Source of the DNA: Solirubrobacterales bacterium
GTDB taxonomy: Bacteria; Actinomycetota; Thermoleophilia; Solirubrobacterales; Solirubrobacteraceae
Length of the DNA stretch: 64,000 nucleotides
Assembly: GCA_003244205.1 (NCBI GenBank)
Contig: QHBW01000089.1
Location: forward strand, 49-64,048
Direction of reading: 5' to 3'
In this document: piece by piece, positions 1 through 64,000 of the stretch
How the letters are laid out: every line of letters starts with the position of its first letter
Position numbering within the stretch: the first letter of the stretch is position 1
Notes under the pieces: model-generated
Databases searched by the model: none
Told to the model about the DNA's origin: nothing
What the model saw: only the letters and a program-made list of their open reading frames with translations
Translations under genes and position numbers: made by a program

Positions 1-975
1 CCGGTACGGGGTGATCGATTCGGCCAACGAAGGATCCTCCTCCGCCACCAGCGCGGCGGCCGAGCGAGCGATCAGCTCGACCGCCTTGCGCGATTTGATG
101 AAGCAGATCGTGCGCGCCCCCGACAGCACGAGCGCCGCGAGCAGTTCGGCCGCTTCCTGGAGCGCCGAGCGGCGCACGCCGAGCGCTTCGTCGACCAACG
201 GAGGGTTCCAGATGGCGATCTCGCGTTCGGCGACCGGAGCGCCGTCGCGGTCCACCAAGGTGAAGTCCTCGAGGCCGGTGAGGCGCTCGGCGAGCTCGAC
301 CGGGTTGGCGATCGTGGCCGAGGCGAGCAGCAACCGCGGCTGGGTCCCGTAGGCGGCCGCGATGCGGCGCAGCCGGCGCAGCACGTTGGCCACGTGCGAG
401 CCGAGCACGCCGCGGTAGACGTGGGCCTCATCGAGCACGACCACGGCCAGGTTCGCGAAGAAGTCACCCCACGCGGCGTGGTTGGGCAGGATCCCCACGT
501 GCAGCATGTCGGGGTTGGTGAGCACGACGTTGGCGCGCTTGCGGATCGCGCCGCGCTCCGCGCGTGGGGTGTCGCCGTCGTAGATCGCCGGGCGGATACG
601 CGGGAGCGCGAGCGCCCCGAGCGCGCGCGCCTGGTCCTGGGCGAGCGCCTTGGTCGGGTAGAGGTAGAGCGCACGCGCCTTCGCGTCGGTGAGCATCGTC
701 TCGAGCGTGGGCAGCGTGAAGCACAGCGACTTCCCCGAAGCTGTCGGAGTCGTCACGATCACCGGCCCGCGCCAGGCCGCGTCGATCGCCTGCGCCTGGT
801 GGGTGTAGAGGGTGCTGACGCCGGTGCGCGTGAGGGCGCCCAGGAGCTCTGGATGAAGGTCCTTTGGTAGGGCCGCAGCGACAGCCGCGCGAGCGCCGGC
901 ACGCGTGCGATAAACGAGGCGCCCGTCGTGGCGGCCCTCGTCGAGCAGAGCGGTCCAAGGCGCATCGGCGGGCAT
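1..975 (-). CDS. DEAD/DEAH-box helicase (YprA/MrfA- or Lhr-like), N-terminal part; 3' end runs off the window
   Basis: Absent from the ORF track because it is open at position 1. My minus-strand translation from ATG 975 gives MPADAPWTALLDEG...THQAQAIDAAW..VIVTTPTASGKSLCF (motif I), LYLYPTKALAQDQ (Ia), VVVLDEAHVYRG (DEAH, motif II) and LLASATIANP (III). Confidence 0.85.
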   Translation of the reverse strand, partial: MPADAPWTALLDEGRHDGRLVYRTRAGARAAVAAALPKDLHPELLGALTRTGVSTLYTHQAQAIDAAWRGPVIVTTPTASGKSLCFTLPTLETMLTDAKARALYLYPTKALAQDQARALGALALPRIRPAIYDGDTPRAERGAIRKRANVVLTNPDMLHVGILPNHAAWGDFFANLAVVVLDEAHVYRGVLGSHVANVLRRLRRIAAAYGTQPRLLLASATIANPVELAERLTGLEDFTLVDRDGAPVAEREIAIWNPPLVDEALGVRRSALQEAAELLAALVLSGARTICFIKSRKAVELIARSAAALVAEEDPSLAESITPYR

Positions 976-1081
976 TGCCCCGATGGTAAGGGGCTGGGCG
1001 GGGCTTGCCCGCGGGAGTTGCCGGTCTTTGGGCGCGTCCGCCGGGAACGTCCGCCGGGAACGTCTGCCACGCTCCATCGCC

Positions 1082-1891
1082 GTGCGCTGTCTATACGTCG
1101 ATCTCGACAATACGCTGCTGGGGCGGGGAGCTTCGCTGCTGCGCGACGGGGTCGGGGACTTCAGCAGCCGCGGGGTGCGCGCGCTGGAGGCCTGCCACCG
1201 TGCTGGCGTAGAGGTAGTCATCTACTCGGGGCGCCAGCGCACGCAGGTGGCCGAGGACGCGCGGCTGCTCGGCTGCAGCGCCTTCATCTTCGACGTCGGC
1301 TGCGGCCTCTGCCTCGACGGCGAGGACGTCTGGCTCACCGACGGCCTCGTCCCGGGCGAGCGCACGATCTACGAGCAGATCACCGACTCGGGCGCGCCGG
1401 CGCTGTTGCTGGAGCGCTACGCAGGGCTGCTCGAGTACCACGACCCGTGGGCGCGCGGTCGCCTGGTCACGCACCTCTTTCGCGGTGAGATCGACGTGCT
1501 GGAGGCCAATCGGCTGCTGCGCGACCGCGAACTCGGGCACCTGTACATCGTCGATAACGGCGTGATCCCGCGACGCCCGGAGATGCGGGTCGCCATGGCG
1601 GCGCCGCATGGCTATCACCTGCTGCCAGCGGGGGCGTCGAAGGCGCGGGCCGTTGCGGAACACACGCGCGCGCGGGGGTATGCGCGCGAGGACTGCATCG
1701 CGGTGGGCGACTCGCGCGAGGATCTCGGCGCCGCCGAGGTGGTGGGGACGTTCTGGCTTGTGGCCAACGGCCTCGCGGCCGATCCGAGCATCCGCGCGGC
1801 GCTCGCCGGCCATCCCAACGCGTGCGTTTGCGAGGAGGCATACGGCGCCGGCGTCTATGAGGCGGTGCTGCGGACGCTCGCCGAGCGCTGA
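1082..1891 (+). CDS. HAD-superfamily hydrolase (Cof/IIB-type phosphatase-like)
   Basis: ORF 983..1891. It has the DxDxT motif LYVDLDNTLL and the motif IV GDSREDL. The first 33 codons look like shadow sequence, so in-frame GTG 1082 is the preferred start (uncertain). Confidence 0.75.
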   Translation: MRCLYVDLDNTLLGRGASLLRDGVGDFSSRGVRALEACHRAGVEVVIYSGRQRTQVAEDARLLGCSAFIFDVGCGLCLDGEDVWLTDGLVPGERTIYEQITDSGAPALLLERYAGLLEYHDPWARGRLVTHLFRGEIDVLEANRLLRDRELGHLYIVDNGVIPRRPEMRVAMAAPHGYHLLPAGASKARAVAEHTRARGYAREDCIAVGDSREDLGAAEVVGTFWLVANGLAADPSIRAALAGHPNACVCEEAYGAGVYEAVLRTLAER

Positions 1892-2970
1892 AACAGCTTC
1901 CGCAGCCGCGCCCAGAACCTGCGCCAAGCCCCGGGCGGTGGCCGTCGGAAGCGCGCCGGCGCCGGCACGGTGGTGCGAACCCGCGCGACCCAGTCGTCCA
2001 CCGGCAGCTGGCCCGCGATCAGGGCGCCGAGAGCGGAGGTCACCGGCGCGCCGACGCCCGCACGCTCGAGCGCATGGGCCAGCAGCGGGACCGACTCGAG
2101 CGCCTCCACGGTCTGTCCGATCCGTGCCGGGACCTCCGCGGCGGGGACGCCGGCGGCCAGCAGCGCGCCGGCGCGATAGTTGCGACTCTGGGGAGCCAGC
2201 GCGGTCGCGACGAGATCGCCCGTCCCGGCCAAGCCGATCAGCGACTCCGGCTGTGCCCCTCTCAGCGCTGCGAAGTGCCAGACCTCGGCGAAGATGTGTC
2301 CCGCCGCGGCGCCCGCGGCGTTGAGCCCCTGGGCCTCGGTCGCGCCGACCGCGAGGGCCGCGGCGTTCTTGGCGGCGCCGGCGAGCTCGACGCCGACTGG
2401 ATCCTCGGACTGCTCGCAGACCACGCCCGCGCGGTTGAAGACCTGCGCCAGCGCGTGAGCCAGCGCCTCGTCTGTGGATGCCGCCACCAGACCGGCGCCC
2501 TCGGTCACCATCTCCTGGGCGTGCGCGGGCCCACCGACGACCGCGACACGGTCGGCTCCCAGCACGGCGGTGAGCATCGTCGTGGGTGCGAGACCGTCGG
2601 GCGGGACGAGCCCCTTCGCGAGCGAGACCACCGCGGCGCGTCTGGGGAGACCGCGAGCCTCGAGGCCGCTGATGACCTCGTCGAGCCCGCCGGAGGGCAC
2701 ACCGAGGAAGACATAGTCCCCGCGCGCGAGACCGGCGTCGGCCGCTTCGATGCGCAGCTCGCGCGGCAGCTCCACGCCGGGGAGGTAGACCGTGTTCTCC
2801 TGCGCGGCGAGCAGCTCCTGGGCCTGCTCGGGGGTGCGTGTCTGCAGCGTGGTTCGCAGCCCGCCGCGGGCGAGGACCACCGCGACGGCGGTCCCGAAGG
2901 AGCCGGCGCCGATCACGATCGCACGACGGCCGGCGGGACCGGGGAGGTGGGGGCGGGGCAGCGGTGGCAT
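1855..2970 (-). CDS. gpsA: NAD(P)H-dependent glycerol-3-phosphate dehydrogenase
   Basis: ORF 1855..2970. It has the Rossmann motif VIGAGSFGTAVA, plus GAAKNAAALAVG and LAGTGDLVAT typical of GpsA. Its 3' end overlaps the convergent HAD gene by 37 nt. Confidence 0.9.
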   Translation of the reverse strand: MPPLPRPHLPGPAGRRAIVIGAGSFGTAVAVVLARGGLRTTLQTRTPEQAQELLAAQENTVYLPGVELPRELRIEAADAGLARGDYVFLGVPSGGLDEVISGLEARGLPRRAAVVSLAKGLVPPDGLAPTTMLTAVLGADRVAVVGGPAHAQEMVTEGAGLVAASTDEALAHALAQVFNRAGVVCEQSEDPVGVELAGAAKNAAALAVGATEAQGLNAAGAAAGHIFAEVWHFAALRGAQPESLIGLAGTGDLVATALAPQSRNYRAGALLAAGVPAAEVPARIGQTVEALESVPLLAHALERAGVGAPVTSALGALIAGQLPVDDWVARVRTTVPAPARFRRPPPGAWRRFWARLRKLFQRSASVRSTAS

Positions 2971-3164
2971 CTGATTGTCGCAACTTGCGGCCTAAAGAGC
3001 GCAAAAAGGGCAGGCCACGGTCCGCCGAGCCGGGCGTATGGTATTTGATGCCGAGACGGTCGCTCCGGGGAGGCCACCGGTCTAACTGGGTAGTGATCGA
3101 TACGGAAGGCAGCTGTGAGCCTGACCACTTCAGGTCAGATCCTTGAGGTCGTTCCAGTGGGCTG

Positions 3165-3494
3165 GTGCTGGGCATGGGCATGAGCGTGCCGTGGCATTCC
3201 GCGCAACGGTTCGACGCCACGATCGCGTCGCTGGGCGACCTCGGGGCCGACGAGCAGCGCGTCGTGATGGGCAATCTCGTGCTCAGCGTCGGCGATGAGG
3301 TGGTGCTGCGCCCGAGCGAGCGTCGCGACATCAGCCTCGCGGGGCGCTGGGCCCGGATCGAGCGCATCCTGATCGACTACATCGGCAGCGTTCGGATCGC
3401 GATCTCGCTTGCGGATGCACATGAGCGCCCAGGAGACCGCGGTCGCGTGCTGGTGGTCGCGCCCGAGGAGCTCGAGCCCTCGCGCAACAGCTAG
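3165..3494 (+). CDS. hypothetical protein (109 aa)
   Basis: ORF 3165..3494 has strong GC3 bias and non-repetitive sequence. I recognise no family. Confidence 0.5.
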   Translation: MLGMGMSVPWHSAQRFDATIASLGDLGADEQRVVMGNLVLSVGDEVVLRPSERRDISLAGRWARIERILIDYIGSVRIAISLADAHERPGDRGRVLVVAPEELEPSRNS

Positions 3495-4489
3495 AACGCG
3501 CTGACCAAGCGCGCCGCGGCCAGCTCGAGCTGCTCCGGCGAAGATCCCTCGAGCACCATCTGCAGGTCGAGCATGCGCGCCGCGAAGGCGTCGAGTCGGC
3601 GCTCGCCGACGACGGCAAAGCAGGGCACGCCCGCCTGCCGGCAGCGTGTTGCCGCCTCCCAGACGAGCTTGCCTTCCATCGTGCTCTCGTCGAGTCGCCC
3701 CTCCCCGAGGACGACGGCGTGAGCCGCGCGCATGCGCGCGTCGAAGTCGAGTGCCCCGAGCACGAAGGCAGCGCCCGGCTCCAGACGGGCGCCGAGCTCT
3801 GCCCACAGCCCCCCGGAGAGGCCGCCGGCCGCGCCCGTCAGCGGCAGGCCCCGAGGGTCGCGCGCCATCCGCGCGGCGAGCCGATCGAGGCGCCTGGACA
3901 GCCGGCGGACGGTCGCGGGGTCGGCGCCCTTCTGCGGACCAAAGACTTCGGCCGCGCGCTCCCACGGGGTGCGCACGTCGCAAAGGACCACGACCGATGT
4001 CCCAGGCTCGAGGCCCCCGGCGTCGCGGATCGCCGCGAGCGCTCCCGCCCCACCATCGCTCGTCGCGCTCCCTCCGGCCGCGACGAGCACCTCGCTTGCC
4101 CCGGCGCGCGCGGCGGCGACGATCAGCTCGCCGGTACCGCGTGTAGAGGCCGCGAAGGGGTCGCGCTCGGACTCGCTCAAGAGCGCGATGCCACTCGCCG
4201 CAGCCGCCTCGACGACGGCCAGGCCGCTCCGACCGCCGTCCAGCAGCACGAACGAGGCCTCGATCTCTCTGCCGAGCGGGTCATGGACGCGGGCCAGCTG
4301 GGTCTCACCGCCGAGCCCCAGCCGCAGCGCCTCCGCGGTGCCCTCGCCGCCGTCGGCGACCGGGCAGAGGTCAACTGCCGGCCAGCCGCCGGCCCGCAGC
4401 CCGCGCGCGATCGCGTTGGCCACCTCGGTCGCACTGAGCGTGCCCTTGAAGGCATCGGGGGCCACGAGCACCGGGTCGTGCGTTCTCAT
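3491..4489 (-). CDS. glxK: glycerate kinase (GlxK/GarK family)
   Basis: ORF 3491..4489. The N-terminus VLVAPDAFKGTLSA, PVADGGEGT and GEGRLDESTMEGK are glycerate kinase hallmarks. Confidence 0.85.
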   Translation of the reverse strand: MRTHDPVLVAPDAFKGTLSATEVANAIARGLRAGGWPAVDLCPVADGGEGTAEALRLGLGGETQLARVHDPLGREIEASFVLLDGGRSGLAVVEAAAASGIALLSESERDPFAASTRGTGELIVAAARAGASEVLVAAGGSATSDGGAGALAAIRDAGGLEPGTSVVVLCDVRTPWERAAEVFGPQKGADPATVRRLSRRLDRLAARMARDPRGLPLTGAAGGLSGGLWAELGARLEPGAAFVLGALDFDARMRAAHAVVLGEGRLDESTMEGKLVWEAATRCRQAGVPCFAVVGERRLDAFAARMLDLQMVLEGSSPEQLELAAARLVSAF

Positions 4490-4515
4490 CGCAGAGATCG
4501 TGTCACCCTGCCGGC

Positions 4516-5526
4516 GTGGCCAAGGGCGAGGCGATCGCGATCGAGGCCGGGGGGCGAGAGGTCCGGCTGTCGAACCCCGACAAGGTCTACTTTCCGCAGG
4601 CCGGCTGGACGAAGGGCGACATCGCGCGCTTCTACCTCGACTGCGCCGAGGCGATCCTGATCCACCTGCGCGAGCGCCCCACGGTGCTCAAGCGCTACGT
4701 CGACGGCATCGAGGGCAAACCCTTCTACCAGAAGCGCATCCCCAAGTCGGCCCCCGGTTGGATCGAGTCCACGACGCTGACGTTCCCCTCGGGGCGCTCG
4801 GCGACCGAGCTCGTCCCGGTCGACGCCGCGCATCTGATCTGGGCGGTGAACCTCGGCAATGTCGACTTCAATCCCCACCCGGTCCGGCGCGTCGACCTCG
4901 ATCACCCCGACGAGCTGCGCGTCGACCTCGACCCGACGCCGGAGGCCTCGTGGGACGACGTCCGGCGCGTCGCGCTCATCGCTCGCGACGTGCTCGCAGA
5001 CCACGGGCTGCGTGGCTACCCGAAGACGTCGGGCTCGCGCGGGATCCACATCAACGTGCGCATCGTCGCCGAGCACGGCTTCACGACCGTGCGCCGCGCC
5101 GCGCTCGCCCTGGCGCGGGAGGTTGAGCGCCGCGCGCCCGAGCTGGCCACCTCGAAGTGGTGGAAGGAGGAGCGTCACGGCGTCTTCGTCGACTACAACC
5201 AGAACGCCAAGGATCACACCGTGGCGTGCGCCTACAGCGTGCGTCCCGTCCCCGACGCGCGCGTCTCGACGCCGCTGGAATGGGACGAGGTCGCCGACGT
5301 CGACCCCGCTGAGCTGCGCATCGACACGGTGCCCAGCCGCCTGCGCGAGCGCGGCGACCCGAGCGCCTCGATCGACGAGAACCCCGGCTTGCTGCAGGAG
5401 CTGCTGGGGCTCGCGGATCGCGACGAGCGCGAGGGTCTCGGCGACGCGCCGTGGCCGCCCTTCTTCACCAAGCAGGAGGGCGAGCCCAAGCGGGTCCAGC
5501 CCAGCCGCGCCCGCGACCCCGACTGA
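4516..5526 (+). CDS. archaeo-eukaryotic primase-polymerase (LigD polymerase domain / Prim-PolC-like), stand-alone
   Basis: ORF 4516..5526. NPDKVYFP, FYQKR, RVDLDP, KTSGSRGIHI and VFVDYNQN match the LigD-Pol/AEP catalytic core. Confidence 0.85.
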   Translation: MAKGEAIAIEAGGREVRLSNPDKVYFPQAGWTKGDIARFYLDCAEAILIHLRERPTVLKRYVDGIEGKPFYQKRIPKSAPGWIESTTLTFPSGRSATELVPVDAAHLIWAVNLGNVDFNPHPVRRVDLDHPDELRVDLDPTPEASWDDVRRVALIARDVLADHGLRGYPKTSGSRGIHINVRIVAEHGFTTVRRAALALAREVERRAPELATSKWWKEERHGVFVDYNQNAKDHTVACAYSVRPVPDARVSTPLEWDEVADVDPAELRIDTVPSRLRERGDPSASIDENPGLLQELLGLADRDEREGLGDAPWPPFFTKQEGEPKRVQPSRARDPD

Positions 5527-5532
5527 CGGCGC

Positions 5533-6498
5533 TCAGGCGTCGAGCTGCTCCAGCTTGCAGTCGCGCGGATCCTTGTCCTCGCGCCAGCGCACGATCTTGG
5601 TGCCGTGGCGGATGCGCCCATCGGAGACGTGGTCGAAGCTGACCTCGACGACGAGCTCGGGACGCAGCACCACCCACTCCAGCTCGCGCGCATTGTTCCA
5701 GCGGCTGGGGTCGCCGCGGCCACGCTCACCGGTCTCAAACGGCACCAGGCGCCCGACCAGCTCGCGCTTCTCGCGCGCCTTGAAGCCCGAGGTGTGTCCA
5801 ACCACGCGCAGCTCCTGGGAGTCGTCATAGAGGCCAAGAATCAGCGAGCCGACCGTGCTTTCTTCCTTCCCAGGACGCCATCCGGTGACCACGGCGTCGA
5901 TCGTTCGCACACGCTTGACCTTCACCATTCCGGTGCGCTCCCCGGGACGGTAGGGGGCGGCGAGCTGCTTGGAGACGACGCCCTCGGCGCCGCGCAGCCA
6001 GGGCTCCGCCTCGCCGGCGTCGGTCGTCGACGGGGTCAAGTCGACGGTCGCCGGGCCGGGGTCTGGCAGCGATCCCAGCAGGCCCTCGAGCGCCGCTCGG
6101 CGCTGCGCGAAACCCAACTCGAGCAGGATCTCGTCCTCGCGAGACAACAAGTCGAAGGCGATGAAGCGCGCGGGCGTCTCGACTGACAGGCGCGCGATCC
6201 GCGACTCCGCCGGGTGCACCCGCTGGCCGAGCAAGTCGAACTCCTGGCGCCCTTCGGCGCCGAAGATCACGATCTCGCCGTCGAGCACGTAGCGCCCGCG
6301 GGGGAACTGCAGCTCGGGGAAGTAGCGCCGCATCGGCTTGCCGTTGCGCGACTGCAGGTAGACCTCCTCGTCGTCGACGAACGCCAACGTGCGGAAACCG
6401 TCCCACTTGGGCTCGTGCGCCCAGCCGCCGCCGTCGGGCACCGTCGCCCGCGGGCGCGCGAGCTGGGGCGCGACCGGCGGTTCCAGCGCGAGCGCCAT
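5533..6498 (-). CDS. ATP-dependent DNA ligase, ligase plus OB fold only (LigC-like)
   Basis: ORF 5533..6498. It has the adenylation motif EPKWDGFR (KxDG), DGEIV, GVVSK and KVKRVRTIDAVV. Confidence 0.85.
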   Translation of the reverse strand: MALALEPPVAPQLARPRATVPDGGGWAHEPKWDGFRTLAFVDDEEVYLQSRNGKPMRRYFPELQFPRGRYVLDGEIVIFGAEGRQEFDLLGQRVHPAESRIARLSVETPARFIAFDLLSREDEILLELGFAQRRAALEGLLGSLPDPGPATVDLTPSTTDAGEAEPWLRGAEGVVSKQLAAPYRPGERTGMVKVKRVRTIDAVVTGWRPGKEESTVGSLILGLYDDSQELRVVGHTSGFKAREKRELVGRLVPFETGERGRGDPSRWNNARELEWVVLRPELVVEVSFDHVSDGRIRHGTKIVRWREDKDPRDCKLEQLDA

Positions 6499-6501
6499 CG
6501 C

Positions 6502-7305
6502 TCAGTCCAGTCGCTGCGCCGCCGTAGGACCACGCAGCGCGCGCAGGAAGCGGTCGCCCAAGCGCGGCGAGAGACCGTGCACGACGCGCAGCACGCGCAC
6601 CAGGCCGGGGTAGTAGACCGCGCGCGCGTCCGCCTCCACGCCGGCCACGATGCGCTCGGCCAGCTTCTCGGCAGGGACGGCGTCCGGGCCGCCGCGATAC
6701 CACGCCGGCATCGTCGCCTTCTCGTGGTCGTGCAGCGCCGTGGCGATCTCGCCGGGGTAAACCAGGGTCACGCCGACCCCCGTACCCGCCAGCTCGTGGC
6801 GCAGGGCCTCGCCGAAGCCGCGCTGGGCGGCCTTCGTCGCTCCGTACACCGCTGCCGAGGGGAACGAGCGGATGCCGGCTCCCGAGGAGACGATCACGAT
6901 CTGGCCGCTGCCCTGCTCGAGCAGGTGCGGCAGCGCGGCGGAGACGAGGTTCAGCGTGCCCACCCAGTTGACCTCGGTCATCGCCCGCGCGCGTTCGAAC
7001 GGGGTGGTCGCGAAGGGACCGTAGTGGGCGATACCGGCGTTGGCCACGACCAGGTCGAGGCCGTTGGCCAGGGTACGAAAGCGCGTCACCGCTTCGCTCA
7101 GCGCGTCGACGTCAGTGACGTCGCAGGGGAGGGGGACATACTGACCGGTCCCGCCCAATGCGCCGGCGAGCTGCTCGAGCTCTGACGCCGAGCGTGCCGC
7201 CAGTCCCAGCGTCGCGCCGCGGCCCGCGAGGACCACGGCCAGCGCCCGCCCGATCCCGCGCGAGGCGCCGGTGACAAGCGCGCGGGTCTCGGGTCCGATG
7301 CGCAT
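6502..7305 (-). CDS. SDR family oxidoreductase
   Basis: ORF 6502..7305. It has TGASRGIG, NAG and the YGATKAA (YxxxK) catalytic motif. Confidence 0.85.
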   Translation of the reverse strand: MRIGPETRALVTGASRGIGRALAVVLAGRGATLGLAARSASELEQLAGALGGTGQYVPLPCDVTDVDALSEAVTRFRTLANGLDLVVANAGIAHYGPFATTPFERARAMTEVNWVGTLNLVSAALPHLLEQGSGQIVIVSSGAGIRSFPSAAVYGATKAAQRGFGEALRHELAGTGVGVTLVYPGEIATALHDHEKATMPAWYRGGPDAVPAEKLAERIVAGVEADARAVYYPGLVRVLRVVHGLSPRLGDRFLRALRGPTAAQRLD

Positions 7306-7338
7306 TGCTGCGCATCGTAGGGCGCCAAGCGCTGCGGC

Positions 7339-8286
7339 TCAGTGCGGCAGCGGCTGGGTTACGTGCAGCGCGCAGTAGGCGTCGCGCGAGACCCGGTAGC
7401 CGGGTGGGAACTGGATCGCCGCGATCGCGTGCGCCCAGAGCGCTGCGTTCGCCTCGATCGATGCCTCCACGCGGCGGCGCGCCGCGGGCGTGGGTGCGTT
7501 GAGCAGGCGCTCGGCGTTGCGCCAGACGCCCTCGCGCCAGGCCTGAACGAGCTGGTCGCCGGAGATGTTGCCGACGAGACCGAGGACGGGGTTGAACGAG
7601 GGTGCGATCAGGTTCTCGATCGGGTCGAAGCGCTGGGCGATCGAGTCGGTCACCGACTGGAAGGCGCGGTTGAGCAGCTCGTTGAAGCGGTCGTGATCGA
7701 CCTTGTGAGAGACGCCGCCGGGCGTGTGCAGCCCGACCGCGGCGAGCATGTAGGGCATGTCGCGCTGCACGTGGGCGTTGATCCCGAGCAGCATGTCCTC
7801 GATCGCGTTGGCGTCGCCCGTGCGCGCGGTATTGAAGGCGACCCGCCACGCTGCCGGCACCGCCTGGCCGCGCTGGTAGCGGTCGAACCACTTGAAGTAG
7901 AGGTCGGCGAAGACCCCGTCCTCGCCGATCACCCACTTGGGATCCTGGAATCCCGCCGTACCGTCGCGCAGCGCGTCGCGGAAGGTGATCGTCAGCAGCT
8001 CGTAGGTGGTCGTGAAGACGGCGCGGTGGTCGCAGCCGAGCTGCTGGCGCAGCGCGTCCATGCGCGCGATCTCGTTGTCGATACACGACGGCGCGGGGGT
8101 GGCGCAGCCGGTCGCGCCGCTGAACTGCGGGTTCGTCCGCGTCGGCAGTCCTGGCAGCAACGACGACCACGGGATCGTCGGCGGGGGCTGGTAGGCGTCG
8201 GCTGCCGGCGCTGCCGCGGCGCAAGCCGCCAGCGCGATTGCCACCGCGATCCTCCCGGATACCTTCTTCACCGCGCTACACATCAT
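7339..8286 (-). CDS. secreted protein of unknown function (DUF5995-like, recalled from memory)
   Basis: ORF 7339..8286. It has the signal peptide KKVSGRIAVAIALAACAAAAPAADA. The GINAHVQRDMPYMLA block resembles the DUF5995 family. Confidence 0.65.
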   Translation of the reverse strand: MMCSAVKKVSGRIAVAIALAACAAAAPAADAYQPPPTIPWSSLLPGLPTRTNPQFSGATGCATPAPSCIDNEIARMDALRQQLGCDHRAVFTTTYELLTITFRDALRDGTAGFQDPKWVIGEDGVFADLYFKWFDRYQRGQAVPAAWRVAFNTARTGDANAIEDMLLGINAHVQRDMPYMLAAVGLHTPGGVSHKVDHDRFNELLNRAFQSVTDSIAQRFDPIENLIAPSFNPVLGLVGNISGDQLVQAWREGVWRNAERLLNAPTPAARRRVEASIEANAALWAHAIAAIQFPPGYRVSRDAYCALHVTQPLPH

Positions 8287-8705
8287 GACAGCGCTCGTCG
8301 GAGCCAGTCGCGCAGCTCGACGATGTAGCCGGGATCGATCGTATGCGCGATTGGGCTCTCGCGGTAGGTGACGTCGAGCCCTGCCGCTCTGAGGCGCTCG
8401 CGCGCGTCGCGCCCGAAGTCGATCGGAATGACGGGGTCGTGGGTGCCGTGGCCGATCGCTACGGGCACGCCTTTGTGGGCCTCGAGGTCGAGCTCGAAGT
8501 CCTCCACCGTGGGGAGGAATCCGCTCAGCGCGATCAGGCCCGCGGGCGACGACGGCCTGTCGCTTGCGAGCGCGAGCGCATAGCTCATCACGCTGCCCTG
8601 CGAGAAGCCGCCGAGGATCGTCTTCGAGAGCGCCACCCCGATCGCGTCGGGGAGGGCGTCGAGCCAGTCGGCGAGCTGCTGAGAGCCGCGGGCCAGCTCG
8701 TCCGC
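8283..8705 (-). pseudogene. phospholipase/carboxylesterase-family alpha/beta hydrolase, 5'-truncated remnant
   Basis: Family-like sequence ADELARGSQQLADWLDALPDAIGVALSKTILGGFSQGS (GxSxG)...HGTHDPVIP... covers only about the C-terminal two thirds. Homology stops near 8705 with no N-terminal region or start. The track ORF 8283..8636 starts at an internal GTG. Confidence 0.6.
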
Positions 8706-9547
8706 TCGACCTCCCGGGCCTCGCGCTCGGCGGCGCCGGCCTGCTCGGGATCGTCTACGGGCTCGTACGCGGTCAGGCGCTGGGCTGGGGATCGACGACG
8801 ATCGTCGGCTCCCTCGTGGTCGGACTGCTGTTGGTCGGCGCCTTCGTTGCGTGGGAGCTGCGCGCCGAGCACCCGATGCTGCCGATGCGCTTCTTCGGCA
8901 GCCGCGCCTTCTCGGCGACCAATGCGGTTGGGTTGTCGATGTACTTCGGGATCTTCGGCTCGATCTTCTTGCTGTCGCAGTTCTTCCAGTTCGTGCAGCA
9001 CTACACGCCGTTGCAGGCGGGGCTGCGCGTGCTCCCCTGGACGATCATGCCGATGTTCGTCGCGCCTGTGGCGGGGATCCTCTCCGACCGGATCGGGAGT
9101 CGCCCGCTGATGGTGACCGGGCTGGCGCTGCAGTCGGCGGCGATGCTGTGGATCGGGCAGGTCTCGAGCGTGACTGTGCCCTACGGCCAGCTCGTCCCCG
9201 CATTCGTCATGGCCGGGACCGGCATGGCCCTCGTGTTCGCCCCCGCCGCCAACGCCGTCTTGGCCGCGGTGCGGCCCTCCGAGGTCGGCCAGGCCTCGGG
9301 CGCGACGAACGCGATCCGCGAGCTTGGTGGGGTGCTCGGCGTGGCGGTGCTCGCCGCGGTCTTTGCGGGCTCCGGCAGCTACGCCTCGCCTGCCGCCTAC
9401 AACGCGGGTGTGATTCCAGCAATCCGCGTCGGCGCCGTCGTACTGGCCGTCGGGGCGCTGGCGGCGTTGCTCGTGCCGGGGCGGCGGGCTGAGGTTGGCG
9501 CGGCGGCGGCGCCTGCGGCGTCGGAATCGCTGGCGCAGGCCGCCTAG
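8699..9547 (+). pseudogene. MFS transporter (DHA2/EmrB-like), C-terminal half only, 5'-truncated remnant
   Basis: In ORF 8564..9547 the real membrane sequence starts at RPLDLPGLALGGAGLLGIVYG, which is typical of the region after the central loop, and continues through about 8 TM helices. The first 45 codons are Arg/Ser-rich shadow sequence. Confidence 0.6.
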
Positions 9548-9561
9548 CGACGGGCTGGGGT

Positions 9562-9612
9562 GGGGGTGGGTTACGGGACTTACGCATAACGCAAGTCGTG
9601 TAACCCACCCCC
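9562..9612 (+). terminator. long hairpin 15 nt after the MFS stop (13-bp perfect inverted repeat GGGGGTGGGTTAC / GTAACCCACCCCC, 25-nt loop)
   Basis: The arms at 9562-9574 and 9600-9612 are exact reverse complements. There is no clear U tract (followed by CAATTTGG). Confidence 0.4.
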
Positions 9613-9885
9613 CAATTTGGGTGTGAGCCGCCCCCCGATAGGGGCGCTCGTGGCGCGTGCCTGTGTGTTTGGGGTTCGAATCTCGCGGTCCAAGCGGGCT
9701 CGACCGCTGGCAGCCGGTCGACATTTGTGACGATCCGCCGCTGCTGGCCCTAGACTTCTGTTCCGAAGCGGGCTTTCTGTCCGCGCGGGCGCGCAGGCGG
9801 TGAGGCACTGAACGCTCTGTTCACCATTGAGCTCGTGGTTGACGCCGGCGCGGCTGGGGGTAACCACGGGTCGAAGGGAGAGGTT

Positions 9886-10908
9886 GTGGACGACGTCAGC
9901 GGGGTCAGAGGGCCAGCCGGGGTGACGCCGGCAAGCATGGTGCCGGCTTCGGCCGGGGTCGGGATGCCGCCCGTCTCGCCTGCGCGCGCGCGTTCGGATG
10001 CGCGGCGCTCGACGGGAACGATGGCCGATCACCCGATTGCCTCTCGTGCCGCGCTACAGGATCCGTGGTATGGCGGGCTCGTGCTGGGAGTTGGCCTGGG
10101 CGCCGGGATCGTCGCGGCGCTGGAGCTCTCGGCGACGATTGGCGCCGCCATGCTCGCGGGCGGTGTGCTGCTTGCGGCGCTCGTGGTCGCCGCGCCGCGG
10201 CGGCGGGTCAGCTCGCGCTCGTCGCGCGGGCGATCAAAGCGCCGTCCCACACCGCGACCGGGTCCGCCCTCCAGCTCACGGGTCGATCTGCCGGAGGAGC
10301 CGGCCGAGTCGACGCGGCCAGCCGTGGTCGTGCAGCGCAGGTCGACGCCCCCGGCCATGGTCGCGTCGGACGAGGCGCCGTCCGCAGCGGTCGTGGCGGA
10401 CGAGTTGCACTCCATGGCCACGGTCGCGCCGGTCAAGCCCCCGCGACCCGTGGTCGCGCCGGCGAGGCCGTCGCCTCCGGCCGAGGTTGCGGCGGAGGAG
10501 TCGCCGCAGCCGGCCGAGGTCGCGGCAGAGGAGTGGCCGCGGCCTCCCGAGATTGCGCCGGACGAGCCCTCGTCCACTGACGCGGTCGCGCCGGCCGAGC
10601 CGACATCGCCCTCTCCGTCCCGTCGCTCCGCGGCGCCCGACGCGTGGTCGGAGCTCCAGCGTGCGACCCAGCTGCGCGACGGCGACCAGCTCGACGAAGC
10701 GGAAGCGATCTACCGGGAGTTGCTCGCCGGCCCCGATCGGGTCCGGGGGGCCGCCTCGCTCGGGCTCGGTGTGCTGATGGTCCGTCGAGGCCGTGTCGAG
10801 GATGCCGAGCCCCTGCTGCGGCAGACGATCGAGCTCGACTACCGCTTCGCCGACGCCGCTCGGACCTGGCTCGGGATCGTCGAGCACCGACGCGCCGACA
10901 CGAGCTGA
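9886..10908 (+). CDS. membrane-anchored Pro/Ala/Glu-rich protein with C-terminal TPR-like helical domain
   Basis: Frame of ORF 9835..10908. GTG 9886 is preceded by GGGAGAGG; ATG 10021 is an alternative start. It has a TM segment GLVLGVGLGAGIVAALELSATIGAAMLAGGVLLAALVVAA, repeats (PAEVAAEE x2), and a C-terminus LDEAEAIYRELLAG...GRVEDAEPLLRQTIELD. Confidence 0.6.
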   Translation: MDDVSGVRGPAGVTPASMVPASAGVGMPPVSPARARSDARRSTGTMADHPIASRAALQDPWYGGLVLGVGLGAGIVAALELSATIGAAMLAGGVLLAALVVAAPRRRVSSRSSRGRSKRRPTPRPGPPSSSRVDLPEEPAESTRPAVVVQRRSTPPAMVASDEAPSAAVVADELHSMATVAPVKPPRPVVAPARPSPPAEVAAEESPQPAEVAAEEWPRPPEIAPDEPSSTDAVAPAEPTSPSPSRRSAAPDAWSELQRATQLRDGDQLDEAEAIYRELLAGPDRVRGAASLGLGVLMVRRGRVEDAEPLLRQTIELDYRFADAARTWLGIVEHRRADTS

Positions 10909-10938
10909 CGCGCACTACGTCGCCGATACGATCAGAGC

Positions 10939-11649
10939 GTGCCCGAGCAGGTCACGCCCGCTGAGGAGGAGTACCTCCAGACGCTCTTCTGGCTGCAGGA
11001 GGCGCGCCTGCCGATGACTGCAGCCAACCTCGCCAGGGCGATGCAGCTGTCTGCCCCGACGGTGCATGAGATGGTCGGCCGGCTCGAGCGCGACGACTAC
11101 ATCACGCGCAACGCCGACAGGGCGATTGCATTCACCGACAGCGGGCTCGCTCAAGCCGGCGAGATCGTCAGCCGGCACCGGCTGATCGAGCGCTTTCTCA
11201 CCGACATAGTGGGCGTGCCCTGGGATGACGTCCACGAGGAGGCCGAGCACCTCGAGCACGCCATGTCCCCGCGCTTCGAGGCGTACGTCCGCGCATCCGT
11301 CGGCAACGCCACGACCTGTCCCCATGGGCACCCGATCCGCGTCGGCCAGCGCGTCGAGGGAGTGCCGCTTGCCGACTGCGCCCCCGGTGCTGCGGTTCGC
11401 ATCGTGCGGCTCGAGAACGAGGCTGAAGACCTCCTTCATTACCTCAAGCAGGCCGGCATCGAACCCGGTTCCGACGGGACGGTGATCGCGGTAGACGGCG
11501 AGCGGGTGCTGGTCGAGCTCTCGGGCCGCGAGTGCGAGGTCACGCGCAGCGTCGCCGAGACGATCACCGTGCTCGCCGACCCGTCGCCGCCGCCGCGCAC
11601 CGCGCTGCCGGAGCACTTGGTGCTGGCGCGCGAGCGCTACGGACGCTAG
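10939..11649 (+). CDS. DtxR/IdeR/MntR-family metal-dependent transcriptional repressor with FeoA/SH3-like C-domain
   Basis: ORF 10939..11649. It has EEEYLQTLFWL, APTVHEMVGRLERDDYI, SRHRLIERFL and the metal ligands EAEHLEHAMS...CPHGHPI. Confidence 0.85.
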   Translation: MPEQVTPAEEEYLQTLFWLQEARLPMTAANLARAMQLSAPTVHEMVGRLERDDYITRNADRAIAFTDSGLAQAGEIVSRHRLIERFLTDIVGVPWDDVHEEAEHLEHAMSPRFEAYVRASVGNATTCPHGHPIRVGQRVEGVPLADCAPGAAVRIVRLENEAEDLLHYLKQAGIEPGSDGTVIAVDGERVLVELSGRECEVTRSVAETITVLADPSPPPRTALPEHLVLARERYGR

Positions 11650-11670
11650 CTGGTAGCGGTCGAAGCGGCG

Positions 11671-12054
11671 CTAACTGGCTTCGGCCGACGGGGAATCGGG
11701 GGACTCGAGGGAGTCCGGCGAGTCGGGGTGACGGCGACGGAACAGGCCCCCGAGCCGCGATATGTCGCGTTCAGCCGCCTGCAGCGGGGCGCCGAGCTCG
11801 AGCAGCTGACCGATTTGGGCGGTGAGCTGCGTCACCGACTCGGTGAGTGGCGGCAGCGAGGTCGCGAGCGTTTCGAGGATCGCGACGTGGCGCTCCATCG
11901 AGTCCGCCGTCCTGTGCAGGGCCTCGACAGCCTCGTGGAGCTTTTCGTCGATTCGATGGGGCCCGGCGATCGGCGAATGGCGCTCGACGTCGGCCTGCAC
12001 CGCCTGCTCCACGCCGAGTGCGGAGCGCAGTGCACTTCTGGCGAAGTCGAGCAT
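11671..12054 (-). CDS. hypothetical helical/coiled-coil protein (127 aa)
   Basis: This is the C-terminal part of ORF 11671..12306, from ATG 12054 (MLDFARSALRSALGVEQAV...). It has good GC3 and an acidic SPDS-repeat tail. Confidence 0.45.
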   Translation of the reverse strand: MLDFARSALRSALGVEQAVQADVERHSPIAGPHRIDEKLHEAVEALHRTADSMERHVAILETLATSLPPLTESVTQLTAQIGQLLELGAPLQAAERDISRLGGLFRRRHPDSPDSLESPDSPSAEAS

Positions 12055-12088
12055 GGCGCGCGGACTGTAGCGGCGCTCAGCGCCGCGA

Positions 12089-13183
12089 TCAGCCGGCGAC
12101 CGCGGCGAGCGACTCGGCGAGTCGGCTGACGCCCTCCTCGATCTGGTCGGGGGTGACGCCCGAGTAGGCGATCCGCAGCGTATTCTCGCCCCCGTCCAGC
12201 ATGAAGTCGGTGCCCTTGACGAAGGCGAGCTTGCGTTCCTTCGCGGCTTCGAACGCGGCGGCGACGTCGGTGCCCGCCGGCAGCTCGATCCAAAGGAAGT
12301 AGCCACCCTCCGGAGCGACGAAGCGAGCCTGCGGGATCTCGCGCCGCAACGCTGCTCCCAGCGTGCTCGCCCGCTCGCGCAGCGCGCTGCGCACCGTCTC
12401 GATCGAGCGGTCCAGTGCGCCGGCGGCGGCGAATTGATAGACGATCGACTGGGCGATCATGGAGGGCGAGATGTAGGCGCTCACGGCGGCCTTGCGGACC
12501 TGCTCGATGATCGCCTGGGAGCCCACGAGGTAGCCCACGCGGACGCCTGGGCAGACGGTCTTTGAGAACGAGGAGGCGTAGACGACGCCGTCGCCGCCGG
12601 AGAGCTCGAGCATGCGCGGCAGCGGCTCGCCGGAGAAGCGGATGGCGTGGTAGGGGTCGTCCTCGAAGAGCAGGAACTCGTATTCGCGCGCAAGCTCGAT
12701 CAGGCGCTGGCGCTTGGGCATAGAGAGCGTGCAGCCGGCCGGGTTGTGGAAGTTGGGGATGATGTGGGCGAGCTTCGGTGTGATGCGATCCTGCAGCTCG
12801 CGCTCGAGCTCGACGATGTCGATGCCGTCGTCCTCGAGTCCCACCGGGTACAGGACGGCGCCGCGCTCGCGCAGGCTCAGCAGCGTGCGGTCGTATGTGG
12901 GGCGCTCGACGATCACGCCGTCGCCGGCCGACACGGCGACGTCGAAGAGGAAGGCGTCGGCCTGCATCGAGCCGTTCGTGACGATGACCTGCTCGGGCGC
13001 TACCTGATGGCGGTCGGCGATCCACTCGCGCAGCGGCTGATAGCCCCACGCCGTCCCGTAGGAGAGGGCGCCGGCGGGGTCATCGGCGAGCGCGCGGTCA
13101 GCCGCCTCGCGCAGGCCGGCCACGTCGACGATGTCCAGCGACGGTGCGCCCCGGGCGAAGCTGATCGGGGTGGGATCGCTCAC
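12089..13183 (-). CDS. PLP-dependent aminotransferase, class I/II (2-aminoadipate/aromatic-type)
   Basis: Real sequence starts at GTG (VSDPTPISFARGAPS...). NPAGCTLS, LLFEDDPY and the SSFSKTVCPGVRVGY PLP-lysine motif are present. The N-terminal 178 codons of the track ORF are shadow sequence. Confidence 0.85.
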   Translation of the reverse strand: MSDPTPISFARGAPSLDIVDVAGLREAADRALADDPAGALSYGTAWGYQPLREWIADRHQVAPEQVIVTNGSMQADAFLFDVAVSAGDGVIVERPTYDRTLLSLRERGAVLYPVGLEDDGIDIVELERELQDRITPKLAHIIPNFHNPAGCTLSMPKRQRLIELAREYEFLLFEDDPYHAIRFSGEPLPRMLELSGGDGVVYASSFSKTVCPGVRVGYLVGSQAIIEQVRKAAVSAYISPSMIAQSIVYQFAAAGALDRSIETVRSALRERASTLGAALRREIPQARFVAPEGGYFLWIELPAGTDVAAAFEAAKERKLAFVKGTDFMLDGGENTLRIAYSGVTPDQIEEGVSRLAESLAAVAG

Positions 13184-13193
13184 GGGTTCCAGC

Positions 13194-13784
13194 TTACGGG
13201 GCCGCGCCAGATCGGTGGTCGGTGAGGTCGTGGACGAGGCTGTCGAAGCGCTGCGTGCGAGGGTCGTCGTTACCGGCGATGCGCTGGAGCCACCCGCTGA
13301 TCTCGTCGCGATCGAGCACTTCGACGCACACCAGCACCTGCTCGATGTCGAGCCAGTCCTTGGGACGGTCGAAGACCGCTTTGCAGACCACGAGATGCTC
13401 GGGGGAGAGGATCGGAATGCGCTCGTCGCCGAACGGCACGACGCGGACGCACCGTCGCATTGCGCGGTGCAGCTCGTCGTAGGCAAAGAAGAGGTCGATC
13501 GGGGTGCGTCCCCACCACAGGCGGCACTGCCCCTCTGCCTCGACCGGGGCCAGCTCGACGTTGCCATCGACCCCGAGCGGGCCAAGGGCGTCGCGCACCG
13601 CGAGGAAGCGCGCCGGCGAGACGAACACATTGAGGTCGATGTCGATCGTCGCGCGTGGCTCGGCGTAGTAGGCGAGCGCCAGCGCGCCGCCGAACGCGTG
13701 CGCGACGCTCGCTGCATGCAGGGCGTGATCGAGGGCGACGACCTTGTCCGGCAGCGAGGGCTCGGTGGTCCCGGCGGCGCTCAT
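13194..13784 (-). CDS. Pol-beta-fold nucleotidyltransferase family protein (196 aa), putative toxin-type NTase
   Basis: Starts at ATG 13784 (MSAAGTTEPSLPDK...). It has the FGGALALAYYAEPRATIDIDL motif (GG-x13-DxD) and PKDWLDIEQVL. The ATG overlaps the upstream stop (ATGA). Confidence 0.6.
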   Translation of the reverse strand: MSAAGTTEPSLPDKVVALDHALHAASVAHAFGGALALAYYAEPRATIDIDLNVFVSPARFLAVRDALGPLGVDGNVELAPVEAEGQCRLWWGRTPIDLFFAYDELHRAMRRCVRVVPFGDERIPILSPEHLVVCKAVFDRPKDWLDIEQVLVCVEVLDRDEISGWLQRIAGNDDPRTQRFDSLVHDLTDHRSGAAP

Positions 13785-14260
13785 GCCGGTGACGACTGAA
13801 CGCGCGGGAACGCCCGGCGTTGAGGGGTCCCCGGTCGTGGCAGCCGGTCCGCCAGGAGGAGCAGGTCGCGCAGCGCCTCGCCACGTTGTGCAGGAGTGGC
13901 CGCAACCCAGGCGCCGGCTGCGCGCGCCGCATCCGGGAGCTCTGGATCGCGGGCCCCGAGCGCGTCGGCTAGAAGGCGCCCGAGCGCCGAGCGCGGTTGT
14001 CGCCCGGCGGCGAGCTCTCCCAGCAGCTCGCCCGCGGCGCGGTCCGCGGCTGGGAGCCCAATCGGCGCGCCGGCGCGCAACGCGGCGCTGCGCAGGTCCT
14101 TGGGATCGATGGGCCCATCGGATCGCGCGCTCGCTCGCTCGATCACTTCCGTGGTGAGCGTCTGGAACGTCGACAGCGTGCGGCTGCGCGGTCCCTTTGG
14201 AGTCGTGCGCGACTGGCGCACCTCCCAGCGTTGGCCGGGGCGTTCGACCACATAGGTCAT
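13781..14260 (-). CDS. hypothetical protein (159 aa), upstream partner of the NTase
   Basis: Starts at ATG 14260 (MTYVVERPGQRWEVRQSRTTPKGPRSRTLSTFQTL...). I recognise no family. It is translationally coupled to the NTase gene. Confidence 0.5.
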   Translation of the reverse strand: MTYVVERPGQRWEVRQSRTTPKGPRSRTLSTFQTLTTEVIERASARSDGPIDPKDLRSAALRAGAPIGLPAADRAAGELLGELAAGRQPRSALGRLLADALGARDPELPDAARAAGAWVAATPAQRGEALRDLLLLADRLPRPGTPQRRAFPRVQSSPA

Positions 14261-14351
14261 AGTGGGCAAATATACCACTACACGGGTTTGAGACCGCTTC
14301 CTCGCGACGACTCGCCGTCCGCCCGGCGAACCCGATATACCCCCGCAGCCA

Positions 14352-15947
14352 ATGGCCTCCGAGCCCGTAGCCGAGTCCAAGACCGCCCCGGGCGAGGTAC
14401 GCGTTGCGCGGGCGCTGCTGTCGGTCTCCGACAAGACGGGCATCGTCGAGTTCGCGCAAGGGCTGAGCGAGCTAGGGGTGGAGCTGATCTCCACCGGCGG
14501 GACCGCGGTCGCCCTCGACGCCGCCGGGCTGGCTGTCCGGGCGGTCTGTGACTTCACCGGATTTCCCGAGATCATGGACGGTCGCGTCAAGACGCTTCAC
14601 CCCAAGCTCTACGCGGGCCTGCTCGCGATCCGCGACGATCCCGAGCACCTCGAGGCAGCGGCCCAGCACGACGTCGAGTGGGTCGACCTCGTCTGCGTGA
14701 ACCTCTATCCGTTCGAGCGCACAGCCGCCGAGCGCGGGGTCACCGATGGCACAGTGATCGAGAACATCGACATCGGTGGCCCGACGATGATCCGCGCGGC
14801 GGCGAAGAACTTCGGCTTCACCGCGGTCGTCACCTCGCCGGCCAGCTACGACGCCGTGCTCGAGGAGCTGCGCCAATCCGAAGGCCGGCTGTCGCTGGCT
14901 ACGCGCGAAACCCTGGCCACTGAGGCATTCGCCTACACGGCGCGCTACGACACGGCGATCGCGCGCTGGTTTCAGGAGAAGTCGGGCGAGAGCATCTTCC
15001 CGCCGATGTACGTGCGCGCCTTCCAGCGCGAGCTCGAGCTGCCCTACGGCGAGAACCCCCATCAGCGCGCCGCCTTCTACAGCCAGGTGGGGGCCCGAAT
15101 GCACGTGCTCTCACAGGTCGCCCAGCACAACGGCAAGGCGCTCTCCTACAACAACCTGCTCGACCTCAACGCCGCCCGCCAGCTGCTCGAGGAGTTCGAG
15201 GAGCCCGCGTGCGTGATCGTCAAGCACAACACGCCATGCGGGGTGGCGCTCGCCGACAACGTGACGATCGCCTACCGCCGGGCCTTCTCGACAGATCCGC
15301 TGAGCGCCTTCGGGGGGGTCATCGCGCTCAACCGGCCGGTGGACGCCGGCACGGCGCGCGCGCTGCTCGAGCAGTTCGTCGAGGTGCTGCTCGCTCCCGG
15401 CTACGAGCCCGACGCGCTCGAGCGGCTGGCCTCAAAGCCCAACCTGCGCGTGCTCGAAAACCAGGAGCAGCGCGCCGCGCCAGTCTCCGAGCACGAACTG
15501 CGGCGGGTGCTGGGGGGACTGCTGATCCAAGAGCGCGACATGCTCACCGAGTCACGCGATCAGATGAAGGTCGTCTCCAAGCGCGAGCCCACGGAGGCCG
15601 AGTGGGAGGACATGCTGTTCGCCTGGAAGGTCTGCAAGCACGTCCGCTCGAACGCGATCGTGATCGCCCGCGACGGCGTCACCAGCGGGATCGGCGCCGG
15701 GCAGACGAGTCGCGTTGATTCCGTGCGCCTGGCGGTCCAGAAGGCGCGCGAAGGCTCGCTCGCCGGCGCGGCACTGGCCTCCGATGCCTTCTTCCCGTTC
15801 GCGGACGGACCGGAGACCGCGTTCGTCGGGGGCGTGCAGGCGGTAGTGCAGCCTGGCGGGTCACGGAACGACGACGAAGTGATCGCGGCGGCCGATGCAG
15901 CCGGCGCCGCGATGGTGTTCACGGCGCGGCGGCATTTTCGGCACTAG
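14352..15947 (+). CDS. purH: bifunctional AICAR transformylase / IMP cyclohydrolase
   Basis: ORF 14352..15947. ALLSVSDKTGIVEFA, STGGTA, KTLHPK, VCVNLYPF and GGIGAGQTSRVDS are present, and it is full length. Confidence 0.95.
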   Translation: MASEPVAESKTAPGEVRVARALLSVSDKTGIVEFAQGLSELGVELISTGGTAVALDAAGLAVRAVCDFTGFPEIMDGRVKTLHPKLYAGLLAIRDDPEHLEAAAQHDVEWVDLVCVNLYPFERTAAERGVTDGTVIENIDIGGPTMIRAAAKNFGFTAVVTSPASYDAVLEELRQSEGRLSLATRETLATEAFAYTARYDTAIARWFQEKSGESIFPPMYVRAFQRELELPYGENPHQRAAFYSQVGARMHVLSQVAQHNGKALSYNNLLDLNAARQLLEEFEEPACVIVKHNTPCGVALADNVTIAYRRAFSTDPLSAFGGVIALNRPVDAGTARALLEQFVEVLLAPGYEPDALERLASKPNLRVLENQEQRAAPVSEHELRRVLGGLLIQERDMLTESRDQMKVVSKREPTEAEWEDMLFAWKVCKHVRSNAIVIARDGVTSGIGAGQTSRVDSVRLAVQKAREGSLAGAALASDAFFPFADGPETAFVGGVQAVVQPGGSRNDDEVIAAADAAGAAMVFTARRHFRH

Positions 15948-15959
15948 CGCGCCTGTCAG

Positions 15960-16031
15960 TACCCCCAGGGGGAATCGAACCCCCGCTACGGGCGTGAAAG
16001 GCCCGCGTGCTAACCGCTACACCATGGGGGC
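15960..16031 (-). tRNA. tRNA-Glu (anticodon UUC)
   Basis: The reverse complement folds as a cloverleaf: acceptor GCCCCCA/TGGGGGT, anticodon arm CGGGC-CTTTCAC-GCCCG, and T-arm GGGGG-TTCGATT-CCCCC. CCA is not encoded. Confidence 0.9.
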
Positions 16032-16089
16032 GGGAGGTCCAACGTCCAACGGCAAGGTTTAGTGTACGGCGGCGGCCTTTGGCCGAGAC

Positions 16090-16404
16090 GGGCCGTTAGC
16101 TCAACTGGTAGAGCGGTGGACTTCAAGAAAGGAGCGCCAGTCGGGAAACCGCTGGTCAGTCGGCGGCTGTTTGCTGGGAACCCCTTAGAGCCTCGAGTAC
16201 CGGCCCGTGCCGGTGACAATCTCCGAGGATTGGGCAATCAGCAGGCAACCCAGATACGGGGAGCCCTCAGAGGCCATACGCCGCCCACCCTAACGTCGAG
16301 TCGAGGGTGAAGAGATGGTCCAGACCGCAACGCCTCAGGCGGCCGGTGAGAGCCGGTGCGGCAGGTTAATCCAGCAGATTCGGGTTCGAGCCCCGAGCGG
16401 CCCA
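16090..16404 (+). tRNA. tRNA-Lys (anticodon UUU) interrupted by a group I intron; exons 16090-16123 and 16366-16404
   Basis: The 5' exon GGGCCGTTAGCTCAACTGGTAGAGCGGTGGACTT covers positions 1-34. The 3' exon TTAATCCAGCAGATTCGGGTTCGAGCCCCGAGCGGCCCA covers positions 35-73. Joined, they give anticodon loop CTTTTAA, T-arm TCGGG-TTCGAGC-CCCGA, and acceptor GGGCCGT/GCGGCCC. Confidence 0.85.
16124..16365 (+). ncRNA. group I intron (IC3-like, tRNA-type), 242 nt, no ORF
   Basis: A U precedes the 5' splice site and the terminal base is G. GGAG (16131-16134) can pair with exon CUU|c. GGGAAACC lies at 16143-16150. CACCCTAACGTCGAGTCGAGGGTGAAGAGATGGTCCA (16286-16322) closely matches my memory of the catalytic core of cyanobacterial tRNA-Leu introns. 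Confidence 0.85.
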
Positions 16405-16431
16405 TAGAGCAACCGCCGACCAGGGGCACTT

Positions 16432-19008
16432 GTGAGCACCGACATGGCACTCCCCATATTCCAGCCCATCCCCGGCCGCGGTGTCCGTGCGGGCAGATCG
16501 GTCACGCGCCTGGGCAAGTGTCTAGTTTCGAGCGCATGTGCGGTTTCGGTCCTGCTGGCGCTTTCAGCGCTCGTGCCAACGGCGGCGGCCGCGAGGGTGG
16601 GAGGGGTCTCGATCGTGGTGCTGTCCAACCGCGCGGATCTGATCTCCGGCGGAGACGCGCTCGTGGCGGTAGGGCTGCCTAGCGGCGTTGCGCCGTCGCG
16701 CATTCGGGTCACCCTCCGGAACCGCGACATCAGCGGCGAGTTCGCGTTGCGCCCCAACGGCCTCTACGAGGGGCTCGTAACGGGTTTGAGCAACGGCACG
16801 AACGTCCTGACCGCGGTAGTGCTCGACCCCGTGGACAAGCCTTATCCGGAGCCCGACGGCGACGAGCCTGCGGCGCGGCTCACGATCACGAACCACCCGA
16901 TCGGCGGTCCCGTGTTCTCAGGTCCGCAGGTGCAGCCATGGAAGTGCCAGCCGGGTGCGGTCGACAAGCAGTGCAACCAGCCAACGCAGTACAGCTTCGT
17001 GTACAAGTCGACCAGCCCACTCAAGCCGGGCTTTCAGCCATACAACCCGGCGAGTCCGCCGTCCGATGTCGCGATGACGACCACCGACCAGGGTGTCAGC
17101 GTGCCGTACATCGTGCGGATCGAAACGGGATACGAGGATCGCGACCAGTACAAGATCGCGACGCTGTATCGCCCGGGCGAGCCGTGGGCGCCCTGGGCGC
17201 CACAGAAGCAGTGGAACAACAAGCTGTTGATCACCCACGGCGCGAGCTGCAATGTCGACTACGCGACGGGCTCGGCGCCGAACGTCACCAGCTACAACCC
17301 GGCTGGCCTGCTCGGCCTGCCTGTGTCACTACCAGTGAGCCCGCTGGGAGACAGCGCCGAGTACGCGTTGGCCCACGGTTTCGCGGTCATGTCGACGGCG
17401 CTCGACAACAACGGTCACAACTGCGACGTCGTCACACAGGCCGAGTCGTTGCTGATGGCCAAGGAGCATCTGATCGAGTCCTACGGAACAGTTCGCTACA
17501 CGATCGGAGCCGGATGCTCGGGGGGCTCCCTGGCCCAGCAGTGGATCGCAAATGCCTATCCGGGGATCTACCAGGGGATCCTGCCAACCTGCTCCTTCCC
17601 GGACACATGGTCCAGCGCGACGCAGGTCATGGACTACCACCTGCTGCGCACCTACTTCGAGAACTCCTCCCATTGGGGCCCGGGAGTCGCGTGGCTACCC
17701 ACGCAATGGGCTCCGATCGAGGGCAACCTGCTGCCCGTCGACGCGATCGTGAGCGACATCGGGTTCTTCAACGCGATCGTCCCGACACATGCGTGCGGCG
17801 GTATCAGTGACCAGCAGCGCTACCAGCCGCAGACCAACCCTGCTGGCGTGCGCTGCTCGATCGCCGATCTCGCGATCAACGTCTTTGGTCCGCAGCCCAG
17901 CACGGTCTGGTCGGCCAACGAGACCAAGCTGGGCCACGGCTTCGCGGGCGTCCCGGTCGACAACGTCGGCGTGCAGTACGGGCTCAGCGCGCTCGCCGGC
18001 GGGCAGATCACGCCGGGTCAGTTCGTCGACCTGAACATGCGCATCGGGGGTCTGGACATCGACATCAACCCGACCGCGAAGCGCATCGCCGCCGGCCAGC
18101 CGGCCCTCGCCAACGCGTATCGCAGCGGGATGATCAACGAGACGAACAACCTCGACCAGACCGCGGTCATCGACTGCCGGGGACCCGACCCGGGGGCTGC
18201 GCACGACTCATATCGCGCGTTCGCGATTCGCGCGAGACTCGATCGCGAGCACGGCACGCACGCCAACCAGATGATCTGGGAGGGCCCGGCTCCGATCATC
18301 GGCGACACCAAGTGCACGGTCGAGAGCTTCGCGGCGATGGATCGCTGGCTCGCGGCGATCGAGGGGGATAGCAGCACCCAGCCGCTCGTGCGCAAGATCA
18401 TCAACGACAAGCCCGCCGACGTTCAGGACCAGTGCTGGGACGGCATCGGCACGAAGATCTCCAACGGCCTCTGCCCCCCGGGGATCGTCCCCGTGTACGG
18501 AACCCCTCGCACCGTCGCGGGCGACGCGATCACCACCGACGCCAACAAGTGCCAACTCAAGGCGCTTTCACGCAGCGACTACAAGGTCACCTTCACCGAC
18601 GACCAATGGGCGCAACTGCAAACGACGTTCCCGACCGGCGTGTGCGACTACTCCAAGCCCGGCGTCAGCCAGCAACCAACGATCCCGTGGCTGACCTACC
18701 AGGACGCCCAAGGCAACGTGATCTACGGGGGGCGGCCGCTCGGCACGCCGCCGAGCTCCACCGCGTGTGAAGCCACGCGGTCGCTGATCGTCGCCCTCCC
18801 ACGTTCACCGCGGGGCCAACGTCTGTCCTCCGCCCGCGTTTACCTGAACGGCAAGCAGGTGCGGTTGCTGCGCGGGCGAGCGCTGCGTTCGCCGATCGCG
18901 CTACACCGATTCCCCGCCGGAACGGTTCACGTCAAGATCGTCGCGCGCACCCGCGGCAGGCGGCGGGTCATCAGAAACGTTAGCTTCAGCGTCTGTACCG
19001 CGGCCTAA
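16432..19008 (+). CDS. secreted tannase/feruloyl-esterase-like alpha/beta hydrolase (DUF6351-like) with extra C-terminal module
   Basis: ORF 16432..19008. It has a signal sequence ...VSVLLALSALVPTAAAA, a nucleophile motif TIGAGCSGGSLAQ (GCSxGG type), and many Cys residues. The C-terminal 80 aa form a separate module (see findings). Confidence 0.8.
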   Translation: MSTDMALPIFQPIPGRGVRAGRSVTRLGKCLVSSACAVSVLLALSALVPTAAAARVGGVSIVVLSNRADLISGGDALVAVGLPSGVAPSRIRVTLRNRDISGEFALRPNGLYEGLVTGLSNGTNVLTAVVLDPVDKPYPEPDGDEPAARLTITNHPIGGPVFSGPQVQPWKCQPGAVDKQCNQPTQYSFVYKSTSPLKPGFQPYNPASPPSDVAMTTTDQGVSVPYIVRIETGYEDRDQYKIATLYRPGEPWAPWAPQKQWNNKLLITHGASCNVDYATGSAPNVTSYNPAGLLGLPVSLPVSPLGDSAEYALAHGFAVMSTALDNNGHNCDVVTQAESLLMAKEHLIESYGTVRYTIGAGCSGGSLAQQWIANAYPGIYQGILPTCSFPDTWSSATQVMDYHLLRTYFENSSHWGPGVAWLPTQWAPIEGNLLPVDAIVSDIGFFNAIVPTHACGGISDQQRYQPQTNPAGVRCSIADLAINVFGPQPSTVWSANETKLGHGFAGVPVDNVGVQYGLSALAGGQITPGQFVDLNMRIGGLDIDINPTAKRIAAGQPALANAYRSGMINETNNLDQTAVIDCRGPDPGAAHDSYRAFAIRARLDREHGTHANQMIWEGPAPIIGDTKCTVESFAAMDRWLAAIEGDSSTQPLVRKIINDKPADVQDQCWDGIGTKISNGLCPPGIVPVYGTPRTVAGDAITTDANKCQLKALSRSDYKVTFTDDQWAQLQTTFPTGVCDYSKPGVSQQPTIPWLTYQDAQGNVIYGGRPLGTPPSSTACEATRSLIVALPRSPRGQRLSSARVYLNGKQVRLLRGRALRSPIALHRFPAGTVHVKIVARTRGRRRVIRNVSFSVCTAA

Positions 19009-19056
19009 GTCTGGTCTGGGGCCAAGGCCACGTCGCCGCTTCCGTGCTCGCGATCG

Positions 19057-19416
19057 TCAGAGCCAATGGCGCAGGCTGGTCGCGTCGTCGCCGGGGTGGT
19101 CGTGCAGTAGACGCTCGAGCTGCGTGACCATGTGCCCGACCGTGCGCTTGTTGCCGCGCGGGTACTTGGCGGGGTCGACCAGAATGAGACCGTAGTGGGC
19201 GTGACCGCGTTGATCGGCAGCGCCGGCGAGGCTGGTGAAATCGCCGATGTTCTCGCTTACTACAGCGCGACGTTCCGCTAGTGCCGCGGCGAAGACGTCT
19301 GCGTCTGGGAGTGAGCGCAACTCCGCTCGCGCGGTCACAGCGTCGACGTCGGAACCGCGGAGGCGAAGCTGTTCAGCGATCGCAGCTGGGTACATCTCGT
19401 CTAGGAGTAGCCTCAA
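19057..19416 (-). CDS. DUF5615-family PIN-like (Mut7-C-like) protein, putative toxin
   Basis: The TTG start at 19416 overlaps the upstream stop (TTGA). The sequence is LRLLLDEMYPAAIAEQLRLRGSDVDAV...VVSENIGDFTSL...GLILVD. Confidence 0.65.
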   Translation of the reverse strand: MRLLLDEMYPAAIAEQLRLRGSDVDAVTARAELRSLPDADVFAAALAERRAVVSENIGDFTSLAGAADQRGHAHYGLILVDPAKYPRGNKRTVGHMVTQLERLLHDHPGDDATSLRHWL

Positions 19417-19856
19417 GCGAGCGCTTCCCGCACTCGCTCCCACGCGGAATGTTGACGTTCGGCCTCCTGGCGGTTGCGCAGGATCCACCCGTCCACCTCT
19501 TCGCGATAATCGGCGTAGTAGTGAACGGCCACACGTACCTGAACGGGCGTCAGGTTGCCCCATTCGGCCGCGGCCCCTAGTGCCTCCTCGCCACTGAGTC
19601 CTGTGCCCTTGACCGTCTCGATGACTTCCCACACATCTGGTCCGCCGGCGAGTGCCGCGCGGCGCCCGGTTGGTCCATCGCGAAAGACAATGCCCGGATG
19701 GTCCTCCATGCACAGGCCCTCGTCGATAAGCCGTTCGGCCGTCCTTGCCTTCGCCTCGCCACGCCGGCGAGCACCGGCGTCGAGACGGGCGAGCGTGCGC
19801 GCGCTCATGCGAATCGAGAACGGCTTCTGCGTTGCTGACCTGGCCACGTAGTTCAT
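19413..19856 (-). CDS. DUF433 domain protein, putative antitoxin
   Basis: ORF 19413..19856. HPGIVFRDGPTGRRAALAGGPDVWEVIETVKG...LTPVQVRVAVHYY is DUF433-like. The N-terminus (SIRMSARTLARLD) looks ribbon-helix-helix-like. Confidence 0.7.
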   Translation of the reverse strand: MNYVARSATQKPFSIRMSARTLARLDAGARRRGEAKARTAERLIDEGLCMEDHPGIVFRDGPTGRRAALAGGPDVWEVIETVKGTGLSGEEALGAAAEWGNLTPVQVRVAVHYYADYREEVDGWILRNRQEAERQHSAWERVREALA

Positions 19857-19878
19857 TGTAGGCTAACCAACTACGTGG
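19844..19878 (-). promoter_or_regulatory. candidate operator: 10-bp perfect inverted repeat CCACGTAGTT-N15-AACTACGTGG bracketing the DUF433 start codon
   Basis: The arms at 19844-19853 and 19869-19878 are exact reverse complements. TACAAT (-10-like) lies between them on the minus strand. Confidence 0.35.
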
Positions 19879-19948
19879 AGGCTGGGATCGGGTCTGCGGG
19901 CACCTCCGACCGTTGACGCGCCATAGCGCCTGTGACAATCCGATCGGC

Positions 19949-20377
19949 ATGTCGGAGCCGACCGTCACCACCCACCGCGCCGAGGTGGTCTGGAAAGGAA
20001 CCAAACAGGATTTGCGCGCGCACACCATCCGGCTTGCCGAGCAGACGCTCAACTGCTCGAGCGCGCCGGAGCTCGGCGGGAACGCAGCCTTGGCCGATCC
20101 CGAGGAGCTGTTCGTCGCCTCGCTCTCGAGCTGCCACATGCTGTGGTTCCTGTACCTCGCCCAGCGTGAGCGACATCGCGTCCTGGCCTACGCGGACCAT
20201 CCCGAGGGCACGATGGACGGCACACGCTTCGTGGGCGTGGCGCTGCGCCCCCGCGTGACCTTCGAGACCGAGGTTGCACCCGAGCTGATCGAGCGCCTGC
20301 ACCATGCGGCCCATGCGGCCTGCTTCATCGCCAACTCGGTGCGCTGCCCGGTCAGCATCGAACCGCCCTCGGCCTAG
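19949..20377 (+). CDS. OsmC-family peroxiredoxin-like protein
   Basis: Frame of ORF 19913..20377, starting at MSEPTVTTHRAEVVWKG. The two conserved Cys contexts LSSCHMLWF and AACFIANS are present. Confidence 0.8.
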   Translation: MSEPTVTTHRAEVVWKGTKQDLRAHTIRLAEQTLNCSSAPELGGNAALADPEELFVASLSSCHMLWFLYLAQRERHRVLAYADHPEGTMDGTRFVGVALRPRVTFETEVAPELIERLHHAAHAACFIANSVRCPVSIEPPSA

Positions 20378-20450
20378 GCGTCCGCCTCGCGCCTGCAGCA
20401 AATCCGGCGCAAACGGGCCTCGCGTGCGTTATAACGGATAGGCGTAGAAC

Positions 20451-20654
20451 GTGAAGGACAACATGGCCCAGCAACCGCACATCGATCCAGCGAAGTTCCA
20501 CGGCGCTTTCAGCTACGAGCAATGCGATGTCCCGACGGACATGACGCTCGTGAACTACCGGCGCGCCTCAGCCAGTCCCCAGCCCCCCGCGGGCGCCCGG
20601 CGCCTGCGTGTCCGCCGCGTCAAGCGGATGGCGAGCGCGAACCGCGCGCGCTAG
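20451..20654 (+). CDS. small hypothetical protein (67 aa)
   Basis: ORF 20451..20654 has good GC3 bias and a basic C-terminus. I recognise no family. Confidence 0.4.
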   Translation: MKDNMAQQPHIDPAKFHGAFSYEQCDVPTDMTLVNYRRASASPQPPAGARRLRVRRVKRMASANRAR

Positions 20655-21415
20655 CTGTCCGGGACGATCGCCACGACACGCGCTGGCGCCGCGCTCCCGC
20701 CGATCAGCCGCAGCGGAAAGCACGCCAGCTGAAATCCCGTCGGCGGGAGGGCGCCCAGGTTCGCCAACCGCTCGATCTGGCAGTAAGGGAGGTCGGCCTG
20801 GTGTGCCGCCCAGAAGATCCCCGGTTCATCGGCAGCGCGGGCCTGCTCGGCCTGGAGATTGAGCGGCGCGTCCCACCCCCAGGCGTCGATCCCCATCACG
20901 CGAACCCCGCGCTCAAACAGCCAGCGGGTCGCTCCCGGGCTCACGCCGGGACCGCGAACCATGTAGTCGGGCGCGTCGAGAAACTCGTCCCGGCCGGTGC
21001 GCAGCAGCACGATCTCGCGCTCGCCGAGCCGGTGGCCGATGCGCTTGAGCTCTTGCTTCAGGTCCGTCTCATCGATGACCTCGCCGTCCGCACGCGAGCT
21101 GAAGTCGAGCACAACGCCGGGTGCGAAGAACCACTCCAGCGGCAGCTCGTCGATCGTCTGAGCTAGCTCGCCGACGATCGTCGAGTTGTAGTGCCACGGC
21201 GCGTCGACGTGGGTGCTGTTATGGGTGCCGAAGCGAAGGAAGTCCTCGGTCGCCCATCCTTCTTCGTTGCGCAGCAGCCGCGCCGGAACGCCGAAGCGCT
21301 GCTCGACGATCGCCGCTCCCGCGGCGTGATCGGAGAACGCGATCTCCGTCCGCAGCGGCTCCGGTGTCCCGGGCGGCGAGTTGACGATGGGAGCAGAAAG
21401 ATCGATCAGCGCCAC
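20651..21415 (-). CDS. cyclase-family protein (kynurenine formamidase-like, PF04199 type)
   Basis: FGTHNSTHVDAPWHY (HxGTHxDxPxH-like), LLRTGRD and GIDAWGWD are present. The start is taken at GTG 21415 (VALIDLSAPI). Confidence 0.8.
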   Translation of the reverse strand: MALIDLSAPIVNSPPGTPEPLRTEIAFSDHAAGAAIVEQRFGVPARLLRNEEGWATEDFLRFGTHNSTHVDAPWHYNSTIVGELAQTIDELPLEWFFAPGVVLDFSSRADGEVIDETDLKQELKRIGHRLGEREIVLLRTGRDEFLDAPDYMVRGPGVSPGATRWLFERGVRVMGIDAWGWDAPLNLQAEQARAADEPGIFWAAHQADLPYCQIERLANLGALPPTGFQLACFPLRLIGGSAAPARVVAIVPDS

Positions 21416-21513
21416 GATGGCTCCGCCGAGACCGGACAGCGGGCGGGTAGAACGTAGCGCCCGCGGGTAGCGAACGCCGTGAAGACCGCCAACCACAGCT
21501 GACGGAGGTCACC

Positions 21514-21765
21514 GTGGCACCGACAAAAGCGAAGCGCAGCGCCGCCGCCAAGAAGGCGGCGGCGACGCGCAAGCGAAACGCAGCCAAGAAGAGCGAACAG
21601 CAGCTCAAGTCCACCGCCCAGGGCGCTGCACGGGAGATCGCCGGCGCGGCGGAGATCGCTGCGAAGGCCGTGCGCCGGACGGCGAAGCAGGCGGCGACCA
21701 CCGCGAGCAAGCGGGTCAGCGCCGAGAGGGGCCGCTCCGGCAAGGCCCCGAAAGGGAAGCGCTAG
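21514..21765 (+). CDS. small Lys/Ala-rich basic protein (histone H1-like tail composition)
   Basis: ORF 21514..21765. The GTG start is preceded by GGAGG. The sequence is APTKAKRSAAAKKAAATRKRNAAKK... Confidence 0.55.
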   Translation: MAPTKAKRSAAAKKAAATRKRNAAKKSEQQLKSTAQGAAREIAGAAEIAAKAVRRTAKQAATTASKRVSAERGRSGKAPKGKR

Positions 21766-21787
21766 CCGCGACGCGGCGCACTGACCC

Positions 21788-22315
21788 CTAGCGCAGGTGT
21801 GTCAGCAGCGCGGTGTTCGCGGTCCTGATCTGCTGAACGGCGCTGGCGGCCTTGCTCTGGGCGTCTCGGCCGAGCGCGGTGTTTGCCTGGGTCGTCGCCT
21901 GGGCTAGCTGGGTTAGCGCTCCGTCGAGCTGCCGGATCGCGACCACGAGGTCGTTCTGCTGGGACTGGACGCCGGACGGCGGCGTCAGCGCCGCGACCTG
22001 GTTGGCCAAGGTGTTGGTGGCGCCCGCGTACGCCGCAATCGCGGTCGCTTGCGCGCTGCGCTTGCCGGCTCGTTGCATCGCGCCGGTGAACGTCTGGTCG
22101 GCGAGCGCCCAAGGCCGAACCGCCGCCTGCACCTGCTGCAGGTAGGCCCTCGCTGCCGGACTGAGTGCGGTCGCCGTCGTTGCGCTCGACGAGGCGCCGG
22201 GGCTCGTCGAGCTGCCCCCCGAGCTCGCCGAGCTGCCGGAGCCCCCTCCGCAGCCCGCATACGCGAGGCCGAGCGCCACAGCCGCGACGGCCAGAGTGAG
22301 TGGTCGCCGCTCCAT
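21788..22315 (-). CDS. lipoprotein of unknown function
   Basis: Starts at ATG 22315: MERRPLTLAVAAVALGLAYAGCGGG (lipobox), then a Ser-rich linker and a helical Ala/Gln-rich domain. Confidence 0.65.
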   Translation of the reverse strand: MERRPLTLAVAAVALGLAYAGCGGGSGSSASSGGSSTSPGASSSATTATALSPAARAYLQQVQAAVRPWALADQTFTGAMQRAGKRSAQATAIAAYAGATNTLANQVAALTPPSGVQSQQNDLVVAIRQLDGALTQLAQATTQANTALGRDAQSKAASAVQQIRTANTALLTHLR

Positions 22316-22359
22316 CGGCACGGCAGTGTAGCCCCGGCGCCTGCGATCCTCAGCCACCC

Positions 22360-24354
22360 GTGAGCGCCCCTGCGACCCTCTGGACGCCGTCGAAAGAGCG
22401 CATCGAGCGCGCCACGATGACGCGCTATCAGCGCTGGCTGGCCGAGCATCGCGGCGTGCGCACCGAAGGCTATGACGAGCTCTGGCAGTGGTCGGTCGAC
22501 GAGATCGAGGCGTTCTGGTCCTCGATCTGCGAATTCCTTGATCTGCGCTTCGAGACGCCAGCGCAACGCGTCCTGGGCCGGCGCGAGATGCCGGGCGCCG
22601 AGTGGTTCCCCGGTGCGCGCGTGAGCTACGCCGAGCACATCTTCCGCGGGCGCGACGGTCGCGGCGAGGAGGACGTCGTGATCCGCCATGCCTCCGAGCT
22701 GCGCGAGCTCGGTGAGTGGACACGCGGCGACCTGCGACGCCACACCGCCGCGATCGCCGCCGGGCTGCGCGCGCAGGGCGTCCAGGCGGGCGATCGTGTC
22801 GTCGCCTACCTCCCCAACATCCCCGAGACGGTCGCCGCCTTCTTCGCCTGCGCGAGCATCGGCGCGGTCTGGTCGAGCTGCTCGCCGGACTTCGGCGTGC
22901 GCAGCGTCGTCGATCGCTTCGCTCAGATTCAGCCCACCGTGCTGCTGGCGGTCGACGGCTACCGCTACGGGGGGCGAGACTTCGATCGCCTCGATGTCGT
23001 CGCCCGGCTGCAGGCGGAGATGCCGAGCCTGCGCGCGACCGCGGTGCTCGGCTACCTCGATCCCACGCCCGATCTCGACCGCCTCGCCGCCAACACGATG
23101 ACCTGGGACCAGCTCGAAGCCGCCGGTGCGGGGTCGCCGCCGACGTTCGAGCCGCTGGACTTCGATCACCCGCTGTGGGTGCTCTACAGCTCCGGTACCA
23201 CCGGGCTGCCCAAGCCGATCGTTCACGGTCAGGGCGGAATCCTGCTCGAGCATTCCAAGAAGCACCACCTCCACGTCGACGCGCAGGCCGGCGACCGCGT
23301 CTTCTGGTTCACCACCACGGGCTGGATGATGTGGAACTTCCTCGTCTCGATCCTGCTCACCGATGCGTCGATCGTGCTCTACGACGGCAACCCCGGACAC
23401 CCCGACCTCGGCACGCTCTGGGACCTCGCCGAGCGCACCGGGATGACGTGCTTGGGCACGAGCGCGAGCTACATCGCCTCATGCATGAAGGCCGAGCTGC
23501 AGCCGGCGCGCGACCGCGACCTATCTGCGCTCGACAGCGTCGGATCGACGGGCTCGCCGCTTTCGCCCGAGGGCTTCCAGTGGGTCTACGACCAGCTCGG
23601 CGCCGACACCTGGCTGTTCTCGACATCTGGGGGCACCGACGTCTGCACCGCGTTCGTCGGGGGCGTGCCGATCCTGCCCGTCTACCGCGGCGAGCTCCAG
23701 GGCCGCGCGCTCGGCGCGAAGGTCGAGGCTTGGGATCCCGACGGGCGCTCGCTCGTCGACGAGGTCGGCGAGCTCGTGATCAGCGAGCCGATGCCCTCGA
23801 TGCCGATCTACTTCTGGGGCGACGACGACGGATCGCGCTACCGCGAGAGCTACTTCACGATGTACCCCGGCGTCTGGCGTCACGGAGATTGGATCACGAT
23901 CACCGAGCGCGGCACGGCCGTGATCTCGGGACGTTCTGACTCGACGATCAACCGCGGCGGTATCCGCATGGGCACGAGCGAGATCTACCGCGCGGTGCTC
24001 GCCGTCGACGAGGTTGTGGACGCCCTCGTCGTCGATCTCCCCAAAGAAGGCACTGAGGGCTGGATGCCGCTGTTCGTCGTGCTGCGCGACGGCTTCGCGC
24101 TCGACGATCAGCTGGTGGCGCAGATCAAGCGTCGCATCCGGGAGGACTGCTCGCCGCGCCACGTGCCCAACGAGCTCCGCCAGATCGCCGAGGTACCGAG
24201 GACGCTGTCGGGCAAGCTGCTCGAGGTCCCCGTCAAGCGCATCCTGATGGGAACTCCGCCGGAGAAGGCGGCGAGCCGGGAGTCGCTGGCGAACCCGAGC
24301 GCGCTCGACGTGTTCGTGGAGATGGCGGCGGCCGGGGCCGGGGTCAGCGGCTAA
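22360..24354 (+). CDS. acetoacetate-CoA ligase (acetoacetyl-CoA synthetase)
   Basis: Starts at GTG 22360 (VSAPATLWTPSKERIERA...). LYSSGTTGLPK (AMP-binding), the TTGWMMW context, SGRSDSTINRGGIRMGTSEIY and the GKLLEVPVKR tail are present. Confidence 0.9.
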   Translation: MSAPATLWTPSKERIERATMTRYQRWLAEHRGVRTEGYDELWQWSVDEIEAFWSSICEFLDLRFETPAQRVLGRREMPGAEWFPGARVSYAEHIFRGRDGRGEEDVVIRHASELRELGEWTRGDLRRHTAAIAAGLRAQGVQAGDRVVAYLPNIPETVAAFFACASIGAVWSSCSPDFGVRSVVDRFAQIQPTVLLAVDGYRYGGRDFDRLDVVARLQAEMPSLRATAVLGYLDPTPDLDRLAANTMTWDQLEAAGAGSPPTFEPLDFDHPLWVLYSSGTTGLPKPIVHGQGGILLEHSKKHHLHVDAQAGDRVFWFTTTGWMMWNFLVSILLTDASIVLYDGNPGHPDLGTLWDLAERTGMTCLGTSASYIASCMKAELQPARDRDLSALDSVGSTGSPLSPEGFQWVYDQLGADTWLFSTSGGTDVCTAFVGGVPILPVYRGELQGRALGAKVEAWDPDGRSLVDEVGELVISEPMPSMPIYFWGDDDGSRYRESYFTMYPGVWRHGDWITITERGTAVISGRSDSTINRGGIRMGTSEIYRAVLAVDEVVDALVVDLPKEGTEGWMPLFVVLRDGFALDDQLVAQIKRRIREDCSPRHVPNELRQIAEVPRTLSGKLLEVPVKRILMGTPPEKAASRESLANPSALDVFVEMAAAGAGVSG

Positions 24355-25190
24355 GGGCCGGACGCCCGCAGCTCGAGCACCGCCACCTCGGGCGGCATCC
24401 CAAAGCGCAGTGGCAGGCCAGCCTGGCCGACGCCGCTGGAGACATAGAGCAGGCGTCCGAGCTCCTCGACGACGCCGACTCGGTAGCGGCCGCCGAACAG
24501 CGTCGGCGTCTTCAGCCGCCACAGCAGCGGGATCGCGATCTGTCCGCCGTGGAGGTGACCGGCGACCGTCAGCGCGACGCGGCTGGGGACGCGTGGGAAG
24601 AGGTCCGGGTCATGGGTGACCGCGATCACTGCCGCATCGTCGGGCACCGCGGCGAGCGCGGCCGCGGGATCGGGGGCGCGCGTGCGGAAGTCGCCGAAGC
24701 CCGCCACCCACAGTGGCGCCGGCGCGTCGAGCGCCAGCGCGCGGTCCTCCAGGATCTCGATGCCGGCATCGCGCAGGGCACGCTGCAGGCGGGCGGCGTG
24801 GTTGATCCAGTCGTGATTGCCGAGCACCGCGAAGCGACCGAGCGAGGCGCGCAGCTCGCCGAGCGCGCGCGCGATCGGCTCGGGCTCTGTCCACTCGCCG
24901 AAGAGCACGTCGGGGTCGGTGAAGTCGCCTGGAAGCACGACGAGGTCGGGCGCCGCGGCGTTCAGTCGCGCCACGACGTGGCGAACACGTGCCGCGTTGG
25001 CGCCTGGTCCGCCGGCATGGATGTCGGCGAGGACGCCGACGCGCAGACCGTCGAGCGCTGACGGCCAGCCCGGGGGATGCAGGACGATCTCCCTGACGAC
25101 CAGGCGGCGGGGCTCGATCAGCACGGCGTACGCGAGCGCGCCTGCGCCTACAGCCGCGCCGGCAAGGACGCGATGGCGAGGGAAGCGCAT
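24351..25190 (-). CDS. metallophosphoesterase (calcineurin-like, YkuE-type)
   Basis: ORF 24351..25190. It has an N-terminal TM and the motifs LADIHAG, LPGDF, GNHD and VAGHLHGGQ. Confidence 0.85.
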   Translation of the reverse strand: MRFPRHRVLAGAAVGAGALAYAVLIEPRRLVVREIVLHPPGWPSALDGLRVGVLADIHAGGPGANAARVRHVVARLNAAAPDLVVLPGDFTDPDVLFGEWTEPEPIARALGELRASLGRFAVLGNHDWINHAARLQRALRDAGIEILEDRALALDAPAPLWVAGFGDFRTRAPDPAAALAAVPDDAAVIAVTHDPDLFPRVPSRVALTVAGHLHGGQIAIPLLWRLKTPTLFGGRYRVGVVEELGRLLYVSSGVGQAGLPLRFGMPPEVAVLELRASGP

Positions 25191-25241
25191 CGCGGGCCCA
25201 GGCTACTTCCGCAAGGCGATGGAGGCTTATGCTCAGCTGCC

Positions 25242-25433
25242 GTGCTGGCGCTCTCGAAAGCAAATCTGGAAGGCATCCTCGGCCTTCTCGTGATCGTCGC
25301 GGGGTTTGCGATCTGCGCGGCGCTGTGGTACCTGATGGTGTGGCGTCCGTCGCGCGCGGAGCGCCGCGAGCGCTTGGCGCGCGAGTCGGGGCGCTCACAG
25401 GATCCGCGTGCCGATGGGCCCACCCGCGGCTGA
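25242..25433 (+). CDS. small single-TM membrane protein (63 aa)
   Basis: GTG 25242 in the frame of ORF 25077..25433. The sequence is LALSKANLEGILGLLVIVAGFAICAALWYLMVW followed by a basic tail. Confidence 0.4.
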   Translation: MLALSKANLEGILGLLVIVAGFAICAALWYLMVWRPSRAERRERLARESGRSQDPRADGPTRG

Positions 25434-25468
25434 CGGCCGACGGCTGACGGCTAAGCGCCGGGCCGCGC

Positions 25469-26908
25469 TCAGCTCAGGCTCACCATCACGTGCTTGAGCT
25501 CGGTGTAGTCCTGCAGCGAGTAGATCGACATGTCCTTGCCGTAGCCCGACTGCTTGAAGCCGCCGTGGGGCATCTCTGACACGAGCGGGATGTGGTCGTT
25601 GACCCACACGGTGCCGAAGCGCAGCAGCCGCGCGGCGTTCATCGCGCGGCCGACATCGCGGGTCCAGACGCTCGACGCGAGGCCGTAGTCGACGCCGTTG
25701 GCCCATTCGATCGCCTGCTCGTCGGTGGCGAAGCGCTGCACGCTGACCACCGGTCCGAAGACCTCGCGCTGGACGAGCTCGTCGTCCTGAGCCAGGCCGG
25801 CTACGACCGTCGGCTCGTAGAAGAAGCCCGCGCCGGGGCGCGTCGCCCCGCCGGTCACCGCTTCGGCCGCCGCTGGCGCGCGCTCGATGAAGCCCTCGAC
25901 ACGCTCGCGCTGGGACTGCGAGACGAGCGGTCCCATCTCGGTGTCCTCGGCGAAGGGATCGCCGACCTGCAGCGATTGGGCAGCCGCGGCGAGCCCGCTG
26001 ACGAAGTCGTCGTAGACGCGCGGCCCCGCGATCACGCGGCTGGCCGCCGTGCAGTCCTGGCCAGCGTTCCAGAAGCCGCCCACCTTCACGCCCTCGATCG
26101 CGGCCTCGATGTCGGCGTCGTCGAAGACGAGCACGGGCGCCTTGCCACCCAGCTCGAGGTGCACGCGCTTGAGCGAGTCGGCGGCGGCGTGCGCGACGGC
26201 CTTGCCGGTCGCGACGTCGCCGGTCAGCGAGACCATCGCGACCGTCGGATGGCTGACGAGCGCCGCCCCCGTCGTCTCGCCGTGGCCGAAGATCACGTTG
26301 AGCACGCCGTTGGGAAGGTGCTCGGCGCAGACCTCGGCGAGCACGGCGGCGGTCAGCGGCGTCTGCTCGGAGGGCTTGAGCACGACGGTGTTGCCGGCGG
26401 CGAGCGCGGGGCCGATCTTCCAGATCGCCATGAACAGCGGGTAGTTCCACGGCGCCACCTGTCCGACGACGCCGATCGGCTCGCGCCGCAGCATCGAGGT
26501 GTAGCCGCTCATGTACTCGCCGGCGATCTGCCCCTGCATCGTGCGTGCAGCACCGGCGAAGAAGCGCAGGTTGTCGACCAGCACCGGGATCTCGTCGCGC
26601 GCGGCCTCCAGCGGCTTGCCGACGTTGCGCGCCTCGAGCTCGGCGAGCTCGTCCCCGCGCGCCTGCAGCGCGTCGGCGATCCGCAGCAGGGCAAGCGCGC
26701 GCTCGCCGGGCACGGTCTCCGACCAGCCCGCGAAGGCGCGCTCGGCGGCCCCGACGGCCTCGTCCACGTCGCGCTCCCCTGCCAGCGGCGCGGTCGCGAT
26801 CACCTCTCCGGTCGCCGGGTTGACGATCTCCTCGCTGGCCCCGTCGCTAGCTGGGCGATGCTCTCCGTCGATGAAGTTCTCGATCTGGGTGACAGCTGTG
26901 GCTGGCAT
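25469..26908 (-). CDS. NAD-dependent aldehyde dehydrogenase (gamma-aminobutyraldehyde dehydrogenase-like)
   Basis: ORF 25469..26908. [24 protein letters not shown] (catalytic Cys) and [11 protein letters not shown] are present. Confidence 0.9.
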
Positions 26909-26931
26909 CGCGGCTCCTTAGCAGGGGGTGC

Positions 26932-28317
26932 TCAGCGGCGGATGCGTTCGCCGGCCTCGCGTAGCACGGGCCGGAGCACGGCCTCGATCTCCTCGAACTG
27001 CTCGGGACCGGCGATCAGCGGGGGCGCGAGCTGGATCACGGGGTCCCCGCGATCGTCGGCGCGGCAGATCAGCCCGCGGCGGAACAGCTCTCCGGAGAGG
27101 AAGCCGCGCAGCAGCTCCTCGGACTCGGCGTCGTCGAAGGACTCCTTGGTGTCCTGGTCCTTGACGAGCTCGATCGCCTGGAAGAAGCCCGCTCCGCGCA
27201 CGTCGCCGACGATCGGCAGGTCGCGCAGGGCCTCGAGCATCGAGCGGAAGGCCGCCTCGCGCGCGCGCACCTGACCGCAGAGGTCCTCGCGCTCCAAGAT
27301 CTCGAGGTTCGCGAGCGCCACCGCTGCGGCGACCGGATGCCCGCCGAAGGTGAAGCCGTGGGCGAACATCGCGGTCCCCTCGAGGAACGGCTCGATCAGC
27401 CGGTCGGAGACGATCATCGCGCCCATCGGGACGTTGGCGGAGGTCAGCCCCTTTGCGGTCGTGATGATGTCGGGCGTGTAGCCGTAGCGCTCCGAGCCGA
27501 AGTAGTGGCCGAGCCGGCCCCACGAGCAGATCACCTCGTCGGAGATCAGCAGGACGCCGTGGCGATCGCAGATCTCGCGCACGCGCTGGAAGTAGCCCTC
27601 CTGGGGGACGAAGCAGCCGCCGCCGTTCTGCACCGGCTCGAGGATCACCGCGCCGACGGTCTCGGCCCCCTCGCGCTCGATGCGCTCCTCGATCGCGTCG
27701 GCGGCCCAGAGCGGGTCGCGCTCCGCGGGCCAGCGGTAGTCGTTGGTGTTGGGGACGTGCGAGGCGCCGGGGGCAAGCGGCTTGAAGGGATCTCTGAGGG
27801 AGTCGATGCCGGTGGCCGCCAGCGCGCCGAGCGATGTGCCGTGGTAGGACAGGTGGCGGGCGATGATCTTCGTTCGGTCCTCGTCGCCGCGCGCGCGGTG
27901 ATATGCGCGTGTCAGCTTCCAGGCCGACTCCACGGCCTCCGATCCGCCCGAGGTGAAGAAGACGCGGTTGAGCGGCTCGGGCGCGAGCGTCGCGATGCGC
28001 GCAGCGAGCTCGATCGCGCGCGGGTGCGCGTAGCTCCACGTGGTGAAGAAGTCGAGCTCAGCGATCTGGGCCTTCGCCGCCTCGCCGAGCTCGCTGCGGC
28101 CGTGGCCGGCGTTGACGCAGAAGAGCGCCGAGAGGCCGTCGAGATAGCGCTTGCCGTGCTCGTCGTAGACGTAGCAGCCGTCGGCGCGCGTGATGATCGG
28201 GACCTCGTGATCGGCGTAGGTCCCAAGCCGCGTGAAGTGCATCCAGAGGTGGCGTCGGGCGAGCGCCTGGAGGTCGCCGGTCGCCGTGTCGGCGGGGTTC
28301 TCTACGTGCGTTGCCAT
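26932..28317 (-). CDS. class III (omega-amine) aminotransferase, putrescine/beta-alanine:pyruvate type
   Basis: ORF 26932..28317. SGGSEAVE, ISDEVICSWGRLG and TTAKGLTS (PLP Lys) are present. Confidence 0.9.
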   Translation of the reverse strand: MATHVENPADTATGDLQALARRHLWMHFTRLGTYADHEVPIITRADGCYVYDEHGKRYLDGLSALFCVNAGHGRSELGEAAKAQIAELDFFTTWSYAHPRAIELAARIATLAPEPLNRVFFTSGGSEAVESAWKLTRAYHRARGDEDRTKIIARHLSYHGTSLGALAATGIDSLRDPFKPLAPGASHVPNTNDYRWPAERDPLWAADAIEERIEREGAETVGAVILEPVQNGGGCFVPQEGYFQRVREICDRHGVLLISDEVICSWGRLGHYFGSERYGYTPDIITTAKGLTSANVPMGAMIVSDRLIEPFLEGTAMFAHGFTFGGHPVAAAVALANLEILEREDLCGQVRAREAAFRSMLEALRDLPIVGDVRGAGFFQAIELVKDQDTKESFDDAESEELLRGFLSGELFRRGLICRADDRGDPVIQLAPPLIAGPEQFEEIEAVLRPVLREAGERIRR

Positions 28318-28414
28318 CGGGCTCCTCTCCTGGCGGCGGCACCGCGGGGGGCGGCGACTGGACGCTCAGGACAACGGTAGCGCGCGGTCGGCGCTGGCCG
28401 GGAGCGCCACCCGC

Positions 28415-29104
28415 CTACCCACCGGGCGCGCGCAGCACGACCCACCCGGCGATCGCCACGAAGTGCGCCGTGGCCGCCGCGATCACGAGCGTGTGGAAGA
28501 TCTCGTGGAAGCCGAAGACGCGCGGCCACGGGTCGGGCCGCTGGGCGCCGTAGACGACGGCGCCGATCGTGTAGAGCAGGCCGCCGGCGGCCAGCAGCAC
28601 GAACGGCGCGATGCCGGCCCGCTGCAGCAGCTCGGGGAGCGCGACGACCGCGATCCAGCCCAGCGCGAGATAGGTGCCGGCGACGAGCCAGCGGGGAGCG
28701 TCGATCCAGGCAAGGCTGAACGTCACGCCGGCGGCGGCGCCGACCCACGCGCACACGAGCACGATCCACTGCAGCGAGCCGTGCAGCACGAGCAGCGCGA
28801 CCGGCGTGTAGGTGGCCGCGATGAAGACGAAGATCGTCGAGTGGTCGATGCGGCGCAGCAGGCGCTTCCAGCGTAGGCTGCCGCGCCAGCGGTGATAGAG
28901 CCCGCTGCCGCCGAACAGCGCGCAGAGCCCGACCCCGTAGATCAGCGCGGCGACCCGCGCCGCGCCGGAGGGCGCGAGCGCGAACAGCACCGACGCGGCG
29001 GCCAGCGCCACCCAGAAGGTGTAGACGTGCAGCAGGCCGCGCAGCAGGGGCCGGACAGTTTCGTCGCTCGGGGCGGCGTCGAGGGAGCTCATCCCGCTGT
29101 CCAT
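28415..29104 (-). CDS. hemolysin III / PAQR-family membrane protein
   Basis: ORF 28415..29104. It has 7 TM segments and the RIDHSTIF and FHTLVIAAA motifs. Confidence 0.85.
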   Translation of the reverse strand: MDSGMSSLDAAPSDETVRPLLRGLLHVYTFWVALAAASVLFALAPSGAARVAALIYGVGLCALFGGSGLYHRWRGSLRWKRLLRRIDHSTIFVFIAATYTPVALLVLHGSLQWIVLVCAWVGAAAGVTFSLAWIDAPRWLVAGTYLALGWIAVVALPELLQRAGIAPFVLLAAGGLLYTIGAVVYGAQRPDPWPRVFGFHEIFHTLVIAAATAHFVAIAGWVVLRAPGG

Positions 29105-29162
29105 TATCCACAGGCGTCGGCGTCGCCACGCCGCGCGAGCGCCATGACGCCGCTGCCCGCGA

Positions 29163-30101
29163 CTAGGCCGCGCGGGCCTCGCCGAGCGGCTCCGGGCGGC
29201 CTTGACCGACGAGCTTCGCCCGCTGGCGCTCGGGCGGAATCACGACCACCTCGTGCGCGAGCCCGACCGCTTGCAGGCCGCGGATCACCAACGCCGAAGG
29301 GTCCGGCTCGAAGCGACCGAGGCCGTGGCGGTGTGAGCGCGGGAATGCATGATGGTTGTGGTGCCACGCCTCGCCGAGCGAGGGCAGCGCGAGCCAGGCG
29401 ACGTTCGTCGAGTGGTCGTCCACCTCGAAGCGCCGACGCCCCGCGAAGTGACACACCGAGTTGATCGACCAGGTGATGTGGTGAAGCAGGAAGACGCGCA
29501 CGAGTCCGCCCCAAAGCAGGCCGCGCAGCGCGCCGTCGGTGGTGTAGCCATGCAGGACGAAGCCGGCGAGCGCCGGCAGCGCGAGCCCGAGCGCCACCCA
29601 GAGTGCGAACAGGCGGCTGATGCGGCGCATCGCGGGGTCCTCGCGCATGTCGCGGGCGTACTGGCGGCGATCGGCGAGCCCCTGGGTGCGAAAGAGCCAG
29701 CCGACGTGGGCGTGCACGAGGCCGCGCAGCCCCGTACCGTGTCCGACGTGGGGGGAGTGGGGGTCGCCCTCCTCGTCGGTGTGGGCATGGTGCTTGCGGT
29801 GATCGGCGACCCATTCGACGACCGGTCCCTGGGCTGCCATCGAGCCGAGGATCGCGAGCACGATCTGCAGTGGCCGCACGGCGGCGAACGATCGGTGCGT
29901 GAAGAGGCGGTGGTAGCCGATCGTGATCCCGAAGCCGACCAGCAGATAAAAGAAGGCGAAGATGGAGAGGTCGGTAGCGTCGACCTCGTGGCTCCAGAGA
30001 AGCGTGATCGCGGCCACGAAGGCGACGAACGGAAGGAAGACGGCCACCAAGTTGATGCGGCGCTGAAGTGAAGTCACGCTTTGATCGTGGCACTCAATCA
30101 C
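29163..30101 (-). CDS. acyl-CoA (stearoyl-CoA delta-9 type) fatty acid desaturase
   Basis: ORF 29163..30101. It has the histidine boxes GYHRLFTH, HRKHHAHTD and HHNHHAF. The start may be a downstream GTG. Confidence 0.85.
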   Translation of the reverse strand: MIECHDQSVTSLQRRINLVAVFLPFVAFVAAITLLWSHEVDATDLSIFAFFYLLVGFGITIGYHRLFTHRSFAAVRPLQIVLAILGSMAAQGPVVEWVADHRKHHAHTDEEGDPHSPHVGHGTGLRGLVHAHVGWLFRTQGLADRRQYARDMREDPAMRRISRLFALWVALGLALPALAGFVLHGYTTDGALRGLLWGGLVRVFLLHHITWSINSVCHFAGRRRFEVDDHSTNVAWLALPSLGEAWHHNHHAFPRSHRHGLGRFEPDPSALVIRGLQAVGLAHEVVVIPPERQRAKLVGQGRPEPLGEARAA

Positions 30102-30122
30102 GCAGCGTTCTTATCGGATTGG

Positions 30123-30145
30123 GGGCGGCCATGCCGCCCTTTTTT
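30123..30145 (+). terminator. intrinsic-terminator-like hairpin GGGCGGC-CAT-GCCGCCC followed by TTTTTT, in a divergent promoter region
   Basis: It has a perfect 7-bp GC stem, a 3-nt loop and a T6 tract on the plus strand. No plus-strand gene lies upstream. Confidence 0.35.
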
Positions 30146-30159
30146 GTAATCTTCTGATA

Positions 30160-31365
30160 ATGGATCGCCCTGGCGCCGCTGCCTGGCCCGTGATCGCCCC
30201 CGATGTCGTCGTCGCGCTGCGTCCGATCCTGGGCGAGCTGTCGGAGGCCGTCATCGACGCCGTGTCCGCCGAGGTGCCGGCGTACGCGCGGCCGATGGAG
30301 GGCGAGTTCGGGCGCATGGTGCGCTTGGGGGTCGAGCGTGCGCTGACACGGTTCTTCGATCTGCTCGAGGATCCCGGGCGTGGAAGCGATCGCTGGCGAC
30401 AGATCTACGTCGAGCTCGGGCGAGGAGAGTTCCGGGAGGGACGCACGCTCGACGCGCTGCTCGCCGCCTACCGCATCGGCGCGCGCGTGTCTTGGCGCTG
30501 GATCGTGGAGGCCGGCGAGGCCGCCGGGCTCCAGCCCGCGGCGCTCTTCGATATCGCCGAGGCGATGTTCGCCTACATCGACGAGCTCTCGGCCGAGTCC
30601 GTCGAGGGCTATGCCAGCGAGCAGTCCTCGCAGGCGGGCGCGCGCGAGCGCGCGCGTCGTGCCCTGATCACGGCGCTCTCCCAAGATCCCCTGAGCCTTG
30701 CGGTGGTGCGGCGCGAGGCCGCGCGCCTCAGCGTGCGCGTAGGCGCGAGCGTCGCCGCGCTGACCGCGGCTGAGAGCGACGTCGGCACGGTCGCCCGCCA
30801 GCTCGGCGCGGGCGCGGTCGTCGCGGTTCTCGACGGTCGTACCGTCGCCTACCTGCTCGATCCCGACGCACCGGGGGAACACGAGCGCTTGCTGGGAGTC
30901 CTGACTGGCGCTGCGGTCAGCGCCGCGATCGGGCCGGTGCTGCCGGTGGCGCGCGCGAGCGTGAGCCTCGCCCTGGCTCGTCGCCTGCTCGCGCTGATGG
31001 AGGCGGGAGCGCTGCCCGGTGGCGCGCCGCGGCTGGTCGACGACGAGCTCGTGGCGCTGGTCGTGCACAGCGATCCGCACGTCGCCGAGCGCCTGGTCGA
31101 TCTCGTCTTGGAGCCGCTCAGCGGCCTTGCCGGGTCGGCGCGAGGGCGGCTGACCGAGACGCTGCGGGCGTGGCTCGAGCACCAGGGCCGCGCGGACGCG
31201 GTCGCCCACCAGCTCGGCGTCCACCCCCAGACGGTGCGCTATCGCGTCAACCAGCTGCGCGGGCTCTTCGCTGGCGCGCTCGACGATCCGCAGCAGCGCA
31301 CGCGGCTGGGCTTGGCGCTGCTGGCGGCCGGTGCGGCTCCGGGGTTATCGGCGGAGAGGATCTGA
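30160..31365 (+). CDS. PucR-family transcriptional regulator
   Basis: ORF 30160..31365. The C-terminal HTH is LRAWLEHQGRADAVAHQLGVHPQTVRYRVNQLRGLF. Confidence 0.8.
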   Translation: MDRPGAAAWPVIAPDVVVALRPILGELSEAVIDAVSAEVPAYARPMEGEFGRMVRLGVERALTRFFDLLEDPGRGSDRWRQIYVELGRGEFREGRTLDALLAAYRIGARVSWRWIVEAGEAAGLQPAALFDIAEAMFAYIDELSAESVEGYASEQSSQAGARERARRALITALSQDPLSLAVVRREAARLSVRVGASVAALTAAESDVGTVARQLGAGAVVAVLDGRTVAYLLDPDAPGEHERLLGVLTGAAVSAAIGPVLPVARASVSLALARRLLALMEAGALPGGAPRLVDDELVALVVHSDPHVAERLVDLVLEPLSGLAGSARGRLTETLRAWLEHQGRADAVAHQLGVHPQTVRYRVNQLRGLFAGALDDPQQRTRLGLALLAAGAAPGLSAERI

Positions 31366-33360
31366 AGGGGGCCGGCGCGGTCGGTTGCAGCCGGCGTAGT
31401 CGCCGTTCCCGGAGGGGGTCGCGGGCGCGTGCAGCGAGAAGATCGAGAACGCCCCGCTGTGCAGCAGCAGAGTTGCGCGCGGGTCGGTGCGCGTCCAGTC
31501 GAGCGCGGGGGGCGGGCGCCGATTGGCTCCCAGCCCCGGGACGTCGATCACCGCGTAGTCGTAGCGCCCCGCGATCAGTGCGCGGCGCCAGGCCGCGCAC
31601 GTCGGCTCGGCCCCGAACACGGCGCGTGGTCCCCGCTGGCCGACCCACTGCACCCAGTTTGAGAGGCTGGCGCCGTAGAAGGGGTACTGACGGTCCGAGC
31701 CCGCCATCGCGATCCGCCGGTGGCTGACGCCGTTAGCCCAGGCCCATGCGACGTGGGTGCTGCCGACGCGGTCGCTGTAGCGGCCATGGCGCTCGAGCGC
31801 CGCCAGCGCAAGGCCCACCGGCAGCGCGAAGCCGGCCAGCACCGCCGCGACGGCGAGGCCGCGGGCCGGGAACCTCGCGCGCGCCAGCAGCGTCGCCACG
31901 ATCACCGCGAGCACGGCACTCGCTCCCAGCAGCGCTCCGATCGGGTCGAGCGAGATCTGGTGGTAGTCGAGGCCGAAGGCCGCGAGCGCCAGCGCGGCGA
32001 GCACGGCCGCAGCCCGGATCCACGGCGTGCGCGCCAGCGGCAGCGCGAGCGCCAGCGCAAGCAACCCGATGAGCAGCGACGGCGCCAGGAATCGCAGCGC
32101 GATCGTGAACTGGAAAGGGTGGTGCAGGGGCCCACCCGCCGTCTTCGGTGTGAGCGCGTAGACGAGCGCGGCCACGATCGCCACGACGCCCAGGACCTGG
32201 AGCTGGCGGCGGCCGCGGGCCGCCAGCGCCGCCAGCGCGCCGATCAGGGCCAGGATCAGGACCGCCGGCCAGAGCGAGCCGAGGTTCTGCTGCATGCCCT
32301 TCTGAAAAAGGGCAAAGATCGCGTTGCTGGGGTGCAGCAGGTAGTGGGCGACCGTGTAGTTCTCGGACTGGGCGAGCATCGGCGTGCGCTGGAAGGGCCC
32401 GAAGCTCCCCCACGGGAGTGGATTACCGACGGCGATCAGGTTGCGCAGGTACCAGAAGCTGCCGCCTGCGAAGAGGCCGACGACCCAGGTGACCGCCGAC
32501 GCCAGCCGGGCGCCGCGACGGGCCACCAGCACCGACCCCAGCGCGAGCGTGAGCACGGCCGCCACGACGGTGAGCTTGGCCGAGATCGCGAGCCCGCCGG
32601 CGAGCGCGACCAGCCAGAGCGCGCGCGGCGGATCCTCAGCTGGATCGCGCGCGAGGAAGAGCGCGACCGCGCACAGCAGCAGCGCGTCGGCGGCGGTATC
32701 CGAGCGCGCGCCACCGGCGTCTCCGATCAGCAGCGCCGCGCAGACGCCCGCCACCGCGATGACGGTCCCGGCGGACCGGCGTGTCGCGCGTCCGGCGCAC
32801 CAGCCGGCCAGCAGCGCGAGGCCGAGCCAGCCGATGTTGATCAGCGGGGAGAGGACATCGCCGCCGAAGAGCAGCATCGCGAACGCGTGCAGCAGCTCGG
32901 TCGTGGCCGGATAGAAGGACGATTGGGAGTCCGGCCCGAAGAAGTTCAGCGTGACGATGTCGCCGCGCTGGACGAAGCGGGCGGCCAGCGGGAGGTGGTA
33001 CCAGAGCGTGTCGACGTCTTCTATGCCGACGTTGACGGCTGGCGTCGTGGCCGCCCCCCAGACCGCCGCCGTCGCCGCGGCGGCGATCCCCGCGACGCCG
33101 AGCTGAGCCCGCAGCGGCGCCCGCGTCGCGGTCGGAGCCTCGCTGGAGCGCTCCCGCCGGCTGGCGCGCTCCCGCCGGCTGGCGCGCTCCCGCCGACGCA
33201 GGGCCGCGGCGACCGCTACGCCCACGAGCGCGCATCCGGCGACCGTCCAGCCCAGCTTGAACAGCCCCACCGCGCCGAGTAGCTCGAGCACCCAGACGAG
33301 CAGGCAGAGAGTCGCCACCGCCTCGGCGAGCCGCGCCAGCGAGCCGCGGGCGGCCGGCAT
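31345..33360 (-). CDS. large polytopic membrane protein, GT-C (ArnT/PMT-like) glycosyltransferase fold suspected
   Basis: ORF 31345..33360. It has at least 12 predicted TM helices, an acidic first loop GIEDVD and a soluble C-terminal domain. The family call is tentative. Confidence 0.6.
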   Translation of the reverse strand: MPAARGSLARLAEAVATLCLLVWVLELLGAVGLFKLGWTVAGCALVGVAVAAALRRRERASRRERASRRERSSEAPTATRAPLRAQLGVAGIAAAATAAVWGAATTPAVNVGIEDVDTLWYHLPLAARFVQRGDIVTLNFFGPDSQSSFYPATTELLHAFAMLLFGGDVLSPLINIGWLGLALLAGWCAGRATRRSAGTVIAVAGVCAALLIGDAGGARSDTAADALLLCAVALFLARDPAEDPPRALWLVALAGGLAISAKLTVVAAVLTLALGSVLVARRGARLASAVTWVVGLFAGGSFWYLRNLIAVGNPLPWGSFGPFQRTPMLAQSENYTVAHYLLHPSNAIFALFQKGMQQNLGSLWPAVLILALIGALAALAARGRRQLQVLGVVAIVAALVYALTPKTAGGPLHHPFQFTIALRFLAPSLLIGLLALALALPLARTPWIRAAAVLAALALAAFGLDYHQISLDPIGALLGASAVLAVIVATLLARARFPARGLAVAAVLAGFALPVGLALAALERHGRYSDRVGSTHVAWAWANGVSHRRIAMAGSDRQYPFYGASLSNWVQWVGQRGPRAVFGAEPTCAAWRRALIAGRYDYAVIDVPGLGANRRPPPALDWTRTDPRATLLLHSGAFSIFSLHAPATPSGNGDYAGCNRPRRPPSDPLRR
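33148..33196. repeat. 18-bp tandem repeat x2.7 (GCGCTCCCGCCGGCTGGC) encoding (RRERAS)n in the membrane protein N-terminus
   Basis: Two perfect copies plus a partial copy were read directly. The repeat is in frame. Confidence 0.85.
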
Positions 33361-33546
33361 CAGCGCGCGACGGATCGCGGCGCCAGCGACCCACAGGGGC
33401 GCGAGTGCGACCCCGGCCGCAACCAGCCCGACGAGGAAACGCCCGGGCCCGACTACGGCGCGCGCCTCCCAGTGGCCGGAGTCACGCGGCGATTCTATGC
33501 ATCACGCCCGGGCACTCCGGGCGCTACGTCTGGGGTAGGGCCTCCG

Positions 33547-33837
33547 TCAGAGGTTGCCGTCGCCGTCGCTGGGACCGCCGCTGTTGTCGGCGTCGTGGTC
33601 GCCGCCGCCGTTCTGGGGAATCCCGCCTGAGGACGATGCCGGCGCGGAGGTCGCGGGGGCGCTCGTGGCGGGGGCGCTCGTGGCGGGGGCGCTCGTCGCC
33701 GGGGCGCTGGACGCCGGCGCGGCCGTGGACGAGCCCGTGCTCGACGACGAGGACGAGCCGCAGCCCGCTACGACCAACACCCCACTCACCGCCAGCGCGC
33801 TGAGCAAGAGCTTAGGATCGAGGTGATCTGTTCGCAT
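33547..33837 (-). CDS. small lipoprotein (96 aa) with (APATS)n linker and conserved acidic C-terminal motif
   Basis: ORF 33547..33837. It has the lipobox VVAGCGSS, a 15-bp coding repeat, and the C-terminus SGGIPQNGGGDHDADNSGGPSDGDGNL. Confidence 0.65.
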   Translation of the reverse strand: MRTDHLDPKLLLSALAVSGVLVVAGCGSSSSSSTGSSTAAPASSAPATSAPATSAPATSAPATSAPASSSGGIPQNGGGDHDADNSGGPSDGDGNL

Positions 33838-33852
33838 GGAGTTTTCTTCCTC

Positions 33853-34275
33853 TCAGAGGTTGCCGTCGCCGTCGCTGGGACCACCGTTGTTGTCGGCGTC
33901 GTGATCCCCACCATTGGCCTGGGGAATGCCGCCGCTCGGCGGGGCCTGGTGCGTGGTGTGCGTCTGCGTATGGGTCGTCGTGTGGGTGGTGGTCTGGGTG
34001 TGCATTGTGATGTGGGTGGGCGGTGCAGGCGGAGTGAAGGACGTCGTCGCTACCGGCGCCGCCGTGGTCGTGCGATGCACGACATGGTGGACCACCTTGT
34101 GCTTGCGCGCGGGTCTCGTGGTCGTCGAGCTGCTCGACGTCGTGCTCGAGGTGGTGGCCGGCGTCGTCTTGGCCGCGGTCGAGCCGCTGGAGCTGGAGCC
34201 GCCGCAACCGGCCGCGATCAGAGCCGTGGCAGCCAAGGCGGGGAGCCAGAGCCATGAGTGGGGAGGGGAGGTCAT
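33853..34275 (-). CDS. small lipoprotein (140 aa), His/Thr-rich, paralogue of 33547..33837
   Basis: ORF 33853..34275. It has the lipobox LIAAGCGGS, the segment HKVVHHVVH...HITMHTQTTTHTTTHTQTHTTH, and the C-terminus SGGIPQANGGDHDADNNGGPSDGDGNL. Confidence 0.65.
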   Translation of the reverse strand: MTSPPHSWLWLPALAATALIAAGCGGSSSSGSTAAKTTPATTSSTTSSSSTTTRPARKHKVVHHVVHRTTTAAPVATTSFTPPAPPTHITMHTQTTTHTTTHTQTHTTHQAPPSGGIPQANGGDHDADNNGGPSDGDGNL

Positions 34276-34392
34276 TTGCTTCGCTTCGCTCTCTGTCGCA
34301 TTGATGTGACTAGCTCCCTTGACGCCGCAACTGGTGCATGCCTTCCCGGTGGGTGCTGGGCGAGCACGGTCGCCCCGGACGGTCGCAGCGCA

Positions 34393-35568
34393 TCATCTCG
34401 AGGCGTAGGCACGCTTGAGCGCAAGCACCCGGCCGTAGGATGCGACCACGCCGGCGATTGGCACGCGGCCGTCGCGGGCGCCCGCGAGCAGCGCCCTGAA
34501 TGCTGTCGCCCCGCCGGGCTCGCTGCTCGACACGAGCACGATGTCGGCACCGGCAGCCGCCGCGGCCACGACGGCCGGTCCCGTCCGGGTGGTGCCCACC
34601 TCTACGTCGTCGGTGATCACCACGCCGCGGTAGCTGCTGCGACCACGCAGCAGCCCGCTGACGATCGCTCGCGATTGCACGGCCCTGGCCCCGCTGGGGT
34701 CCAGGTTCGGGTAGGCCGCGGTCGAGAGCATGATCAGCGCGAGCTTGGAGGCGATCGCGGCGCGATACGGCAGCAGGTCCTGTGCCGTCACCGGGATCGT
34801 GTCGTGCGTGTAGTCGGTGTTGGCGACGGCGCCGCCCACCCCCGGGTAGTGCTTCGCGGTGGCCGCGACGCCGGCGGCCTGGAGGCCAAGCGCGAATGGC
34901 AGCGCGCTGTCGATCACCGCGGCCGGGCTCATGCCGAACGAGCGCCCCTCGCGCCAGATGAAGGCGGCCGGCGAGTGAGCGACGTCCAGCACCGGCGCGA
35001 GGTCCACGTTGATTCCCACGCTTGCCAGCACCGTTCCGGTCCGCCGACCCTGCTCGCGCGAGACCGCGGCGCCCGCTGCGCTCATCTGCAGCGGGGTGAG
35101 CGCGGGCGGGGCCCAGGGCAGGCGCTTGACCCGGCCACCCTCCTGATCGGTGGCGATCAGCAGCGGCGGGTTGCCGCCCGCACGCGCGGCGGCTTGCAGC
35201 CGGCTGACGACGGCGCGCAGATGCTCGGGGGAGGCGATGTTCTCTCCCGAGAGCGAGACGCCGCCGGCCTGACCGGCGCGGATCCGGCGCAATAGATCGC
35301 TGTCGGGCATCGAGCCCCCCATCGCGACCATCAGCTGCTGGCCCACCATGCGCGGCAGCGGGGCGCTCGGAAGTGGGCTGGCAGAGCCGCTCCGCTTGTT
35401 CGCTGCCCCGCAGCCGACAAGCAGCGGGGCTGCGAGCACGGCGATCAGGAGCGCGCGGACGCCGCTACGCGAAGATCGTCGCCCGTTGCTTGCCGCGCCG
35501 CTGCAAGTCGCGCTCGGTGCGAGCGACGAGGTTGAAGCTGGCGGTGTTCGGGCCGCGGCGCAGTGCAT
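34393..35568 (-). CDS. glycoside hydrolase family 3 (NagZ-like beta-N-acetylhexosaminidase) lipoprotein
   Basis: LLIATDQEGGRVKRL, GINVDLAPVLDV and KHYPGVGG are present, with the lipobox LLVGCG. The start is uncertain: ATG 35568 overlaps the upstream gene by about 100 nt, and the nearest alternative is an internal GTG near 35439. Confidence 0.75.
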   Translation of the reverse strand: MHCAAARTPPASTSSLAPSATCSGAASNGRRSSRSGVRALLIAVLAAPLLVGCGAANKRSGSASPLPSAPLPRMVGQQLMVAMGGSMPDSDLLRRIRAGQAGGVSLSGENIASPEHLRAVVSRLQAAARAGGNPPLLIATDQEGGRVKRLPWAPPALTPLQMSAAGAAVSREQGRRTGTVLASVGINVDLAPVLDVAHSPAAFIWREGRSFGMSPAAVIDSALPFALGLQAAGVAATAKHYPGVGGAVANTDYTHDTIPVTAQDLLPYRAAIASKLALIMLSTAAYPNLDPSGARAVQSRAIVSGLLRGRSSYRGVVITDDVEVGTTRTGPAVVAAAAAGADIVLVSSSEPGGATAFRALLAGARDGRVPIAGVVASYGRVLALKRAYASR

Positions 35569-36244
35569 CGGGCGTGATCCGGCTTGCGCGGCGAAGGCTA
35601 GCCGCAGCGGCCTGGAAGGCGGCCTGCTGGGCAAGCGTGAAGGAGAAGCCGTACAGCTCGCGGACGCGCGCTGGGATCGTACCCAGCAGCAGCAGGTTCG
35701 CCATCTCGCGGGCCGCGAGCAGGTGACGGGGGAGGGGGATCTCAAAGCAGCTCTGGCGCCCTGCCACCCGGGCGGTGGGGGTGAGCGCGAGGTCATCGCT
35801 GGCGAGGCGCTCGGCCCAGTAGGCGCGAAAGTCCATATAGGTAGGGGGTGCGTCGGCGCGAGACAGGCCGAAGAGCTCGCCGAAGAGCAGGTAGTCCTGC
35901 CAGAGCGCCTCGCGCTCGTCCGCGCTGAGCTTGCGCACGAACGTCTGATACATCGCCTGCCCCGAGTCCGCGATGCAGCCGAGCGTCCAGAGCATCAGGT
36001 CCGGGTCCCACGCGGAGTACGGAGTGCCAGCGGCCCAGCGCCCGGCCGCCACAGGGAGCGTGCCGCGCACGCGCTCGTGCAGCGCGTGCACCGCGGCGAG
36101 CGCGCGGTCGGCTTCGGCGCGCGTGCCGAAGAACACGGTCTCGAAGACCTTGGCCGTTCGCGTCAGGCGCTGGAAGGGCGTCTTCGCGCCCTGGGTGCTC
36201 ATCTCAGTCCCCGTGTACGTGAGCGCGTGGGCGGCGCCGATCAA
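35465..36244 (-). CDS. MpaB/DUF2236-family oxygenase-like protein
   Basis: ORF 35465..36244 starts at TTG. The family-like sequence (IVSDGYFPPERSLLRRVHAERAVGLLYGQRALL) continues in frame up to a TAG at about 36346 without a canonical start (see findings). Confidence 0.7.
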   Translation of the reverse strand: MIGAAHALTYTGTEMSTQGAKTPFQRLTRTAKVFETVFFGTRAEADRALAAVHALHERVRGTLPVAAGRWAAGTPYSAWDPDLMLWTLGCIADSGQAMYQTFVRKLSADEREALWQDYLLFGELFGLSRADAPPTYMDFRAYWAERLASDDLALTPTARVAGRQSCFEIPLPRHLLAAREMANLLLLGTIPARVRELYGFSFTLAQQAAFQAAAASLRRASRITPDALRRGPNTASFNLVARTERDLQRRGKQRATIFA

Positions 36245-36403
36245 CAGCGCCCGCTGGCCGTAGAGCAGGCCGACCGCGCGCTCGGCGTGGACGCGGCGCA
36301 GCAGCGAGCGCTCCGGGGGGAAGTAGCCGTCAGAGACGATGAGACAAATTATGACCTAGGTCGCGGAGGTCGAGGGTCAGCGACCTGCTGCTGCGGGGGA
36401 TCG

Positions 36404-36880
36404 CTACTCCCCGCTGATCGGCGCGAGATGGGCGAGCGCGCTGCGCAGCTGGGCGCTCGTCAGCCGCGGCGGCCCGACAGCCCGCGAGCGAAGGAAGTAG
36501 GTGAAGTCACCTCGCCTGATCGAGCACAGATCGACCCCCGGCGCATGCGTGCAGCCCAAACCACGACCACGAGACGGCTCTCGCCCGAAGACGACGACGA
36601 AGCCGGGTCCCGCGAGCGAGACGCGGTAGTAGACGCCGCTGCGGCGCACACTCGCCGCAACCCCGGGACCGATGACCCAGCGTGGAAGCGCGGGCACGAG
36701 TGCGCGTGGCCTCAGAACGCTGGCGAGCTGCCTGACGGCGTTGGCGGCCGTTGGCGTGCTCGCTGGCAGGCGAGTCGTGGCAGGCGGTCGCCGCGGGCGA
36801 CCGGAGCCCGCCAGCAGCAGGATCGCCGCGGCAGCTGCGACACCGACCAGCAGGGCGGCGAGCAGCCGCGTCCGGCGCAC
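36404..36880 (-). CDS. hypothetical signal-anchored protein (158 aa)
   Basis: GTG 36880 (VRRTRLLAALLVGVAAAAAILLLAG...) lies 17 nt after the ADH stop. It has good GC3. Confidence 0.5.
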   Translation of the reverse strand: MRRTRLLAALLVGVAAAAAILLLAGSGRPRRPPATTRLPASTPTAANAVRQLASVLRPRALVPALPRWVIGPGVAASVRRSGVYYRVSLAGPGFVVVFGREPSRGRGLGCTHAPGVDLCSIRRGDFTYFLRSRAVGPPRLTSAQLRSALAHLAPISGE

Positions 36881-36894
36881 AGCGCGAGCGAAGC

Positions 36895-38001
36895 TCAGCC
36901 GAACTCGATCACGCTGCGGATCCCGTCCTGGGCCTCCATCTTCGCGAAGCCGCTGGTGACGTCGTCGAGCGTGATGCGGTGGGAGATGAATGGGTCGACG
37001 TCGATCTCTCCGGCGACGTAGCGGTCGACCAGCTGGGGCACTCCGTCGCGTCCCTTGACGCCGCCGAAGGAGGAGCCGCACACGCGCCGGCCGGTGATCA
37101 GCAAGCGGGGGACGATGTCGAGCGTCTCTCCCTTGCCGGCGACGCCCGCGACGGTGCACAGCCCCCATCCCATTCGCGCCGCCTCGACGGCCTGGCGCAT
37201 CACGTCGACGCGGCCGGTGGCCTCGAAGGTGTAGTCGGCGCCGAAGCCCCCGGTCAGCTCGAGGATGCTCTCAACCGCGTCTGGGCCACCCGCGAGCGTG
37301 TCGCTCGCGCCCTGGCCGCGAGCCAGCTCACGACGCGGCTGCGAGGGATCGATCGCGACGATGCGCTCGGCCCCGGCGAGCCGGCAGCCGGCCACCACGC
37401 CGAGCCCCACCATCCCGGCGCCGAACACCGCGCAGACCGACCCGGGCTCGACCCGCGCGGTGTTGAGCGCTGCGCCCAGCCCCGTGGAGAGCCCGCATGC
37501 GAACAGGCAGGCACGATCGAGCGGCGCCTCGGGGACGATCTTGGCGAGCGCGATCTCGGGCATCACCGTGTACTCGGCGAACGTCGAGGTCCCCATGAAG
37601 TGGCGGATCGGCTCGCCGTTGCGCGACAGCCTGGTCGTGCCGTCGGGGAGATAGCCACGATTCTGCTGCTCGCGGATCGCCAGGCAGAGGTTGGTGCGAG
37701 GGCTGCGGCAGTGCACGCAGTCGCCGCACTGGGGGGAGAACAGCGTGACCACGTGGTCGCCGGGGGCGACGAGCGAGACATCGGGGCCGACCGACTCGAC
37801 GACGCCGGCGCCCTCGTGCCCGAGCACGGTCGGCGCGTAGCCGGAGGGGTCGGCGCCGGATGCGGTGTAGAGATCGGTGTGGCAGACGCCACAGGCGACG
37901 AGCCTGACCAGCGCCTCGCCCGACGCCGGCTCGGCGAGGTCGAGCTCTGCGACCTGCAGCGGTGCTCCGAACTGCTCGAGGACGGCGGCGCGGATCCTCA
38001 T
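36895..38001 (-). CDS. zinc-dependent alcohol dehydrogenase (class III / formaldehyde dehydrogenase-like)
   Basis: ORF 36895..38001. GVCHTD, GHEGAGVV, CGDCVHC (structural Zn) and GAGMVGLG are present. Confidence 0.9.
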   Translation of the reverse strand: MRIRAAVLEQFGAPLQVAELDLAEPASGEALVRLVACGVCHTDLYTASGADPSGYAPTVLGHEGAGVVESVGPDVSLVAPGDHVVTLFSPQCGDCVHCRSPRTNLCLAIREQQNRGYLPDGTTRLSRNGEPIRHFMGTSTFAEYTVMPEIALAKIVPEAPLDRACLFACGLSTGLGAALNTARVEPGSVCAVFGAGMVGLGVVAGCRLAGAERIVAIDPSQPRRELARGQGASDTLAGGPDAVESILELTGGFGADYTFEATGRVDVMRQAVEAARMGWGLCTVAGVAGKGETLDIVPRLLITGRRVCGSSFGGVKGRDGVPQLVDRYVAGEIDVDPFISHRITLDDVTSGFAKMEAQDGIRSVIEFG

Positions 38002-38066
38002 CGTCTGGCCTCATCGTGTCACGTCCGCGCGGCGGGTTGTGGCCCGCGCCGCCCGAGCGACGATTC

Positions 38067-38099
38067 GGTTTACGCGAGCTTCACAAGTTCTTTACACCG
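38067..38099 (+). promoter_or_regulatory. PHO-box-like site: three 11-bp direct repeat units (GGTTTACGCGA GCTTCACAAGT TCTTTACACCG)
   Basis: The TT(T/C)AC cores at 38069, 38080 and 38091 are spaced exactly 11 bp apart, about 70 nt upstream of the DUF47-pit operon. Confidence 0.4.
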
Positions 38100-38164
38100 C
38101 GGCGGTGGGCTTCGAGCAGGCTTGCTCTCCGGATTCCGGATTCGAGAGCTAGCGAGGGGGACCA

Positions 38165-38791
38165 TTGCCCAGTCTTGCCGCGATCCTCGCGCCGAACGAG
38201 CGCGAGTACTTCGACCTGTTCGAGCGAGCCGGCGCGAACCTCGTTCGCGCCGCCGACCTGCTCAACGAAATGCTCGCAGATTTTCCCGAGCGCGGACACC
38301 TCGCCAGGGAGATCCTGCTGTGCGAGCAGGAAGGCGATCAGATCACCCACGATGTGATCAAGCAGCTCAACCACACGTTCGTCACCCCGATCGACCGTGA
38401 GGACATCTATGAACTGGTCTCGGTCCTGGACGACATCGTCGACTTCACCGAGGAGGTCGCCGACTACCTGGGGCTCTACAAGATCGAGGCCCCGATGGAG
38501 CAGGCCCAGCGCCTGGCGGCAGTCCTGGCGCAAGCCGCTCGCCAGGTGGCCGAGGCACTTACCCACATGCGCGGCTTCAAGGACATCAGCAAGTACACGG
38601 TCGAGGCCCACCGGCTGGAGAACGAAGGCGACCGGATCGTTCGCGAAGCAGTGGCTGCACTGTTCGACGGAGGCATCGATCCAATGGTGGTGATCCGCTG
38701 GAAGGACATCTTCGAGCGTCTCGAGAACGCGATCGACTCGACCGAGCGGGCGGCGTACATCATCGAAGGCATCGTCATCAAGAACGCATAG
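38165..38791 (+). CDS. DUF47 / PhoU-like phosphate transport regulator (YkaA type)
   Basis: ORF 38165..38791. FDLFERAGANL, GDQITHDVIKQLNHTFVTPIDREDI and the EGDRI context are present. It sits immediately upstream of pit, which is the classical pairing. Confidence 0.85.
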   Translation: MPSLAAILAPNEREYFDLFERAGANLVRAADLLNEMLADFPERGHLAREILLCEQEGDQITHDVIKQLNHTFVTPIDREDIYELVSVLDDIVDFTEEVADYLGLYKIEAPMEQAQRLAAVLAQAARQVAEALTHMRGFKDISKYTVEAHRLENEGDRIVREAVAALFDGGIDPMVVIRWKDIFERLENAIDSTERAAYIIEGIVIKNA

Positions 38792-39903
38792 TGCACAGCG
38801 ATCTGCTCATCGTCCTCGTCGTGGGCACTTCGCTCGCCTTCGATTTCACCAATGGGTTTCACGACACCGCCAATGTCGTCGCCACCTCGATCTCCACCCG
38901 CGCGCTGTCACCGCGGGTGGCGATCGCGCTAGCGGCCGTGCTGAACTTCGCCGGGGCGTTCATCTCGCTGAAGGTGGCGGCCACGATCGCCAAGGGCATT
39001 GTCGATGCCGGCGCGATCAGCATGATCATCGTCTTCGCTGGGCTGATCGGCGCGATCGTCTGGAATCTCGCAACCTGGTATCTGGGGTTGCCCTCGAGCT
39101 CATCGCACGCACTGATCGGGGGCGTCGTCGGCGCGTCGCTGGCTGCGCACGGGAGCAGTGGGGTGCACTTCGACGGACTGCTGGGGAAGGTCATCGTCCC
39201 CGCCCTGCTCTCGCCGCTGCTCGCCTTCGCGGTCGCGGGGCTCGCCATCCTCTTCACCTATCGGATGGTTGGGCGACTTCGTCCCGGCCCGGCGAAGCGT
39301 GGCTTCCGTCTTGGACAGGTCTTCTCGGGCGGCATGCTCGCGCTCGCGCACGGGACAAACGACGCCCAGAAGACGATGGGCGTCATCACGCTCGCGCTCG
39401 TCGCCCACGGTGACCTGCCGGGCAAGCACTTCGCGGTTCCCGACTGGGTCGTTGTCTCCGCGGCGTCGGCGATCGCGCTAGGCACCTACGCGGGTGGCTG
39501 GCGCATCATCAGGACGATGGGCTCGCGCATCATCAAGATGGACCCCGCTCAAGGCTTCACGGCTCAGACCGCGGGCGCCACCGTCATATTGGCCGCCTCG
39601 CACGTCGGTTTCCCGCTCTCCACGACCCACGTGATGGCGGGTGGGGTAATGGGGGCTGGAGCAGGCAAGCGCGTGTCCGCAGTGCGCTGGGGCGTGGCCA
39701 GCAACATGGCCATCGCCTGGATCCTCACGCTCCCGGCAGCCGCCGCAGCCGGAGCCGTCACCTACGTCGCCAGCCGCGTCTTTGGCAACGGGGCTCTGGG
39801 TCCATCGATTGTCATCGTCGTGGCTGCTTGCCTGCTTTTGGCAGCCGCAGTACGGCGATCGAATCGACTCGCAGCGCTGCGACCCTCGGGCGTGAGCTCA
39901 TGA
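38791..39903 (+). CDS. pit: inorganic phosphate transporter, PiT family
   Basis: ORF 38791..39903. GFHDTANVVATSI, ALAHGTNDAQKTMGVI and STTHVMAGGVMG are present. Confidence 0.9.
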   Translation: MHSDLLIVLVVGTSLAFDFTNGFHDTANVVATSISTRALSPRVAIALAAVLNFAGAFISLKVAATIAKGIVDAGAISMIIVFAGLIGAIVWNLATWYLGLPSSSSHALIGGVVGASLAAHGSSGVHFDGLLGKVIVPALLSPLLAFAVAGLAILFTYRMVGRLRPGPAKRGFRLGQVFSGGMLALAHGTNDAQKTMGVITLALVAHGDLPGKHFAVPDWVVVSAASAIALGTYAGGWRIIRTMGSRIIKMDPAQGFTAQTAGATVILAASHVGFPLSTTHVMAGGVMGAGAGKRVSAVRWGVASNMAIAWILTLPAAAAAGAVTYVASRVFGNGALGPSIVIVVAACLLLAAAVRRSNRLAALRPSGVSS

Positions 39904-40145
39904 CCGTTGGCGCTGCGATCGTGGACACGCACGCCCTGCTGCAAGTGGTCTATGTGTCGCTGCTCTCCGGGGTTGGTCTTTGCGTCGTCTACGCCGTCGC
40001 GGTGATCGGCATCGCCCGCTCAAACGAGCACCGCAAGGCAAAGCGCACGGGCGCCGCCCTGATCCACGGCGCACTCGCGACGATCGCGGTCGCCGCCTGC
40101 GGCTGGGCGATCTTCACTGGGATCGCGATCATGGCGCAGAAGTGA
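39900..40145 (+). CDS. small two-TM membrane protein (81 aa) coupled to pit
   Basis: ATG 39900 overlaps the pit stop (ATGA). The sequence is MTVGAAIVDTHALLQVVYVSLLSGVGLCVVYAVAVIGIA... Confidence 0.5.
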   Translation: MTVGAAIVDTHALLQVVYVSLLSGVGLCVVYAVAVIGIARSNEHRKAKRTGAALIHGALATIAVAACGWAIFTGIAIMAQK

Positions 40146-40307
40146 GGACGGCGGAGCGCCGTTGGTCCCGTTTTTGGGGTGAGTGTGAGCGGTGAGAGCA
40201 CCGGCGCCTCGTAGCCGGCGAAGCTGGAACGGGTGAACGAGTCGGACGCCGGGCGACTGGTCCCTCGGCCGCTGAGGGGAGTGTTTCTCTCGCGAGGTGG
40301 GACGCGA

Positions 40308-40715
40308 TCAGGGCAGGAGCTGGAATGCCTGGGCATGCGCCGGGCGGACCACCGCGAAGTGGCGGTGGTCGAGCGTAGCGACCTGGTCGATGCTGAGGCG
40401 CTCGGCTGCGGAGACGACCGACGCGTCAACCGTCCCGAGCGGCAGGTCGTGATAGCGGGCTACAAGCTCGGCGATCCGCAACAAGTCGCCCGCGTGCACC
40501 GCAGCGATCGAGAGGTTGCCGCTCGCGAGATCACCGAGAAAGCGGACCTCGGCTTGCCAGCCTATGCGCGTGGCGAGCAGATAGCTCACTTCGGTGATCA
40601 CCAGCGCCGGCACGAGCAGCGGTCCAGGATGTGTCTCGAGCAGCTCCAGGCACTCCGCGTGGTGGGCGTCGTCAGCGTCGACGTAGGCGTACAGCGGCCC
40701 GGCGTCGACGATCAG
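40308..40715 (-). CDS. vapC: PIN-domain ribonuclease toxin VapC (135 aa if initiated at CTG 40715)
   Basis: The track ORF starts at GTG 40613. The in-frame upstream sequence (L)IVDAGPLYAYVDADDAHHAECLELLETHPGPLLVPALVITEV is the PIN N-terminus with its first catalytic Asp. There is no ATG, GTG or TTG upstream up to the in-frame stop. Confidence 0.7.
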   Translation of the reverse strand: MIVDAGPLYAYVDADDAHHAECLELLETHPGPLLVPALVITEVSYLLATRIGWQAEVRFLGDLASGNLSIAAVHAGDLLRIAELVARYHDLPLGTVDASVVSAAERLSIDQVATLDHRHFAVVRPAHAQAFQLLP

Positions 40716-40942
40716 CGCGATCGCGGCGTCTCCGCGTTGATGATCTCCTCGACGCGCTCGGAGATGTCCGCTTGGCCGCTCCCCCCGGCAGCGGCTGCGC
40801 CGAGGCGACGACGCTTCCCGGCGCCGAGGTGATGCTCAAGCGCGGCGCGAGTGATCTCTGCGATCGTGGTGCCGCGAAGGTCCGCCTCGTGCCGTAAGCG
40901 AGCGTCGAGGTCGTCCGGAAGCTTGACGCTTGTACGCTTCAT
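40712..40942 (-). CDS. vapB: ribbon-helix-helix (CopG-type) antitoxin VapB
   Basis: Starts at ATG 40942: MKRTSVKLPDDLDARLRHEADLRGTTIAEITRAALEHHL. The upstream part of track ORF 40712..41041 is read-through of the 13-bp repeat. Confidence 0.75.
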   Translation of the reverse strand: MKRTSVKLPDDLDARLRHEADLRGTTIAEITRAALEHHLGAGKRRRLGAAAAGGSGQADISERVEEIINAETPRSR

Positions 40943-40958
40943 GGTATGCCAGCATACC
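40943..40958 (-). promoter_or_regulatory. candidate VapB operator: palindrome GGTATGC-CA-GCATACC abutting the vapB start codon; TATGCT is a -10-like hexamer on the minus strand
   Basis: It is a perfect 7-bp inverted repeat read directly. RHH antitoxins typically autoregulate through such sites. Confidence 0.35.
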
Positions 40959-40967
40959 AGCGCAGGC

Positions 40968-41058
40968 GGGGGACAACAGCGGGGGACAACGGTGGGGGAC
41001 AACGGTGGGGGACAACAGTGGGGGACAACGGTGGGGGACAACGGTGGGGGACAACAGT
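40968..41058. repeat. 13-bp tandem repeat x7 (GGGGGACAAC[A/G]G[C/T]) directly fused to the 3' end of tRNA-Tyr
   Basis: The units start at 40968, 40981, 40994, 41007, 41020, 41033 and 41046. The variable position runs A,G,G,A,G,G,A, giving 39-bp higher-order periodicity. Confidence 0.95.
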
Positions 41059-41139
41059 GGGGGGAGCAGGATTCGAACCTGCGTAGGCAGAGCCAACGGG
41101 TTTACAGCCCGTCTCCTTTAACCACTCGGACATCCCCCC
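41058..41139 (-). tRNA. tRNA-Tyr (anticodon GUA), class II long variable arm
   Basis: The reverse complement is GGGGGGATGTCCGAGTGGTTAAAGGAGACGGGCTGTAAACCCGTTGGCTCTGCCTACGCAGGTTCGAATCCTGCTCCCCCCA. The anticodon arm is ACGGG-CTGTAAA-CCCGT. Confidence 0.9.
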
Positions 41140-41272
41140 GGGTGGCGGCCGATTCTAGAGCCGGCGGCGCGGCTCGGGTGGCCGTGCGGCGGGCCGGCGG
41201 CCTGCCGCGGTCCGGGGCGCCCCGCCGCGGCCCGGTGCCCGACGCGGCAGCCGGGCCAGTGGCCGGTTGTAA

Positions 41273-41283
41273 TGAATAATTCA
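41273..41283 (+). promoter_or_regulatory. Zur/Fur-type box candidate: palindrome TGAAT-A-ATTCA in an AT-rich island upstream of folE2
   Basis: The context is GTAATGAATAATTCAGCA, about 100 nt upstream of ATG 41383. It is the only AT-rich patch in this intergenic region. Confidence 0.3.
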
Positions 41284-41382
41284 GCACAAGTGGGCTACTG
41301 GGCGCCGACCGGCGACCACCGCGGCGGGCGCCCCGCACCGCGCGCGCAGGACCGCAACACCCCTACCCCTACAGTTTTCCCT

Positions 41383-42405
41383 ATGCCTTCGAGCTCGCAC
41401 CCCGTCGTCAGCCTGGACACCGCCGCCGCCCACCCCGATGTCCAGGCTGGACGTCCGGCCCTTGCGATCGGGCTCTCGCGCGTCGGCATCACCGGCGTGC
41501 GCAAGGTCATTCGCATCAGCCACAACGGCCTCGAGCAGCTCTATTCGGCCCGGATCGAGTGCTTCGTCGACCTCGGCCCGGCGCAGAAGGGCGCCCACAT
41601 GTCGCGCTTCGAGGAGGTTGTCAACGAGGCGATCGGCGAGGTCGTGCTGGGGGAGGCGCCGCTGCGCGCCGAGACGCTCGCCCAGCACATCGCCGAGCTC
41701 GTGCGCGAGCGCCAGCAGGCGCGCCGCGCCGAGGTCACGATCGACGCCACCTATCCGGAGCACAAGCCGGCGCCCGTGTCGGGCATCCTGACACAGGAGC
41801 TCTACGAGCTGCACGGCTCCGCGGTCAGCTCCGCGGCGGGCACGCGGCGGCTGGTCGGGGTCTCGGCCCAGGGCATGACAGCGTGCCCGTGCGCTCAGGG
41901 CTTCGTCGAGACCGGCGCCCGGGATCGGCTCGCCGCCGAGGGCTTCGATCCCGACACGATCGACCGCATCATCGACGCGGTGCCGGTGGCGACTCACAAC
42001 CAGCGCGGCCTCGGCACGTTGCTGATCGGATGCCCCGAGGGCTGCGAGGACGTGGAGCTCGACGCCGCCGTCCTGCTCGCGATCGTCGAGGACTCGATGT
42101 CCTCGGAGATCTACGAGCTGATGAAGCGCTCAGACGAGGCGGCGGTGGTCGAGAAGGCCCACCGCCGCCCCCGTTTCGTCGAGGACTGCGTCCGCGAGAT
42201 GATCGGCGGTGTGCTCGAACGCCTCCCCGTCCTCACCGACGGCGCCTTCGTCTCGGCCCGCCAGGAGAACCTCGAGACGATCCACCAGCACAACGTCGTG
42301 GCCGAGCGCTTCGGGCTCCTGGGCGAGCTGCGCAGAGAGGTGCTCAACGGCGGCGAGTCGCCGGCGCATCACACCTCGATGCGCGAGTGGCTCGACGGCG
42401 CCTAG
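41383..42405 (+). CDS. folE2: GTP cyclohydrolase IB (FolE2/MptA family)
   Basis: Frame of ORF 41272..42405 from ATG 41383. GITGVRKVIRI, QKGAHMSRF, GMTACPCAQ, THNQRG and the ENLETIHQHN context are present. Confidence 0.85.
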   Translation: MPSSSHPVVSLDTAAAHPDVQAGRPALAIGLSRVGITGVRKVIRISHNGLEQLYSARIECFVDLGPAQKGAHMSRFEEVVNEAIGEVVLGEAPLRAETLAQHIAELVRERQQARRAEVTIDATYPEHKPAPVSGILTQELYELHGSAVSSAAGTRRLVGVSAQGMTACPCAQGFVETGARDRLAAEGFDPDTIDRIIDAVPVATHNQRGLGTLLIGCPEGCEDVELDAAVLLAIVEDSMSSEIYELMKRSDEAAVVEKAHRRPRFVEDCVREMIGGVLERLPVLTDGAFVSARQENLETIHQHNVVAERFGLLGELRREVLNGGESPAHHTSMREWLDGA

Positions 42406-42415
42406 CCGTCCCGAG

Positions 42416-42991
42416 CTAGGGCCCGGAGTCCGCGGCTCGCTGCTCGCGGCGGTGCTTCGCGGCCTCGAGCCGGTTGCGCAACCCGAAGGCGTAGTCGGCG
42501 CCGGAGAGCACTGTGACGACCACGGTCGCATAGACGAGCGCGGTCAGCCACGCGGGCTGCGGTCCGGGCACGGCGATCAGCGAGAGCACCATCGCCACCT
42601 GCAGCGCCGTCTTGGCCTTGCCGAAGTTGCCCACGGCCATGATCACGCCGGACTGGGCCGCCGCCATCCGCAACCCGGTGACGGCGAACTCCCGCGCGAC
42701 AACGACCATCGCGACCCACGCGGCGACGCGGTTGAGCGACACGAGCGCCATCAGCGCAGCGATGATCAGCAGCTTGTCGGCCAGCGGATCCAGCACCTTT
42801 CCGAAGCTCGTGATCGACATGCGCGAGCGCGCGAGCCGGCCGTCGAGCAGATCGGTGAGCGAGGCGACCACGAAGACGATCGCCGCGAACAGGTCGCCGT
42901 TGGGCGTCTTGTCGAGCAGCGCCACGACGAGCACAGGCACGAGCAGGATGCGCGCGACGGTGAGGACGTTGGGCAGGTTGAGCGGGAACAC
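42416..42991 (-). CDS. pgsA: CDP-diacylglycerol--glycerol-3-phosphate 3-phosphatidyltransferase
   Basis: GTG 42991. NLPNVLTVARILLVP and the CDP-alcohol motif DLLDGRLAR...GKVLDPLADK are present. Confidence 0.85.
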   Translation of the reverse strand: MFPLNLPNVLTVARILLVPVLVVALLDKTPNGDLFAAIVFVVASLTDLLDGRLARSRMSITSFGKVLDPLADKLLIIAALMALVSLNRVAAWVAMVVVAREFAVTGLRMAAAQSGVIMAVGNFGKAKTALQVAMVLSLIAVPGPQPAWLTALVYATVVVTVLSGADYAFGLRNRLEAAKHRREQRAADSGP

Positions 42992-43026
42992 GGTCGCCCC
43001 TACGCTACCCGCCCAGGCCCGGCTGG

Positions 43027-43638
43027 CTACTGCTGGGAGCAGATCTTCTGCAGTGCTGTTGCAACCGCGGCGTCGCGCGGGTAATAGACGCCGTAGTCCT
43101 TGGTGACCGAGACCGCGAGGCCCGCGGGGGTGACGCCCGGACACGACTGCGGGTTGTCAACCAGCCAGCCGCGCACGAGCCCCTCGCGTGTGCTCTCGGT
43201 GTACGTCTGCCAGGCGTTGCCGCTGACGGCGCTGGCGTTCGCCCCGCCCGTCTCGGGCGCGGACTGCGGGACCTGCGCCCCGCCCGTGTTGGCGGGGGGT
43301 GACGGCGGGGAGGAAGAAGAAGAAGGAGTTGTCGAGCCCTCAGCCGGGGCCGCTGCCGACGGAGCAGTGGCCGTGGACGGTGTCGTGGAGGGGTCAGGCG
43401 CGGTCGGGCTCGACGCAGGTGCCGTCGACTCGCTGGACGGCAGCCGCGACGCCGCGCCCGCGCTCGCCGGCGGGGCGGCCGCCGGCGGGGGCGAGACGGC
43501 CGGGCTCGACGCTGGTTTGCCTGTGTTTCCACAACCGGCGGAGCCGACGACGGCAAGAAGCGCCCAGGCGAGCAGCGCCGAGCGCCAGCGCAGGCGGCGG
43601 CGGACGCGGCGGGCACGGCTGGCGCGGCGCAAGGTCAT
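43027..43638 (-). CDS. lipoprotein with Pro/Ser/Ala-rich linker and small C-terminal globular domain
   Basis: Starts at ATG 43638: [37 protein letters not shown] (lipobox). The C-terminus is [26 protein letters not shown]... Confidence 0.6.
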
Positions 43639-43729
43639 GGGCTCGCATTCGCGCAGAGTGCCCCGTTCCCTGCCGCCGGCAGGTCGCGAGCCGCGGGCCG
43701 GCGAGCGCCGATGTGCAACGCTTGCGGCG

Positions 43730-44311
43730 ATGCCTCTCGTCCCGATGGTGATCGAGCGCAGTGCGCGCGGCGAGCGCGAGTACGACCTCTTCTCGCGGCT
43801 ACTCAACGAGCGCATCGTCTTCCTCGGCAGCGAGGTGGACGACCAGGTCGCCAACCTGATCGTCGCCCAGCTGCTGCATCTCGAGTCCGTCGACCCCGAG
43901 AAGGACATCTCGCTCTACATCAACTCCCCCGGCGGAGGGATCTACGCTGGGCTCGCGATCTACGACACGATGCAGTTCATCAAGCCCGACGTGCAGACGA
44001 TCTGCTTCGGGATGGCGATGTCGATGGGGTCGCTGCTGCTGACGGGCGGCGCCAAGGGCAAGCGGCTCTCGCTGCCCAATTCGCGCATCCTGATCCACCA
44101 GCCCTCGGCGGGCTTCGAGGGCCAGTCGACCGAGATCGAGATCCACGCGCGCGAGATCCTCAACACGCGCCGGCGGATCGACGAGATCTACTCCAAGCAC
44201 ACCGGCCAGACGGTCGAACAGGTCAACCGCGACATGGAGCGCGACCGCTTCTACAAGCCCGCTGAGGCCGTCGAGTACGGCTTGATCGACCGCATCATTG
44301 CTTCGCACTGA
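43730..44311 (+). CDS. clpP: ATP-dependent Clp protease proteolytic subunit
   Basis: Starts at ATG 43730: [33 protein letters not shown] (catalytic Ser), IHQP (His) and RDMERDRF (Asp) are present. Confidence 0.95.
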
Positions 44312-44340
44312 GGCGGGCGGCAGCGGGCGTTAGCGCAGAT

Positions 44341-44402
44341 GCCGCGTATGCGTTGTCGGGCGCCTTAAACGGCAAGAAGACGCCCGCCACCGCATACGCG
44401 GC
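44341..44402. terminator. bidirectional terminator-like hairpin between convergent clpP and FAH genes
   Basis: The 12-bp perfect arms are GCCGCGTATGCG (44341-44352) and CGCATACGCGGC (44391-44402), with further inner pairing (GTCGGGCG / CGCCCG..AC). Confidence 0.5.
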
Positions 44403-44420
44403 CCCTAGCCCCACAACCCG

Positions 44421-45206
44421 TCAGGCCACTTTATGTTCGATGGCGCCTAGGCGTTCGATCTCGATGCGGATTGTGTCGCCGGAGGAGAGGAAGCGGCGCG
44501 GGTCCATCGACATCCCCACACCGCTCGGGGTGCCGGTGAGGATGAGGTCGCCGGCGCGCAAGCTGTGGGTCTCCGAAAGAAATTGGACCAGCTCTTCGAT
44601 CCCGAAAATCAGGTCCGAAGTGCGCGCGTCCTGGCGCTGCTCGCCGTTGACCCACGTCTGCAGGCGCAGGTCGCCGGGATCGGGGACCTCGTCGGCGGTC
44701 GTGATCCACGGCCCGTAGGGGCAGAAGCTGTCGGCGCCCTTGGCGCGGGTCCACTGCGGCTCTGAGCCCTGCAGGTCGCGGGCGGTGACGTCGTCGGCGA
44801 CGCAGTAGCCGCCGACCGCGCCACCCGCGCCGATGACGACCACCAGCTCGCCCTCGTAGTCGAGCCGTCGCACTACGGCGGGGCAGCGCACCGGGCCGCC
44901 CGGCGGCGCCACCGCGGTCGGCACCTTGGTGAAGACGATCGGCTGCGCCGGCGGGTCGACCCCCTGCTCGCGCGCATGCGAGGCGTAGTTGAGCCCGATC
45001 CCGTAGATCGCTCCGGGGTCGGGGACAGGGGCCAGCAGGGTGATCGCCTCGAGCGCGTACTCCGTTCCGTCGGCGATGCCCAGCTCTCCGCCAGCGAGCA
45101 GCTGCTTGACGGTGACATGCTCGGCGAAGGAGACCACGCGTCCGTCGCGGACCTCCCCCGCGAGGGGCTGCTCGGCGTCGGGGGCAAGGAAGGTGGCGAG
45201 GCGCAC
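44421..45206 (-). CDS. fumarylacetoacetate hydrolase (FAH) family protein
   Basis: GTG 45206 (VRLATFLAP...). GIGLNYASHA, LDYEGELVVVIG, DVTARD and the GTPSGVG context are present. Confidence 0.85.
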   Translation of the reverse strand: MRLATFLAPDAEQPLAGEVRDGRVVSFAEHVTVKQLLAGGELGIADGTEYALEAITLLAPVPDPGAIYGIGLNYASHAREQGVDPPAQPIVFTKVPTAVAPPGGPVRCPAVVRRLDYEGELVVVIGAGGAVGGYCVADDVTARDLQGSEPQWTRAKGADSFCPYGPWITTADEVPDPGDLRLQTWVNGEQRQDARTSDLIFGIEELVQFLSETHSLRAGDLILTGTPSGVGMSMDPRRFLSSGDTIRIEIERLGAIEHKVA

Positions 45207-45229
45207 GGGCGAGCCGCAGGCTAGATCAT

Positions 45230-45931
45230 TTGAGCCCGATGCCCGATCGCCCGAAACGCTATGGCGACCGCCGCCGCCAGCGCGACAAGCCCCTGGCAAT
45301 CCGATTCACTGCCGACGATCATGACTTGCTCGGCTGGATCGGCAGGGTCGGCGCCGTTCAGACGGTGCACGTCATGGCCCGCTCTGGCCGCGATCGCCGA
45401 CCCGTGGGCCTTACTTTGCAACGGCTCGCCGAGAACGGGTTCCTCACCAGCGCGCGGCTGCTGTCCGACACGGGTCCCCTATTCGTGGCCACTCGCAGCG
45501 GATTGACGATCGCGGGGCTCGAGTACCTCAACCCCGCCGAGATCTCGATTGAGTCAGCCCACCACCAGATCGCTGTGGCCTGGCTCGCGCTCGAACTCGA
45601 GCGCGAGCACAGCGCCGACCACCTCATCTTTGAACGCGAGCTGCGCGCCGATCCGGGGCATTGGGCGGCGCTTCGCCACCGTCCAGACTGCGTGATCGAG
45701 ACCAGCGCGGACCGCGGCATCGCGATCGAGGTCGAGCTCTCGATCAAGAGCCCGGCCAGGCTCGACGACATCATGCGCGCCTACGCCGGATCCCCCGCGG
45801 TCGACGCTGTCCGCTATTACGCCGGAAACGAGCGCGTCCGCCGCGCGCTCAGCAACGCCGTCGCAAGGACCGGAAGCGAGGCCCTGGTCGAGATTCGCCG
45901 CTGGGAGCGGGGCTTGCGCGCCGGCCGCTAG
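45230..45931 (+). CDS. replication-relaxation family protein (PF13814-like)
   Basis: ORF 45230..45931. It has a wHTH-like N-terminus (LLGWIGRVGAVQTVHVMARSG...LQRLAENGFL) and HHQIAVAWLALELE...PDCVIE...IAIEVELS, which is a restriction-endonuclease-like fold pattern. Confidence 0.6.
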   Translation: MSPMPDRPKRYGDRRRQRDKPLAIRFTADDHDLLGWIGRVGAVQTVHVMARSGRDRRPVGLTLQRLAENGFLTSARLLSDTGPLFVATRSGLTIAGLEYLNPAEISIESAHHQIAVAWLALELEREHSADHLIFERELRADPGHWAALRHRPDCVIETSADRGIAIEVELSIKSPARLDDIMRAYAGSPAVDAVRYYAGNERVRRALSNAVARTGSEALVEIRRWERGLRAGR

Positions 45932-45949
45932 AGGCGGATGATCTCGTGA

Positions 45950-47506
45950 ATGCTGGGCTATCTCGTCGCCGCGGGGGCGGCGCTGCCGGCGGGCTTCGCC
46001 GGCGCCCTCGCGCTGTCCTGGCGCCATTTGCGCTGGACCTGGTCGCTGCCGCTCGCCGCGCTCGGCTTACTCGCGCTCGCCGCCGGGGGCGGACCCTGGG
46101 CCGTGTGGCTGACGCTCGCGTCGATGCTCGCGGGCAGGTGGGCTTTCAGGCGCCACCGGGCCGCACTCGAGCGCGGCGGCGACGCCGCGCGCGCGGAGGA
46201 CAGCGCGATCGGGCCGTGGGATCTGCTGCGCCAGCACACCAACGGCGCAGCGCACAACGGATCCCAAGCGCAGGACAGCTTCTGCCTCGGCCACGACGAC
46301 CGCGGGCACCCCGTGTGGGTCCGGCTGGGATTGGCGGCCGCGCGGCACTTCGTGATCCTCGGCGCAACGGGCTCGGGCAAGACGACCGCGATGGTGAACG
46401 TCCTCTGCGCCCACATCCGCGCGGGGCTGGCGGTGATCGTGATCGACGGCAAGGGCTCGCGTCCGCTGCGCGATCGGCTGGCCGCGCAGGCCGCCACGCT
46501 GGGGCGCGAGTTCATCTGCTGGACGCCCGACGGCGGCGCCCGCTGGAACCCGCTCGCGGGGGTATCGGCTCGCGACGTCGCCGATCTGATGCTCGCCACG
46601 CAACGCTTCAGCGAGCCGCATTACGAGGCGCTCTACCGGCGCTACCTGCACGCGGTGACGCGCTGCCTCGCCGAGACGTGTGCGGGGGCACCGACGCTGC
46701 GCGACGTGATCGCTCTGCTCGAGCCCGACGCGCTCGTGCGTGCCGCGCGTGATGTGGTTGACGCGGGCAAGCGCGCCGAGCTGCTCGCGTATGCCGAGGG
46801 CCTGACGCCCAGCCAGCGTCGCGACCTGCGCGGCCTGGCAGATCGGTTCGCGGTGGTGCTCGAGGCGGGTCCGGGGGAATGGTTGCTGCCCGGAGGGGAC
46901 GGCGATGCGACGCCGGAGATCGACCTCGACCACGTGACGTCGACCGGCGCGGTCGTCTACGTCGGACTCGATGGGCTGCGCTTCCCCGACTTCGCGCGCG
47001 TGCTGGGAACGCTGATGGCCGGCGCGCTGCAGGCCTACTGCGGACAGGTGCAGGCTGGCCGGATCGCGCGGCGTCCGTTCATGATCGCGATCGACGAGTT
47101 CTCACTCGTCTCCGCTGAGATCGTCGCCAATCTCTACGAGCTGACCCGCGAAGCCGCGGCGGGGTCGATGGTGCTCGCCACCCAGGAGATGGCCAATCTG
47201 CGCAAGGTGGCCGCCGGCTTCATGGAGCGGATCCTCGCCAACTATCAGTGCCTCATCGCGCTGCGCCAGAACAACCCCGACTCGGCCGACTTCCTCGCCC
47301 GCAGCGCTGGCACCGAGGACGCGCGCAACGGTCGGGGGCGCGAATTCCTGCAGGGCCCCGACGACTTCCTCCGGCTCGCGAACGGTCACGCCGTGCTGAT
47401 CGACAAGGACCCGATTCGCAGCGTGCGGCTCGCGGTCGTCGATGCGGGACCGGCCGCGGAGGCATCCCCGGTTCAGGGCGCCGTCACGCGCTCGGCGCCG
47501 CTGTAG
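45950..47506 (+). CDS. type IV secretion coupling protein-like ATPase (TraD/VirD4/TraG family)
   Basis: ORF 45950..47506. It has two N-terminal TM helices, Walker A ILGATGSGKT, Walker B FMIAIDEF and the MVLATQEMANL context. Confidence 0.75.
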   Translation: MLGYLVAAGAALPAGFAGALALSWRHLRWTWSLPLAALGLLALAAGGGPWAVWLTLASMLAGRWAFRRHRAALERGGDAARAEDSAIGPWDLLRQHTNGAAHNGSQAQDSFCLGHDDRGHPVWVRLGLAAARHFVILGATGSGKTTAMVNVLCAHIRAGLAVIVIDGKGSRPLRDRLAAQAATLGREFICWTPDGGARWNPLAGVSARDVADLMLATQRFSEPHYEALYRRYLHAVTRCLAETCAGAPTLRDVIALLEPDALVRAARDVVDAGKRAELLAYAEGLTPSQRRDLRGLADRFAVVLEAGPGEWLLPGGDGDATPEIDLDHVTSTGAVVYVGLDGLRFPDFARVLGTLMAGALQAYCGQVQAGRIARRPFMIAIDEFSLVSAEIVANLYELTREAAAGSMVLATQEMANLRKVAAGFMERILANYQCLIALRQNNPDSADFLARSAGTEDARNGRGREFLQGPDDFLRLANGHAVLIDKDPIRSVRLAVVDAGPAAEASPVQGAVTRSAPL

Positions 47507-48249
47507 ACGTTCACGCGGCCCGCGCGCGCGAAACCGCAGAGGGTGATCCCCTGCTCGGCGGCCAAGGAGACCGCGAGCGACGTTGGGGCGCCGACGCCGA
47601 CGAGGAACGGCGCGCCCGCGAGCGCCGCCTTCTGCACGAGCTCGAACGCCAGCCGGCCGCTGACGCAGAGGATGCGGCCCGCGAGCGGCAGCCGCCCCGC
47701 TCGCAGCTCATGGCCGATCGCCTTGTCCATCGCGTTGTGGCGGCCGACGTCCTCGCGTACCAGCTCGAGCTCGCCGTCCGCGCTGAAGACCCCGGTCGCG
47801 TGCAGCCCGCCGGTGCGCTTGAAGCCGGGCTGGACGAGGCGGTCGGGGAGCGCCGCCAGCAGCGAGCGCGAGACGCGCAGCTCCGAGACGACCGCGGCGG
47901 CGACCGAGGCCACCTCGGCGAGCGCTCCCTTGCCGCAGACCCCGCACGACGAGGACAGATAGAAGTCACGCCTCGCCGGCTCGCGCACCAGCGGGCCACG
48001 CACCTCCACCGTGTTGGCGGCGAGGTCGGCGGTGGGGCCAGCGCCCGTCCATTTCCTTATCAATCCCTCCCCGAAGAGGAACCCCGCCGCGAGCTCCTCG
48101 TCGTGGCCCGGCGTGCGCATCGTGACCGCCACGGGGCGACCGTCGACGCGGATCTCGAGCGGCTCCTCGACGGCGACCTCGTCGTCGAGGCCGGCGTGGC
48201 GCACGGCGGCGAGCTGGCCGCGCGTGTGGACGGAGACCGGGGTCGCCAC
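47473..48249 (-). CDS. fdhD: formate dehydrogenase accessory sulfurtransferase
   Basis: ORF 47473..48249. [31 protein letters not shown] and [10 protein letters not shown] are present. Confidence 0.9.
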
Positions 48250-48296
48250 GCCTTGAAGGATGCCCGACCGCGGCGGCCGGTGTCAGGCGCGCCTTG

Positions 48297-49187
48297 TCAT
48301 GCGCCGGGGCTGGCGCCGCCGGCGATCTGCGTGACCGGCGACTGCTTCGGCGCCGCGCCGGCGCCCTGACCGCTGAGTGCGCTGTGACGACCGCGGGCGG
48401 AGGTGTGGGTCGCGGGCGGGGCGCTGGAGGGGATGTGCGTGCCGGGCGGGTAGACGGTCACCACCTGGTTGAGGTATTCGTTGCCGGGGTCGGTGGGGCT
48501 TGCTGGCGGGGAGCGGTAGACGTCGACGTGGCGCCCGACGATCGCCCCTCCCGTGTCCACGGCGGTGAACCAGCCGCGCCCAACCGTGTTGCGGTAGGCG
48601 GCGATGTAGAGCAGCGATCCGAGCGGGATCACGCTCGGGTCCACGGCGACGGTGCGATAGGCGGAGAACGGGACCGACGAGCCCGGCGCGAAGCTGACGC
48701 CCGCAGGCGGCGCAATCGCGCTGACGCCCGCGCCGTTGCTCCAGCCGCCGGCCTGCAGCGGATAGGTGAGCTGGTGGTGCGCGTTGCGCCAATAGCCGCC
48801 CGAACGCCACACCGGGGGACCGTTGGAGAAGCCGCTGCTGGCGTCGGTGGACTGCAGCGCCGCGTTGACCCAGCCCCCAGCGCCGAGATTGTCGATGTGG
48901 TAGTGGCGCCCGTCGAGGCCGATCCCGTCGCCCTCCATCGAAACCCCCGTGGCGGAGTAGAGCCAGTCCACGCGATGCCTTCCTGGCAGCCCCGAGGTGT
49001 TCACGAGCGCGCCCTTGAACCACGACTCGGGGACGGAGAAGTACTCGGTCAGCTGCACCCCGTGCAGCGTCGTGGGCTTCGACAGCGGGCGCGCGGCGGC
49101 GCTCGCCGGGAGCGCAGCAAGCGCAAGGCAGCTCACGACCACCGCGATCCGCCGGGCCGCGCTCGCGCGCGATCTGGTTGAGCGCAT
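48297..49187 (-). CDS. secreted 3D-domain protein (MltA/RlpA-like double-psi beta-barrel)
   Basis: ATG 49187 (MRSTRSRASAARRIAVVVSCLALAALPASAAA). RTVAVDPSVIPLGSLLYI...FTAVDTGGAIVGRHVDVY is present. Confidence 0.75.
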   Translation of the reverse strand: MRSTRSRASAARRIAVVVSCLALAALPASAAARPLSKPTTLHGVQLTEYFSVPESWFKGALVNTSGLPGRHRVDWLYSATGVSMEGDGIGLDGRHYHIDNLGAGGWVNAALQSTDASSGFSNGPPVWRSGGYWRNAHHQLTYPLQAGGWSNGAGVSAIAPPAGVSFAPGSSVPFSAYRTVAVDPSVIPLGSLLYIAAYRNTVGRGWFTAVDTGGAIVGRHVDVYRSPPASPTDPGNEYLNQVVTVYPPGTHIPSSAPPATHTSARGRHSALSGQGAGAAPKQSPVTQIAGGASPGA

Positions 49188-49255
49188 CGCAGCAGGGTAG
49201 ACGGGTGCGCCGGCGTGCTCAAGCAGCGGGCGTCGCCGTGCGACGGTGGTGGGCC

Positions 49256-50035
49256 TCAGACGAACTTCGGATAGAGCGTCATGCCGCCGTCGACGAACAG
49301 CGTCGTGCCGGTGACGTAGGCGGCCTCGCCGGAGGCGAGCCAGGAGATCGCCGAGGCGATCTCCTCGGGCTGGCCGAGGCGTCCGATCGGGATCTCGGAC
49401 TCCACGGCCGCGCGCTGCTTGGGGTCGTCGATCAGGTTCTGGTTGATCGGGGTGAGGATCGCTCCGGGGGCGACTGAGAGGACGCGAATGCCGTGGGGGG
49501 CCAGCTCGTAGGCGATCGTCTCGGTGAACATCTTCATCCCGCCCTTGCTGGCGCAGTAGTGGCTGAACATGCGCCAGGGGATGTGCTCGTGGACGGAGGA
49601 GACATTGACGATCGTCCCCGGCTTGTTGGCCTGGCGCAGGGCGCGCGCGGTCTCGCGCGAGCAGAGATAGGGCCCGGTGAGGTTGATCGAGATCACCCTG
49701 TTCCATTCTTCGAGCGGCATGTCCACGAGCTCGTAGGGGTGCTCGACGCCGGCGTTGTTGACAAGCAGGTCGATCGGGCCGCCGAGCTGGTCGGCGGCCT
49801 GGGCGAACATCTGCTGGACCTGCTGCTCGTTGGAGACGTCGGCTTCGAGGGCGACGGCCGTGCCACCGTGGTCGGCAATCTCGGAGGCCAGCTGATCGGC
49901 GGGCCCCGATGGACCGATGTAGTTGACGACGACCGCCGCGCCATCGGCCGCGAGCCGCTGGACGGCGGCCTTGCCGATGCCGGTAGAGCCGCCGGTGACG
50001 AGGGCGCGGCGGCCGTGGTGGCGCGGGTCGGACAT
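49256..50035 (-). CDS. SDR family oxidoreductase (glucose 1-dehydrogenase / FabG-like)
   Basis: ORF 49256..50035. TGGSTGIGKA, NNAG, SSVHE and YCASKGG are present. Confidence 0.9.
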   Translation of the reverse strand: MSDPRHHGRRALVTGGSTGIGKAAVQRLAADGAAVVVNYIGPSGPADQLASEIADHGGTAVALEADVSNEQQVQQMFAQAADQLGGPIDLLVNNAGVEHPYELVDMPLEEWNRVISINLTGPYLCSRETARALRQANKPGTIVNVSSVHEHIPWRMFSHYCASKGGMKMFTETIAYELAPHGIRVLSVAPGAILTPINQNLIDDPKQRAAVESEIPIGRLGQPEEIASAISWLASGEAAYVTGTTLFVDGGMTLYPKFV

Positions 50036-50141
50036 GGCGCGGAGCGTACCTCGCTACGATGCGTGTTGCCGACATCCTCCTGTCGGCCTTGAGCATCCCT
50101 TCGACGGGTCCGTCGCTCGTGAGCGCGGGCCCGTCGTCGCG

Positions 50142-50711
50142 TCACCTGTGTTCGCTTTGCGGTGAGGCGATCGCGTCGCGCAGCGCCAGCTCGGTCGACC
50201 AGAATGCCAGCTGCGCCCAGGGGAGCTCGTCGACGGCGAACGCCTGCACCTCGACGGCCTCCGCGGTTGTTTGGGGCTCGCCGAGGGCGCGCGCCGCGTA
50301 GACGATCAGCACGACGCGTTCGTCGGTGCGCGAGTAGACGCCGACAAGCTCGCCGAGCTCGATCTCGAGCTCGAGCTCCTCGCGCGTCTCCCGGCGGGCG
50401 GCGTCGGGCACAGATTCTCCGAGATCGACGAAGCCGCCGGGGAAGGTCCAGCGGTTCGCTCCCGGCGCGGTCGCGTGCGGCGGCCGGCGCAGCAGCCAGA
50501 TGCGTCCGTCGTCGGCGCGGGGGATCGCCGACACCACGGGCTTCGGGTTGTAGTAGGCGCGGTAGCCGCAGCTCGGGCAGCCGATCGAGCGCGGGTAGGC
50601 GACATCGGCGGGGGACGCGCAGCGCGGGCAGAAGCGGACGTCGTCGAGCGCGGGGTTGAGCCCGGGTTCGGGTGTCAGCTCTGGCGGGTCGTTGCGCTCT
50701 GGCTGGTCCAT
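50142..50711 (-). CDS. NUDIX hydrolase with N-terminal zinc ribbon
   Basis: ATG 50711. It has CPRC...CPSCG and the Nudix box GGFVDLGESVPDAARRETREELELE. Confidence 0.8.
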   Translation of the reverse strand: MDQPERNDPPELTPEPGLNPALDDVRFCPRCASPADVAYPRSIGCPSCGYRAYYNPKPVVSAIPRADDGRIWLLRRPPHATAPGANRWTFPGGFVDLGESVPDAARRETREELELEIELGELVGVYSRTDERVVLIVYAARALGEPQTTAEAVEVQAFAVDELPWAQLAFWSTELALRDAIASPQSEHR

Positions 50712-51169
50712 GGCCCCGAGCCACCCACGCGCTCGATCGCGATGCGCACGACCCACCCGGGCGGCGGGTCGTCCATGGGCGGGAACTTCACTTCCGGGCC
50801 GAGGTAGACGTGGGCGAGGCGCTGGAGCAGCTCGGGACCGCCACCCTCGGTCACGCGGCCGTTGCCGTGCACGACGAGGTAGTTGCGCAGGCCGAGCTGG
50901 TTGGTCCCTTGCGCCTCGAGCGACAAGGAGACCCGCGGATCACGGCGGATGTTCTCCAGCTTTCGCCGGGGTCCGAGCGAGGCGCAAACGATCTCGTCGT
51001 GCTCGAGGCCGACCCAGACACAGCTGACTTGCGGGCGGCCGTCGGCCTCCAGCGTGACGAGGTGGGCGAGGGCGTCGCTCTCGAGCACGGCGCGGGCGGA
51101 GTCGGGGAGAGCGGCCACTCTCGGGATCCTATGGATCGCGGGCGGCTCGGGGGACGGTCGGGAGGTCAT
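50675..51169 (-). CDS. PPOX-class (pyridoxamine 5'-phosphate oxidase-like) probable F420-dependent enzyme
   Basis: ORF 50675..51169. AHLVTLEADGRPQVSCVWVG...NIRRDPRVSLSL is present. Confidence 0.8.
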   Translation of the reverse strand: MTSRPSPEPPAIHRIPRVAALPDSARAVLESDALAHLVTLEADGRPQVSCVWVGLEHDEIVCASLGPRRKLENIRRDPRVSLSLEAQGTNQLGLRNYLVVHGNGRVTEGGGPELLQRLAHVYLGPEVKFPPMDDPPPGWVVRIAIERVGGSGPWTSQSATTRQS

Positions 51170-51202
51170 CGTTAGGTCCCCTATTTCGACCTAACGATGA
51201 GT

Positions 51203-52050
51203 TCAGGAGGGCTTGGCCTCTCTGGCGAGCAGAGTCGCCACCGCCTGCTGGTGGGCGGCGGTGGTGAAGCACTGCGGCTCGACGAACTCTTCCATCGCGA
51301 TCGCCTGCTCCCACGTCATGTCGGCGGCCTGCCTGAGAAGCGGCTTCATCATCGTGGTGACGTGGCCGGGCAGCTCCTCGATGCGGTGACACCACTCCGT
51401 TGCCTCGTCGAGCAGCCGGTCGTGGGGCACGAGCGAGTTCCCAGGCCGCGCTCGACGGCTTCCTCGCCGTTGAGGATGCGGCCGCTGGCGTAGAGCTCGA
51501 ACGTGCGCTGGTAGCCGAGCCGGCGGGTGAGCAGCCAGCTCGAGCCGACCTCTGGCAGCAGGCCGATGCGACCGAACGCGGGCACGAAACGGGCGCGCTC
51601 GGAGACGAGGACCAGATCGCACGCCAGCGCGAAGGCGAGGCCGACGCCGGCGGCCGCGCCGTTGACTGCGGCGATGAAGGTCTTGTCGGTGCGTGTGATG
51701 AGACGGGCGATCGCGCCGAACTCCATACGGATCCAGCGCCAGATCTCGGGGGCGCCGCCGGGTTGGGCGAGCATCGGTGCGGCGGTCTCGGCCATCAGTC
51801 GCAGGTCTCCGCCGGCGGAGAAGGCGGGGTCGGTGCCGGTGAGCACGACCGCTCTGATGCTCTCGTCGCGGGCGAGGCTCTCGAGGGTCTCCCGCAAGCG
51901 GACGGTGAGCTCGGCGCTCAGCGGGTTGAGCTTGTCGGGATCGTTCATCGTCACGAGCGCGTGCGCGGCGCCGGGGTCGCGCTGCAGCAATACGAGCTCG
52001 GAGTCCCGTGCGCGCGCCTCGGCCACGGTTTCCGCATACGTTGCGGCCAT
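51203..52050 (-). pseudogene. enoyl-CoA hydratase/isomerase family gene with a single-base frameshift
   Basis: The N-terminal 210 aa are in the frame of ORF 51349..52659 (from ATG 52050; GTDPAFSAGGDL, AAVNGAAAGVG). The C-terminal 75 aa are in the frame of ORF 51203..51622 (NSLVPHDRLLDEATEW...). The total length of 848 nt is one short of a multiple of 3. The break is at the GGG run (minus strand) at 51440-51442. Confidence 0.7.
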
Positions 52051-52055
52051 CTTGG

Positions 52056-52760
52056 TCAGCCTCTCTTGCTTGTTGGTTGGGGCGGTTGGGGCGGTTGGGG
52101 CGGTTGGGGCGGTTGGGGCGGTTGGGGCGCGAGCGCGACGGCGTCCCATGCCGCTTGTGCGAGGTGGCCCTCGGCCCGGCGGATGGAGCTCGCCATTCGG
52201 CCGTGCAGCCAGTGGCGTGCGAACTCCTGAGAGGGCCCGATCAGGATCACGTAGTAGAGGTCGGTCGGCAGCCGTCGGATGCGACCTGCTTCGACGTGCG
52301 CCTTCAGCCAGGCAGCCGTCTGCGAGAACGCCGCGCGATTGAGCTCGTGCACTGTCGATTCGGTGGTCGCGATGACCTCGCTCTCGTGACGATCGAAGAG
52401 AAAGCGGGCGAGGTCGGGGTTGGCGGCGACCCAGCGCAGGTGATGGCGCACCATCGCCCGCGTGCCCTGCTCGGCGTCGGCGTGCAGGCGCAGGGCGGCG
52501 AGCAGTCCCTCGTGGTAGCCCTCGAGCGCAGCGACGTATAGGGCGCCAGCAAGCTGCTCCTTGCCGGCGAAGTGGTGGTAGATCGAGCCCACGCTTGCGC
52601 CTGAGCGCCGGCGTACGTCGTCGATCGTCGTGGCGGTGAAGCCCTGCTCGGTGAAGCACTGGAGTGCGGCATCGAGGATCGCCGCCCGGCGGCGGTCGGA
52701 ATGCAGCTGACGAGTGGAGTGGCCCTGGGAGGGGACGGTCGCAGGCATGAGTAGAAGCAT
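52056..52760 (-). CDS. TetR/AcrR-family transcriptional regulator with (PQP)n C-terminal tail
   Basis: ORF 52056..52760. The HTH is FTATTIDDVRRRSGASVGSIYHHFAGKEQL. The tail APQPPQPPQPPQPPQPPQPTSKRG is encoded by the 9-bp repeat. Confidence 0.85.
   Translation of the reverse strand: MLLLMPATVPSQGHSTRQLHSDRRRAAILDAALQCFTEQGFTATTIDDVRRRSGASVGSIYHHFAGKEQLAGALYVAALEGYHEGLLAALRLHADAEQGTRAMVRHHLRWVAANPDLARFLFDRHESEVIATTESTVHELNRAAFSQTAAWLKAHVEAGRIRRLPTDLYYVILIGPSQEFARHWLHGRMASSIRRAEGHLAQAAWDAVALAPQPPQPPQPPQPPQPPQPTSKRG
52073..52126. repeat. 9-bp perfect tandem repeat x6 (GGTTGGGGC)
   Basis: Read directly. It is in frame within the TetR 3' end, about 23 nt upstream of the hydratase ATG. Confidence 0.95.
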
Positions 52761-52919
52761 ATTCTAGAGGAATGTTCTAGCCAGCGAGGAGCGCACATGC
52801 GCGTACGGGCGACCTGGCGCGTGAGCGCAAGTACGCGCACGGCGACCGGGCGCCGTTCCCCTCGAGGTCGCCGGCGAGGACCTACAATCGCCCTGCGGCG
52901 CCCCTGGATGGCGCCATCC

Positions 52920-52992
<73 letters not shown>

Positions 52993-53135
52993 CTGGCGAA
53001 TCCCCTGCAACAGGCGCGTTGTTTACGGGCTAAAGGCGGTGCGGTCGTCCAGCAGCCGGCTCTCTGGAAGCGCTATGGAAACCCGGGCGCCGGTCTGGCC
53101 GCTATGGGCGGACCGCTGGTGCGGCAGTGTTCAGA

Positions 53136-53858
53136 TCACGATCGTGACCGGCGTCGTGTGCGGCGGGTGCGTTTCACGGGTGCGCCGCCGTCGGCGCGAA
53201 GGCGGTAGCCGCTTCCACGTACGGTCTCGAGGCTGGTGAGCTTGAACGGCTCATCGATCTTCTTGCGCAGACTGCTAATGAAGACATCAACGACGTTGGA
53301 GCGATTGTCGTAGGCGTCGTCCCATCCCTGGTCGAGCAGAGCGACGCGACTCACGACCTCCCCTGGACGGCGCATGAAGATCTCTAAGAGGGTGAACTCT
53401 TTGGAGGTGAGGGCGATCTCCTCGTCATCGCGCCATACGCGACGGCTGGACTGCGCCAGCCGGAGCTCTCCGACGCTGAGCACGGGCAGCCGCTCGACAG
53501 GGCCGCGGCGTGAGAGTGCCCGCACCCGGGCGGCGAGCTCGGCGGGAGAGAAGGGCTTGGTCAGGTAGTCGTCTGCTCCACCGTCCAGCCCTGCGACTCG
53601 GTCGGTGATCGCGTCTCGAGCGGTGAGCATGAGCACCGGAGTTCGGATGTCACGGTCGCGAAGAAGCCTGCACGTCTCAAACCCGTCGATGCCTGGGAGC
53701 ATTACGTCGAGCAGGATGACGTCGTACTCGCTCGCCGCGGCCATCCAGAGCGCGTCTTCGCCGTTGATCGCCACCTCTGCCTGCAGCCCGTCGTTGCGCA
53801 GGGCGCGTCGAACGAGCGCCGCGAGCTTGACGTTGTCTTCGACGATTAGGACCCTCAT
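53136..53858 (-). CDS. OmpR/PhoB-family response regulator
   Basis: ORF 53136..53858. It has the receiver LLDVMLPGIDG with the phospho-Asp context, TKPF, and the winged helix RGSGYRL. Confidence 0.9.
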   Translation of the reverse strand: MRVLIVEDNVKLAALVRRALRNDGLQAEVAINGEDALWMAAASEYDVILLDVMLPGIDGFETCRLLRDRDIRTPVLMLTARDAITDRVAGLDGGADDYLTKPFSPAELAARVRALSRRGPVERLPVLSVGELRLAQSSRRVWRDDEEIALTSKEFTLLEIFMRRPGEVVSRVALLDQGWDDAYDNRSNVVDVFISSLRKKIDEPFKLTSLETVRGSGYRLRADGGAPVKRTRRTRRRSRS

Positions 53859-53942
53859 GCTCGGCGCCGCAGACGGTGGTGCGGCTCGGGAAGCCGCCCG
53901 CGAGGTGGGTGGCGGACGGCTTCCCAGGTGCTCCGCGCGGGG

Positions 53943-54317
53943 CTAGTTCTGGCCCTGCTGTTGGTTGTCGACGTTGCCGGCGGGGTCAGCGTGGCCACCG
54001 GGGCCGTCGCTGGGAGATGAGCTCTCGCTCGTGGCCGACTCAGGAGCCGTGCTCTCGCTCGTGCTCGACTCAGGAGACGTGCTCTCGCTCGTGCTGGCCT
54101 TGCTGGCCTTGGCGGTGTCCGGCGTGGTCTGGTCGCCGCTCTGCACGTTGTCTCTGTCCGGCCCGGTCGCCTTGGGCTCCGCCGCCGACGTTGACACGAC
54201 GGATGCCTTGTTGGCGTGCGTTGTGCTTGGACTCGCGCCGGCAAGAGCCGAGCCGCCAAGGGCGAGCGCGACGAGTCCGAGAACCGCGCCGGTGCCAACC
54301 GTGAATCGTTTGAACAT
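53943..54317 (-). CDS. small secreted Ser/Thr/Glu-rich protein (124 aa) between the kinase and regulator genes
   Basis: ATG 54317 (MFKRFTVGTGAVLGLVALALGGSALAG). It has a 30-bp coding repeat (STSESTSPES / STSESTAPES) and the tail SDGPGGHADPAGNVDNQQQGQN. Confidence 0.55.
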   Translation of the reverse strand: MFKRFTVGTGAVLGLVALALGGSALAGASPSTTHANKASVVSTSAAEPKATGPDRDNVQSGDQTTPDTAKASKASTSESTSPESSTSESTAPESATSESSSPSDGPGGHADPAGNVDNQQQGQN

Positions 54318-54456
54318 GGAGTGTGTCCTTTCTGGTGGGTGAACCATGCCCAACGCAGGCTAGGAGCCGCGCGTGAGATTCCGATGAAAGCGACATCGCC
54401 AGCACGGCGCACACGAGCTAGGGGGCCGCGCGGCGCGCGCGATGAGTGCGGTGAGC

Positions 54457-55878
54457 TCACGCACCACCGCCTCTGTTCGTGCTGTCCGTGTCCGGTATCG
54501 CGATCCACACATCGCCGCCGTTCGGACGGTTGGCGGCATGGGCCGTTCCGTCGTGGGCGGCCGCTACCGCGGCGACAATCGCCAGCCCCAACCCGGTCCC
54601 TTGCGTGCTACGGCCCGCCTCAGCCCTGCTGAACCTGTCAAAGGCGTGGGGGAGAAAACCGTCTGGAAAACCCGGGCCCTCATCCTCGACGTGCAACTCG
54701 ACTGCGTTGTCCGCCCGAGCTGCGCGAAGCGTGATCGATCCTTGCCCGTAACGCAGCGCGTTGTCAACCATGTTGGTCAGAGCCCGCTCGAGCCCGGCTC
54801 TGTCCGCCCGCAGCTCCAGGCCGTCGCTCGCAGATACCAGGATCTGGCGTCCGTGGCTGCGGCTTTGGATGGCACATCTCGCCTGCACGGAAGCGAATAA
54901 CTCGCGCACCGGCGTCCGCGTGCTCTCGGTTGCCGGTCGACCATCCCGGGAGATCAACAACAGATCCTCGGCCAGCTGGCCGAGGCGATCGGTCTCCTCC
55001 GCGGCGGATCGAAGCGTGCGTTCCAGTGAGCCTCGATCCTGGGGCGAGCTGAGTGCCAGTTCGAACTCCGCCTTAAGGATGGAGATTGGGGTTCGGAGCT
55101 CATGACTAGTGTCGGTAACAAACGTGCGTTCGCGGATCAATGCCCGCTCGAGGTGATCCAGCATTGAGTTCAGCGTCGTGCCCAGGCGTCCTAGCTCGTC
55201 GTCGGCCGGCACCACGGGTAGGCGCAGCCCCGGATAGGCCTCGTTTATCTCCTCGGCCCTGCGGCGCATGGACTCGACCGGTCTCAGCGCGGCTGCGACC
55301 GCCAGATATCCGGCCAGAGTCGCCAGGATCAGTGCCCCGGTACCTGCCAGCAGCAACAGTGCACGCAGGTTGCTCAGGGCGGCATTACGTTCGGCGAGCC
55401 CCGTGCCGACCACGACGATCAGAGCCTTTCCCTGTGCGTGGACCGGGACCGCCAGCAGCCGCACAGCCCCCTCCACGCCCGAGATCGATCCGTGGTCAAA
55501 AAAGCGCGCCGAGCCCTGGGCGAGCGCTCGCTCGCGAGCTGAGAGCGCTGGTGTCCGGCCGATTTGGGGCGTGGAATCAAAGATTGCGCCTCGGGCCTCG
55601 AGAATCTGAGCGAAGCCCTCACTACTCCTACGCAGCGGCGAGCCGCCCGATGAGCGCAGCCCAGAGTCGGCCTGCCGAACGAGCGCAATCACGTCACCGG
55701 CCCGCGAACGCAGCCCATCATCGATCGTGCGCCTCGTGACCGCGGCGAATCGCAGGTCCAAGAACACCCCGCTAGCCAGCAGGACCAGCGCAAGCACGCC
55801 ACCCAGGGTCAGGCTGACCCGCAAGCGGATCGGTGCCCGACGAATCAAGCGGGTGAATGTCACAACCCTCTTCGCCAT
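54457..55878 (-). CDS. sensor histidine kinase (TM-HAMP-HisKA-HATPase)
   Basis: Frame of ORF 54457..55950 from ATG 55878. It has the H-box TSHELRTPIS, the N-box NMVDNALRY, and the G-boxes EDEGPGF and GTGLGLAIV. Confidence 0.85.
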   Translation of the reverse strand: MAKRVVTFTRLIRRAPIRLRVSLTLGGVLALVLLASGVFLDLRFAAVTRRTIDDGLRSRAGDVIALVRQADSGLRSSGGSPLRRSSEGFAQILEARGAIFDSTPQIGRTPALSARERALAQGSARFFDHGSISGVEGAVRLLAVPVHAQGKALIVVVGTGLAERNAALSNLRALLLLAGTGALILATLAGYLAVAAALRPVESMRRRAEEINEAYPGLRLPVVPADDELGRLGTTLNSMLDHLERALIRERTFVTDTSHELRTPISILKAEFELALSSPQDRGSLERTLRSAAEETDRLGQLAEDLLLISRDGRPATESTRTPVRELFASVQARCAIQSRSHGRQILVSASDGLELRADRAGLERALTNMVDNALRYGQGSITLRAARADNAVELHVEDEGPGFPDGFLPHAFDRFSRAEAGRSTQGTGLGLAIVAAVAAAHDGTAHAANRPNGGDVWIAIPDTDSTNRGGGA

Positions 55879-56291
55879 CCTAGCCCGATTGCCGATTGTC
55901 TTCCCGAGTTGCCCGCGCCGGTCACCCTTTGAAGATTGTGACTGTCCCACAATCCGACTTATTGATTCGTTCAGCGGGCGGCGGGCTCACGAGAACTCGA
56001 CCAGCGTGATGCCCGAAGCAGCCGACGGAGGCAGGCCCACCCGCGGGCGCGAGAACGAACGCCCCACTTCGTTGTTCGCCAGGGCCGCCCGCGCCGCTTG
56101 GCGCCTGGATCCCTATTGGTGCGCATCGGCCGCTTGACGCGATCACGCCCGACCGCTTCGCCGGCGCGCCCCGGCGCCGATCACATCGAAACCGCGGATG
56201 TCGCTACTGTCCGGGAGCGTCGCAAGCCCAACACGCGCGCACACCTCCTCACGCTCTTCCGGGAACTCGCAGAGAAGGACCAGGTTGCGCC

Positions 56292-56580
56292 ATGAACGCT
56301 CCCGCGCCCGCACCGCCCGAGCCTGAACAGGGCAGCCAACCCAAGGCCACTCTCAAGCGCGTCGGGGTGGTGTCGCTGATGACGCTCGCCAGCGTGAACG
56401 TGTGGACTGGCAGCCCGTTGATGGCGCTGTGGGTCGGATCCAAGGTGCAGGGCAGCTACACCAACCTGAGCATGACTGCAGTCGCTGGAGCGCGTCCTCG
56501 TCGCGACCGTCGTGCTCGCGACCGTGACCTTTGAGGTGTGGTTCTTCTTCTTCGCCGGGTCGTCCATCGGCTCGAGTTGA
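56292..56580 (+). pseudogene. small two-TM membrane protein, apparently frameshifted
   Basis: ORF 56292..56534 codes VGVVSLMTLASVNVWTGSPLMALWVG and then turns Arg-rich. The +1 frame from about 56476 codes a clean TM, VLVATVVLATVTFEVWFFFFAG, ending at 56580. The total length is 3n+1. Confidence 0.3.
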
Positions 56581-56599
56581 CGCGACGGGACGAATCCAG

Positions 56600-57164
56600 G
56601 TGATCGAAACCACCAACCTGCCGCCGCAGCGGCTGGCGCTGCCATCGGATGCGTCGCGTGTGTCGCAACTGATGCGGGCCTCGGTGCGCGATCTGTTCCC
56701 GCACTTCTATGACGCCCGTCAATCCGCCAGTGCCGCGGTCTACATCGCTGATCTCGACATGCAGCTGATCGAGGACGGCACCTATTTCGTGCACGAGGTC
56801 GGTGACGAGATTGTCGCGTGCGGCGGTTGGAGCAGACGCAACAAGCTCTACACCGGGTCGGGCGCGGGAGACGACGATGACCGTCTGCTCGACCCCCGGA
56901 ACGAACCCGCGCGCGTGCGCGCCATGTTCGTCCGCAGCGACTGGACCCGGCGCGGTCTCGGCCGGGCGATCCTTGACTCCTGCGAGCGCGCCGCGCGCGA
57001 GGAGGGCTTCCAGACTCTCGTCCTGGGGGGCAACCCTGCCCGGCGAACCTCTCTACCGATCGTTCGGGTTTGCTGAGGTCGAGCGGTTCACGCTGACGAT
57101 GCCCGATGGCGTATCGATCGAGGGTGTCGCGATGCAACGCCATGTCACACACGCTCCCGCCTAG
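56600..57164 (+). pseudogene. GNAT-family N-acetyltransferase with a +1 frameshift in a G6 run
   Basis: Frame 1 (ORF 56531..57076) runs up to ...EEGFQTLVLG. Frame 2 (ORF 56802..57164) continues ATLPGEPLYRSFGFAEVERF... The motif A context is RRGLGRAIL. The break is at GGGGGG 57025-57030, and the length is 3n+1. Confidence 0.65.
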
Positions 57165-57167
57165 GTC

Positions 57168-57365
57168 TCACGCACGGAGGCGCTCCAGCGTCTGGGCGAT
57201 GCGGCGCGCACGGGTATCGGCGCGCTTGGCGTCTGCGTTGAGTGTGCCGGTGACGCGAAACCGACTACCGCCACCGAGGGATTCCAGTACCGCGCCCGGC
57301 AGGACGACGAAGGCACCACCGCCGCGGCCTGCCTCGAGCTTGCCCGTGAACCGCTGAGGAGCCAT
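57168..57365 (-). pseudogene. DUF1905 / YdeI-OmpD-associated family remnant (65 aa; internal segment apparently missing)
   Basis: MAPQRFTGKLEAGRGGGAFVVLPGAVLESLGGGSRFRVTGTLN (DUF1905 N-half) is joined directly to ADAKRADTRARRIAQTLERLRA (YdeI C-terminal signature). Confidence 0.4.
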
Positions 57366-57664
57366 GAGGCGACCGTAATCGGTCGAAGACCCGTCGGCGG
57401 CCTCGAGCAAGGTCTGCGTTCGGGCGCATCGGCCGTCGGTGCGCGCCCCAGGGCAGCGTCGGTACGACGGCAACGGTACCCGTAGCGCAGCTCCTCGACT
57501 ACGCCACGCCAAAGCGACGGCCCGATCGCCAGCCCGCCGATCAGGACGACGACCGAACCGCTACCACCGCTGTCCTCGTGCTCAAGCATCCCAGCCTCTA
57601 GCTCGATTTCAGGCCCGGGCCCTCCCAGAACTTTGATAGATCGCTCTAGCGGGAGAGTATCAGC

Positions 57665-59086
57665 TCAGGCGAGCAGCTCGCCCAGCTCACGCGCGACGGC
57701 CACCGCCAAACGCACGTCCTCGGGCGTCGTGCGGAAGTTCACGAAGCAGCCACGCAGACACGCTCGGTCATCGATCGTCGCCGGGGCGAGATAGACGCGT
57801 CCGTCGGCCTGAATCGCCCGCGCGAGGCGGAGATTGTGGGCATCGAGGTCTGCGACGCCCGGCGGCGTGTGGCGGAAGCAGACGGTCGAGAGCATCGGAC
57901 GATGCAGCATCTGAAATGCCGGGTCGGCGTCGATCAGGCTCGTGAACAGACGCGCGTTGTCGATCCCGCGCTGGATCCACACGCGCAGGGCGGCCGCGCC
58001 GTGCACGCGGAAGACGAGCCAGAGCTTCAGCGATCGCATCGGCCGCGAGTACTCCAGCGTGTGGTCGACTGGATTGGGGGCATCCTCGCGGTGGAGCAGG
58101 TACTTCTCGCGGTGGCCGAACGCGGCTTGCAGCACCTCCTCGTCCTGCACCAGCAGGACGCTGCAGCTCTTCGGTACCCCAAGCCACTTGTGGGCGTCGA
58201 GCGTGGCCGAGTCCACGCGGTCGATGCCGGCGAACAACGGCGCGGCGCTCGGCGTCGCTGCCGCCGGCAGACCGTAAGCGCCGTCGACGTGCAGCCAGAC
58301 GCTGCGGCGCTCGCAGATCGCCACCAGGTCGGCGATCGGGTCGACGGCTCCGGTGAGCGTCGTGCCGGCGGTGGCGATCACCGCGACGGGGTTGACGCCC
58401 GCTGCGAGGTCCTGCTCGAGCGCGCGCTCCAGCGCCTCGGGTACGAGCCGGCGCTCGCTGTCGATCGGCAGTCGGCGCACGCTTTCGGACCCCAGCCCGG
58501 CGACCTCGGCCGCTCGAATGATCGACTGGTGCGCCTCGCCCGAGCAGTACAGCGCCCCGGCCTGGGCCGAGACACCCGAGACTCGTGAGCCCGGCATCGC
58601 GCGCTCGCGGGCGGCGAGGATCGCGCTCAGGTTCGAGATCTGCCCGCCGCTCGTGAAGCCGCCGCAGGCACGGGGATGGCCAATGAACTCGGCCGTCCAG
58701 CGCGACGTCTGCGCCTCGAGGATCGCCGCTGCCGCCGAGTGGGCGGCGAGGTTGACGTCGTAGGTTGCGGCGAGCGCGTCGCCGACCGTCGCGGTCGCCA
58801 GACCAGTCGAGCCGACGTAGGCGAGGTTCAGCGGGCGCGCGGGGGAGATGCTGGCGTCGAGAACGCGCGCGGCGTCCTCGATCGCATCGGCCGGGTCGCC
58901 ACCATCCTCGGGCAGCGCGCCGGCGAGGCGACCGAGCAGGTCCTCGTCGAGCACCGACTCGCGCGGCCGTGCACGGTCAAACGAGCTCCATGCCGCGTTC
59001 ATCGCCTTGGCTGCGAGCCCGAGCAGCTCGGCACGCTGCGGCGCCGCGTCCGGTGCGGGGCCCGGGGCCTTTGACCGCTGATCCAC
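57665..59086 (-). CDS. group II pyridoxal-dependent decarboxylase
   Basis: ORF 57665..59086. SGGQISNL, HVDGAYG and the DAHKW PLP-lysine motif are present. Confidence 0.85.
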   Translation of the reverse strand: MDQRSKAPGPAPDAAPQRAELLGLAAKAMNAAWSSFDRARPRESVLDEDLLGRLAGALPEDGGDPADAIEDAARVLDASISPARPLNLAYVGSTGLATATVGDALAATYDVNLAAHSAAAAILEAQTSRWTAEFIGHPRACGGFTSGGQISNLSAILAARERAMPGSRVSGVSAQAGALYCSGEAHQSIIRAAEVAGLGSESVRRLPIDSERRLVPEALERALEQDLAAGVNPVAVIATAGTTLTGAVDPIADLVAICERRSVWLHVDGAYGLPAAATPSAAPLFAGIDRVDSATLDAHKWLGVPKSCSVLLVQDEEVLQAAFGHREKYLLHREDAPNPVDHTLEYSRPMRSLKLWLVFRVHGAAALRVWIQRGIDNARLFTSLIDADPAFQMLHRPMLSTVCFRHTPPGVADLDAHNLRLARAIQADGRVYLAPATIDDRACLRGCFVNFRTTPEDVRLAVAVARELGELLA

Positions 59087-59142
59087 GAATCGAGGCTAAC
59101 GCCCCTGCACGGTGAAGCGCACATCGGCGTAGGCTTGCCCGG

Positions 59143-61386
59143 ATGGGGGAGCTATGGAAGGCACCGCGAGCGTGTCGGGCACTGCTCGCGGCTGCTTTCT
59201 TCCTTGGCCCCGTTGGCCTCGGGGCGGCGGTGGCCCCGCCGGCGACCGCCGCTTGGAGCCCCCAGGCCCCCGCCTACGGGATCGCAAGCCAAACCAACCA
59301 GGCGATCACCGCGAGCGACGGCACGGTGCTGCGGGCCGATGTCTACTACCCGACCGACCCTAAGACGGGCAAGGCGGCTACGGGTCCCTTCCCGGTCATT
59401 CTCAGCCAGACGCCTTACGGCAAGGAGGCGGCCTCCGCCGGCGGATCGACGCTCGGCGAGCTCGCGGGCTACGCCCCCTACCTGATCCAGCGCGGCTACA
59501 TCCAGGTGATCGCCGACGTGCGCGGCACCGGCGGCTCGCAGGGCACGTGGGGACTCTTCGATCCCGTGCAGGGGACCGACGGCGCGACGCTCGTGGATTG
59601 GTCCTCCAAGCTCGCGCATGCCAACGGCACGGTCGGGCTGCTGGGCGCTTCCTATCTCGGCATCGACCAGTTTGCGACCACGGTCGATGCCGGACCGCAT
59701 TCACCGGTGAAGGCGATGTTCCCGATCATCTCCGGCAATGACCTCTACCGCGACGTCGCCTACGCGGGCGGCCTTGTTGACATCGAGTTCGGCGGCTTCT
59801 ACCTCGGCCTGACTGGATCGCTGAACATCGTCAATCCCCTAGTCGAGGGCAACAGCGACGTGCCCACAGCGCTCGCCCAGCACGTCGGCGACCTCGCCTC
59901 ATTCGACGCCGCCTTCGTCGCGAGCGCGCTGAGCGGCGGCGACCAGGCCTACGACCAGGCTTACTGGCAGGCGCGCAACCCGGTCAACGAGATCCAGCAG
60001 ATCGCCGACGACGGGGTCCCCGCATTCCTTGTCGGCGGCTGGTATGACCTCTTTCAGCGCGGCGAGCTGCTCAACTACTCGAGCTTCCAGAACGCCTACT
60101 CCCACCGGCCGGTGCTGGCGCCGATGAGCCCGACCCAGCCGGTCACCCCGCGCTACCAGCTGATCCAGGGTCCTTGGTATCACGTCACCGCGGGGATGGG
60201 CCTCGACTACCGCGGTCTCAACCTCGACGGGGTCGAGCTGGCGTGGTTCGACCACTGGATGAAGGGCGTCTCCACCGGCGTGGATAGCTGGAATCAGCCA
60301 CTTCACCTTTACGACCTCGCGACCAACAAGTACACAGACGCCTCGCGCTACCCGCTCGATCAGGCAACGCCGACCACCTTTCACCTGAACAACAGCGGCA
60401 CGCTCACCCAGCAGGCGCCGTCCGCCACGCAGGGCGCCGATACGCTCGCCTTCTCGGGGCAGATCCCCTGCACCAGCGGGACCGAGCAGTGGGCGGCGGG
60501 GCTGGGGCCGCTGGTGTTCTCCTTCTTCGGGCTGGCCGACCCGTGCACTCAAAGCGTCAACCTCTCCCAGCTCGGGCCGGGGACCCAGAGCTACACGACG
60601 GCGCCGTTCAGCCAGCCGACGACGCTCGCCGGGCCGGTGGGCGCGACGCTGTACGCGAGCGCAAACACGATTGACAGCGAATGGGTCGTCCAGCTCTCCG
60701 ACGTCGCCCCCAACGGCAACGCGACCGCGCTGACCTCCGGTCTGCTCGATGGACAGCTGCGTGCGCTGGACCCGACGAAGACGTGGAACGCCGCCGACGG
60801 TCTGCCGCTGCTGCCCTATCACCCCTACACCAAGGCGTCACAGGCGGCCGTCACACCAGGCAAGGTCGAGCGCTATGACGTCGAGGTGTTCCCCGTGTTC
60901 GACACGCTGCAAGCGGGTCATCGACTGAGGGTGACGATCGCGACCTCCGACTTCCCGCACGCGTTGCCAGACGCAGCGCAGCTGCCCGGCCTGCTCGGCG
61001 GCGTCTACCAGCTACAGCGCAGCTCGGCCTACCCTTCGAGCGTCGAGCTACCGCTCGCTGATCCGGCGTCGTTCCGCGCAAGCGGATCGGCTGGCGGTTG
61101 CATCGATCGGCGCGGGTTCACTTACACGCTGCACCACGGCCGCGGAGCTCGGGTGGTCAAGGTCGAGCTCTTCGTCAACGGGAAGCTGCGCCTGCTGCGC
61201 CGCGGTCACGCGCTCAGGACGATCCGCATCAAGCGACCGCCGCTCGGCGTCTTCACCGTGCGCATCATCAACTTTCAGAGCAACGGCGCGCGGATCACGA
61301 GCACACGCATCTACCGCGGCTGCGCGCAGGGCAGGACCGTCAACAGGACGCACCACGCGAAGCGATCGCGCGGTCGCGGCCGCTGA
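59143..61386 (+). CDS. secreted CocE/NonD-family hydrolase (peptidase S15, X-Pro dipeptidyl-peptidase-like) with extra C-terminal module
   Basis: ORF 59143..61386. It has a signal peptide, LSQTPYGK, ADVRGTGGSQG and the nucleophile GLLGASYLG. The C-terminal 95 aa are unrelated to the family. Confidence 0.85.
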   Translation: MGELWKAPRACRALLAAAFFLGPVGLGAAVAPPATAAWSPQAPAYGIASQTNQAITASDGTVLRADVYYPTDPKTGKAATGPFPVILSQTPYGKEAASAGGSTLGELAGYAPYLIQRGYIQVIADVRGTGGSQGTWGLFDPVQGTDGATLVDWSSKLAHANGTVGLLGASYLGIDQFATTVDAGPHSPVKAMFPIISGNDLYRDVAYAGGLVDIEFGGFYLGLTGSLNIVNPLVEGNSDVPTALAQHVGDLASFDAAFVASALSGGDQAYDQAYWQARNPVNEIQQIADDGVPAFLVGGWYDLFQRGELLNYSSFQNAYSHRPVLAPMSPTQPVTPRYQLIQGPWYHVTAGMGLDYRGLNLDGVELAWFDHWMKGVSTGVDSWNQPLHLYDLATNKYTDASRYPLDQATPTTFHLNNSGTLTQQAPSATQGADTLAFSGQIPCTSGTEQWAAGLGPLVFSFFGLADPCTQSVNLSQLGPGTQSYTTAPFSQPTTLAGPVGATLYASANTIDSEWVVQLSDVAPNGNATALTSGLLDGQLRALDPTKTWNAADGLPLLPYHPYTKASQAAVTPGKVERYDVEVFPVFDTLQAGHRLRVTIATSDFPHALPDAAQLPGLLGGVYQLQRSSAYPSSVELPLADPASFRASGSAGGCIDRRGFTYTLHHGRGARVVKVELFVNGKLRLLRRGHALRTIRIKRPPLGVFTVRIINFQSNGARITSTRIYRGCAQGRTVNRTHHAKRSRGRGR

Positions 61387-61391
61387 GCGAC

Positions 61392-61766
61392 TCAGCGGCG
61401 CTCGAGCACGAACACCGGGATGTCGCGGTCGGTCTTGGCGCGATAGTCGTCAAAGCCGGCGTACTGCTCGTTCATCCGCCGCCACAGCTCGACGCGCTCC
61501 TCTCCCTCCGCGAGGCACGCGTGCGCCGCGCGACGCTCTGCGCGGACCTGCACGTCGGCGTCGGGGTTCGCCTGGAGGTTGAGCGCCCACGCTGGCGGGC
61601 GCTTGTTGCCGGCGTTGGATCCGATCACAATGAGGCGCGCGCCGTCGGAGAGATAGAGCACCGGCGCAGTGCGAGGTTGCCCCGACTTGCGTCCCGTGGT
61701 CTTCAGCAGGAGAACCGGGGCACGGCCGACCTTGCCCATCAAGCGCCCGCGGGTCAAGCGGTACAC
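61392..61766 (-). CDS. deazaflavin (F420)-dependent nitroreductase family protein (Ddn-like, PF04075)
   Basis: ORF 61392..61766. VLLLKTTGRKSGQPRTAPVLY...GSNAGNKRPPAWALNLQANP is present. Confidence 0.8.
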   Translation of the reverse strand: MYRLTRGRLMGKVGRAPVLLLKTTGRKSGQPRTAPVLYLSDGARLIVIGSNAGNKRPPAWALNLQANPDADVQVRAERRAAHACLAEGEERVELWRRMNEQYAGFDDYRAKTDRDIPVFVLERR

Positions 61767-61859
61767 CGGGACGTTGAGCTTGCCGCTGAGGCGAAGCCCG
61801 GCGCCGGCAGCGCCATGGTGAAGCGGGCGTAAGCGCGATCGCTGGGCACGGCGAGCAGA

Positions 61860-62813
61860 CTAGGGCTTGCGCGCGCAGAAGGTGGGGAAAGTGCCGCAGC
61901 GCGCCACAACCGGACTGACTTGCGCGATCTGGCGCCGTGTACGCTTCGTGATCAGCTTGCCGTAGCGACGGTCGACTTCGTCGGAGCGCTCTGAATAGAC
62001 AGCCTGGACGTGATCCCAGGTCGGCAGCGTCGCCTCGTGGATGTCCTCGTGCTCGAGTAGCTGGAATCCCTGGGCGGTGAATTGCGCCGGCCAATCGACG
62101 ATGAGCTCGCTGCCGGTGTGGTAGAGGAGGGCACGCAGCGCGCGGTCCTCCTTGCGCGTCGGTGCCTCGGTGAACGCCAGATCGGAGAAGCCGACGTGCC
62201 CTCCGGGGCGCAGCACCCGCCACAGCTCGGCCACCAGTCGGTCCTTGGCGGCCTCAGTGACGCAGATGTCCCCGGCGACCTCGAGACAGACGATCGCGTC
62301 GAAGCTGTCGTCTGGGAAGTCGAGCGCCAGCGCGTTGCCGTAGCGGATCTCGACGCGATCGGCGAGTCCCTCGGCGCCAACGAGCCCGCGCCCCTGACGC
62401 ACCTGCTCACGGCTCGCGTTGATGCCGGTGACGTGGCAGTCGCGGGTGCGCGCGATCCGGATCGCGGGCTCGCCGATGCCGCAGCCGAGATCGAGCACAC
62501 GCGCCCCGGGCTCGATCCTCGCGAGCTCGGTGACGAGGTCGGTATGGGCGCGCAGGGCCTCGCAGAGCGTCTCCTGGCCCGTCGGGAAGTAGCCGAGATG
62601 GAAGCTGTCGCCAAAAAACAGGCGGCCGTCGTCGGTGACGAGGTCGAAGTACGCGCCCACCCCGGCCACCGTGCGCCGGCGGCGCAGCAGCAACGGCAGC
62701 TGGGAGCGGACCATCGCCGAGGCCTTCCTGCTCCACTCGCGCGCTGTCAGTCGCGCCGCGTGGCCGAGCTCGGCCACGTTCGCGCTTGATCCAGCATCCG
62801 AGCCCACGGCCAT
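61860..62813 (-). CDS. class I SAM-dependent methyltransferase
   Basis: ORF 61860..62813. It has motif I VLDLGCGIGEP and motif II FDAIVCLE. The start may be the internal MVRSQ. Confidence 0.8.
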   Translation of the reverse strand: MAVGSDAGSSANVAELGHAARLTAREWSRKASAMVRSQLPLLLRRRRTVAGVGAYFDLVTDDGRLFFGDSFHLGYFPTGQETLCEALRAHTDLVTELARIEPGARVLDLGCGIGEPAIRIARTRDCHVTGINASREQVRQGRGLVGAEGLADRVEIRYGNALALDFPDDSFDAIVCLEVAGDICVTEAAKDRLVAELWRVLRPGGHVGFSDLAFTEAPTRKEDRALRALLYHTGSELIVDWPAQFTAQGFQLLEHEDIHEATLPTWDHVQAVYSERSDEVDRRYGKLITKRTRRQIAQVSPVVARCGTFPTFCARKP

Positions 62814-62915
62814 GGCAGCTCCTTCCTTCGTTCCCGCTACCCCTTCGGGAACGTCGAGTGGTCGAGTTGGCAGGTACGCCGGGTCGTCATCCTCCGAGCC
62901 TCGGCGGCCGACAAG

Positions 62916-63290
62916 CTAATGGCTTTTGTGTAAGGGCGGCGTTAAGGAGAGCTGCTTGGCGCCGGCGCCGGTTGGCGGCGGGTAGCCGGCGCTCGGGCAC
63001 AGGGCGCGGAGGCGGTCGCCCAGTTGACCGCCGACAGCGCCGGCGTACGCCGAGGCGCACTGCTGCGCGGCCTGCGAGCCACAGAGGTGGACGGTCTCGG
63101 CGCCCAGCGTGCCAGCGACCGTCGCCTCGATGCAGCCGGCTCGTGTCGCGCTCCCCGGTTGTGCGGCGAGCACGACCGCGACCGTGGCGGCGGCGACGAG
63201 GGCGCAGAGGAGCAGTGCGATAACGCGTCGGTCGCGCCGCTGCAGCGGCCGGGGAGCGTTGAGCCGCTGCCAATGACGCTCCATCACCAT
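62916..63290 (-). CDS. hypothetical signal-anchored Cys-containing protein (124 aa)
   Basis: ORF 62916..63290. It has the TM VIALLLCALVAAATVAVVLAA and 4 Cys in the ectodomain. Confidence 0.45.
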   Translation of the reverse strand: MVMERHWQRLNAPRPLQRRDRRVIALLLCALVAAATVAVVLAAQPGSATRAGCIEATVAGTLGAETVHLCGSQAAQQCASAYAGAVGGQLGDRLRALCPSAGYPPPTGAGAKQLSLTPPLHKSH

Positions 63291-63353
63291 GGAGCTTGTG
63301 CACTCTACGTGCGTTACGTGGACGGCTCGCTCGCTGCGCTAGATTCGCCTCGC

Positions 63354-64000
63354 ATGGGGAGCGCTGGCGACGACGGCGAGCTGCTGCGCCGCTACGCCGA
63401 GCTGATCGTCGGCTTCGGCGCCAACGTCCAGCGCGGGCAGATCGTCGCGATCTCCACGGAGCCCGGCAAGGAGGCGTTGACGCGCGCGCTCGCCGCGGCC
63501 GCGTACCGCGCCGGGGCGAGCTTCGTCGACGTCAACTCCTTCGACACGTATGTGAAGCGGGCACGCATCGAGTTCTCCGAGGAGGAGTTCCTCGAGGTGG
63601 TGCCCTCGTGGTACGGCGAGCGGATGCTCGCGCTGGGCGAGCAGCGCTGTGCGCGCATCGGCTTGACAGGACCGGCCGCGCCGGGGCTGCTCGACGACCT
63701 CGATCCCGAGCGCACGGGGCGCGACCGGCTGCCCTTCATCGCCGAGGCGGTGACGGTCGTCAACGCGCGGACCACCAACTGGACGGCCGCGTCCTGTCCG
63801 ACGCCTGAGTGGGCTCAGTTGGTCCATCCCTCGCTGTCGGCCGAGGACGCGCTGGCGCGGCTGTGGGAGCAGATCGCGCACGTCTGCCGTCTCGACGAGG
63901 AGGACCCCGTCGCGGCTTGGCGGTCGCGCATGGATCGGGTGGGAGCGGCCGCAGCTGCTCTGGACGAGCGGCGCTTCGAGGCGCTGCACTTCGCCGGGCC
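63354..64000 (+). CDS. aminopeptidase, M29 (AmpS/PepS) family, N-terminal part; runs off the window
   Basis: Absent from the track because it is open-ended. My translation from ATG 63354 gives MGSAGDDGELLRRYAELIVGFGANVQRGQIVAISTEPGKEALTRALAAAAYRAGASFVDV..., which is typical of M29 aminopeptidases. Confidence 0.8.
   Translation, partial: MGSAGDDGELLRRYAELIVGFGANVQRGQIVAISTEPGKEALTRALAAAAYRAGASFVDVNSFDTYVKRARIEFSEEEFLEVVPSWYGERMLALGEQRCARIGLTGPAAPGLLDDLDPERTGRDRLPFIAEAVTVVNARTTNWTAASCPTPEWAQLVHPSLSAEDALARLWEQIAHVCRLDEEDPVAAWRSRMDRVGAAAAALDERRFEALHFAG

Follow-up and report, generated by a model that had tools for sequence, protein, structure and literature searches.

A tRNA-Lys(UUU) gene of Solirubrobacterales with a 242-nt group I intron of the Lys.3Ug class inserted after nucleotide 34

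Introduction

The group I introns of bacterial tRNA genes closest to the element described here have been catalogued by Williams (bioRxiv 10.1101/2020.01.27.920355), a preprint in which the number of classes is expanded from 4 to 21 and whose seed alignment contains three tRNA-Lys classes, Mle24.Lys.3Ug, Mpe6.Lys.4Ug and Dba165.Lys.2Ug. A tRNA-Lys intron is not found in the review of Hausner et al. 2014 (PMC3984707), and among the papers listed by a literature search on group I introns together with Thermoleophilia genera, none that was relevant linked the two. The cyanobacterial "introns" of tRNA-Lys(CTT), tRNA-Gly and tRNA-Arg reported by Mohanta et al. 2017 (PMC5733544) were considered as prior art and rejected, because at 22-49 nt they are far too short for a group I ribozyme.

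Other described systems that invite comparison are the cyanobacterial and plastid tRNA-Leu(UAA) intron (Leu.3Ug; Anabaena/Synechococcus, IC3), which is conserved over a large bacterial lineage, the Azoarcus tRNA-Ile(CAU) intron (Ile2.5Ug), of which the structure has been solved, and the Synechocystis tRNA-fMet intron. Here we describe a split tRNA-Lys(UUU) gene, its putative ribozyme and its relatives, most of which are labelled as Thermoleophilia or more broadly as actinobacterial.

Results

The split gene and its product

The window, i.e., the whole stretch of DNA analyzed, comprises 64,000 nt of a contig of a Solirubrobacterales bacterium, an uncultured actinobacterium from soil that belongs to the class Thermoleophilia. 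Three adjoining segments of it make up the split gene:

16090..16123, + strand: exon 1 of tRNA-Lys(UUU), tRNA positions 1-34 (sequence; ARAGORN on the ligated exons)
16124..16365, + strand: putative group I intron, 242 nt, without an ORF, Lys.3Ug class (RF00028; homologues; seed Mle24.Lys.3Ug)
16366..16404, + strand: exon 2 of tRNA-Lys(UUU), tRNA positions 35-73 (sequence; ARAGORN; stem covariation)

Exon 1 consists of the acceptor 5' strand, the D arm, the 5' strand of the anticodon stem and C32, U33 and U34. Exon 2 begins with UUAAUCC and supplies U35, U36, A37 and A38, the 3' strand of the anticodon stem, the variable loop, the T arm and the acceptor 3' strand, which pairs with 16090-16096 and is followed by the discriminator A73; CCA is not encoded. 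The ligated 73-mer is called tRNA-Lys(ttt) by ARAGORN with or without genomic flanks, and so are the ligated exons of all 81 homologous loci (the window and 80 relatives). Their closest matches in 5426 E. coli genomes are genes annotated as tRNA-Lys. Among 31 representative sequences, compensatory changes occur in the acceptor stem (UA/CG 16:15), the anticodon stem and the T stem, and they connect the two exons across the intron. Cloverleaf, UUU anticodon, covariation and Lys-type sequence are all those of a bacterial tRNA-Lys(UUU). A first-pass annotation, made from the sequence of the window, had read the same coordinates, the split between nucleotides 34 and 35 and a cloverleaf from the joined exons; each of its sequence statements was verified on the window and the joined exons were accepted as a tRNA by ARAGORN. 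Its core reading, a tRNA-Lys(UUU) gene in which a group I intron of 242 nt separates nucleotide 34 from nucleotide 35, is supported.

Distribution of the relatives

The relatives were collected by one scan of species-representative genomes with a strict pattern that combined the final bases of P8, J8/7, a portion of the 3' strand of P7 and the first bases of exon 2. The split tRNA-Lys gene was found in 81 loci of 81 species-representative genomes, 76 of which are labelled as Thermoleophilia or more broadly as actinobacterial (for the most part Solirubrobacteraceae, Thermoleophilaceae and Solirubrobacterales). Four loci belong to Chloroflexota, with copies about 63% identical to the intron of the window. 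The remaining contig is labelled Bifidobacterium breve; with a GC content of 70.8% and a Svornostia-like tRNA, it is probably, and indeed almost certainly, mis-binned. Only two cultured named species are among the 81, Svornostia abyssi J379 and Patulibacter brassicae SD. Exon 1 was located in 80 loci, where it has 33-34 nt, terminates in GGACTT and lies 236-271 nt upstream of exon 2; GGACTT closes exon 1 in 81/81 homologues.

Evidence for a group I fold

The first-pass annotation had proposed a covariance search with RF00028 (Intron_gpI). A scan of 15950-16550 (601 nt) by E-value matched 16114-16342 to the full model (1-253) with 47.5 bits and E = 5.4e-11. The match is highly significant locally, E referring to that 601-nt scan, yet its score is marginally below the gathering score of 50, which only one of 18 relatives passes (L083, 54.2 bits). 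According to the preprint of Williams (bioRxiv 10.1101/2020.01.27.920355), none of Rfam's RF00028 seeds is bacterial.

A structure of P1-P9 plus the cloverleaf was built by hand and evaluated on the 31 representatives, which share less than 90% mutual identity. Standard pairs occupy 93.7% of the cells vs. 36-50% when the partners are slid, changes on both sides are seen in 28 pairs, and the observed measures were reached by none of 500 shuffles. P3, P5a, P5b, P8, P9, P9a and P9b keep pairing through double changes, as does P2. No double changes occur in P4, P5, P6 and P7; P1, P4, P5 and P7 never vary, and consequently covariation says nothing for or against these four helices, which agree with the group I consensus. 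Without guidance, RNAalifold recovers the cloverleaf across the intron together with P2, P3, P4, P5, P5a, P5b, P6, P6a, P8, P9, P9a and P9b. Because the program is unable to draw pseudoknots, it also pairs the guide GGAGC with the P7 3' strand, which we regard as an artefact of two invariant segments. The minimum free energy (MFE) fold of the single sequence reproduces P2, P3, P4, P5, P5a, P5b, P8, P9, P9a and P9b, with a modest z-score of -1.77 for a sequence of 65% GC. In the window, standard pairs suffice to draw every helix of a P3-P9 core, including the P3/P7 pseudoknot. RNAalifold, MFE and pair counts on the 31 sequences agree on a full P1-P9 fold, which contains the foldable P3-P7 core supposed by the first-pass annotation.

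Anatomy of the intron

The predicted elements, all on the forward strand, are as follows:

16121..16134, + strand: P1 hairpin, formed by C32, U33, U34 and intron C35 (16121-16124) with GGAG (16131-16134), the internal guide
16136..16156, + strand: P2 hairpin with a GAAA (GNRA) tetraloop at 16145-16148 (RNAalifold, MFE)
16162..16167, + strand: P3 5' strand GGCGGC, pairs with 16280-16285
16172..16243, + strand: P4-P5 domain, P4 16172-16177 with 16238-16243 and P5 16182-16184 with 16232-16234
P5a 16191-16197 with 16221-16228 and P5b 16200-16213, + strand: extended P5 arm (RNAalifold, MFE)
16244..16265, + strand: P6 (GGC/GCC) and variable P6a hairpin (pair counts, RNAalifold)
16270..16276, + strand: P7 5' strand G(A)GGCCA, in which A16271 is bulged, pairs with 16316-16321 (UGGUCC)
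16280..16285, + strand: P3 3' strand GCCGCC, pairs with 16162-16167
16288..16307, + strand: P8 hairpin CCCUAACG...CGAGGG (pair counts, RNAalifold)
16308..16321, + strand: J8/7 (UGAAGAGA) and P7 3' strand (UGGUCC), invariant in 31/31 representatives
16325..16361, + strand: P9 three-way junction, P9 16325-16328 with 16358-16361, P9a 16331-16341 and P9b 16343-16356
16365..16365, + strand: terminal (omega) G, G in 81/81 homologues

A U precedes the 5' end of the intron and G is its last base; the sequence also reads GGAG at 16131-16134, GGGAAACC at 16143-16150 and CACCCUAACGUCGAGUCGAGGGUGAAGAGAUGGUCCA at 16286-16322, all as given by the first-pass annotation. In P1 the wobble at the splice site is U16123.G16132, flanked by U-A, C-G and C-G, and the loop is AAGAAA. 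The four pairs are standard in 31/31 representatives with an invariant U.G, the intron starts with C (24) or U (7), both of which pair with G, and GGAGC is present in all 81 homologues. The predicted P1 with a U.G at the 5' splice site draws on this conservation and on geometry, not on covariation. In P2, 5 of the 8 pairs have changes on both sides among the 31 sequences. P3 has 6 bp, two of them compensatory (GC to AU/UA in 10 sequences and GC to CG in 2). The P4-P5 domain contains a conserved internal loop, UA / UGACAAU, and double changes are found in 3 pairs of P5a and 4 pairs of P5b (31 sequences). P6a is the site at which one Chloroflexota relative, L049, carries an inserted endonuclease ORF.

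The six standard pairs of P7 are invariant in 31/31 and form the pseudoknot with P3; their positions are those assigned to P7 by the SS_cons line in the seed alignment of Williams, and J8/7 with the P7 3' strand agrees with the Rfam consensus UgAAGAUAUAGUC. By analogy, P7 would be the guanosine-binding helix. In the P9 region, P9b is capped by a GAGA (GNRA) tetraloop at 16348-16351, and double changes occur in 3 pairs each of P9a and P9b (31 sequences). A P10 next to the guide can be formed in only 49/81 sequences, which is in line with what has been published on the pre-tRNA of Anabaena, whose exons are aligned by the anticodon stem (Zaug et al. 1993, cited in PMC3984707).

The splice register

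When its intron option is applied to the native sequence, ARAGORN returns tRNA-Asn(gtt), i(34,242). This corresponds to splicing one base upstream, such that exon 1 would end with U33, the intron would span 16123-16364 and exon 2 would start with G16365, giving tRNA-Asn(GUU). Within the window the terminal bases are the same for the two registers, with U preceding the 5' site and G ending the intron. The two registers part company among the homologues: in the Asn register the last intron base is not G in 11/81 (the base before the omega G is G in 70, U in 8, A in 2 and C in 1), whereas in the Lys register it is G16365, a G in 81/81. Moreover, U33 pairs with A in P1 and the invariant U.G wobble lies at U34, which leaves the 5' U of the Asn register outside the wobble pair. 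The exons point in the same direction, with discriminator A73 and closest E. coli matches annotated as tRNA-Lys; A73 is the Lys, not the Asn, discriminator in E. coli. We therefore reject the tRNA-Asn(GUU) reading, which is extremely improbable, and retain splicing between U34 and U35.

A functional gene or a relic

The score below Rfam's gathering threshold and the rarity of AAA codons might be taken to indicate a decayed relic that no longer splices, residing in a tRNA pseudogene, with AAA read by an intact tRNA-Lys(UUU) elsewhere in the genome. In the high-GC3 ORFs of the window, AAA occurs 4 times vs. 184 for AAG, so the demand for tRNA-Lys(UUU) is low. Against such decay, both exons are intact in 81 species, with compensatory changes in their acceptor, anticodon and T stems, the columns of the catalytic core are invariant, and the intron helices keep pairing through double changes across families, which would not be seen in a pseudogene. 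ARAGORN found no intact tRNA-Lys in 60 loci of up to 8 kb, nor in the 64-kb window. We regard a relic as very unlikely; the intron is real and the tRNA-Lys(UUU) gene probably functional.

Comparison with known intron classes

The first-pass annotation knew of four classes of bacterial tRNA introns and of no group I intron in a bacterial tRNA-Lys. That claim of novelty fails because the class has already been catalogued: Lys.3Ug, Lys.4Ug and Lys.2Ug are all among the classes of Williams 2020. By sequence and insertion site, the intron of the window is to be assigned to the known Lys.3Ug class as a further member. Its host is tRNA-Lys, it is inserted at position 3 of the anticodon loop (CUU/UUAA) with U at -1 and G at omega, and it is identical to Mle24.Lys.3Ug at 79% of positions in the 5' half and at 77% in the 3' one, as compared with 50-59% (5' half) and 54-77% (3' half) for nine other class seeds. 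The overall identity to Mle24.Lys.3Ug in a multiple alignment is about 61%. In addition to host, insertion between nucleotides 34 and 35 and terminal bases, the two share a P2 with a GAAA loop, an extended P5 arm (...GAGCC..GUAC....GUGACAAUC..GGAUUGGG), AAUCAGCAGG in P4/P6, UCAGAG in J6/7, a three-way junction at P9 and ...GCAGCAGG as the ending. They differ in P7, which is GACUA/UAGUC in Mle24 and GGCCA/UGGUC in the window, and in the loop of P1, which is shorter in the window.

The 3' half is 68-77% identical to the Leu.3Ug, Arg.5Ug and Lys.4Ug seeds. By these figures, the 3' module P7-P3'-P8-P7'-P9 is common to many bacterial tRNA introns and the P1-P6 half, long P5 arm included, is peculiar to Lys.3Ug. 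The likeness to the core of cyanobacterial tRNA-Leu introns that the first-pass annotation had noted can be qualified in the same way, as it holds for the 3' half (68-76% identity) but not for the 5' half, which is only 50-57% identical. Like the intron of the window, the cyanobacterial and plastid tRNA-Leu(UAA) intron follows nucleotide 34 and has a U.G wobble, an omega G, a GNRA loop on P2, a P8 of the type CCCUAACG...CGAGGG, J8/7 and P7 of the type ...GAAG.GA..GUCCA, and P9/P9a/P9b with a GNRA loop. The P8 motif in the cyanobacterial Leu and fMet seeds Sel1.Leu.3Ug and Tpc1.fMet.2Ug is ACCCUAACG...AGGGU. Subgroup IC3, to which the four classical bacterial tRNA introns belong, is characterized by GNRA loops L2 and L9 that have receptors in P8 and P5. 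Although the 3' half, the GNRA loops of L2 and L9b and the P8 motif resemble the IC3 seeds, P4-P6 and J6/7 depart from the IC3 consensus: classical introns have AAUCCCGAGCCAAG and GUAGAGACUA where the window has AAUCAGCAGGCAAC and UCAGAGGCCA. The host tRNA is also a different one, and the classical tRNA-Leu introns, with the short P5 of IC3, lack the long P5a/P5b arm.

The Azoarcus tRNA-Ile(CAU) intron is likewise an ORF-less group I intron of about 200-250 nt in an anticodon loop, with a P2 GAAA tetraloop and a short P1 whose three exon pairs end with a U.G. It is inserted two positions further 3' in the loop, its two halves are 57% and 54% identical to those of the window, its P8 has the canonical CCUAAG...UAUGG receptor instead of CCCUAACG...CGAGGG, and its P9 region is simpler.

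Inheritance and mobility

Within Thermoleophilia, an intron and its closest intron neighbour share their family label in 56/56 cases, and the distances between introns are correlated with those between exons (Mantel r = 0.45, 0/2000 permutations). The surroundings of the gene are conserved as well. The window contains a second tRNA gene beside the split one, outside the intron:

15959..16031, - strand: tRNA-Glu(UUC) (ARAGORN, Rfam)

Of the 55 Thermoleophilia-type loci scanned, 51 contain a tRNA-Glu(ttc) in their 8 kb, and tRNA-Val(UAC) is often also beside the split tRNA-Lys gene. Together, the matching family labels, the correlated distances and the tRNA-Glu/tRNA-Val neighbourhood suggest that within Thermoleophilia the intron has been inherited mostly vertically together with its tRNA.

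The genes flanking the split tRNA are purH and a DUF6351 gene, and a stretch of at least 5.9 kb of the window is shared without differences by contigs of the metagenome-assembled genomes (MAGs) GCA_051003075.1 and GCA_036768375.1. A promoter scan found no sigma-70-like site upstream of the split gene. The only terminator-like match, at 16149-16166, falls on the 3' strand of P2 and the 5' strand of P3 and is taken as chance.

One member of the family departs from the compact form. In L049 (Chloroflexota) the intron is about 698 nt long and contains, in the P6a loop, an ORF of 169 codons that matches PF11645 (PDDEXK_5, E = 6e-20) and is of the PD-(D/E)XK homing-endonuclease type. Its top PDB match, 2OST, is weak in direct sequence similarity (E = 0.41). 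We take 2OST, titled "putative endonuclease" in the PDB, to be I-Ssp6803I, the endonuclease of the Synechocystis tRNA-fMet intron. The L049 ORF would thus share with that system its Pfam family and its location inside an anticodon-loop group I intron; the intron of the window differs from the tRNA-fMet intron in having no ORF, in its host tRNA and in its insertion site. With L049 the family includes a potentially mobile member, and, as judged from this endonuclease-bearing relative, it can be, or once was, mobile.

Could the intron instead be a mobile element that spread repeatedly by homing into tRNA-Lys(UUU) genes and later lost its endonuclease, rather than an old vertical resident? The same intron occupies the same site in two phyla, Actinomycetota and Chloroflexota, the L049 ORF belongs to an endonuclease family that includes 2OST, and the presence of only two named cultured species among the matches could mean a patchy distribution. 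Such patchiness may, however, stem from the strict search pattern; all 77 Thermoleophilia-type copies (236-271 nt) are without an ORF, and the clustering of introns by host family, the covariation of their distances with those of the exons and the conserved tRNA-Glu(UUC)/tRNA-Val(UAC) neighbourhood all speak against repeated spread. A scan with the family pattern found no copies in 2.9 million viral contigs, and phages (Acinetobacter and Pseudomonas phages) gave partial matches only, with 23-25% query coverage, about 78% identity and query positions 82-162. Repeated horizontal spread is unlikely, and mostly vertical inheritance within Thermoleophilia remains our preferred reading.

Standard annotation of the locus

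With default settings, ARAGORN makes three calls in the window, Glu at 15959-16031(-), Tyr and Thr, and does not call the split tRNA-Lys, which it misses in all 60 loci scanned as well. Rfam at gathering thresholds gives only three ordinary tRNAs and no group I match in the window; as the RF00028 score lies below 50, standard Rfam scans miss the intron. According to its authors, the detection of group I introns is not a design aim of tRNAscan-SE (PMC8450103). In some relatives, ARAGORN makes spurious Asn, Arg or Ser calls that are built from P9 and exon 2. The first-pass annotation had expected that gene callers would miss this tRNA or read it as an opal-suppressor or Sec-like fragment, and would produce spurious ORFs. 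ARAGORN and Rfam at gathering thresholds do miss it, but no opal-suppressor or Sec-like call was seen; an ORF at 16062..16310 exists mechanically, but the two identical MAG contigs have no gene call over the intron.

Discussion

It is highly likely that the locus is a functional tRNA-Lys(UUU) gene split between the wobble nucleotide U34 and U35 by a compact, ORF-less group I ribozyme of the Lys.3Ug class. Based on the established chemistry of group I introns, we propose that transcription of the split gene would yield a 315-nt precursor whose exons are kept together by pairing between the two strands of the anticodon stem. P1 would arise from the pairing of C32-U33-U34, the exon end, with GGAG, the internal guide, and its U34.G wobble would mark the 5' splice site, and the P3-P9 core would fold with its P3/P7 pseudoknot, GNRA tetraloops on P2 and P9b and the extended P5a/P5b arm. 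A free guanosine bound in P7 would attack after U34, the terminal G16365 would then occupy the same site in P7, and the 3'-OH of U34 would attack after G16365. The exons would be joined to give the anticodon loop CUUUUAA and the intron would be released. Catalysis, guanosine binding by P7 and self-sufficiency without protein are carried over in this proposal from other group I introns. Very probably, the tRNA-Lys(UUU) gene is functional and its group I intron is active and has been inherited vertically.

No new category is opened by this finding, as the class was listed in a preprint of 2020, and it matters chiefly for annotation and for defining a second tRNA intron that extends over a whole lineage. 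Because the gene is missed by ARAGORN at default and by Rfam at gathering thresholds, genomes and MAGs of Thermoleophilia appear to be without tRNA-Lys(UUU) or to have spurious Asn, Arg or Ser calls. Missed or spurious calls of this kind distort the tRNA counts used for MAG quality and inferences on AAA decoding. Svornostia abyssi J379 and Patulibacter brassicae SD provide cultured carriers for tests.

Thermoleophilia represent a second large bacterial lineage that keeps a group I intron in a tRNA anticodon loop together with its tRNA. We tentatively raise the possibility, without leaning toward it, that the intron is an ancient vertical fixture of Thermoleophilia in its sole tRNA-Lys(UUU) gene, belonging to a lineage that crossed between Actinomycetota and Chloroflexota by PD-(D/E)XK homing. 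If so, it would be the actinobacterial counterpart of the cyanobacterial tRNA-Leu intron, and the reading of every AAA codon in these bacteria would depend on splicing by a ribozyme.

Mosaic similarity of the intron and its relatives

When the window intron (16124-16365) was compared with the seed alignment of bacterial tRNA intron classes in the Williams preprint (bioRxiv 2020), Lys.3Ug was the sole class close to its 5' half (79% identity versus 50-59% for the others), whereas its 3' half, which runs from J6/7 to omega G, reached up to 76-77% identity with the Leu.3Ug, Arg.5Ug and Lys.4Ug seeds. This mosaic similarity hints that the intron evolved in modules, or that its two ribozyme domains changed at unequal rates.

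The intron's P4-P6 segment (window 16171-16251; positions 82-162 of the query 16090-16404) also matches, at ~78% identity and with E-values of 3e-7 to 1e-5, the genomes of the Acinetobacter phages YMC13/03/R2096, Herod and P577 and of the Pseudomonas phages vB_PsyM_KIL1-5. The matching phage regions, which are unannotated or labelled 'portal/hypothetical protein', are probably group I introns within phage genes.

An enlarged intron of ~698 nt is found in the same tRNA gene of an Anaerolineae MAG (contig JBAQCH010000379.1):

L049:241-1010, split tRNA-Lys(UUU) with enlarged intron

Its P6a loop holds a 169-codon ORF (ATG at 442, stop at 951), whose reading frame runs on into the ribozyme core. 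The ORF matches Pfam PF11645 (PDDEXK_5; E=6e-20), and its top PDB match, 2OST, is weak. L049 is likely a family member bearing a homing endonuclease.

The internal guide GGAGC (window 16131-16135) is complementary to the 3' strand of P7, GGUCC (16317-16321). Both motifs are invariant (31/31 sequences) and their pairing is drawn by RNAalifold; this pairing could be coincidental, or it could represent an alternative helix that competes before catalysis.

Annotation and binning errors

In its default mode, ARAGORN called spurious tRNAs (Asn gtt, Arg gcg and Ser cga) at four homologous loci:

L017:7004-7081, spurious tRNA call
L018:1727-1806, spurious tRNA call
L033:3184-3264, spurious tRNA call
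L009:203-282, spurious tRNA call

These calls overlap the P9 region of the intron and exon 2 of the split tRNA-Lys, and public annotations of the four genomes may contain such false tRNAs. Contig CAMCUD010000009.1 (L057), labelled "MAG: Bifidobacterium breve", has a GC content of 70.8% and split tRNA-Lys exons that match the Svornostia abyssi exons (L040) exactly, and is almost certainly a Thermoleophilia contig wrongly binned into a Bifidobacterium MAG.

Gene neighbourhood and lysine codon use

The split tRNA-Lys is adjoined by tRNA-Glu(UUC) in nearly all Thermoleophilia loci among the window and L004-L072, tRNA-Val(UAC) is often close by, and the neighbouring tRNAs vary in orientation; this tRNA-Glu(UUC)/tRNA-Val(UAC) neighbourhood is missing from the Chloroflexota loci. 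The window copy is:

15959-16031, minus strand, tRNA-Glu(UUC)

The window has a GC content of 70.1%, and lysine codon use in its 28 high-GC3 ORFs that are 300 codons or longer is extremely skewed, with 4 AAA versus 184 AAG. The intron-containing tRNA-Lys(UUU) serves a very rare codon.

What the first reader, a model, noticed from the sequence alone, without database searches (positions are those of the whole stretch)
40968..41058. Seven 13-bp G-rich tandem repeats fused to the 3' end of tRNA-Tyr and forming the upstream region of vapBC
Seen directly: GGGGGACAAC[A/G]G[C/T] occurs 7 times with no spacer, and the last base (41058) is the tRNA discriminator. Each unit junction (..GTGGGGGA) copies the tRNA 3' acceptor end (..GTGGGGGGA on this strand). 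The array therefore looks like a reiterated piece of the tRNA 3' terminus plus about 6 extra nt. The variable base runs A,G,G,A,G,G,A, which gives a 39-bp higher-order unit. Inference: tRNA 3' ends are integration (att) sites, and a TA operon sits immediately beyond. The array could be a scar or slippage product of repeated integration and excision. It could be a length-variable spacer that sets vapBC promoter geometry (TTGTCC -35-like hexamers recur on the minus strand). It could be a G-quadruplex-forming tract (seven G5 runs, 8-nt loops) on the template strand of tRNA-Tyr read-through. It is not CRISPR-like, because there are no spacers.
Basis: partly seen in the sequence, partly recalled or inferred. 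Interest (0 to 1): 0.6.

Follow-up and report, generated by a model that had tools for sequence, protein, structure and literature searches.

The report
Short repeat array behind tRNA-Tyr
A soil actinobacterium has multiplied a 13-base stretch, seeded by the last bases of its only tyrosine tRNA gene, into a 7-8-copy array just before a toxin-antitoxin gene pair. It is an ordinary slippage-type repeat, but its C-rich, structure-free RNA looks like an unusually good landing pad for the termination factor Rho.

Summary
Seven head-to-tail 13-bp units (40968-41058) run into the acceptor end of tRNA-Tyr(GTA), and a vapBC (RHH/PIN) pair follows on the same strand.

The array is confined to one lineage. 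The unit occurs nowhere else in this 2.66-Mb Solirubrobacterales MAG. It is absent after tRNA-Tyr in about 120 relatives and gave no hit in two public collections. It is present in three or four assemblies and five further runs of the same organism, with 7, 7, 7 and 8 copies.

There is no att-type partner repeat and no integrase. The vapB promoter/operator (TGnTATGCT inside a palindrome) is carried by the cassette and conserved in five unrelated contexts, so the array is not its promoter.

Best reading: a young slippage minisatellite seeded by microhomology with the tRNA 3' end, a miniature of the E. coli tyrT/tyrV 178-bp repeats. As RNA it is the most C-rich and unstructured tRNA trailer in the genome, with YC dimers every 13 nt, which fits a Rho loading site. 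That function is inferred. G-quadruplex potential on the opposite strand is predicted but untested.

Modest interest.

The parts
41058..41139 (-). tRNA-Tyr(GTA), the only tRNA-Tyr gene in the genome. CCA is not encoded. Acceptor 3' strand TCCCCCC plus discriminator A (41058).
   Evidence: ARAGORN; Rfam RF00005 63.6 bits. An identical tRNA occurs in several other genera, so the tRNA is older than the array.
40968..41058 (-). Seven 13-bp units. On the transcribed (minus) strand they read CYGTTGTCCCCCR. The repeat register continues to 41063, inside the acceptor stem (7.4 copies). As RNA this is a 91-nt C-rich, G-poor, unstructured 3' trailer of tRNA-Tyr. As + strand DNA it is seven G5 runs plus the tRNA G6 run.
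   Evidence: sequence and counts; composition, folding, G4.
40960..40967 (-). 8-nt non-repeat junction (GCCTGCGC on the minus strand) between the array and the vapB promoter/operator block.
40942..40959 (-). Cassette-borne vapB promoter/operator core TGGTATGCTGGCATACCA. It holds an extended -10 (TGnTATGCT; TATGCT at 40956-40951) inside an 8-2-8 palindrome that ends on the A of the ATG. There is no Shine-Dalgarno sequence, so the mRNA is probably near-leaderless.
   Evidence: Conserved just before the ATG in five unrelated contexts (own, L196, L198, L201, L203), with nothing conserved upstream of it. The promoter function itself is inferred.
40715..40942 (-). vapB, a 76-aa ribbon-helix-helix (CopG-type) antitoxin. 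Stop codon at 40712-40714.
   Evidence: PF01402; 933 family members, the closest outside this population 82% identical.
40308..40721 (-). vapC, a PIN-domain toxin. It is 137 aa if it starts at ATC 40721, or 135 aa from the CTG in the CTGA overlap. There is no ATG/GTG/TTG before the first catalytic Asp.
   Evidence: PF01850 on the 137-aa call in L032; only the 101-aa GTG call in L031 on identical DNA.

Best explanation
The array is a young minisatellite specific to one lineage and probably variable in length. It arose by replication slippage. The last bases of the conserved tRNA-Tyr gene (TCCCCCCA) and a similar TCCCCC 13 nt downstream formed a short direct repeat, and slipped-strand mispairing between them duplicated the 13-bp interval. 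The array then grew, partly in 39-bp (three-unit) steps, to 7-8 copies. It sits in the slot between the tRNA and a vapBC cassette that carries its own extended -10 promoter and palindromic operator. Its most likely effect is at the RNA level. tRNA-Tyr has no intrinsic terminator, so transcription continues into 91-104 nt of untranslated, C-rich (C/G about 3), G-poor, structure-free RNA with YC dimers every 13 nt. That is what Rho's primary binding sites prefer. Rho would load there and stop tRNA read-through in or just after the operator hairpin, before it can override autoregulation of vapBC. RNase Z-type 3' processing would release the CCA-less tRNA. Shown: anatomy, uniqueness, restriction to one lineage, composition and lack of structure, presence of rho, and the independent vapB promoter block. 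Inferred: the slippage origin (about 0.85-0.9) and Rho loading/termination (about 0.45). Whether that effect is selected or incidental is open.
For: Origin:
- The repeat register runs into the acceptor stem.
- An identical tRNA exists in other genera that lack the array, so copying went from the tRNA outward.
- The unit is unique in the genome.
- It is absent after tRNA-Tyr in 29 plus 89-90 relatives, with no proto-unit.
- It gave 0 hits in genome contigs and metagenome contigs.
- Over 6.2 kb, the only difference between this genome and GCA_036840235.1 is one extra unit.
- Units differ at only two positions.
- The genome is rich in tandem repeats, with 454 arrays.

Rho reading:
- A 78-nt window has C40/G13, in the top 0.028% of genome windows.
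- The array RNA folds at -1.2 kcal/mol over 91 nt, z = +2.5.
- It is the outlier among 42 tRNA trailers: C/G 2.82 vs median 0.9, MFE -1.2 vs median -34.9.
- It is the least structured of 1,658 loci with C/G >= 2.
- It holds a chain of 8 (YC)N11 steps, matching published rut criteria: a 78-nt unstructured, ribosome-free stretch with C>G and C every 11-13 nt, scored as [(YC)N9-13]n (PMC6407284, PMC6144790).
- rho is present.
- No terminator-like hairpin lies between the tRNA and vapB, whereas several relatives and other tRNAs of this genome have hairpin plus T-run trailers.
- A stable hairpin (the operator palindrome) follows the array and could act as a pause site.
- The vapB promoter lies downstream of the array, so vapBC's own mRNA would lack the rut-like tract.
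Against:
- No relative needs such a trailer: median C/G is 1.0 in 89 trailers. Any function is therefore recent, or absent.
- Youth and length variation are what a neutral repeat would show.
- The 7 vs 8 difference could be assembler collapse of three identical units. A k=31 assembly gives 4 units purely by collapse.
- C>G bias alone is a weak predictor of Rho termination.
- Rho preferences in Thermoleophilia are untested.
Confidence: 0.45

Rival explanations
1. A purely neutral minisatellite. It has the same slippage origin, but the array does nothing useful. The tRNA is simply processed out of a longer transcript, and read-through into vapBC is tolerated or ended elsewhere.
For: It is restricted to one species-level lineage. 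Units are near-identical and copy number may vary. The genome carries 454 tandem arrays, including another behind tRNA-Leu(TAA). Relatives manage with ordinary trailers.
Against: Its RNA properties are the most extreme in the genome on two independent measures. An untranslated tract of this kind is hard for Rho to ignore where rho is present. The vapB-proximal part of the array is identical in every run and assembly recovered.
Confidence: 0.35
2. A DNA structure element. The eight G5-6 runs on the + strand (the template strand for tRNA-Tyr and vapBC) fold into one or two G-quadruplexes, or the C-rich strand forms an i-motif. These would impede RNA polymerase or the replisome, acting as a roadblock or driving the array's own instability.
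For: G4Hunter 1.71, the second highest 91-nt stretch in the genome. A G4-aware fold gives two tandem quadruplexes, -70.6 vs -10.4 kcal/mol without G4.
Against: Loops are 8 nt, so the canonical G3+N1-7 motif is not met. G-runs are common at 70% GC. There is no conservation in relatives. The prediction energies are rough and there are no in vitro data.
Confidence: 0.08
3. A regulatory array for vapBC: either direct-repeat binding sites (iterons) for the RHH protein VapB, as in ParR/parC or omega, or a variable spacer that sets promoter geometry.
For: RHH proteins of other families do bind tandem direct repeats (own knowledge). The array ends 8 nt from the vapB operator block.
Against: The unit shares no sequence with the conserved palindromic operator. 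Four homologous cassettes in other contexts have the operator but no repeats. TTGTCC lies 14 nt from the -10. Extra units are added upstream and cannot alter -35/-10 spacing. The promoter scan found nothing.
Confidence: 0.05
4. A scar of repeated integration and excision at a tRNA att site.
For: The tRNA-Tyr 3' flank is a synteny breakpoint. FolE2 and PgsA on the 5' side are conserved across the order, while nothing on the 3' side is. A TA cassette sits there.
Against: There is no partner copy of the tRNA 3' half anywhere in the genome. There is no integrase among the adjacent genes. Only about 8 nt are shared with the tRNA, against 15-60 nt for typical att cores. Zero-spacer tandem units are not what site-specific recombination leaves. 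vapBC has the genome's GC content. The apparent island boundary in L032 is an assembly chimera.
Confidence: 0.03

Closest known systems
E. coli tyrT-tyrV distal repeats (178 bp x 3.1; rttR/RtT RNA, tpr)
   Same: The same tRNA species is followed at once by a tandem array whose register overlaps the tRNA 3' end, and every unit carries a copy of that end. I verified this on NC_000913.3: TRF finds 178 bp x 3.1 overlapping the last 19 nt of tyrV, and the 19-mer occurs 6 times. From my own knowledge, Rho-dependent termination of the tyrT transcript occurs in that repeat region (Kupper et al. 1978).
   Different: The unit here is 13 bp, not 178 bp. Only about 8 nt of the tRNA end are copied, not 19, and with one C fewer. 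There is no hairpin, no sRNA, no small ORF and no Rfam RtT match. It is confined to one lineage.
Bacterial intergenic minisatellites / VNTR loci (for example MIRU-VNTR of Mycobacterium tuberculosis)
   Same: Intergenic, head-to-tail, near-identical units. Copy number differs between otherwise identical strains (7 vs 8 over 6.2 kb of otherwise identical sequence). The host genome is rich in such arrays.
   Different: The unit is shorter than MIRUs (40-100 bp). It is seeded on and overlaps a tRNA gene end. Strand composition is extremely asymmetric.
Rho utilisation (rut) sites
   Same: C>G, G-poor, unstructured, untranslated, at least 78 nt, with YC dimers spaced 9-13 nt (PMC6407284, PMC6144790).
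   Different: Natural rut sites are degenerate, not perfect 13-nt repeats. Rho dependence has not been shown here.
RtT-like tRNA-trailer hairpin modules noted earlier in this scan (unchecked AI notes)
   Same: Tandem units directly behind a tRNA gene that reuse its 3' end.
   Different: Those are 54-180-bp structured modules with 16-24-nt tRNA-end copies, conserved across relatives. This array is 13 bp, unstructured and private to one lineage.

Membership tests
Minisatellite / VNTR | Head-to-tail near-identical units, more than chance would give | tested here: met
   TRF 13 bp x 7.4, score 164; 7 matches vs 0.36 expected.
Minisatellite / VNTR | Copy number differs between strains with otherwise identical flanks | tested here: inconclusive
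   7, 7, 7 and 8 copies in four assemblies. The 8-copy one has 0 mismatches over 6,231 nt. A k=31 contig with 4 units is explained by collapse.
RtT / tyrT-type tRNA-distal repeats (Rfam RF00391) | Match to the RtT covariance model | tested here: not met
   cmscan at E <= 1 over 39500-42000 finds only the tRNA and one spurious weak hit.
RtT / tyrT-type tRNA-distal repeats (Rfam RF00391) | Tandem array overlapping the tRNA 3' end, with each unit carrying a copy of that end | tested here: met
   The register extends to 41063 inside the acceptor stem. Each unit has TCCCCCA vs tRNA TCCCCCCA, so only about 8 nt are shared. E. coli anatomy was verified.
Rho-dependent terminator (rut site) | At least 70-80 nt of C>G, G-poor RNA with C/YC every 9-13 nt | tested here: met
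   C40/G13 in 78 nt, top 0.028% of windows. A (YC)N11 chain of 8. Criteria from PMC6407284 and PMC6144790.
Rho-dependent terminator (rut site) | Unstructured and free of ribosomes | tested here: met
   MFE -1.2 kcal/mol over 91 nt, and all 200 shuffles fold at least as well. It is the least structured of 1,658 C-rich loci. It lies in a tRNA trailer upstream of the vapB start.
Rho-dependent terminator (rut site) | Rho encoded by the organism | tested here: met
   PF07497 at 78 bits in a 448-aa open frame on C8.
Rho-dependent terminator (rut site) | Transcript 3' ends that depend on Rho | not testable with these tools
tRNA att site / integrative-element scar | Direct repeat of the tRNA 3' portion (about 15 nt or more) at the far end of an inserted element | tested here: not met
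   blastn-short of the tRNA and its 3' half against the whole assembly finds only 12-19-nt fragments, which are other tRNA T-arms or chance. The assembly is 93% complete.
tRNA att site / integrative-element scar | Integrase/recombinase next to the tRNA | tested here: not met
   The next genes are RHH, PIN, an 81-aa ORF, PHO4, PhoU_div and ADH.
G-quadruplex motif | Four or more G-runs of at least 3 with loops of 1-7 nt | tested here: not met
   Loops are 8 nt. The G3+N1-7 regex finds nothing; N1-12 finds two.
G-quadruplex motif | G4Hunter score of 1.5 or more / predicted G4 fold | tested here: met
   Score 1.71; two G4s at -70.6 kcal/mol in a G4-aware ViennaRNA fold. Formation in vitro was not testable.
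RHH iteron operator (ParR/omega type) | Repeats conserved with the RHH gene and related to its operator | tested here: not met
   Four homologous vapBC cassettes share only the 18-nt palindromic block and have no repeats upstream.
CRISPR array | Repeats separated by unique spacers | tested here: not met
   Units abut with no spacer.
VapBC type II toxin-antitoxin | RHH antitoxin gene followed by an overlapping or adjacent PIN toxin gene | tested here: met
   PF01402 plus PF01850. The same pairing is seen in relatives. Toxin activity was not tested.

The most novel reading that the evidence does not exclude
The array is a naturally occurring, near-ideal periodic Rho-loading site, [(YC)N11]7-8, one YC per Rho subunit. 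It would act as a length-variable insulator between the genome's only tRNA-Tyr gene and a toxin-antitoxin operon. Gain or loss of 13-bp units by slippage would tune how much strong tRNA transcription leaks into vapBC. That would be a contingency-type (phase-variable) control of a TA module acting through termination rather than through promoter spacing or reading frame.
Probability: 0.1. Interest if true: 0.6.

Novelty: new member of a known kind. Interest (0 to 1): 0.3.

Why it matters
The array is a clean, small example of how a tRNA gene's 3' end can seed a tandem array. The same layout was described in 1978 for E. coli tyrT and is still poorly understood, so this case offers a minimal version for studying how such arrays begin. 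If the Rho reading holds, it would be a natural perfectly periodic rut site. That would be useful as a defined substrate for testing how YC spacing and copy number set Rho loading, and as an example of a repeat that insulates a toxin-antitoxin operon from a strong neighbouring promoter. On a practical level, it shows that short-k assemblies collapse this locus and that conserved tRNA genes cause chimeric joins in MAG contigs. If the array is neutral, it is simply a potential strain-typing VNTR for an uncultured soil Solirubrobacterales lineage.

Tried and rejected
- **Dispersed repeat:** rejected. The 10-mer and 13-mer cores occur only in the array in 2.66 Mb.
- **Conserved element of the tRNA-Tyr locus:** rejected. 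It is absent in 29 family/order relatives and in 89-90 Solirubrobacterales loci anchored on FolE2, with no proto-unit.
- **Exact two-unit pattern in public collections:** 0 hits in genome contigs and metagenome contigs.
- **att partner repeat:** none.
- **Known RNA family:** none apart from the tRNA.
- **Sigma-70 promoter or intrinsic terminator in the array:** none.
- **Coding repeat:** rejected. The 13-bp unit shifts frame, the array overlaps a tRNA gene, and a 7-to-8 change would frameshift.
- **L032 as evidence for an island boundary at the tRNA:** rejected. The same MAG has the own-type FolE2 side on another contig that ends about 85 nt before the tRNA. The diverged tip best matches a lineage with an identical tRNA, so it is a chimeric join.
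- **The 4-unit Logan contig as a short allele:** rejected. It is exactly what k=31 collapse of one 39-bp higher-order unit produces.
- **Bosl & Kersten 1991 (PMC329039):** not held. I checked the tyrT anatomy on the K-12 genome instead.
- **Searching the L031/L032 genomes with the genome search:** not possible, because those records are not held.

Full report
**1. Observation**

On the + strand, GGGGGACAAC[A/G]G[C/T] occurs seven times with no spacer at 40968-41058. The variable base runs A,G,G,A,G,G,A. Only 0.36 matches would be expected by chance, even with one mismatch allowed.

Tandem Repeats Finder reports period 13 x 7.4 copies (score 164) and period 39 x 2.5 copies (98% matches, score 185). 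It carries the register on to 41063, inside the tRNA acceptor stem.

tRNA-Tyr(GTA) lies on the minus strand at 41058-41139 (ARAGORN; Rfam 63.6 bits), and 41058 is the discriminator A. Read on the transcribed strand, the order is:
- the tRNA, ending ...CTCCCCCCA;
- CYGTTGTCCCCCR x 7;
- GCCTGCGC;
- TGGTATGC-TG-GCATACCA, whose last A is the A of the ATG;
- vapB (RHH, PF01402, 76 aa);
- vapC (PIN, PF01850).

**2. Organism and distribution**

The genome is a 2.66-Mb draft of 100 contigs at 69.6% GC. Close FolE2 relatives are all Solirubrobacterales (Thermoleophilia), mostly soil MAGs.

The 13-mer and its 10-nt core occur nowhere else in the genome. A two-unit pattern has no exact match in 185,579 species genomes or in the JGI metagenome contigs.

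None of 29 family- or order-level relatives has it after tRNA-Tyr. FolE2 is divergently adjacent to tRNA-Tyr, so I used it as an anchor and collected 160 more loci, of which 92 hold tRNA-Tyr and 91 have it in the same divergent orientation. In the 89-90 loci with a usable trailer there is no abutting tandem array and not a single proto-unit.

FolE2 and PgsA on the 5' side of the tRNA are conserved. Nothing on the 3' side (vapBC, an 81-aa ORF, PiT, PhoU_div) is found within 2.5 kb in any of them. The tRNA 3' flank is therefore a synteny breakpoint, and the array is private to this lineage. Several other genera carry an identical tRNA-Tyr without the array, so copying went from the tRNA outward.

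**3. The same organism in other data**

Exact-protein look-ups recovered the locus in three further NCBI assemblies and in short contigs from five other runs.
- GCA_036840235.1 is identical to the window over 6,231 nt except for one extra unit. It has 8 copies with the pattern T,C,C,C,T,C,C,T.
- GCA_036719265.1 and GCA_051003075.1 have the same 7 copies as the window.
- A k=31 contig from SRR5223443 shows 4 units. That is exactly what collapse of one 39-bp higher-order unit would produce, so I do not count it.
- Contigs from four other runs start inside the array.

The array is therefore real and fixed across samples. The 7-versus-8 difference fits single-unit slippage. However, three identical consecutive units could also be collapsed by an assembler.

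**4. What it is not**

*Not an att scar.* The assembly holds no copy of the tRNA-Tyr 3' half beyond 12-19-nt fragments, which are T-arms of other tRNAs or chance matches. There is no integrase among the six adjacent genes. Only about 8 nt are shared with the tRNA. vapBC has the genome's GC content.

One apparent island boundary turned out to be an artefact. Contig L032 is 100% identical from the tRNA onward but only 75% identical on the FolE2 side. The same MAG has the own-type PgsA/FolE2 side on another contig that stops about 85 nt before the tRNA. The odd tip best matches a lineage whose tRNA-Tyr is identical to this one. It is a chimeric join through the 82-nt tRNA.

*Not the vapB promoter.* VapB belongs to a large family (933 hits; the closest outside this population is 82% identical). 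In four other genomic contexts, all followed by PIN genes, the only conserved non-coding sequence is the roughly 18 nt just before the ATG, (T)GGTATGCTGGCATAC(C). Everything upstream of that differs.

That block contains an extended -10 (TGnTATGCT) inside a palindrome typical of an RHH operator. There is no Shine-Dalgarno sequence, and 8 nt separate the -10 from the ATG, which suggests a near-leaderless mRNA. This last point is an inference from what is known of actinobacterial promoters.

Units added upstream cannot change -35/-10 spacing. The consensus scan found no promoter or terminator in the array.

*Not anything else obvious.* It is not CRISPR-like. It is not coding, because the 13-bp unit shifts frame and the array overlaps the tRNA. 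It matches no Rfam family, including RtT.

**5. Most likely origin**

The tRNA end TCCCCCCA and a TCCCCC 13 nt downstream form a short direct repeat. Slipped-strand mispairing between them duplicates the 13-bp interval. The A,G,G,A,G,G,A pattern indicates later growth in three-unit steps. The units differ at only two positions, so the array is young.

The genome is prone to this kind of event. It has 454 non-overlapping tandem arrays with TRF score of 50 or more, and this one ranks about 21st. Another tRNA, Leu(TAA) on contig C55, is also followed by a 23-bp x 3 repeat.

**6. Most likely effect**

None of the 45 tRNA genes encodes CCA, so 3' maturation must cut at the discriminator. By analogy with other bacteria this would be an RNase Z-type enzyme, which I did not test.

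Several tRNAs of this genome, and many relatives' tRNA-Tyr genes, are followed by a hairpin plus T-run. This tRNA-Tyr is not. Its trailer is instead extreme in three ways.
- **Composition:** C40/G13 in 78 nt, a C/G ratio of 3.0, in the top 0.028% of all genome windows.
- **Structure:** minimum free energy -1.2 kcal/mol for 91 nt, with all 200 shuffles folding at least as well.
- **Rank:** C/G of 2.82 against a median of 0.9, and MFE of -1.2 against a median of -34.9, among 42 tRNA trailers. It is also the least structured of 1,658 C-rich loci in the genome.

YC dimers recur every 13 nt, giving a chain of eight. These are the published criteria for a Rho utilisation site:
- at least 70-80 nt of unstructured, ribosome-free RNA with C>G and C every 11-13 nt (RhoTermPredict, PMC6407284);
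- [(YC)N9-13]n motifs, with 12-13 nt proposed to span adjacent Rho subunits (PMC6144790).

rho is present in the genome. The operator palindrome forms a stable hairpin just downstream and could act as a pause site.

I therefore think read-through from tRNA-Tyr most likely loads Rho on the array and ends before or early in vapB. vapBC's own mRNA starts downstream of the array and would escape. This is an inference at about 0.45. Whether the effect is selected or incidental cannot be told, and a purely neutral repeat is the main rival at 0.35.

**7. DNA structure**

The + strand is the template strand for tRNA-Tyr and vapBC.
- Its G4Hunter score is 1.71, the second highest 91-nt stretch in the genome.
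- A G4-aware fold gives two tandem quadruplexes that use the seven G5 runs plus the tRNA's G6 run (-70.6 vs -10.4 kcal/mol).
- The loops are 8 nt, so the canonical motif is not met.

G4 formation is plausible in vitro, but there is no evidence of a role.

**8. Comparison with what is known**

The closest precedent is the E. coli tyrT-tyrV locus, which I checked directly on NC_000913.3. A 178-bp x 3.1 array overlaps the last 19 nt of tyrV, and every unit carries that 19-mer. rttR and tpr lie inside the array. From my own knowledge, Rho-dependent termination was described in that region in 1978.

The present array shares the layout and the tRNA species. It is otherwise a minimal version: a 13-bp unit, about 8 nt of tRNA end, no hairpin, no RNA gene, no RtT match, and a single lineage.

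Earlier unchecked notes in this scan describe structured 54-180-bp RtT-like modules behind tRNAs in other phyla. This array is not one of those. It is best filed as an intergenic minisatellite/VNTR seeded on a tRNA end.

**9. Verdict**

The array is a new member of a known kind, of modest interest. Its one unusual feature is how closely a simple repeat approaches an idealised periodic Rho ligand, placed between an essential tRNA gene and a toxin-antitoxin operon.

Noticed in passing
L032 1-723 (GCA_051003075.1, JBPCLR010000025.1) vs window 41140-42008: The end of a public MAG contig is a chimera. It is 100% identical to this genome from the tRNA-Tyr 5' end onward for 3.4 kb, but only 75% identical on the FolE2 side. 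The same MAG has the correct FolE2 side on another contig that stops about 85 nt before the tRNA. The join runs through the 82-nt tRNA, which is shared by related lineages.
   Followed up: yes
window 40942-40959 (-); L196, L198, L201, L203 just upstream of vapB: An 18-nt block, (T)GGTATGCTGGCATAC(C), abuts the ATG of this VapB family in five unrelated genomic contexts. It is a self-contained extended -10 plus palindromic operator with no Shine-Dalgarno sequence, so the cassette probably travels with its own near-leaderless promoter.
   Followed up: partly
window 40613-40721 (-): vapC has no ATG/GTG/TTG before its first catalytic Asp. One annotation starts it at ATC (137 aa), others at an internal GTG (101 aa, weak PIN hit), all on identical DNA. 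PIN genes of several relatives are also called short, with a gap after vapB, so a non-canonical or coupled start may be common in this family.
   Followed up: partly
genome contig C55, 4311-4420 (after tRNA-Leu(TAA) at 4226-4310): A second tRNA of this genome is followed, after a GC-rich hairpin, by a 23-bp x 3 tandem repeat (GCGGGCGACCGTCGGATTGCCGC). It is unrelated in sequence to the tRNA-Tyr array.
   Followed up: no
whole genome (G000): None of the 45 predicted tRNA genes encodes the 3' CCA. The genome carries 454 non-overlapping tandem arrays with TRF score of 50 or more in 2.66 Mb, about one per 6 kb. Most have periods that are multiples of 3.
   Followed up: partly
window 41058-42405 and loci L035-L194: The divergent pair tRNA-Tyr / FolE2 (GTP cyclohydrolase IB), usually followed by PgsA, is conserved across Solirubrobacterales (91 of 92 loci that hold the tRNA). 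The tRNA's 3' flank differs in every genome examined, which makes it a strong synteny breakpoint.
   Followed up: partly
L215 (Logan SRR5223443 contig) vs window 40968-41058: A k=31 assembly reduces the 7-unit array to 4 units by collapsing one 39-bp higher-order repeat. Contigs from four other runs break inside the array. Copy numbers of this locus from short-k assemblies are not reliable.
   Followed up: yes

Follow-up and report, generated by a model that had tools for sequence, protein, structure and literature searches.

The window, by which we mean the whole 64,000-nt stretch of DNA that was analyzed, comes from an uncultured soil actinobacterium of the family Solirubrobacteraceae. Within it, two genes lie on the same strand, bounded by the genes for an FAH hydrolase and for FdhD:

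45239..45931, + strand: gene 1, 230 amino acids, with an ATG start as in the public gene calls (from the ORF list)
45230, + strand: alternative TTG start of gene 1, giving the ORF 45230..45931 of 233 amino acids
45932..45949, + strand: spacer of 18 nt between gene 1 and gene 2 (read from the sequence)
45950..47506, + strand: gene 2, 518 amino acids, with an ATG start (from the ORF list)
47473..48249, - strand: fdhD (from the ORF list)
47473..47506, convergent: overlap of 34 nt between the C-terminal tail of gene 2 and the 3′-end of fdhD

These ORF coordinates bear out an earlier sequence-only reading of this DNA, which had described two co-directional genes 18 nt apart with a 34-nt overlap into fdhD. 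The gene encoding the FAH hydrolase is divergent from gene 1 and starts at 45206, 32 nt from the ATG at 45239, and the non-coding DNA of the module is almost nil, consisting of this 32-nt spacer and the 18-nt spacer. The latter contains GAGG approximately 13 nt before the gene 2 ATG, no terminator-like site was found between the two genes, and from this layout they are probably carried on one transcript. A scan for sigma-70 promoters at the locus returned nothing above chance, though such consensus scans tell little at 70% GC. The C-terminal tail of gene 2 is poorly conserved, with the alignment to the homolog P0004 stopping near residue 509. The housekeeping character of the flanks, also claimed earlier, is seen in neighbors that encode ClpP, the FAH hydrolase, FdhD, a 3D-domain protein, an SDR, and a NUDIX protein.

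The gene 1 protein consists of an N-terminal winged helix-turn-helix (wHTH) and a C-terminal PD-(D/E)xK nuclease-like domain, located as follows:

45311..45511, + strand: winged helix-turn-helix DNA-binding domain, gene 1 residues ~25-91
45632..45748, + strand: predicted nuclease active-site region, with E132-R-E-L-R, H147-R-P-D150, and E164-V-E166-L-S-I-K170

The AlphaFold2 model of this protein (pLDDT 91) forms the wHTH from helices 25-37, 42-49, and 53-65 and strands 69-72 and 81-84, and Foldseek and HMM searches match this domain to MarR/ArsR-type wHTH proteins. Because the wHTH and spurious alignments to methyltransferases swamped a fold search with the whole protein, the C-terminal domain was modeled separately (pLDDT 90). 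Its best three fold matches in the PDB are EcoT38I, NucS, and Can2, all of them PD-(D/E)xK nucleases, with modest E-values of 2e-3 to 3e-2. Since a word-indexed search with gene 1 yielded only six proteins, homologs were gathered instead from the neighbors of the ATPase encoded by gene 2 homologs. Among the resulting 23 homologs, the gene 1 protein included, H109, D150, E164, E166, K170, and R174 are invariant, while E132 is shared by at least 90%, the window protein again among them. Gene 1 thus contains every invariant residue of its family, three of them within the block IAIEVELSIK at residues 161-170.

The Replic_Relax family has been placed in the PD-(D/E)xK class (PMC3424549). The NCBIfam model MobC_subf (NF041423) matches gene 1 with an E-value of 9e-12 and 44.8 bits against a curated cut-off of 200, and it matches 12 of the 23 homologs at E ≤ 1e-3. 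Pfam PF13814 gave no match to the gene 1 protein at E ≤ 1, nor did any other Pfam model match it, and only three of the 23 homologs are weakly matched by PF13814. Judged by these profiles, the relationship of gene 1 to MOB_C/Replic_Relax is one of remote homology, below model-level membership. This is consistent with the earlier assignment of gene 1 to the replication-relaxation family, and it makes the protein a candidate relaxase of the MOB_C type.

Gene 2 is clearly predicted to encode a coupling-protein-like ATPase (T4CP) of the VirD4/TraD/DotL type, as the sequence-only reading had proposed, and the features named in that reading are in place:

45950..46117, + strand: N-terminal membrane anchor, two hydrophobic segments, gene 2 residues ~1-23 and 29-56
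46361..46384, + strand: Walker A, GATGSGKT, gene 2 residues 138-145
47081..47101, + strand: Walker B, MIAIDEF, gene 2 residues 378-384

Pfam TrwB_AAD_bind (PF10412) matches gene 2 with 27.1 bits (cut-off 20.5), covering only residues 131-169, while TraG-D_C (PF12696) reaches 20.3 bits, under its cut-off of 22, and PF02534 an E-value of 0.33. TIGR03743 (SXT_TraD) gives a partial match with an E-value of 1e-23 and 83.6 bits, below its cut-off of 366. The 74 homologs of gene 2 include many that their sources call TraD or VirD4, and most carry precomputed PF10412 and PF12696 matches. A PDB search with gene 2 alone matched mostly designed repeat proteins; the family profile succeeded, matching DotL/IcmO with an E-value of 2.4e-18 in two stretches that include the region from Walker B to the C-terminal region, followed by the HerA-like YjgR (1.9e-7), TrwB (2.5e-7), and FtsK (3e-6). 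By profile comparison, gene 2 lies nearer to T4CPs of known structure than to other members of the FtsK-HerA superfamily.

The Walker A and Walker B positions are invariant in the alignment of the ATPase family; of Walker A, the invariant G138, G143, K144, and T145 are present in gene 2, and downstream of Walker B lie a conserved R400 and T411-Q-E413. Gene 2 keeps Walker A and B, R400, and Q412, and retains 51 of 63 family-conserved positions, equal to its nearest relatives; alignment of the Walker motifs revealed no inactivating substitution. The conserved R398 is replaced by Leu in the window ATPase only, and gene 2 sits on a long branch of the ATPase tree. The anchor is a hydropathy estimate from Kyte-Doolittle 17-residue means (up to 1.76 and 1.64), and the corresponding region of P0004 is more hydrophobic.

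The pairing of the two genes is of a known kind and not an odd couple. The best plasmid matches of gene 2 are annotated T4CPs, and two of them lie in pairs with the same gene order as in the window, partner then T4CP: CTH_10018/CTH_10017 on pCCELLA01 of Carboxydocella thermautotrophica, with a 4-nt overlap, and BRM3_RS15010/RS15005 on a 21.8-kb plasmid of Brachybacterium huguangmaarense, with a 62-nt gap. Unlike the window pair, which is chromosomal, both are plasmid-borne, and downstream of the Brachybacterium pair the annotation lists conjugal transfer proteins and a large ATP-binding protein. Aligned with hhalign, the gene 1 family matches both plasmid partners over the full length with a probability of 99.4% and E-values of 2e-21 and 4e-21, and the partners share the H, ERExR, PD, and ExExxxK motifs. 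Identity is low, at 25-29% for the ATPase and 23-27% for the partner. MOB-suite types pCCELLA01 as mobilizable with a MOBC relaxase, and as no other relaxase is annotated there, we infer that this typing refers to the gene 1 homolog CTH_10018. The same program calls the Brachybacterium plasmid non-mobilizable. pCCELLA01, the closest plasmid homolog, has no annotated VirB4-type type IV secretion system (T4SS), and a Tad pilus cluster is present.

Comparable modules are known from characterized elements. In the mobilization module of CloDF13, the relaxase MobC of the MOB_C family is joined by its own coupling protein, MobB. The window pair resembles it in that a small restriction-endonuclease-like protein of a relaxase family is encoded beside a membrane-associated coupling ATPase with Walker A and B motifs, and in that the module itself lacks genes for a mating channel. 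However, the window module is chromosomal, with no plasmid replicon, recognizable oriT, or helper T4SS in the genome, it belongs to a type inherited at fixed sites across lineages, and its gene 1 is only remotely similar to the curated MobC models. TraX of pAD1 is the founding restriction-endonuclease-like MOB_C relaxase, encoded next to a coupling-protein gene on a Gram-positive conjugative plasmid. By description, with no sequence comparison, it resembles gene 1 in predicted fold class and in its conserved acidic/lysine active site; unlike the window pair, it works at a defined oriT in a complete conjugative plasmid. Replic_Relax/MobC proteins constitute the MOB_C relaxase family, and together with their own VirD4-type coupling protein they form a described mobilization module (PMC5704250, PMC5357655). 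Few mobilizable plasmids and integrative mobilizable elements (IMEs) encode a VirD4 coupling protein themselves, and in those few the relaxase is MobC/PF13814 (PMC5704250, PMC5357655). The streptococcal IME_Class_8 combines a VirD4 coupling protein and a PF13814/MobC relaxase with a serine integrase (Coluzzi et al., 2017, PMC5357655). Both of these protein families are common to the window pair, which is likewise compactly arranged, but the pair has no integrase, excisionase, attachment-site repeats, or foreign composition and is not acting as a mobile island.

The hallmarks of an IME or an integrative conjugative element (ICE), namely an integrase or excisionase, attachment-site repeats, and foreign composition, are absent at the pair. 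No integrase-family (recombinase) Pfam domain was found in the 20 flanking ORFs scanned (36.9-57.1 kb), and no serine-recombinase homolog in the whole genome. Searches for flanking direct or inverted repeats gave nothing convincing, only chance level, and a search of the module and its immediate surroundings for inverted or direct repeats resembling an oriT found none. For VirB4, TIGR00929 has no match at E ≤ 1e-5 in the window genome, which is 93% complete, and tblastn of four VirB4-like proteins from the family against it found no match, an absence that is not absolute since the genome is a 100-contig MAG. The earlier statement that integrase, VirB4, and repeats are missing is upheld by these scans; that a relaxase is missing as well does not hold, gene 1 itself being the MOB_C relaxase candidate. 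The comparison of composition with the flanks, suggested in the same reading, shows no anomaly: the GC content of the pair is 0.71 vs. 0.69-0.70 in the flanks, GC3 is normal for both ORFs (0.84 and 0.89), and within its own genome the pair is typical in codon usage (22nd-23rd percentile of divergence) and in tetranucleotide composition (56th percentile). A second, clearly decayed copy exists in the same genome, on contig C82. We also considered whether an island might extend from the tRNA-Tyr/vapBC region (~41 kb) as far as the pair, and rejected this, since the intervening genes are housekeeping genes and ClpP-FAH synteny is found in relatives with and without the pair.

Eight near-identical public assemblies are available for the locus. 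Seven of them match the window, six spanning the whole 518-amino-acid gene, and one of the seven (the L143 contig) ends at 46869. The eighth differs at a single site:

46867, + strand: 1-nt deletion in a G run in GCA_036719265.1, splitting the ATPase gene into 328 and 207 amino acids

The other seven assemblies all have the window sequence at this position. In a more distant relative, the order of ClpP and FAH, the pair, and fdhD is kept on one contig; the flanking proteins are 67-83% identical to those of the window and the pair proteins 41-47%, with the frames still open. The ATPase of a same-locus relative (P0005) is without a membrane anchor. The pair genes evolve approximately twice as fast as their flanks, with an NG86 dN/dS of 0.62-0.72 vs. 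0.29 for FAH, values that are usable only relative to the flanking FAH gene, as synonymous sites are saturated and GC3-biased. A clean empty FAH-fdhD site was sought in relatives and none was found, FAH being nearby at only 2 of 29 fdhD loci; both FAH-fdhD gaps hold other small genes, and thus the insertion boundaries of the pair are not definable.

Across the family, a homolog is present in 27 of 151 genomes and in 14 of 51 genera. At two further fixed chromosomal sites, one upstream of maoC-hrcA-dnaJ and the other between dagK and relA, close homologs are found that diverge in step with their flanks (Spearman 0.55 and 0.57, Mantel p ≤ 0.005). The ATPase and its partner co-diverge (0.77), and in-frame fusions of T4CP and partner occur (L018, L069), from which direct contact between the two proteins is predicted. 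At the hrcA-type locus, an SSB is always added, often along with a giant protein that bears a second Replic_Relax domain. Deeper homologs are found beside serine recombinases or in VirB4-bearing genomes, and two loci (L017, L020) hold the full trio of a large serine recombinase, the replication-relaxation partner, and the T4CP. Helper channels do exist in the family, VirB4-like genes being present in 18 of the 151 genomes. Among the 21 genomes with close homologs, only four have any VirB4-like match, three of these being short P-loop-only ORFs. Restriction genes adjoin only 2 of ~45 loci: an MmeI-like enzyme with a helicase at L056 and HsdR at L068.

The sequence-only reading had left a choice between the last remnant of an ICE and a self-contained two-gene module. 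That the two genes recur together as a unit in other settings on the chromosome favors the module over simple decay. The remnant idea stands for the origin only, given the deeper homologs with serine recombinases or in genomes with VirB4, and both reading frames are intact, as had been noted, with catalytic and Walker residues kept.

The explanation we prefer, to which we give an even chance, is that the pair descends from a MOB_C-type mobilization module, has long resided intact in the chromosome with its integrase lost or never kept, and is maintained by selection. Observed here are the homology of the pair and its gene order, its intact state and chromosomal fixation, and the lack of a cognate T4SS. 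Gene 1 would use its winged helix to bind a specific DNA site and its restriction-endonuclease-like active site to nick or cut the bound DNA. Gene 2, as a membrane-anchored hexameric P-loop motor, may then take over the nucleoprotein complex and pump the DNA. Since the window genome lacks a VirB4-type channel, transfer would need a T4SS in trans, which circulating conjugative elements of the family could supply, leading to Hfr-like mobilization of chromosomal DNA. Plasmid homology and synteny, the MobC-VirD4 literature, intactness, long residence, the family survey, and the possible helpers count in favor of this descent. Counted against it are the lack of a VirB4 in the genome itself and of an oriT-like repeat, the missing PF13814 match and weak MobC score of gene 1, the fast evolution, the long ATPase branch, the anchorless same-locus relative, and the one frameshifted assembly, and a module dependent on a rare helper is not easily maintained by selection over such a long time.

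In another reading, which we consider unlikely, the cell has adopted the pair, at the hrcA locus of relatives together with an SSB and further partners, for DNA translocation independent of a T4SS. DNA would be exported, donated, or imported through a membrane ring that the ATPase itself forms, in the manner of the FtsK-like TraB of Streptomyces conjugation. Members of the FtsK-HerA superfamily, to which gene 2 belongs, form DNA-conducting rings; fixed chromosomal sites across genera that co-diverge with their flanks, the missing VirB4 in most carriers, the additions at the hrcA-type locus, and a pCCELLA01 that has a Tad pilus cluster with no annotated VirB4-type T4SS all agree with such a role. 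Yet the window copy has no accessory genes, the membrane anchor is missing in the same-locus relative, constraint on the pair is relaxed, and the presence of a homolog in only 27 of 151 genomes argues against a core function; no T4CP is known to function without a channel. In a more specific version, which is more doubtful again, several uncultured soil lineages of Solirubrobacteraceae took a plasmid relaxase and coupling-protein module into their chromosomes and would use it as a host-owned, VirB4-free device for DNA export, donation, or import with the ATPase ring as the conduit. The SSB, an HTH-like protein, and the giant second Replic_Relax-domain protein at the hrcA locus would be its partners, and the window pair would be its minimal form.

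That the pair is instead an inert leftover, the last piece of an integrative mobilizable or conjugative element that has lost its integrase and other genes and is drifting to loss, is improbable. The absence of integrase, T4SS, and accessory genes, the decayed copy on contig C82, the ATPase frameshift in one assembly, R398L with the long branch and high dN/dS, and the patchy family distribution would all fit a leftover. However, frames have stayed open and catalytic residues have been kept between two same-locus lineages whose proteins share only 41-47% identity. By calculation, a stop would be expected approximately every 60 codons in random sequence of 72% GC. In GC3 and codon usage the pair resembles expressed host genes, the window sequence is shared by seven of eight assemblies, over the whole gene in six, and the C82 remnant displays how decay looks in this genome.

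The least probable reading makes the pair an anti-plasmid or anti-phage system, with the wHTH nuclease as effector and the FtsK/HerA-like ATPase as activator or sensor, or a means of excluding conjugative DNA. Its models are the HerA-nuclease systems and the MAD7-MAD8 module of MADS, which likewise pair a P-loop ATPase of the FtsK/HerA superfamily with a nuclease; MAD7/MAD8 is described as an ATPase-nuclease module needed for defense (PMC13662399). The PADLOC mad8 profile matches gene 2 over nearly its whole length (E 6e-14), both genes are fast-evolving, two homologous pairs adjoin restriction genes, and a soluble ATPase variant is known in the same-locus relative. Since HHpred/PDB alignments underlie the MADS profiles, and no PADLOC or other defense model matches gene 1, the mad8 match probably reflects generic T4CP/FtsK similarity, and this lead was set aside. 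No further genes of the eight-gene mad operon lie nearby, the ATPase has a T4CP-type anchor, defense genes adjoin only 2 of ~45 loci, and the closest characterized relatives in both sequence and gene order are conjugation or mobilization modules. Nothing specific speaks for the uptake, exclusion, and defense roles floated earlier.

A MOB_C relaxase with its own coupling protein is the textbook mobilization unit of plasmids and IMEs. In this widespread soil actinobacterial family, the unit is kept open at three fixed chromosomal sites without an integrase, oriT-like repeats, or a channel. Annotation pipelines should take note, given the non-mobilizable verdict of MOB-suite on the Brachybacterium plasmid and the failure of Pfam to detect divergent MOB_C-like proteins. 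Two possibilities follow: these chromosomes may bear Hfr-like transfer origins as a standing feature and use them to exploit conjugative elements that pass through, or a coupling ATPase may be useful without a T4SS. Either would bear on gene flow in uncultured Actinomycetota and on the purpose of many "orphan" coupling proteins.

The paired genes lie between a FAH hydrolase gene and fdhD on contig C14 of a 100-contig MAG (2.66 Mb, 93% complete). The ORF listing reproduced the shared direction, spacing, and overlap claimed in the sequence-only reading:

45230/45239-45931, same direction as gene 2: gene 1, the partner
45950-47506, beginning 18 nt after gene 1: gene 2, the ATPase
47473-48249, convergent with gene 2: fdhD, overlapping it by 34 nt

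In public gene calls, gene 1 begins with the ATG at 45239 (230 aa), 32 nt from the divergent FAH-hydrolase start. The surroundings are ordinary housekeeping genes: PhoU-like/PHO4, vapBC, FolE2, CDP-alcohol phosphatidyltransferase, ClpP, FAH, FdhD, a 3D-domain protein, SDR, NUDIX, PNPOx, ECH, TetR, and the genes of a two-component system. The composition of the pair is unremarkable in codon usage (its divergence from the genome average falls at the 22nd-23rd percentile), tetranucleotides (56th percentile), GC content, and GC3. Scans at the pair for flanking repeats, oriT-like repeats, promoters, and internal terminators found none that were prominent. Between the convergent 3′ ends of ClpP and FAH, an inverted repeat at 44341-44402 (26-nt arms, 88% complementary, 10-nt loop) is probably a bidirectional terminator common to both genes.

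Gene 1 gave no match in a Pfam search. Its match to the NCBIfam MobC subfamily is significant but remote (E 9e-12, 44.8 bits against a cut-off of 200), and is shared by 12 of 23 gene 1 homologues. Across the homologue alignment H109, D150, E164, E166, K170, and R174 are invariant and E132 is nearly so, all being present in the window protein. In the AlphaFold2 model, which is confident (pLDDT 91), a wHTH precedes an alpha-beta-beta-beta-alpha-beta domain that reached pLDDT 90 when modeled separately. The best three PDB matches of the C-terminal model, at modest E-values, are the PD-(D/E)xK nucleases EcoT38I, NucS, and Can2. Replic_Relax has been placed in the PD-(D/E)xK superfamily (Steczkiewicz et al., PMC3424549), and PF13814 is the MobC relaxase family of CONJscan (PMC5357655).

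Gene 2 carries two N-terminal hydrophobic segments, Walker A (GATGSGKT), and Walker B (MIAIDEF). TrwB_AAD_bind exceeds its Pfam cut-off, TraG-D_C falls slightly under, and the TIGR TraD model matches in part. Among solved structures, a 22-member family profile placed the coupling proteins DotL (2.4e-18, over two stretches) and TrwB (2.5e-7) above FtsK and HerA. Of 63 family positions with conservation of at least 90%, gene 2 retains 51, the same as its nearest relatives, P0004 and P0005; K144, D382/E383, R400, and Q412 are present, while the conserved Arg at position 398 is Leu. In the family tree it falls between the two major clades, on a long branch (1.73, median 0.37).

PLSDB tblastn with the ATPase matched annotated coupling proteins (T4CPs) of small plasmids. 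On two plasmids, a full-length gene 1 homologue lies directly upstream of the T4CP: Carboxydocella pCCELLA01, for which typing gave a MOBC relaxase and the class mobilizable, and one from Brachybacterium, on which other genes are annotated as conjugal transfer proteins. The hhalign probability for these upstream proteins was 99.4% (E about 1e-21). Among mobilizable plasmids and IMEs, it is precisely those with a MobC relaxase that encode a VirD4 coupling protein of their own; streptococcal IME_Class_8 has a serine integrase in addition (PMC5704250, PMC5357655). Therefore, the claim that the locus has no relaxase is incorrect, and the pair is a relaxase candidate with its coupling protein, a known mobilization unit. 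pCCELLA01 (CP028515.1), whose copy of the pair is the closest found on a plasmid, is typed as mobilizable although no VirB4-type T4SS is annotated on it, and holds a complete-looking Tad/Flp pilus cluster at 33126-48545 (CpaF, TadB/C, TadE, prepilin peptidase).

Homologues carry the names of Solirubrobacteraceae or Solirubrobacterales soil MAGs. A homologue at E <= 1e-20 occurs in 27 of 151 same-family genomes (14 of 51 genera); 18 of the 151 have a VirB4-like gene. Only 4 of the 21 genomes with close homologues (E <= 1e-45) have any VirB4-like match, three of these being short ORFs whose match is confined to the model's P-loop half. VirB4 is found in 5 of 6 genomes with more distant homologues, in one case (G002) 12 kb away on the same contig. 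Neither HMM nor tblastn searches found VirB4 in the 93% complete genome of the window, which also yielded no serine recombinase.

The FAH-pair-fdhD locus is present in eight assemblies of what is essentially one organism. The pair is identical in seven of them, six of which span the ATPase gene completely. The remaining assembly (GCA_036719265.1) lacks a single G at 46867, within a G run (CGGGT), and its ATPase gene is thereby split. An assembly error may account for this, since the MAGs hold other 1-nt indels, as at 39673; in the same comparison, the tail of the TetR gene differs by a 9-bp repeat unit at 52075-52083. In a far more distant relative (Logan contig L134) the order is ClpP, FAH, partner, ATPase, fdhD, with identities to the window of 83, 67, and 75% in the flanks and 41 and 47% in the pair. 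Both of its frames are open and every motif is kept, and its 394-aa ATPase (L134:1940-3124), which begins just before Walker A without the hydrophobic N-terminus or membrane anchor, is a soluble or decaying variant. On a JGI contig (L135), a full-length ATPase (45% identical) follows the terminal portion of a partner gene, and in two family genomes FAH lies near fdhD without the pair. Crude NG86 dN/dS, at saturated dS, was 0.62-0.72 for the pair versus 0.29 for FAH, which shows only that the pair is less constrained than its neighbor. On contig C82 of the window's genome, a visibly decayed second copy (C82:1140-2113 and C82:6037-6426) consists of two ATPase fragments (227 and 97 aa) that lack the Walker A region, together with a partner fragment of 129 aa. 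The fragments lie about 4 kb apart, and the interval holds two unannotated ORFs (534 and 282 aa) on the + strand. This copy provides an internal picture of genuine decay of the T4CP-partner module.

Gene maps of about 45 loci revealed fixed gene orders. Type B runs TetR, a giant Replic_Relax-domain protein, an HTH-like 300-aa protein, sometimes an OmpR-type wHTH protein, T4CP, partner, SSB, sometimes SRAP, and maoC-maoC-hrcA-dnaJ-prmA. The block occurs at L060:2296-12023, L016:2875-12082, L023:8043-12884, and about 25 more loci across many Solirubrobacteraceae genera. The giant protein (630-1530 aa) is recognizable solely in its Replic_Relax domain near residue 1000-1120, and the HTH-like protein (280-420 aa), conserved at its HTH-like C-terminus, matches nothing in Pfam. 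Type A2 runs PALP, dagK, secreted protein, partner, T4CP, and convergent relA-recJ. ATPase divergence follows that of the adjacent housekeeping genes in types B and A2 (Spearman 0.55 for HrcA, 0.57 for RelA, Mantel p <= 0.005), and ATPase-partner co-divergence is 0.77, all three values being inflated by some duplicate genomes. The window's genome lacks a type B block and has an empty A2 site (C75:1566-4799), where relA and dagK converge 12 nt apart; in several other genera this gap holds the secreted protein, partner, and ATPase. Mobile-looking versions (L017, L020) include a large serine recombinase. Restriction genes directly adjoin the pair, or the ATPase with an 85-aa ORF, at L056:4387-11633 (an MmeI-like type IIL enzyme and a DEAD-box helicase) and L068:798-6413 (type I HsdR). 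Single ORFs of 674-675 aa at L018:8465-10489 (-) and L069:9035-11062 (-) are in-frame T4CP-partner fusions, implying that both proteins act as one complex. In L018, residues 71-358 match the coupling ATPase and 531-647 the partner nuclease domain; L069 falls in the ATPase cluster and is read as a fusion from ORF length only.

A host-owned function independent of a T4SS is a less likely possibility, suggested by the rarity of helper elements in the family, by the fixed positions in the chromosome, and by the locus with SSB in relatives. For a role in defense, support is only generic; the matched mad8 profile stems from PDB-derived alignments. Simple decay is excluded by the evidence, as is recent insertion. 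The evidence supports descent of the pair from a MOB_C/T4CP mobilization module, with long residence in the chromosome and retention by selection. In the conservative mechanism preferred here, gene 1 would bind and cut DNA site-specifically and gene 2 would handle the DNA, driven by ATP. The DNA would then leave through a T4SS provided in trans by conjugative elements, which are present in about 12% of family genomes.
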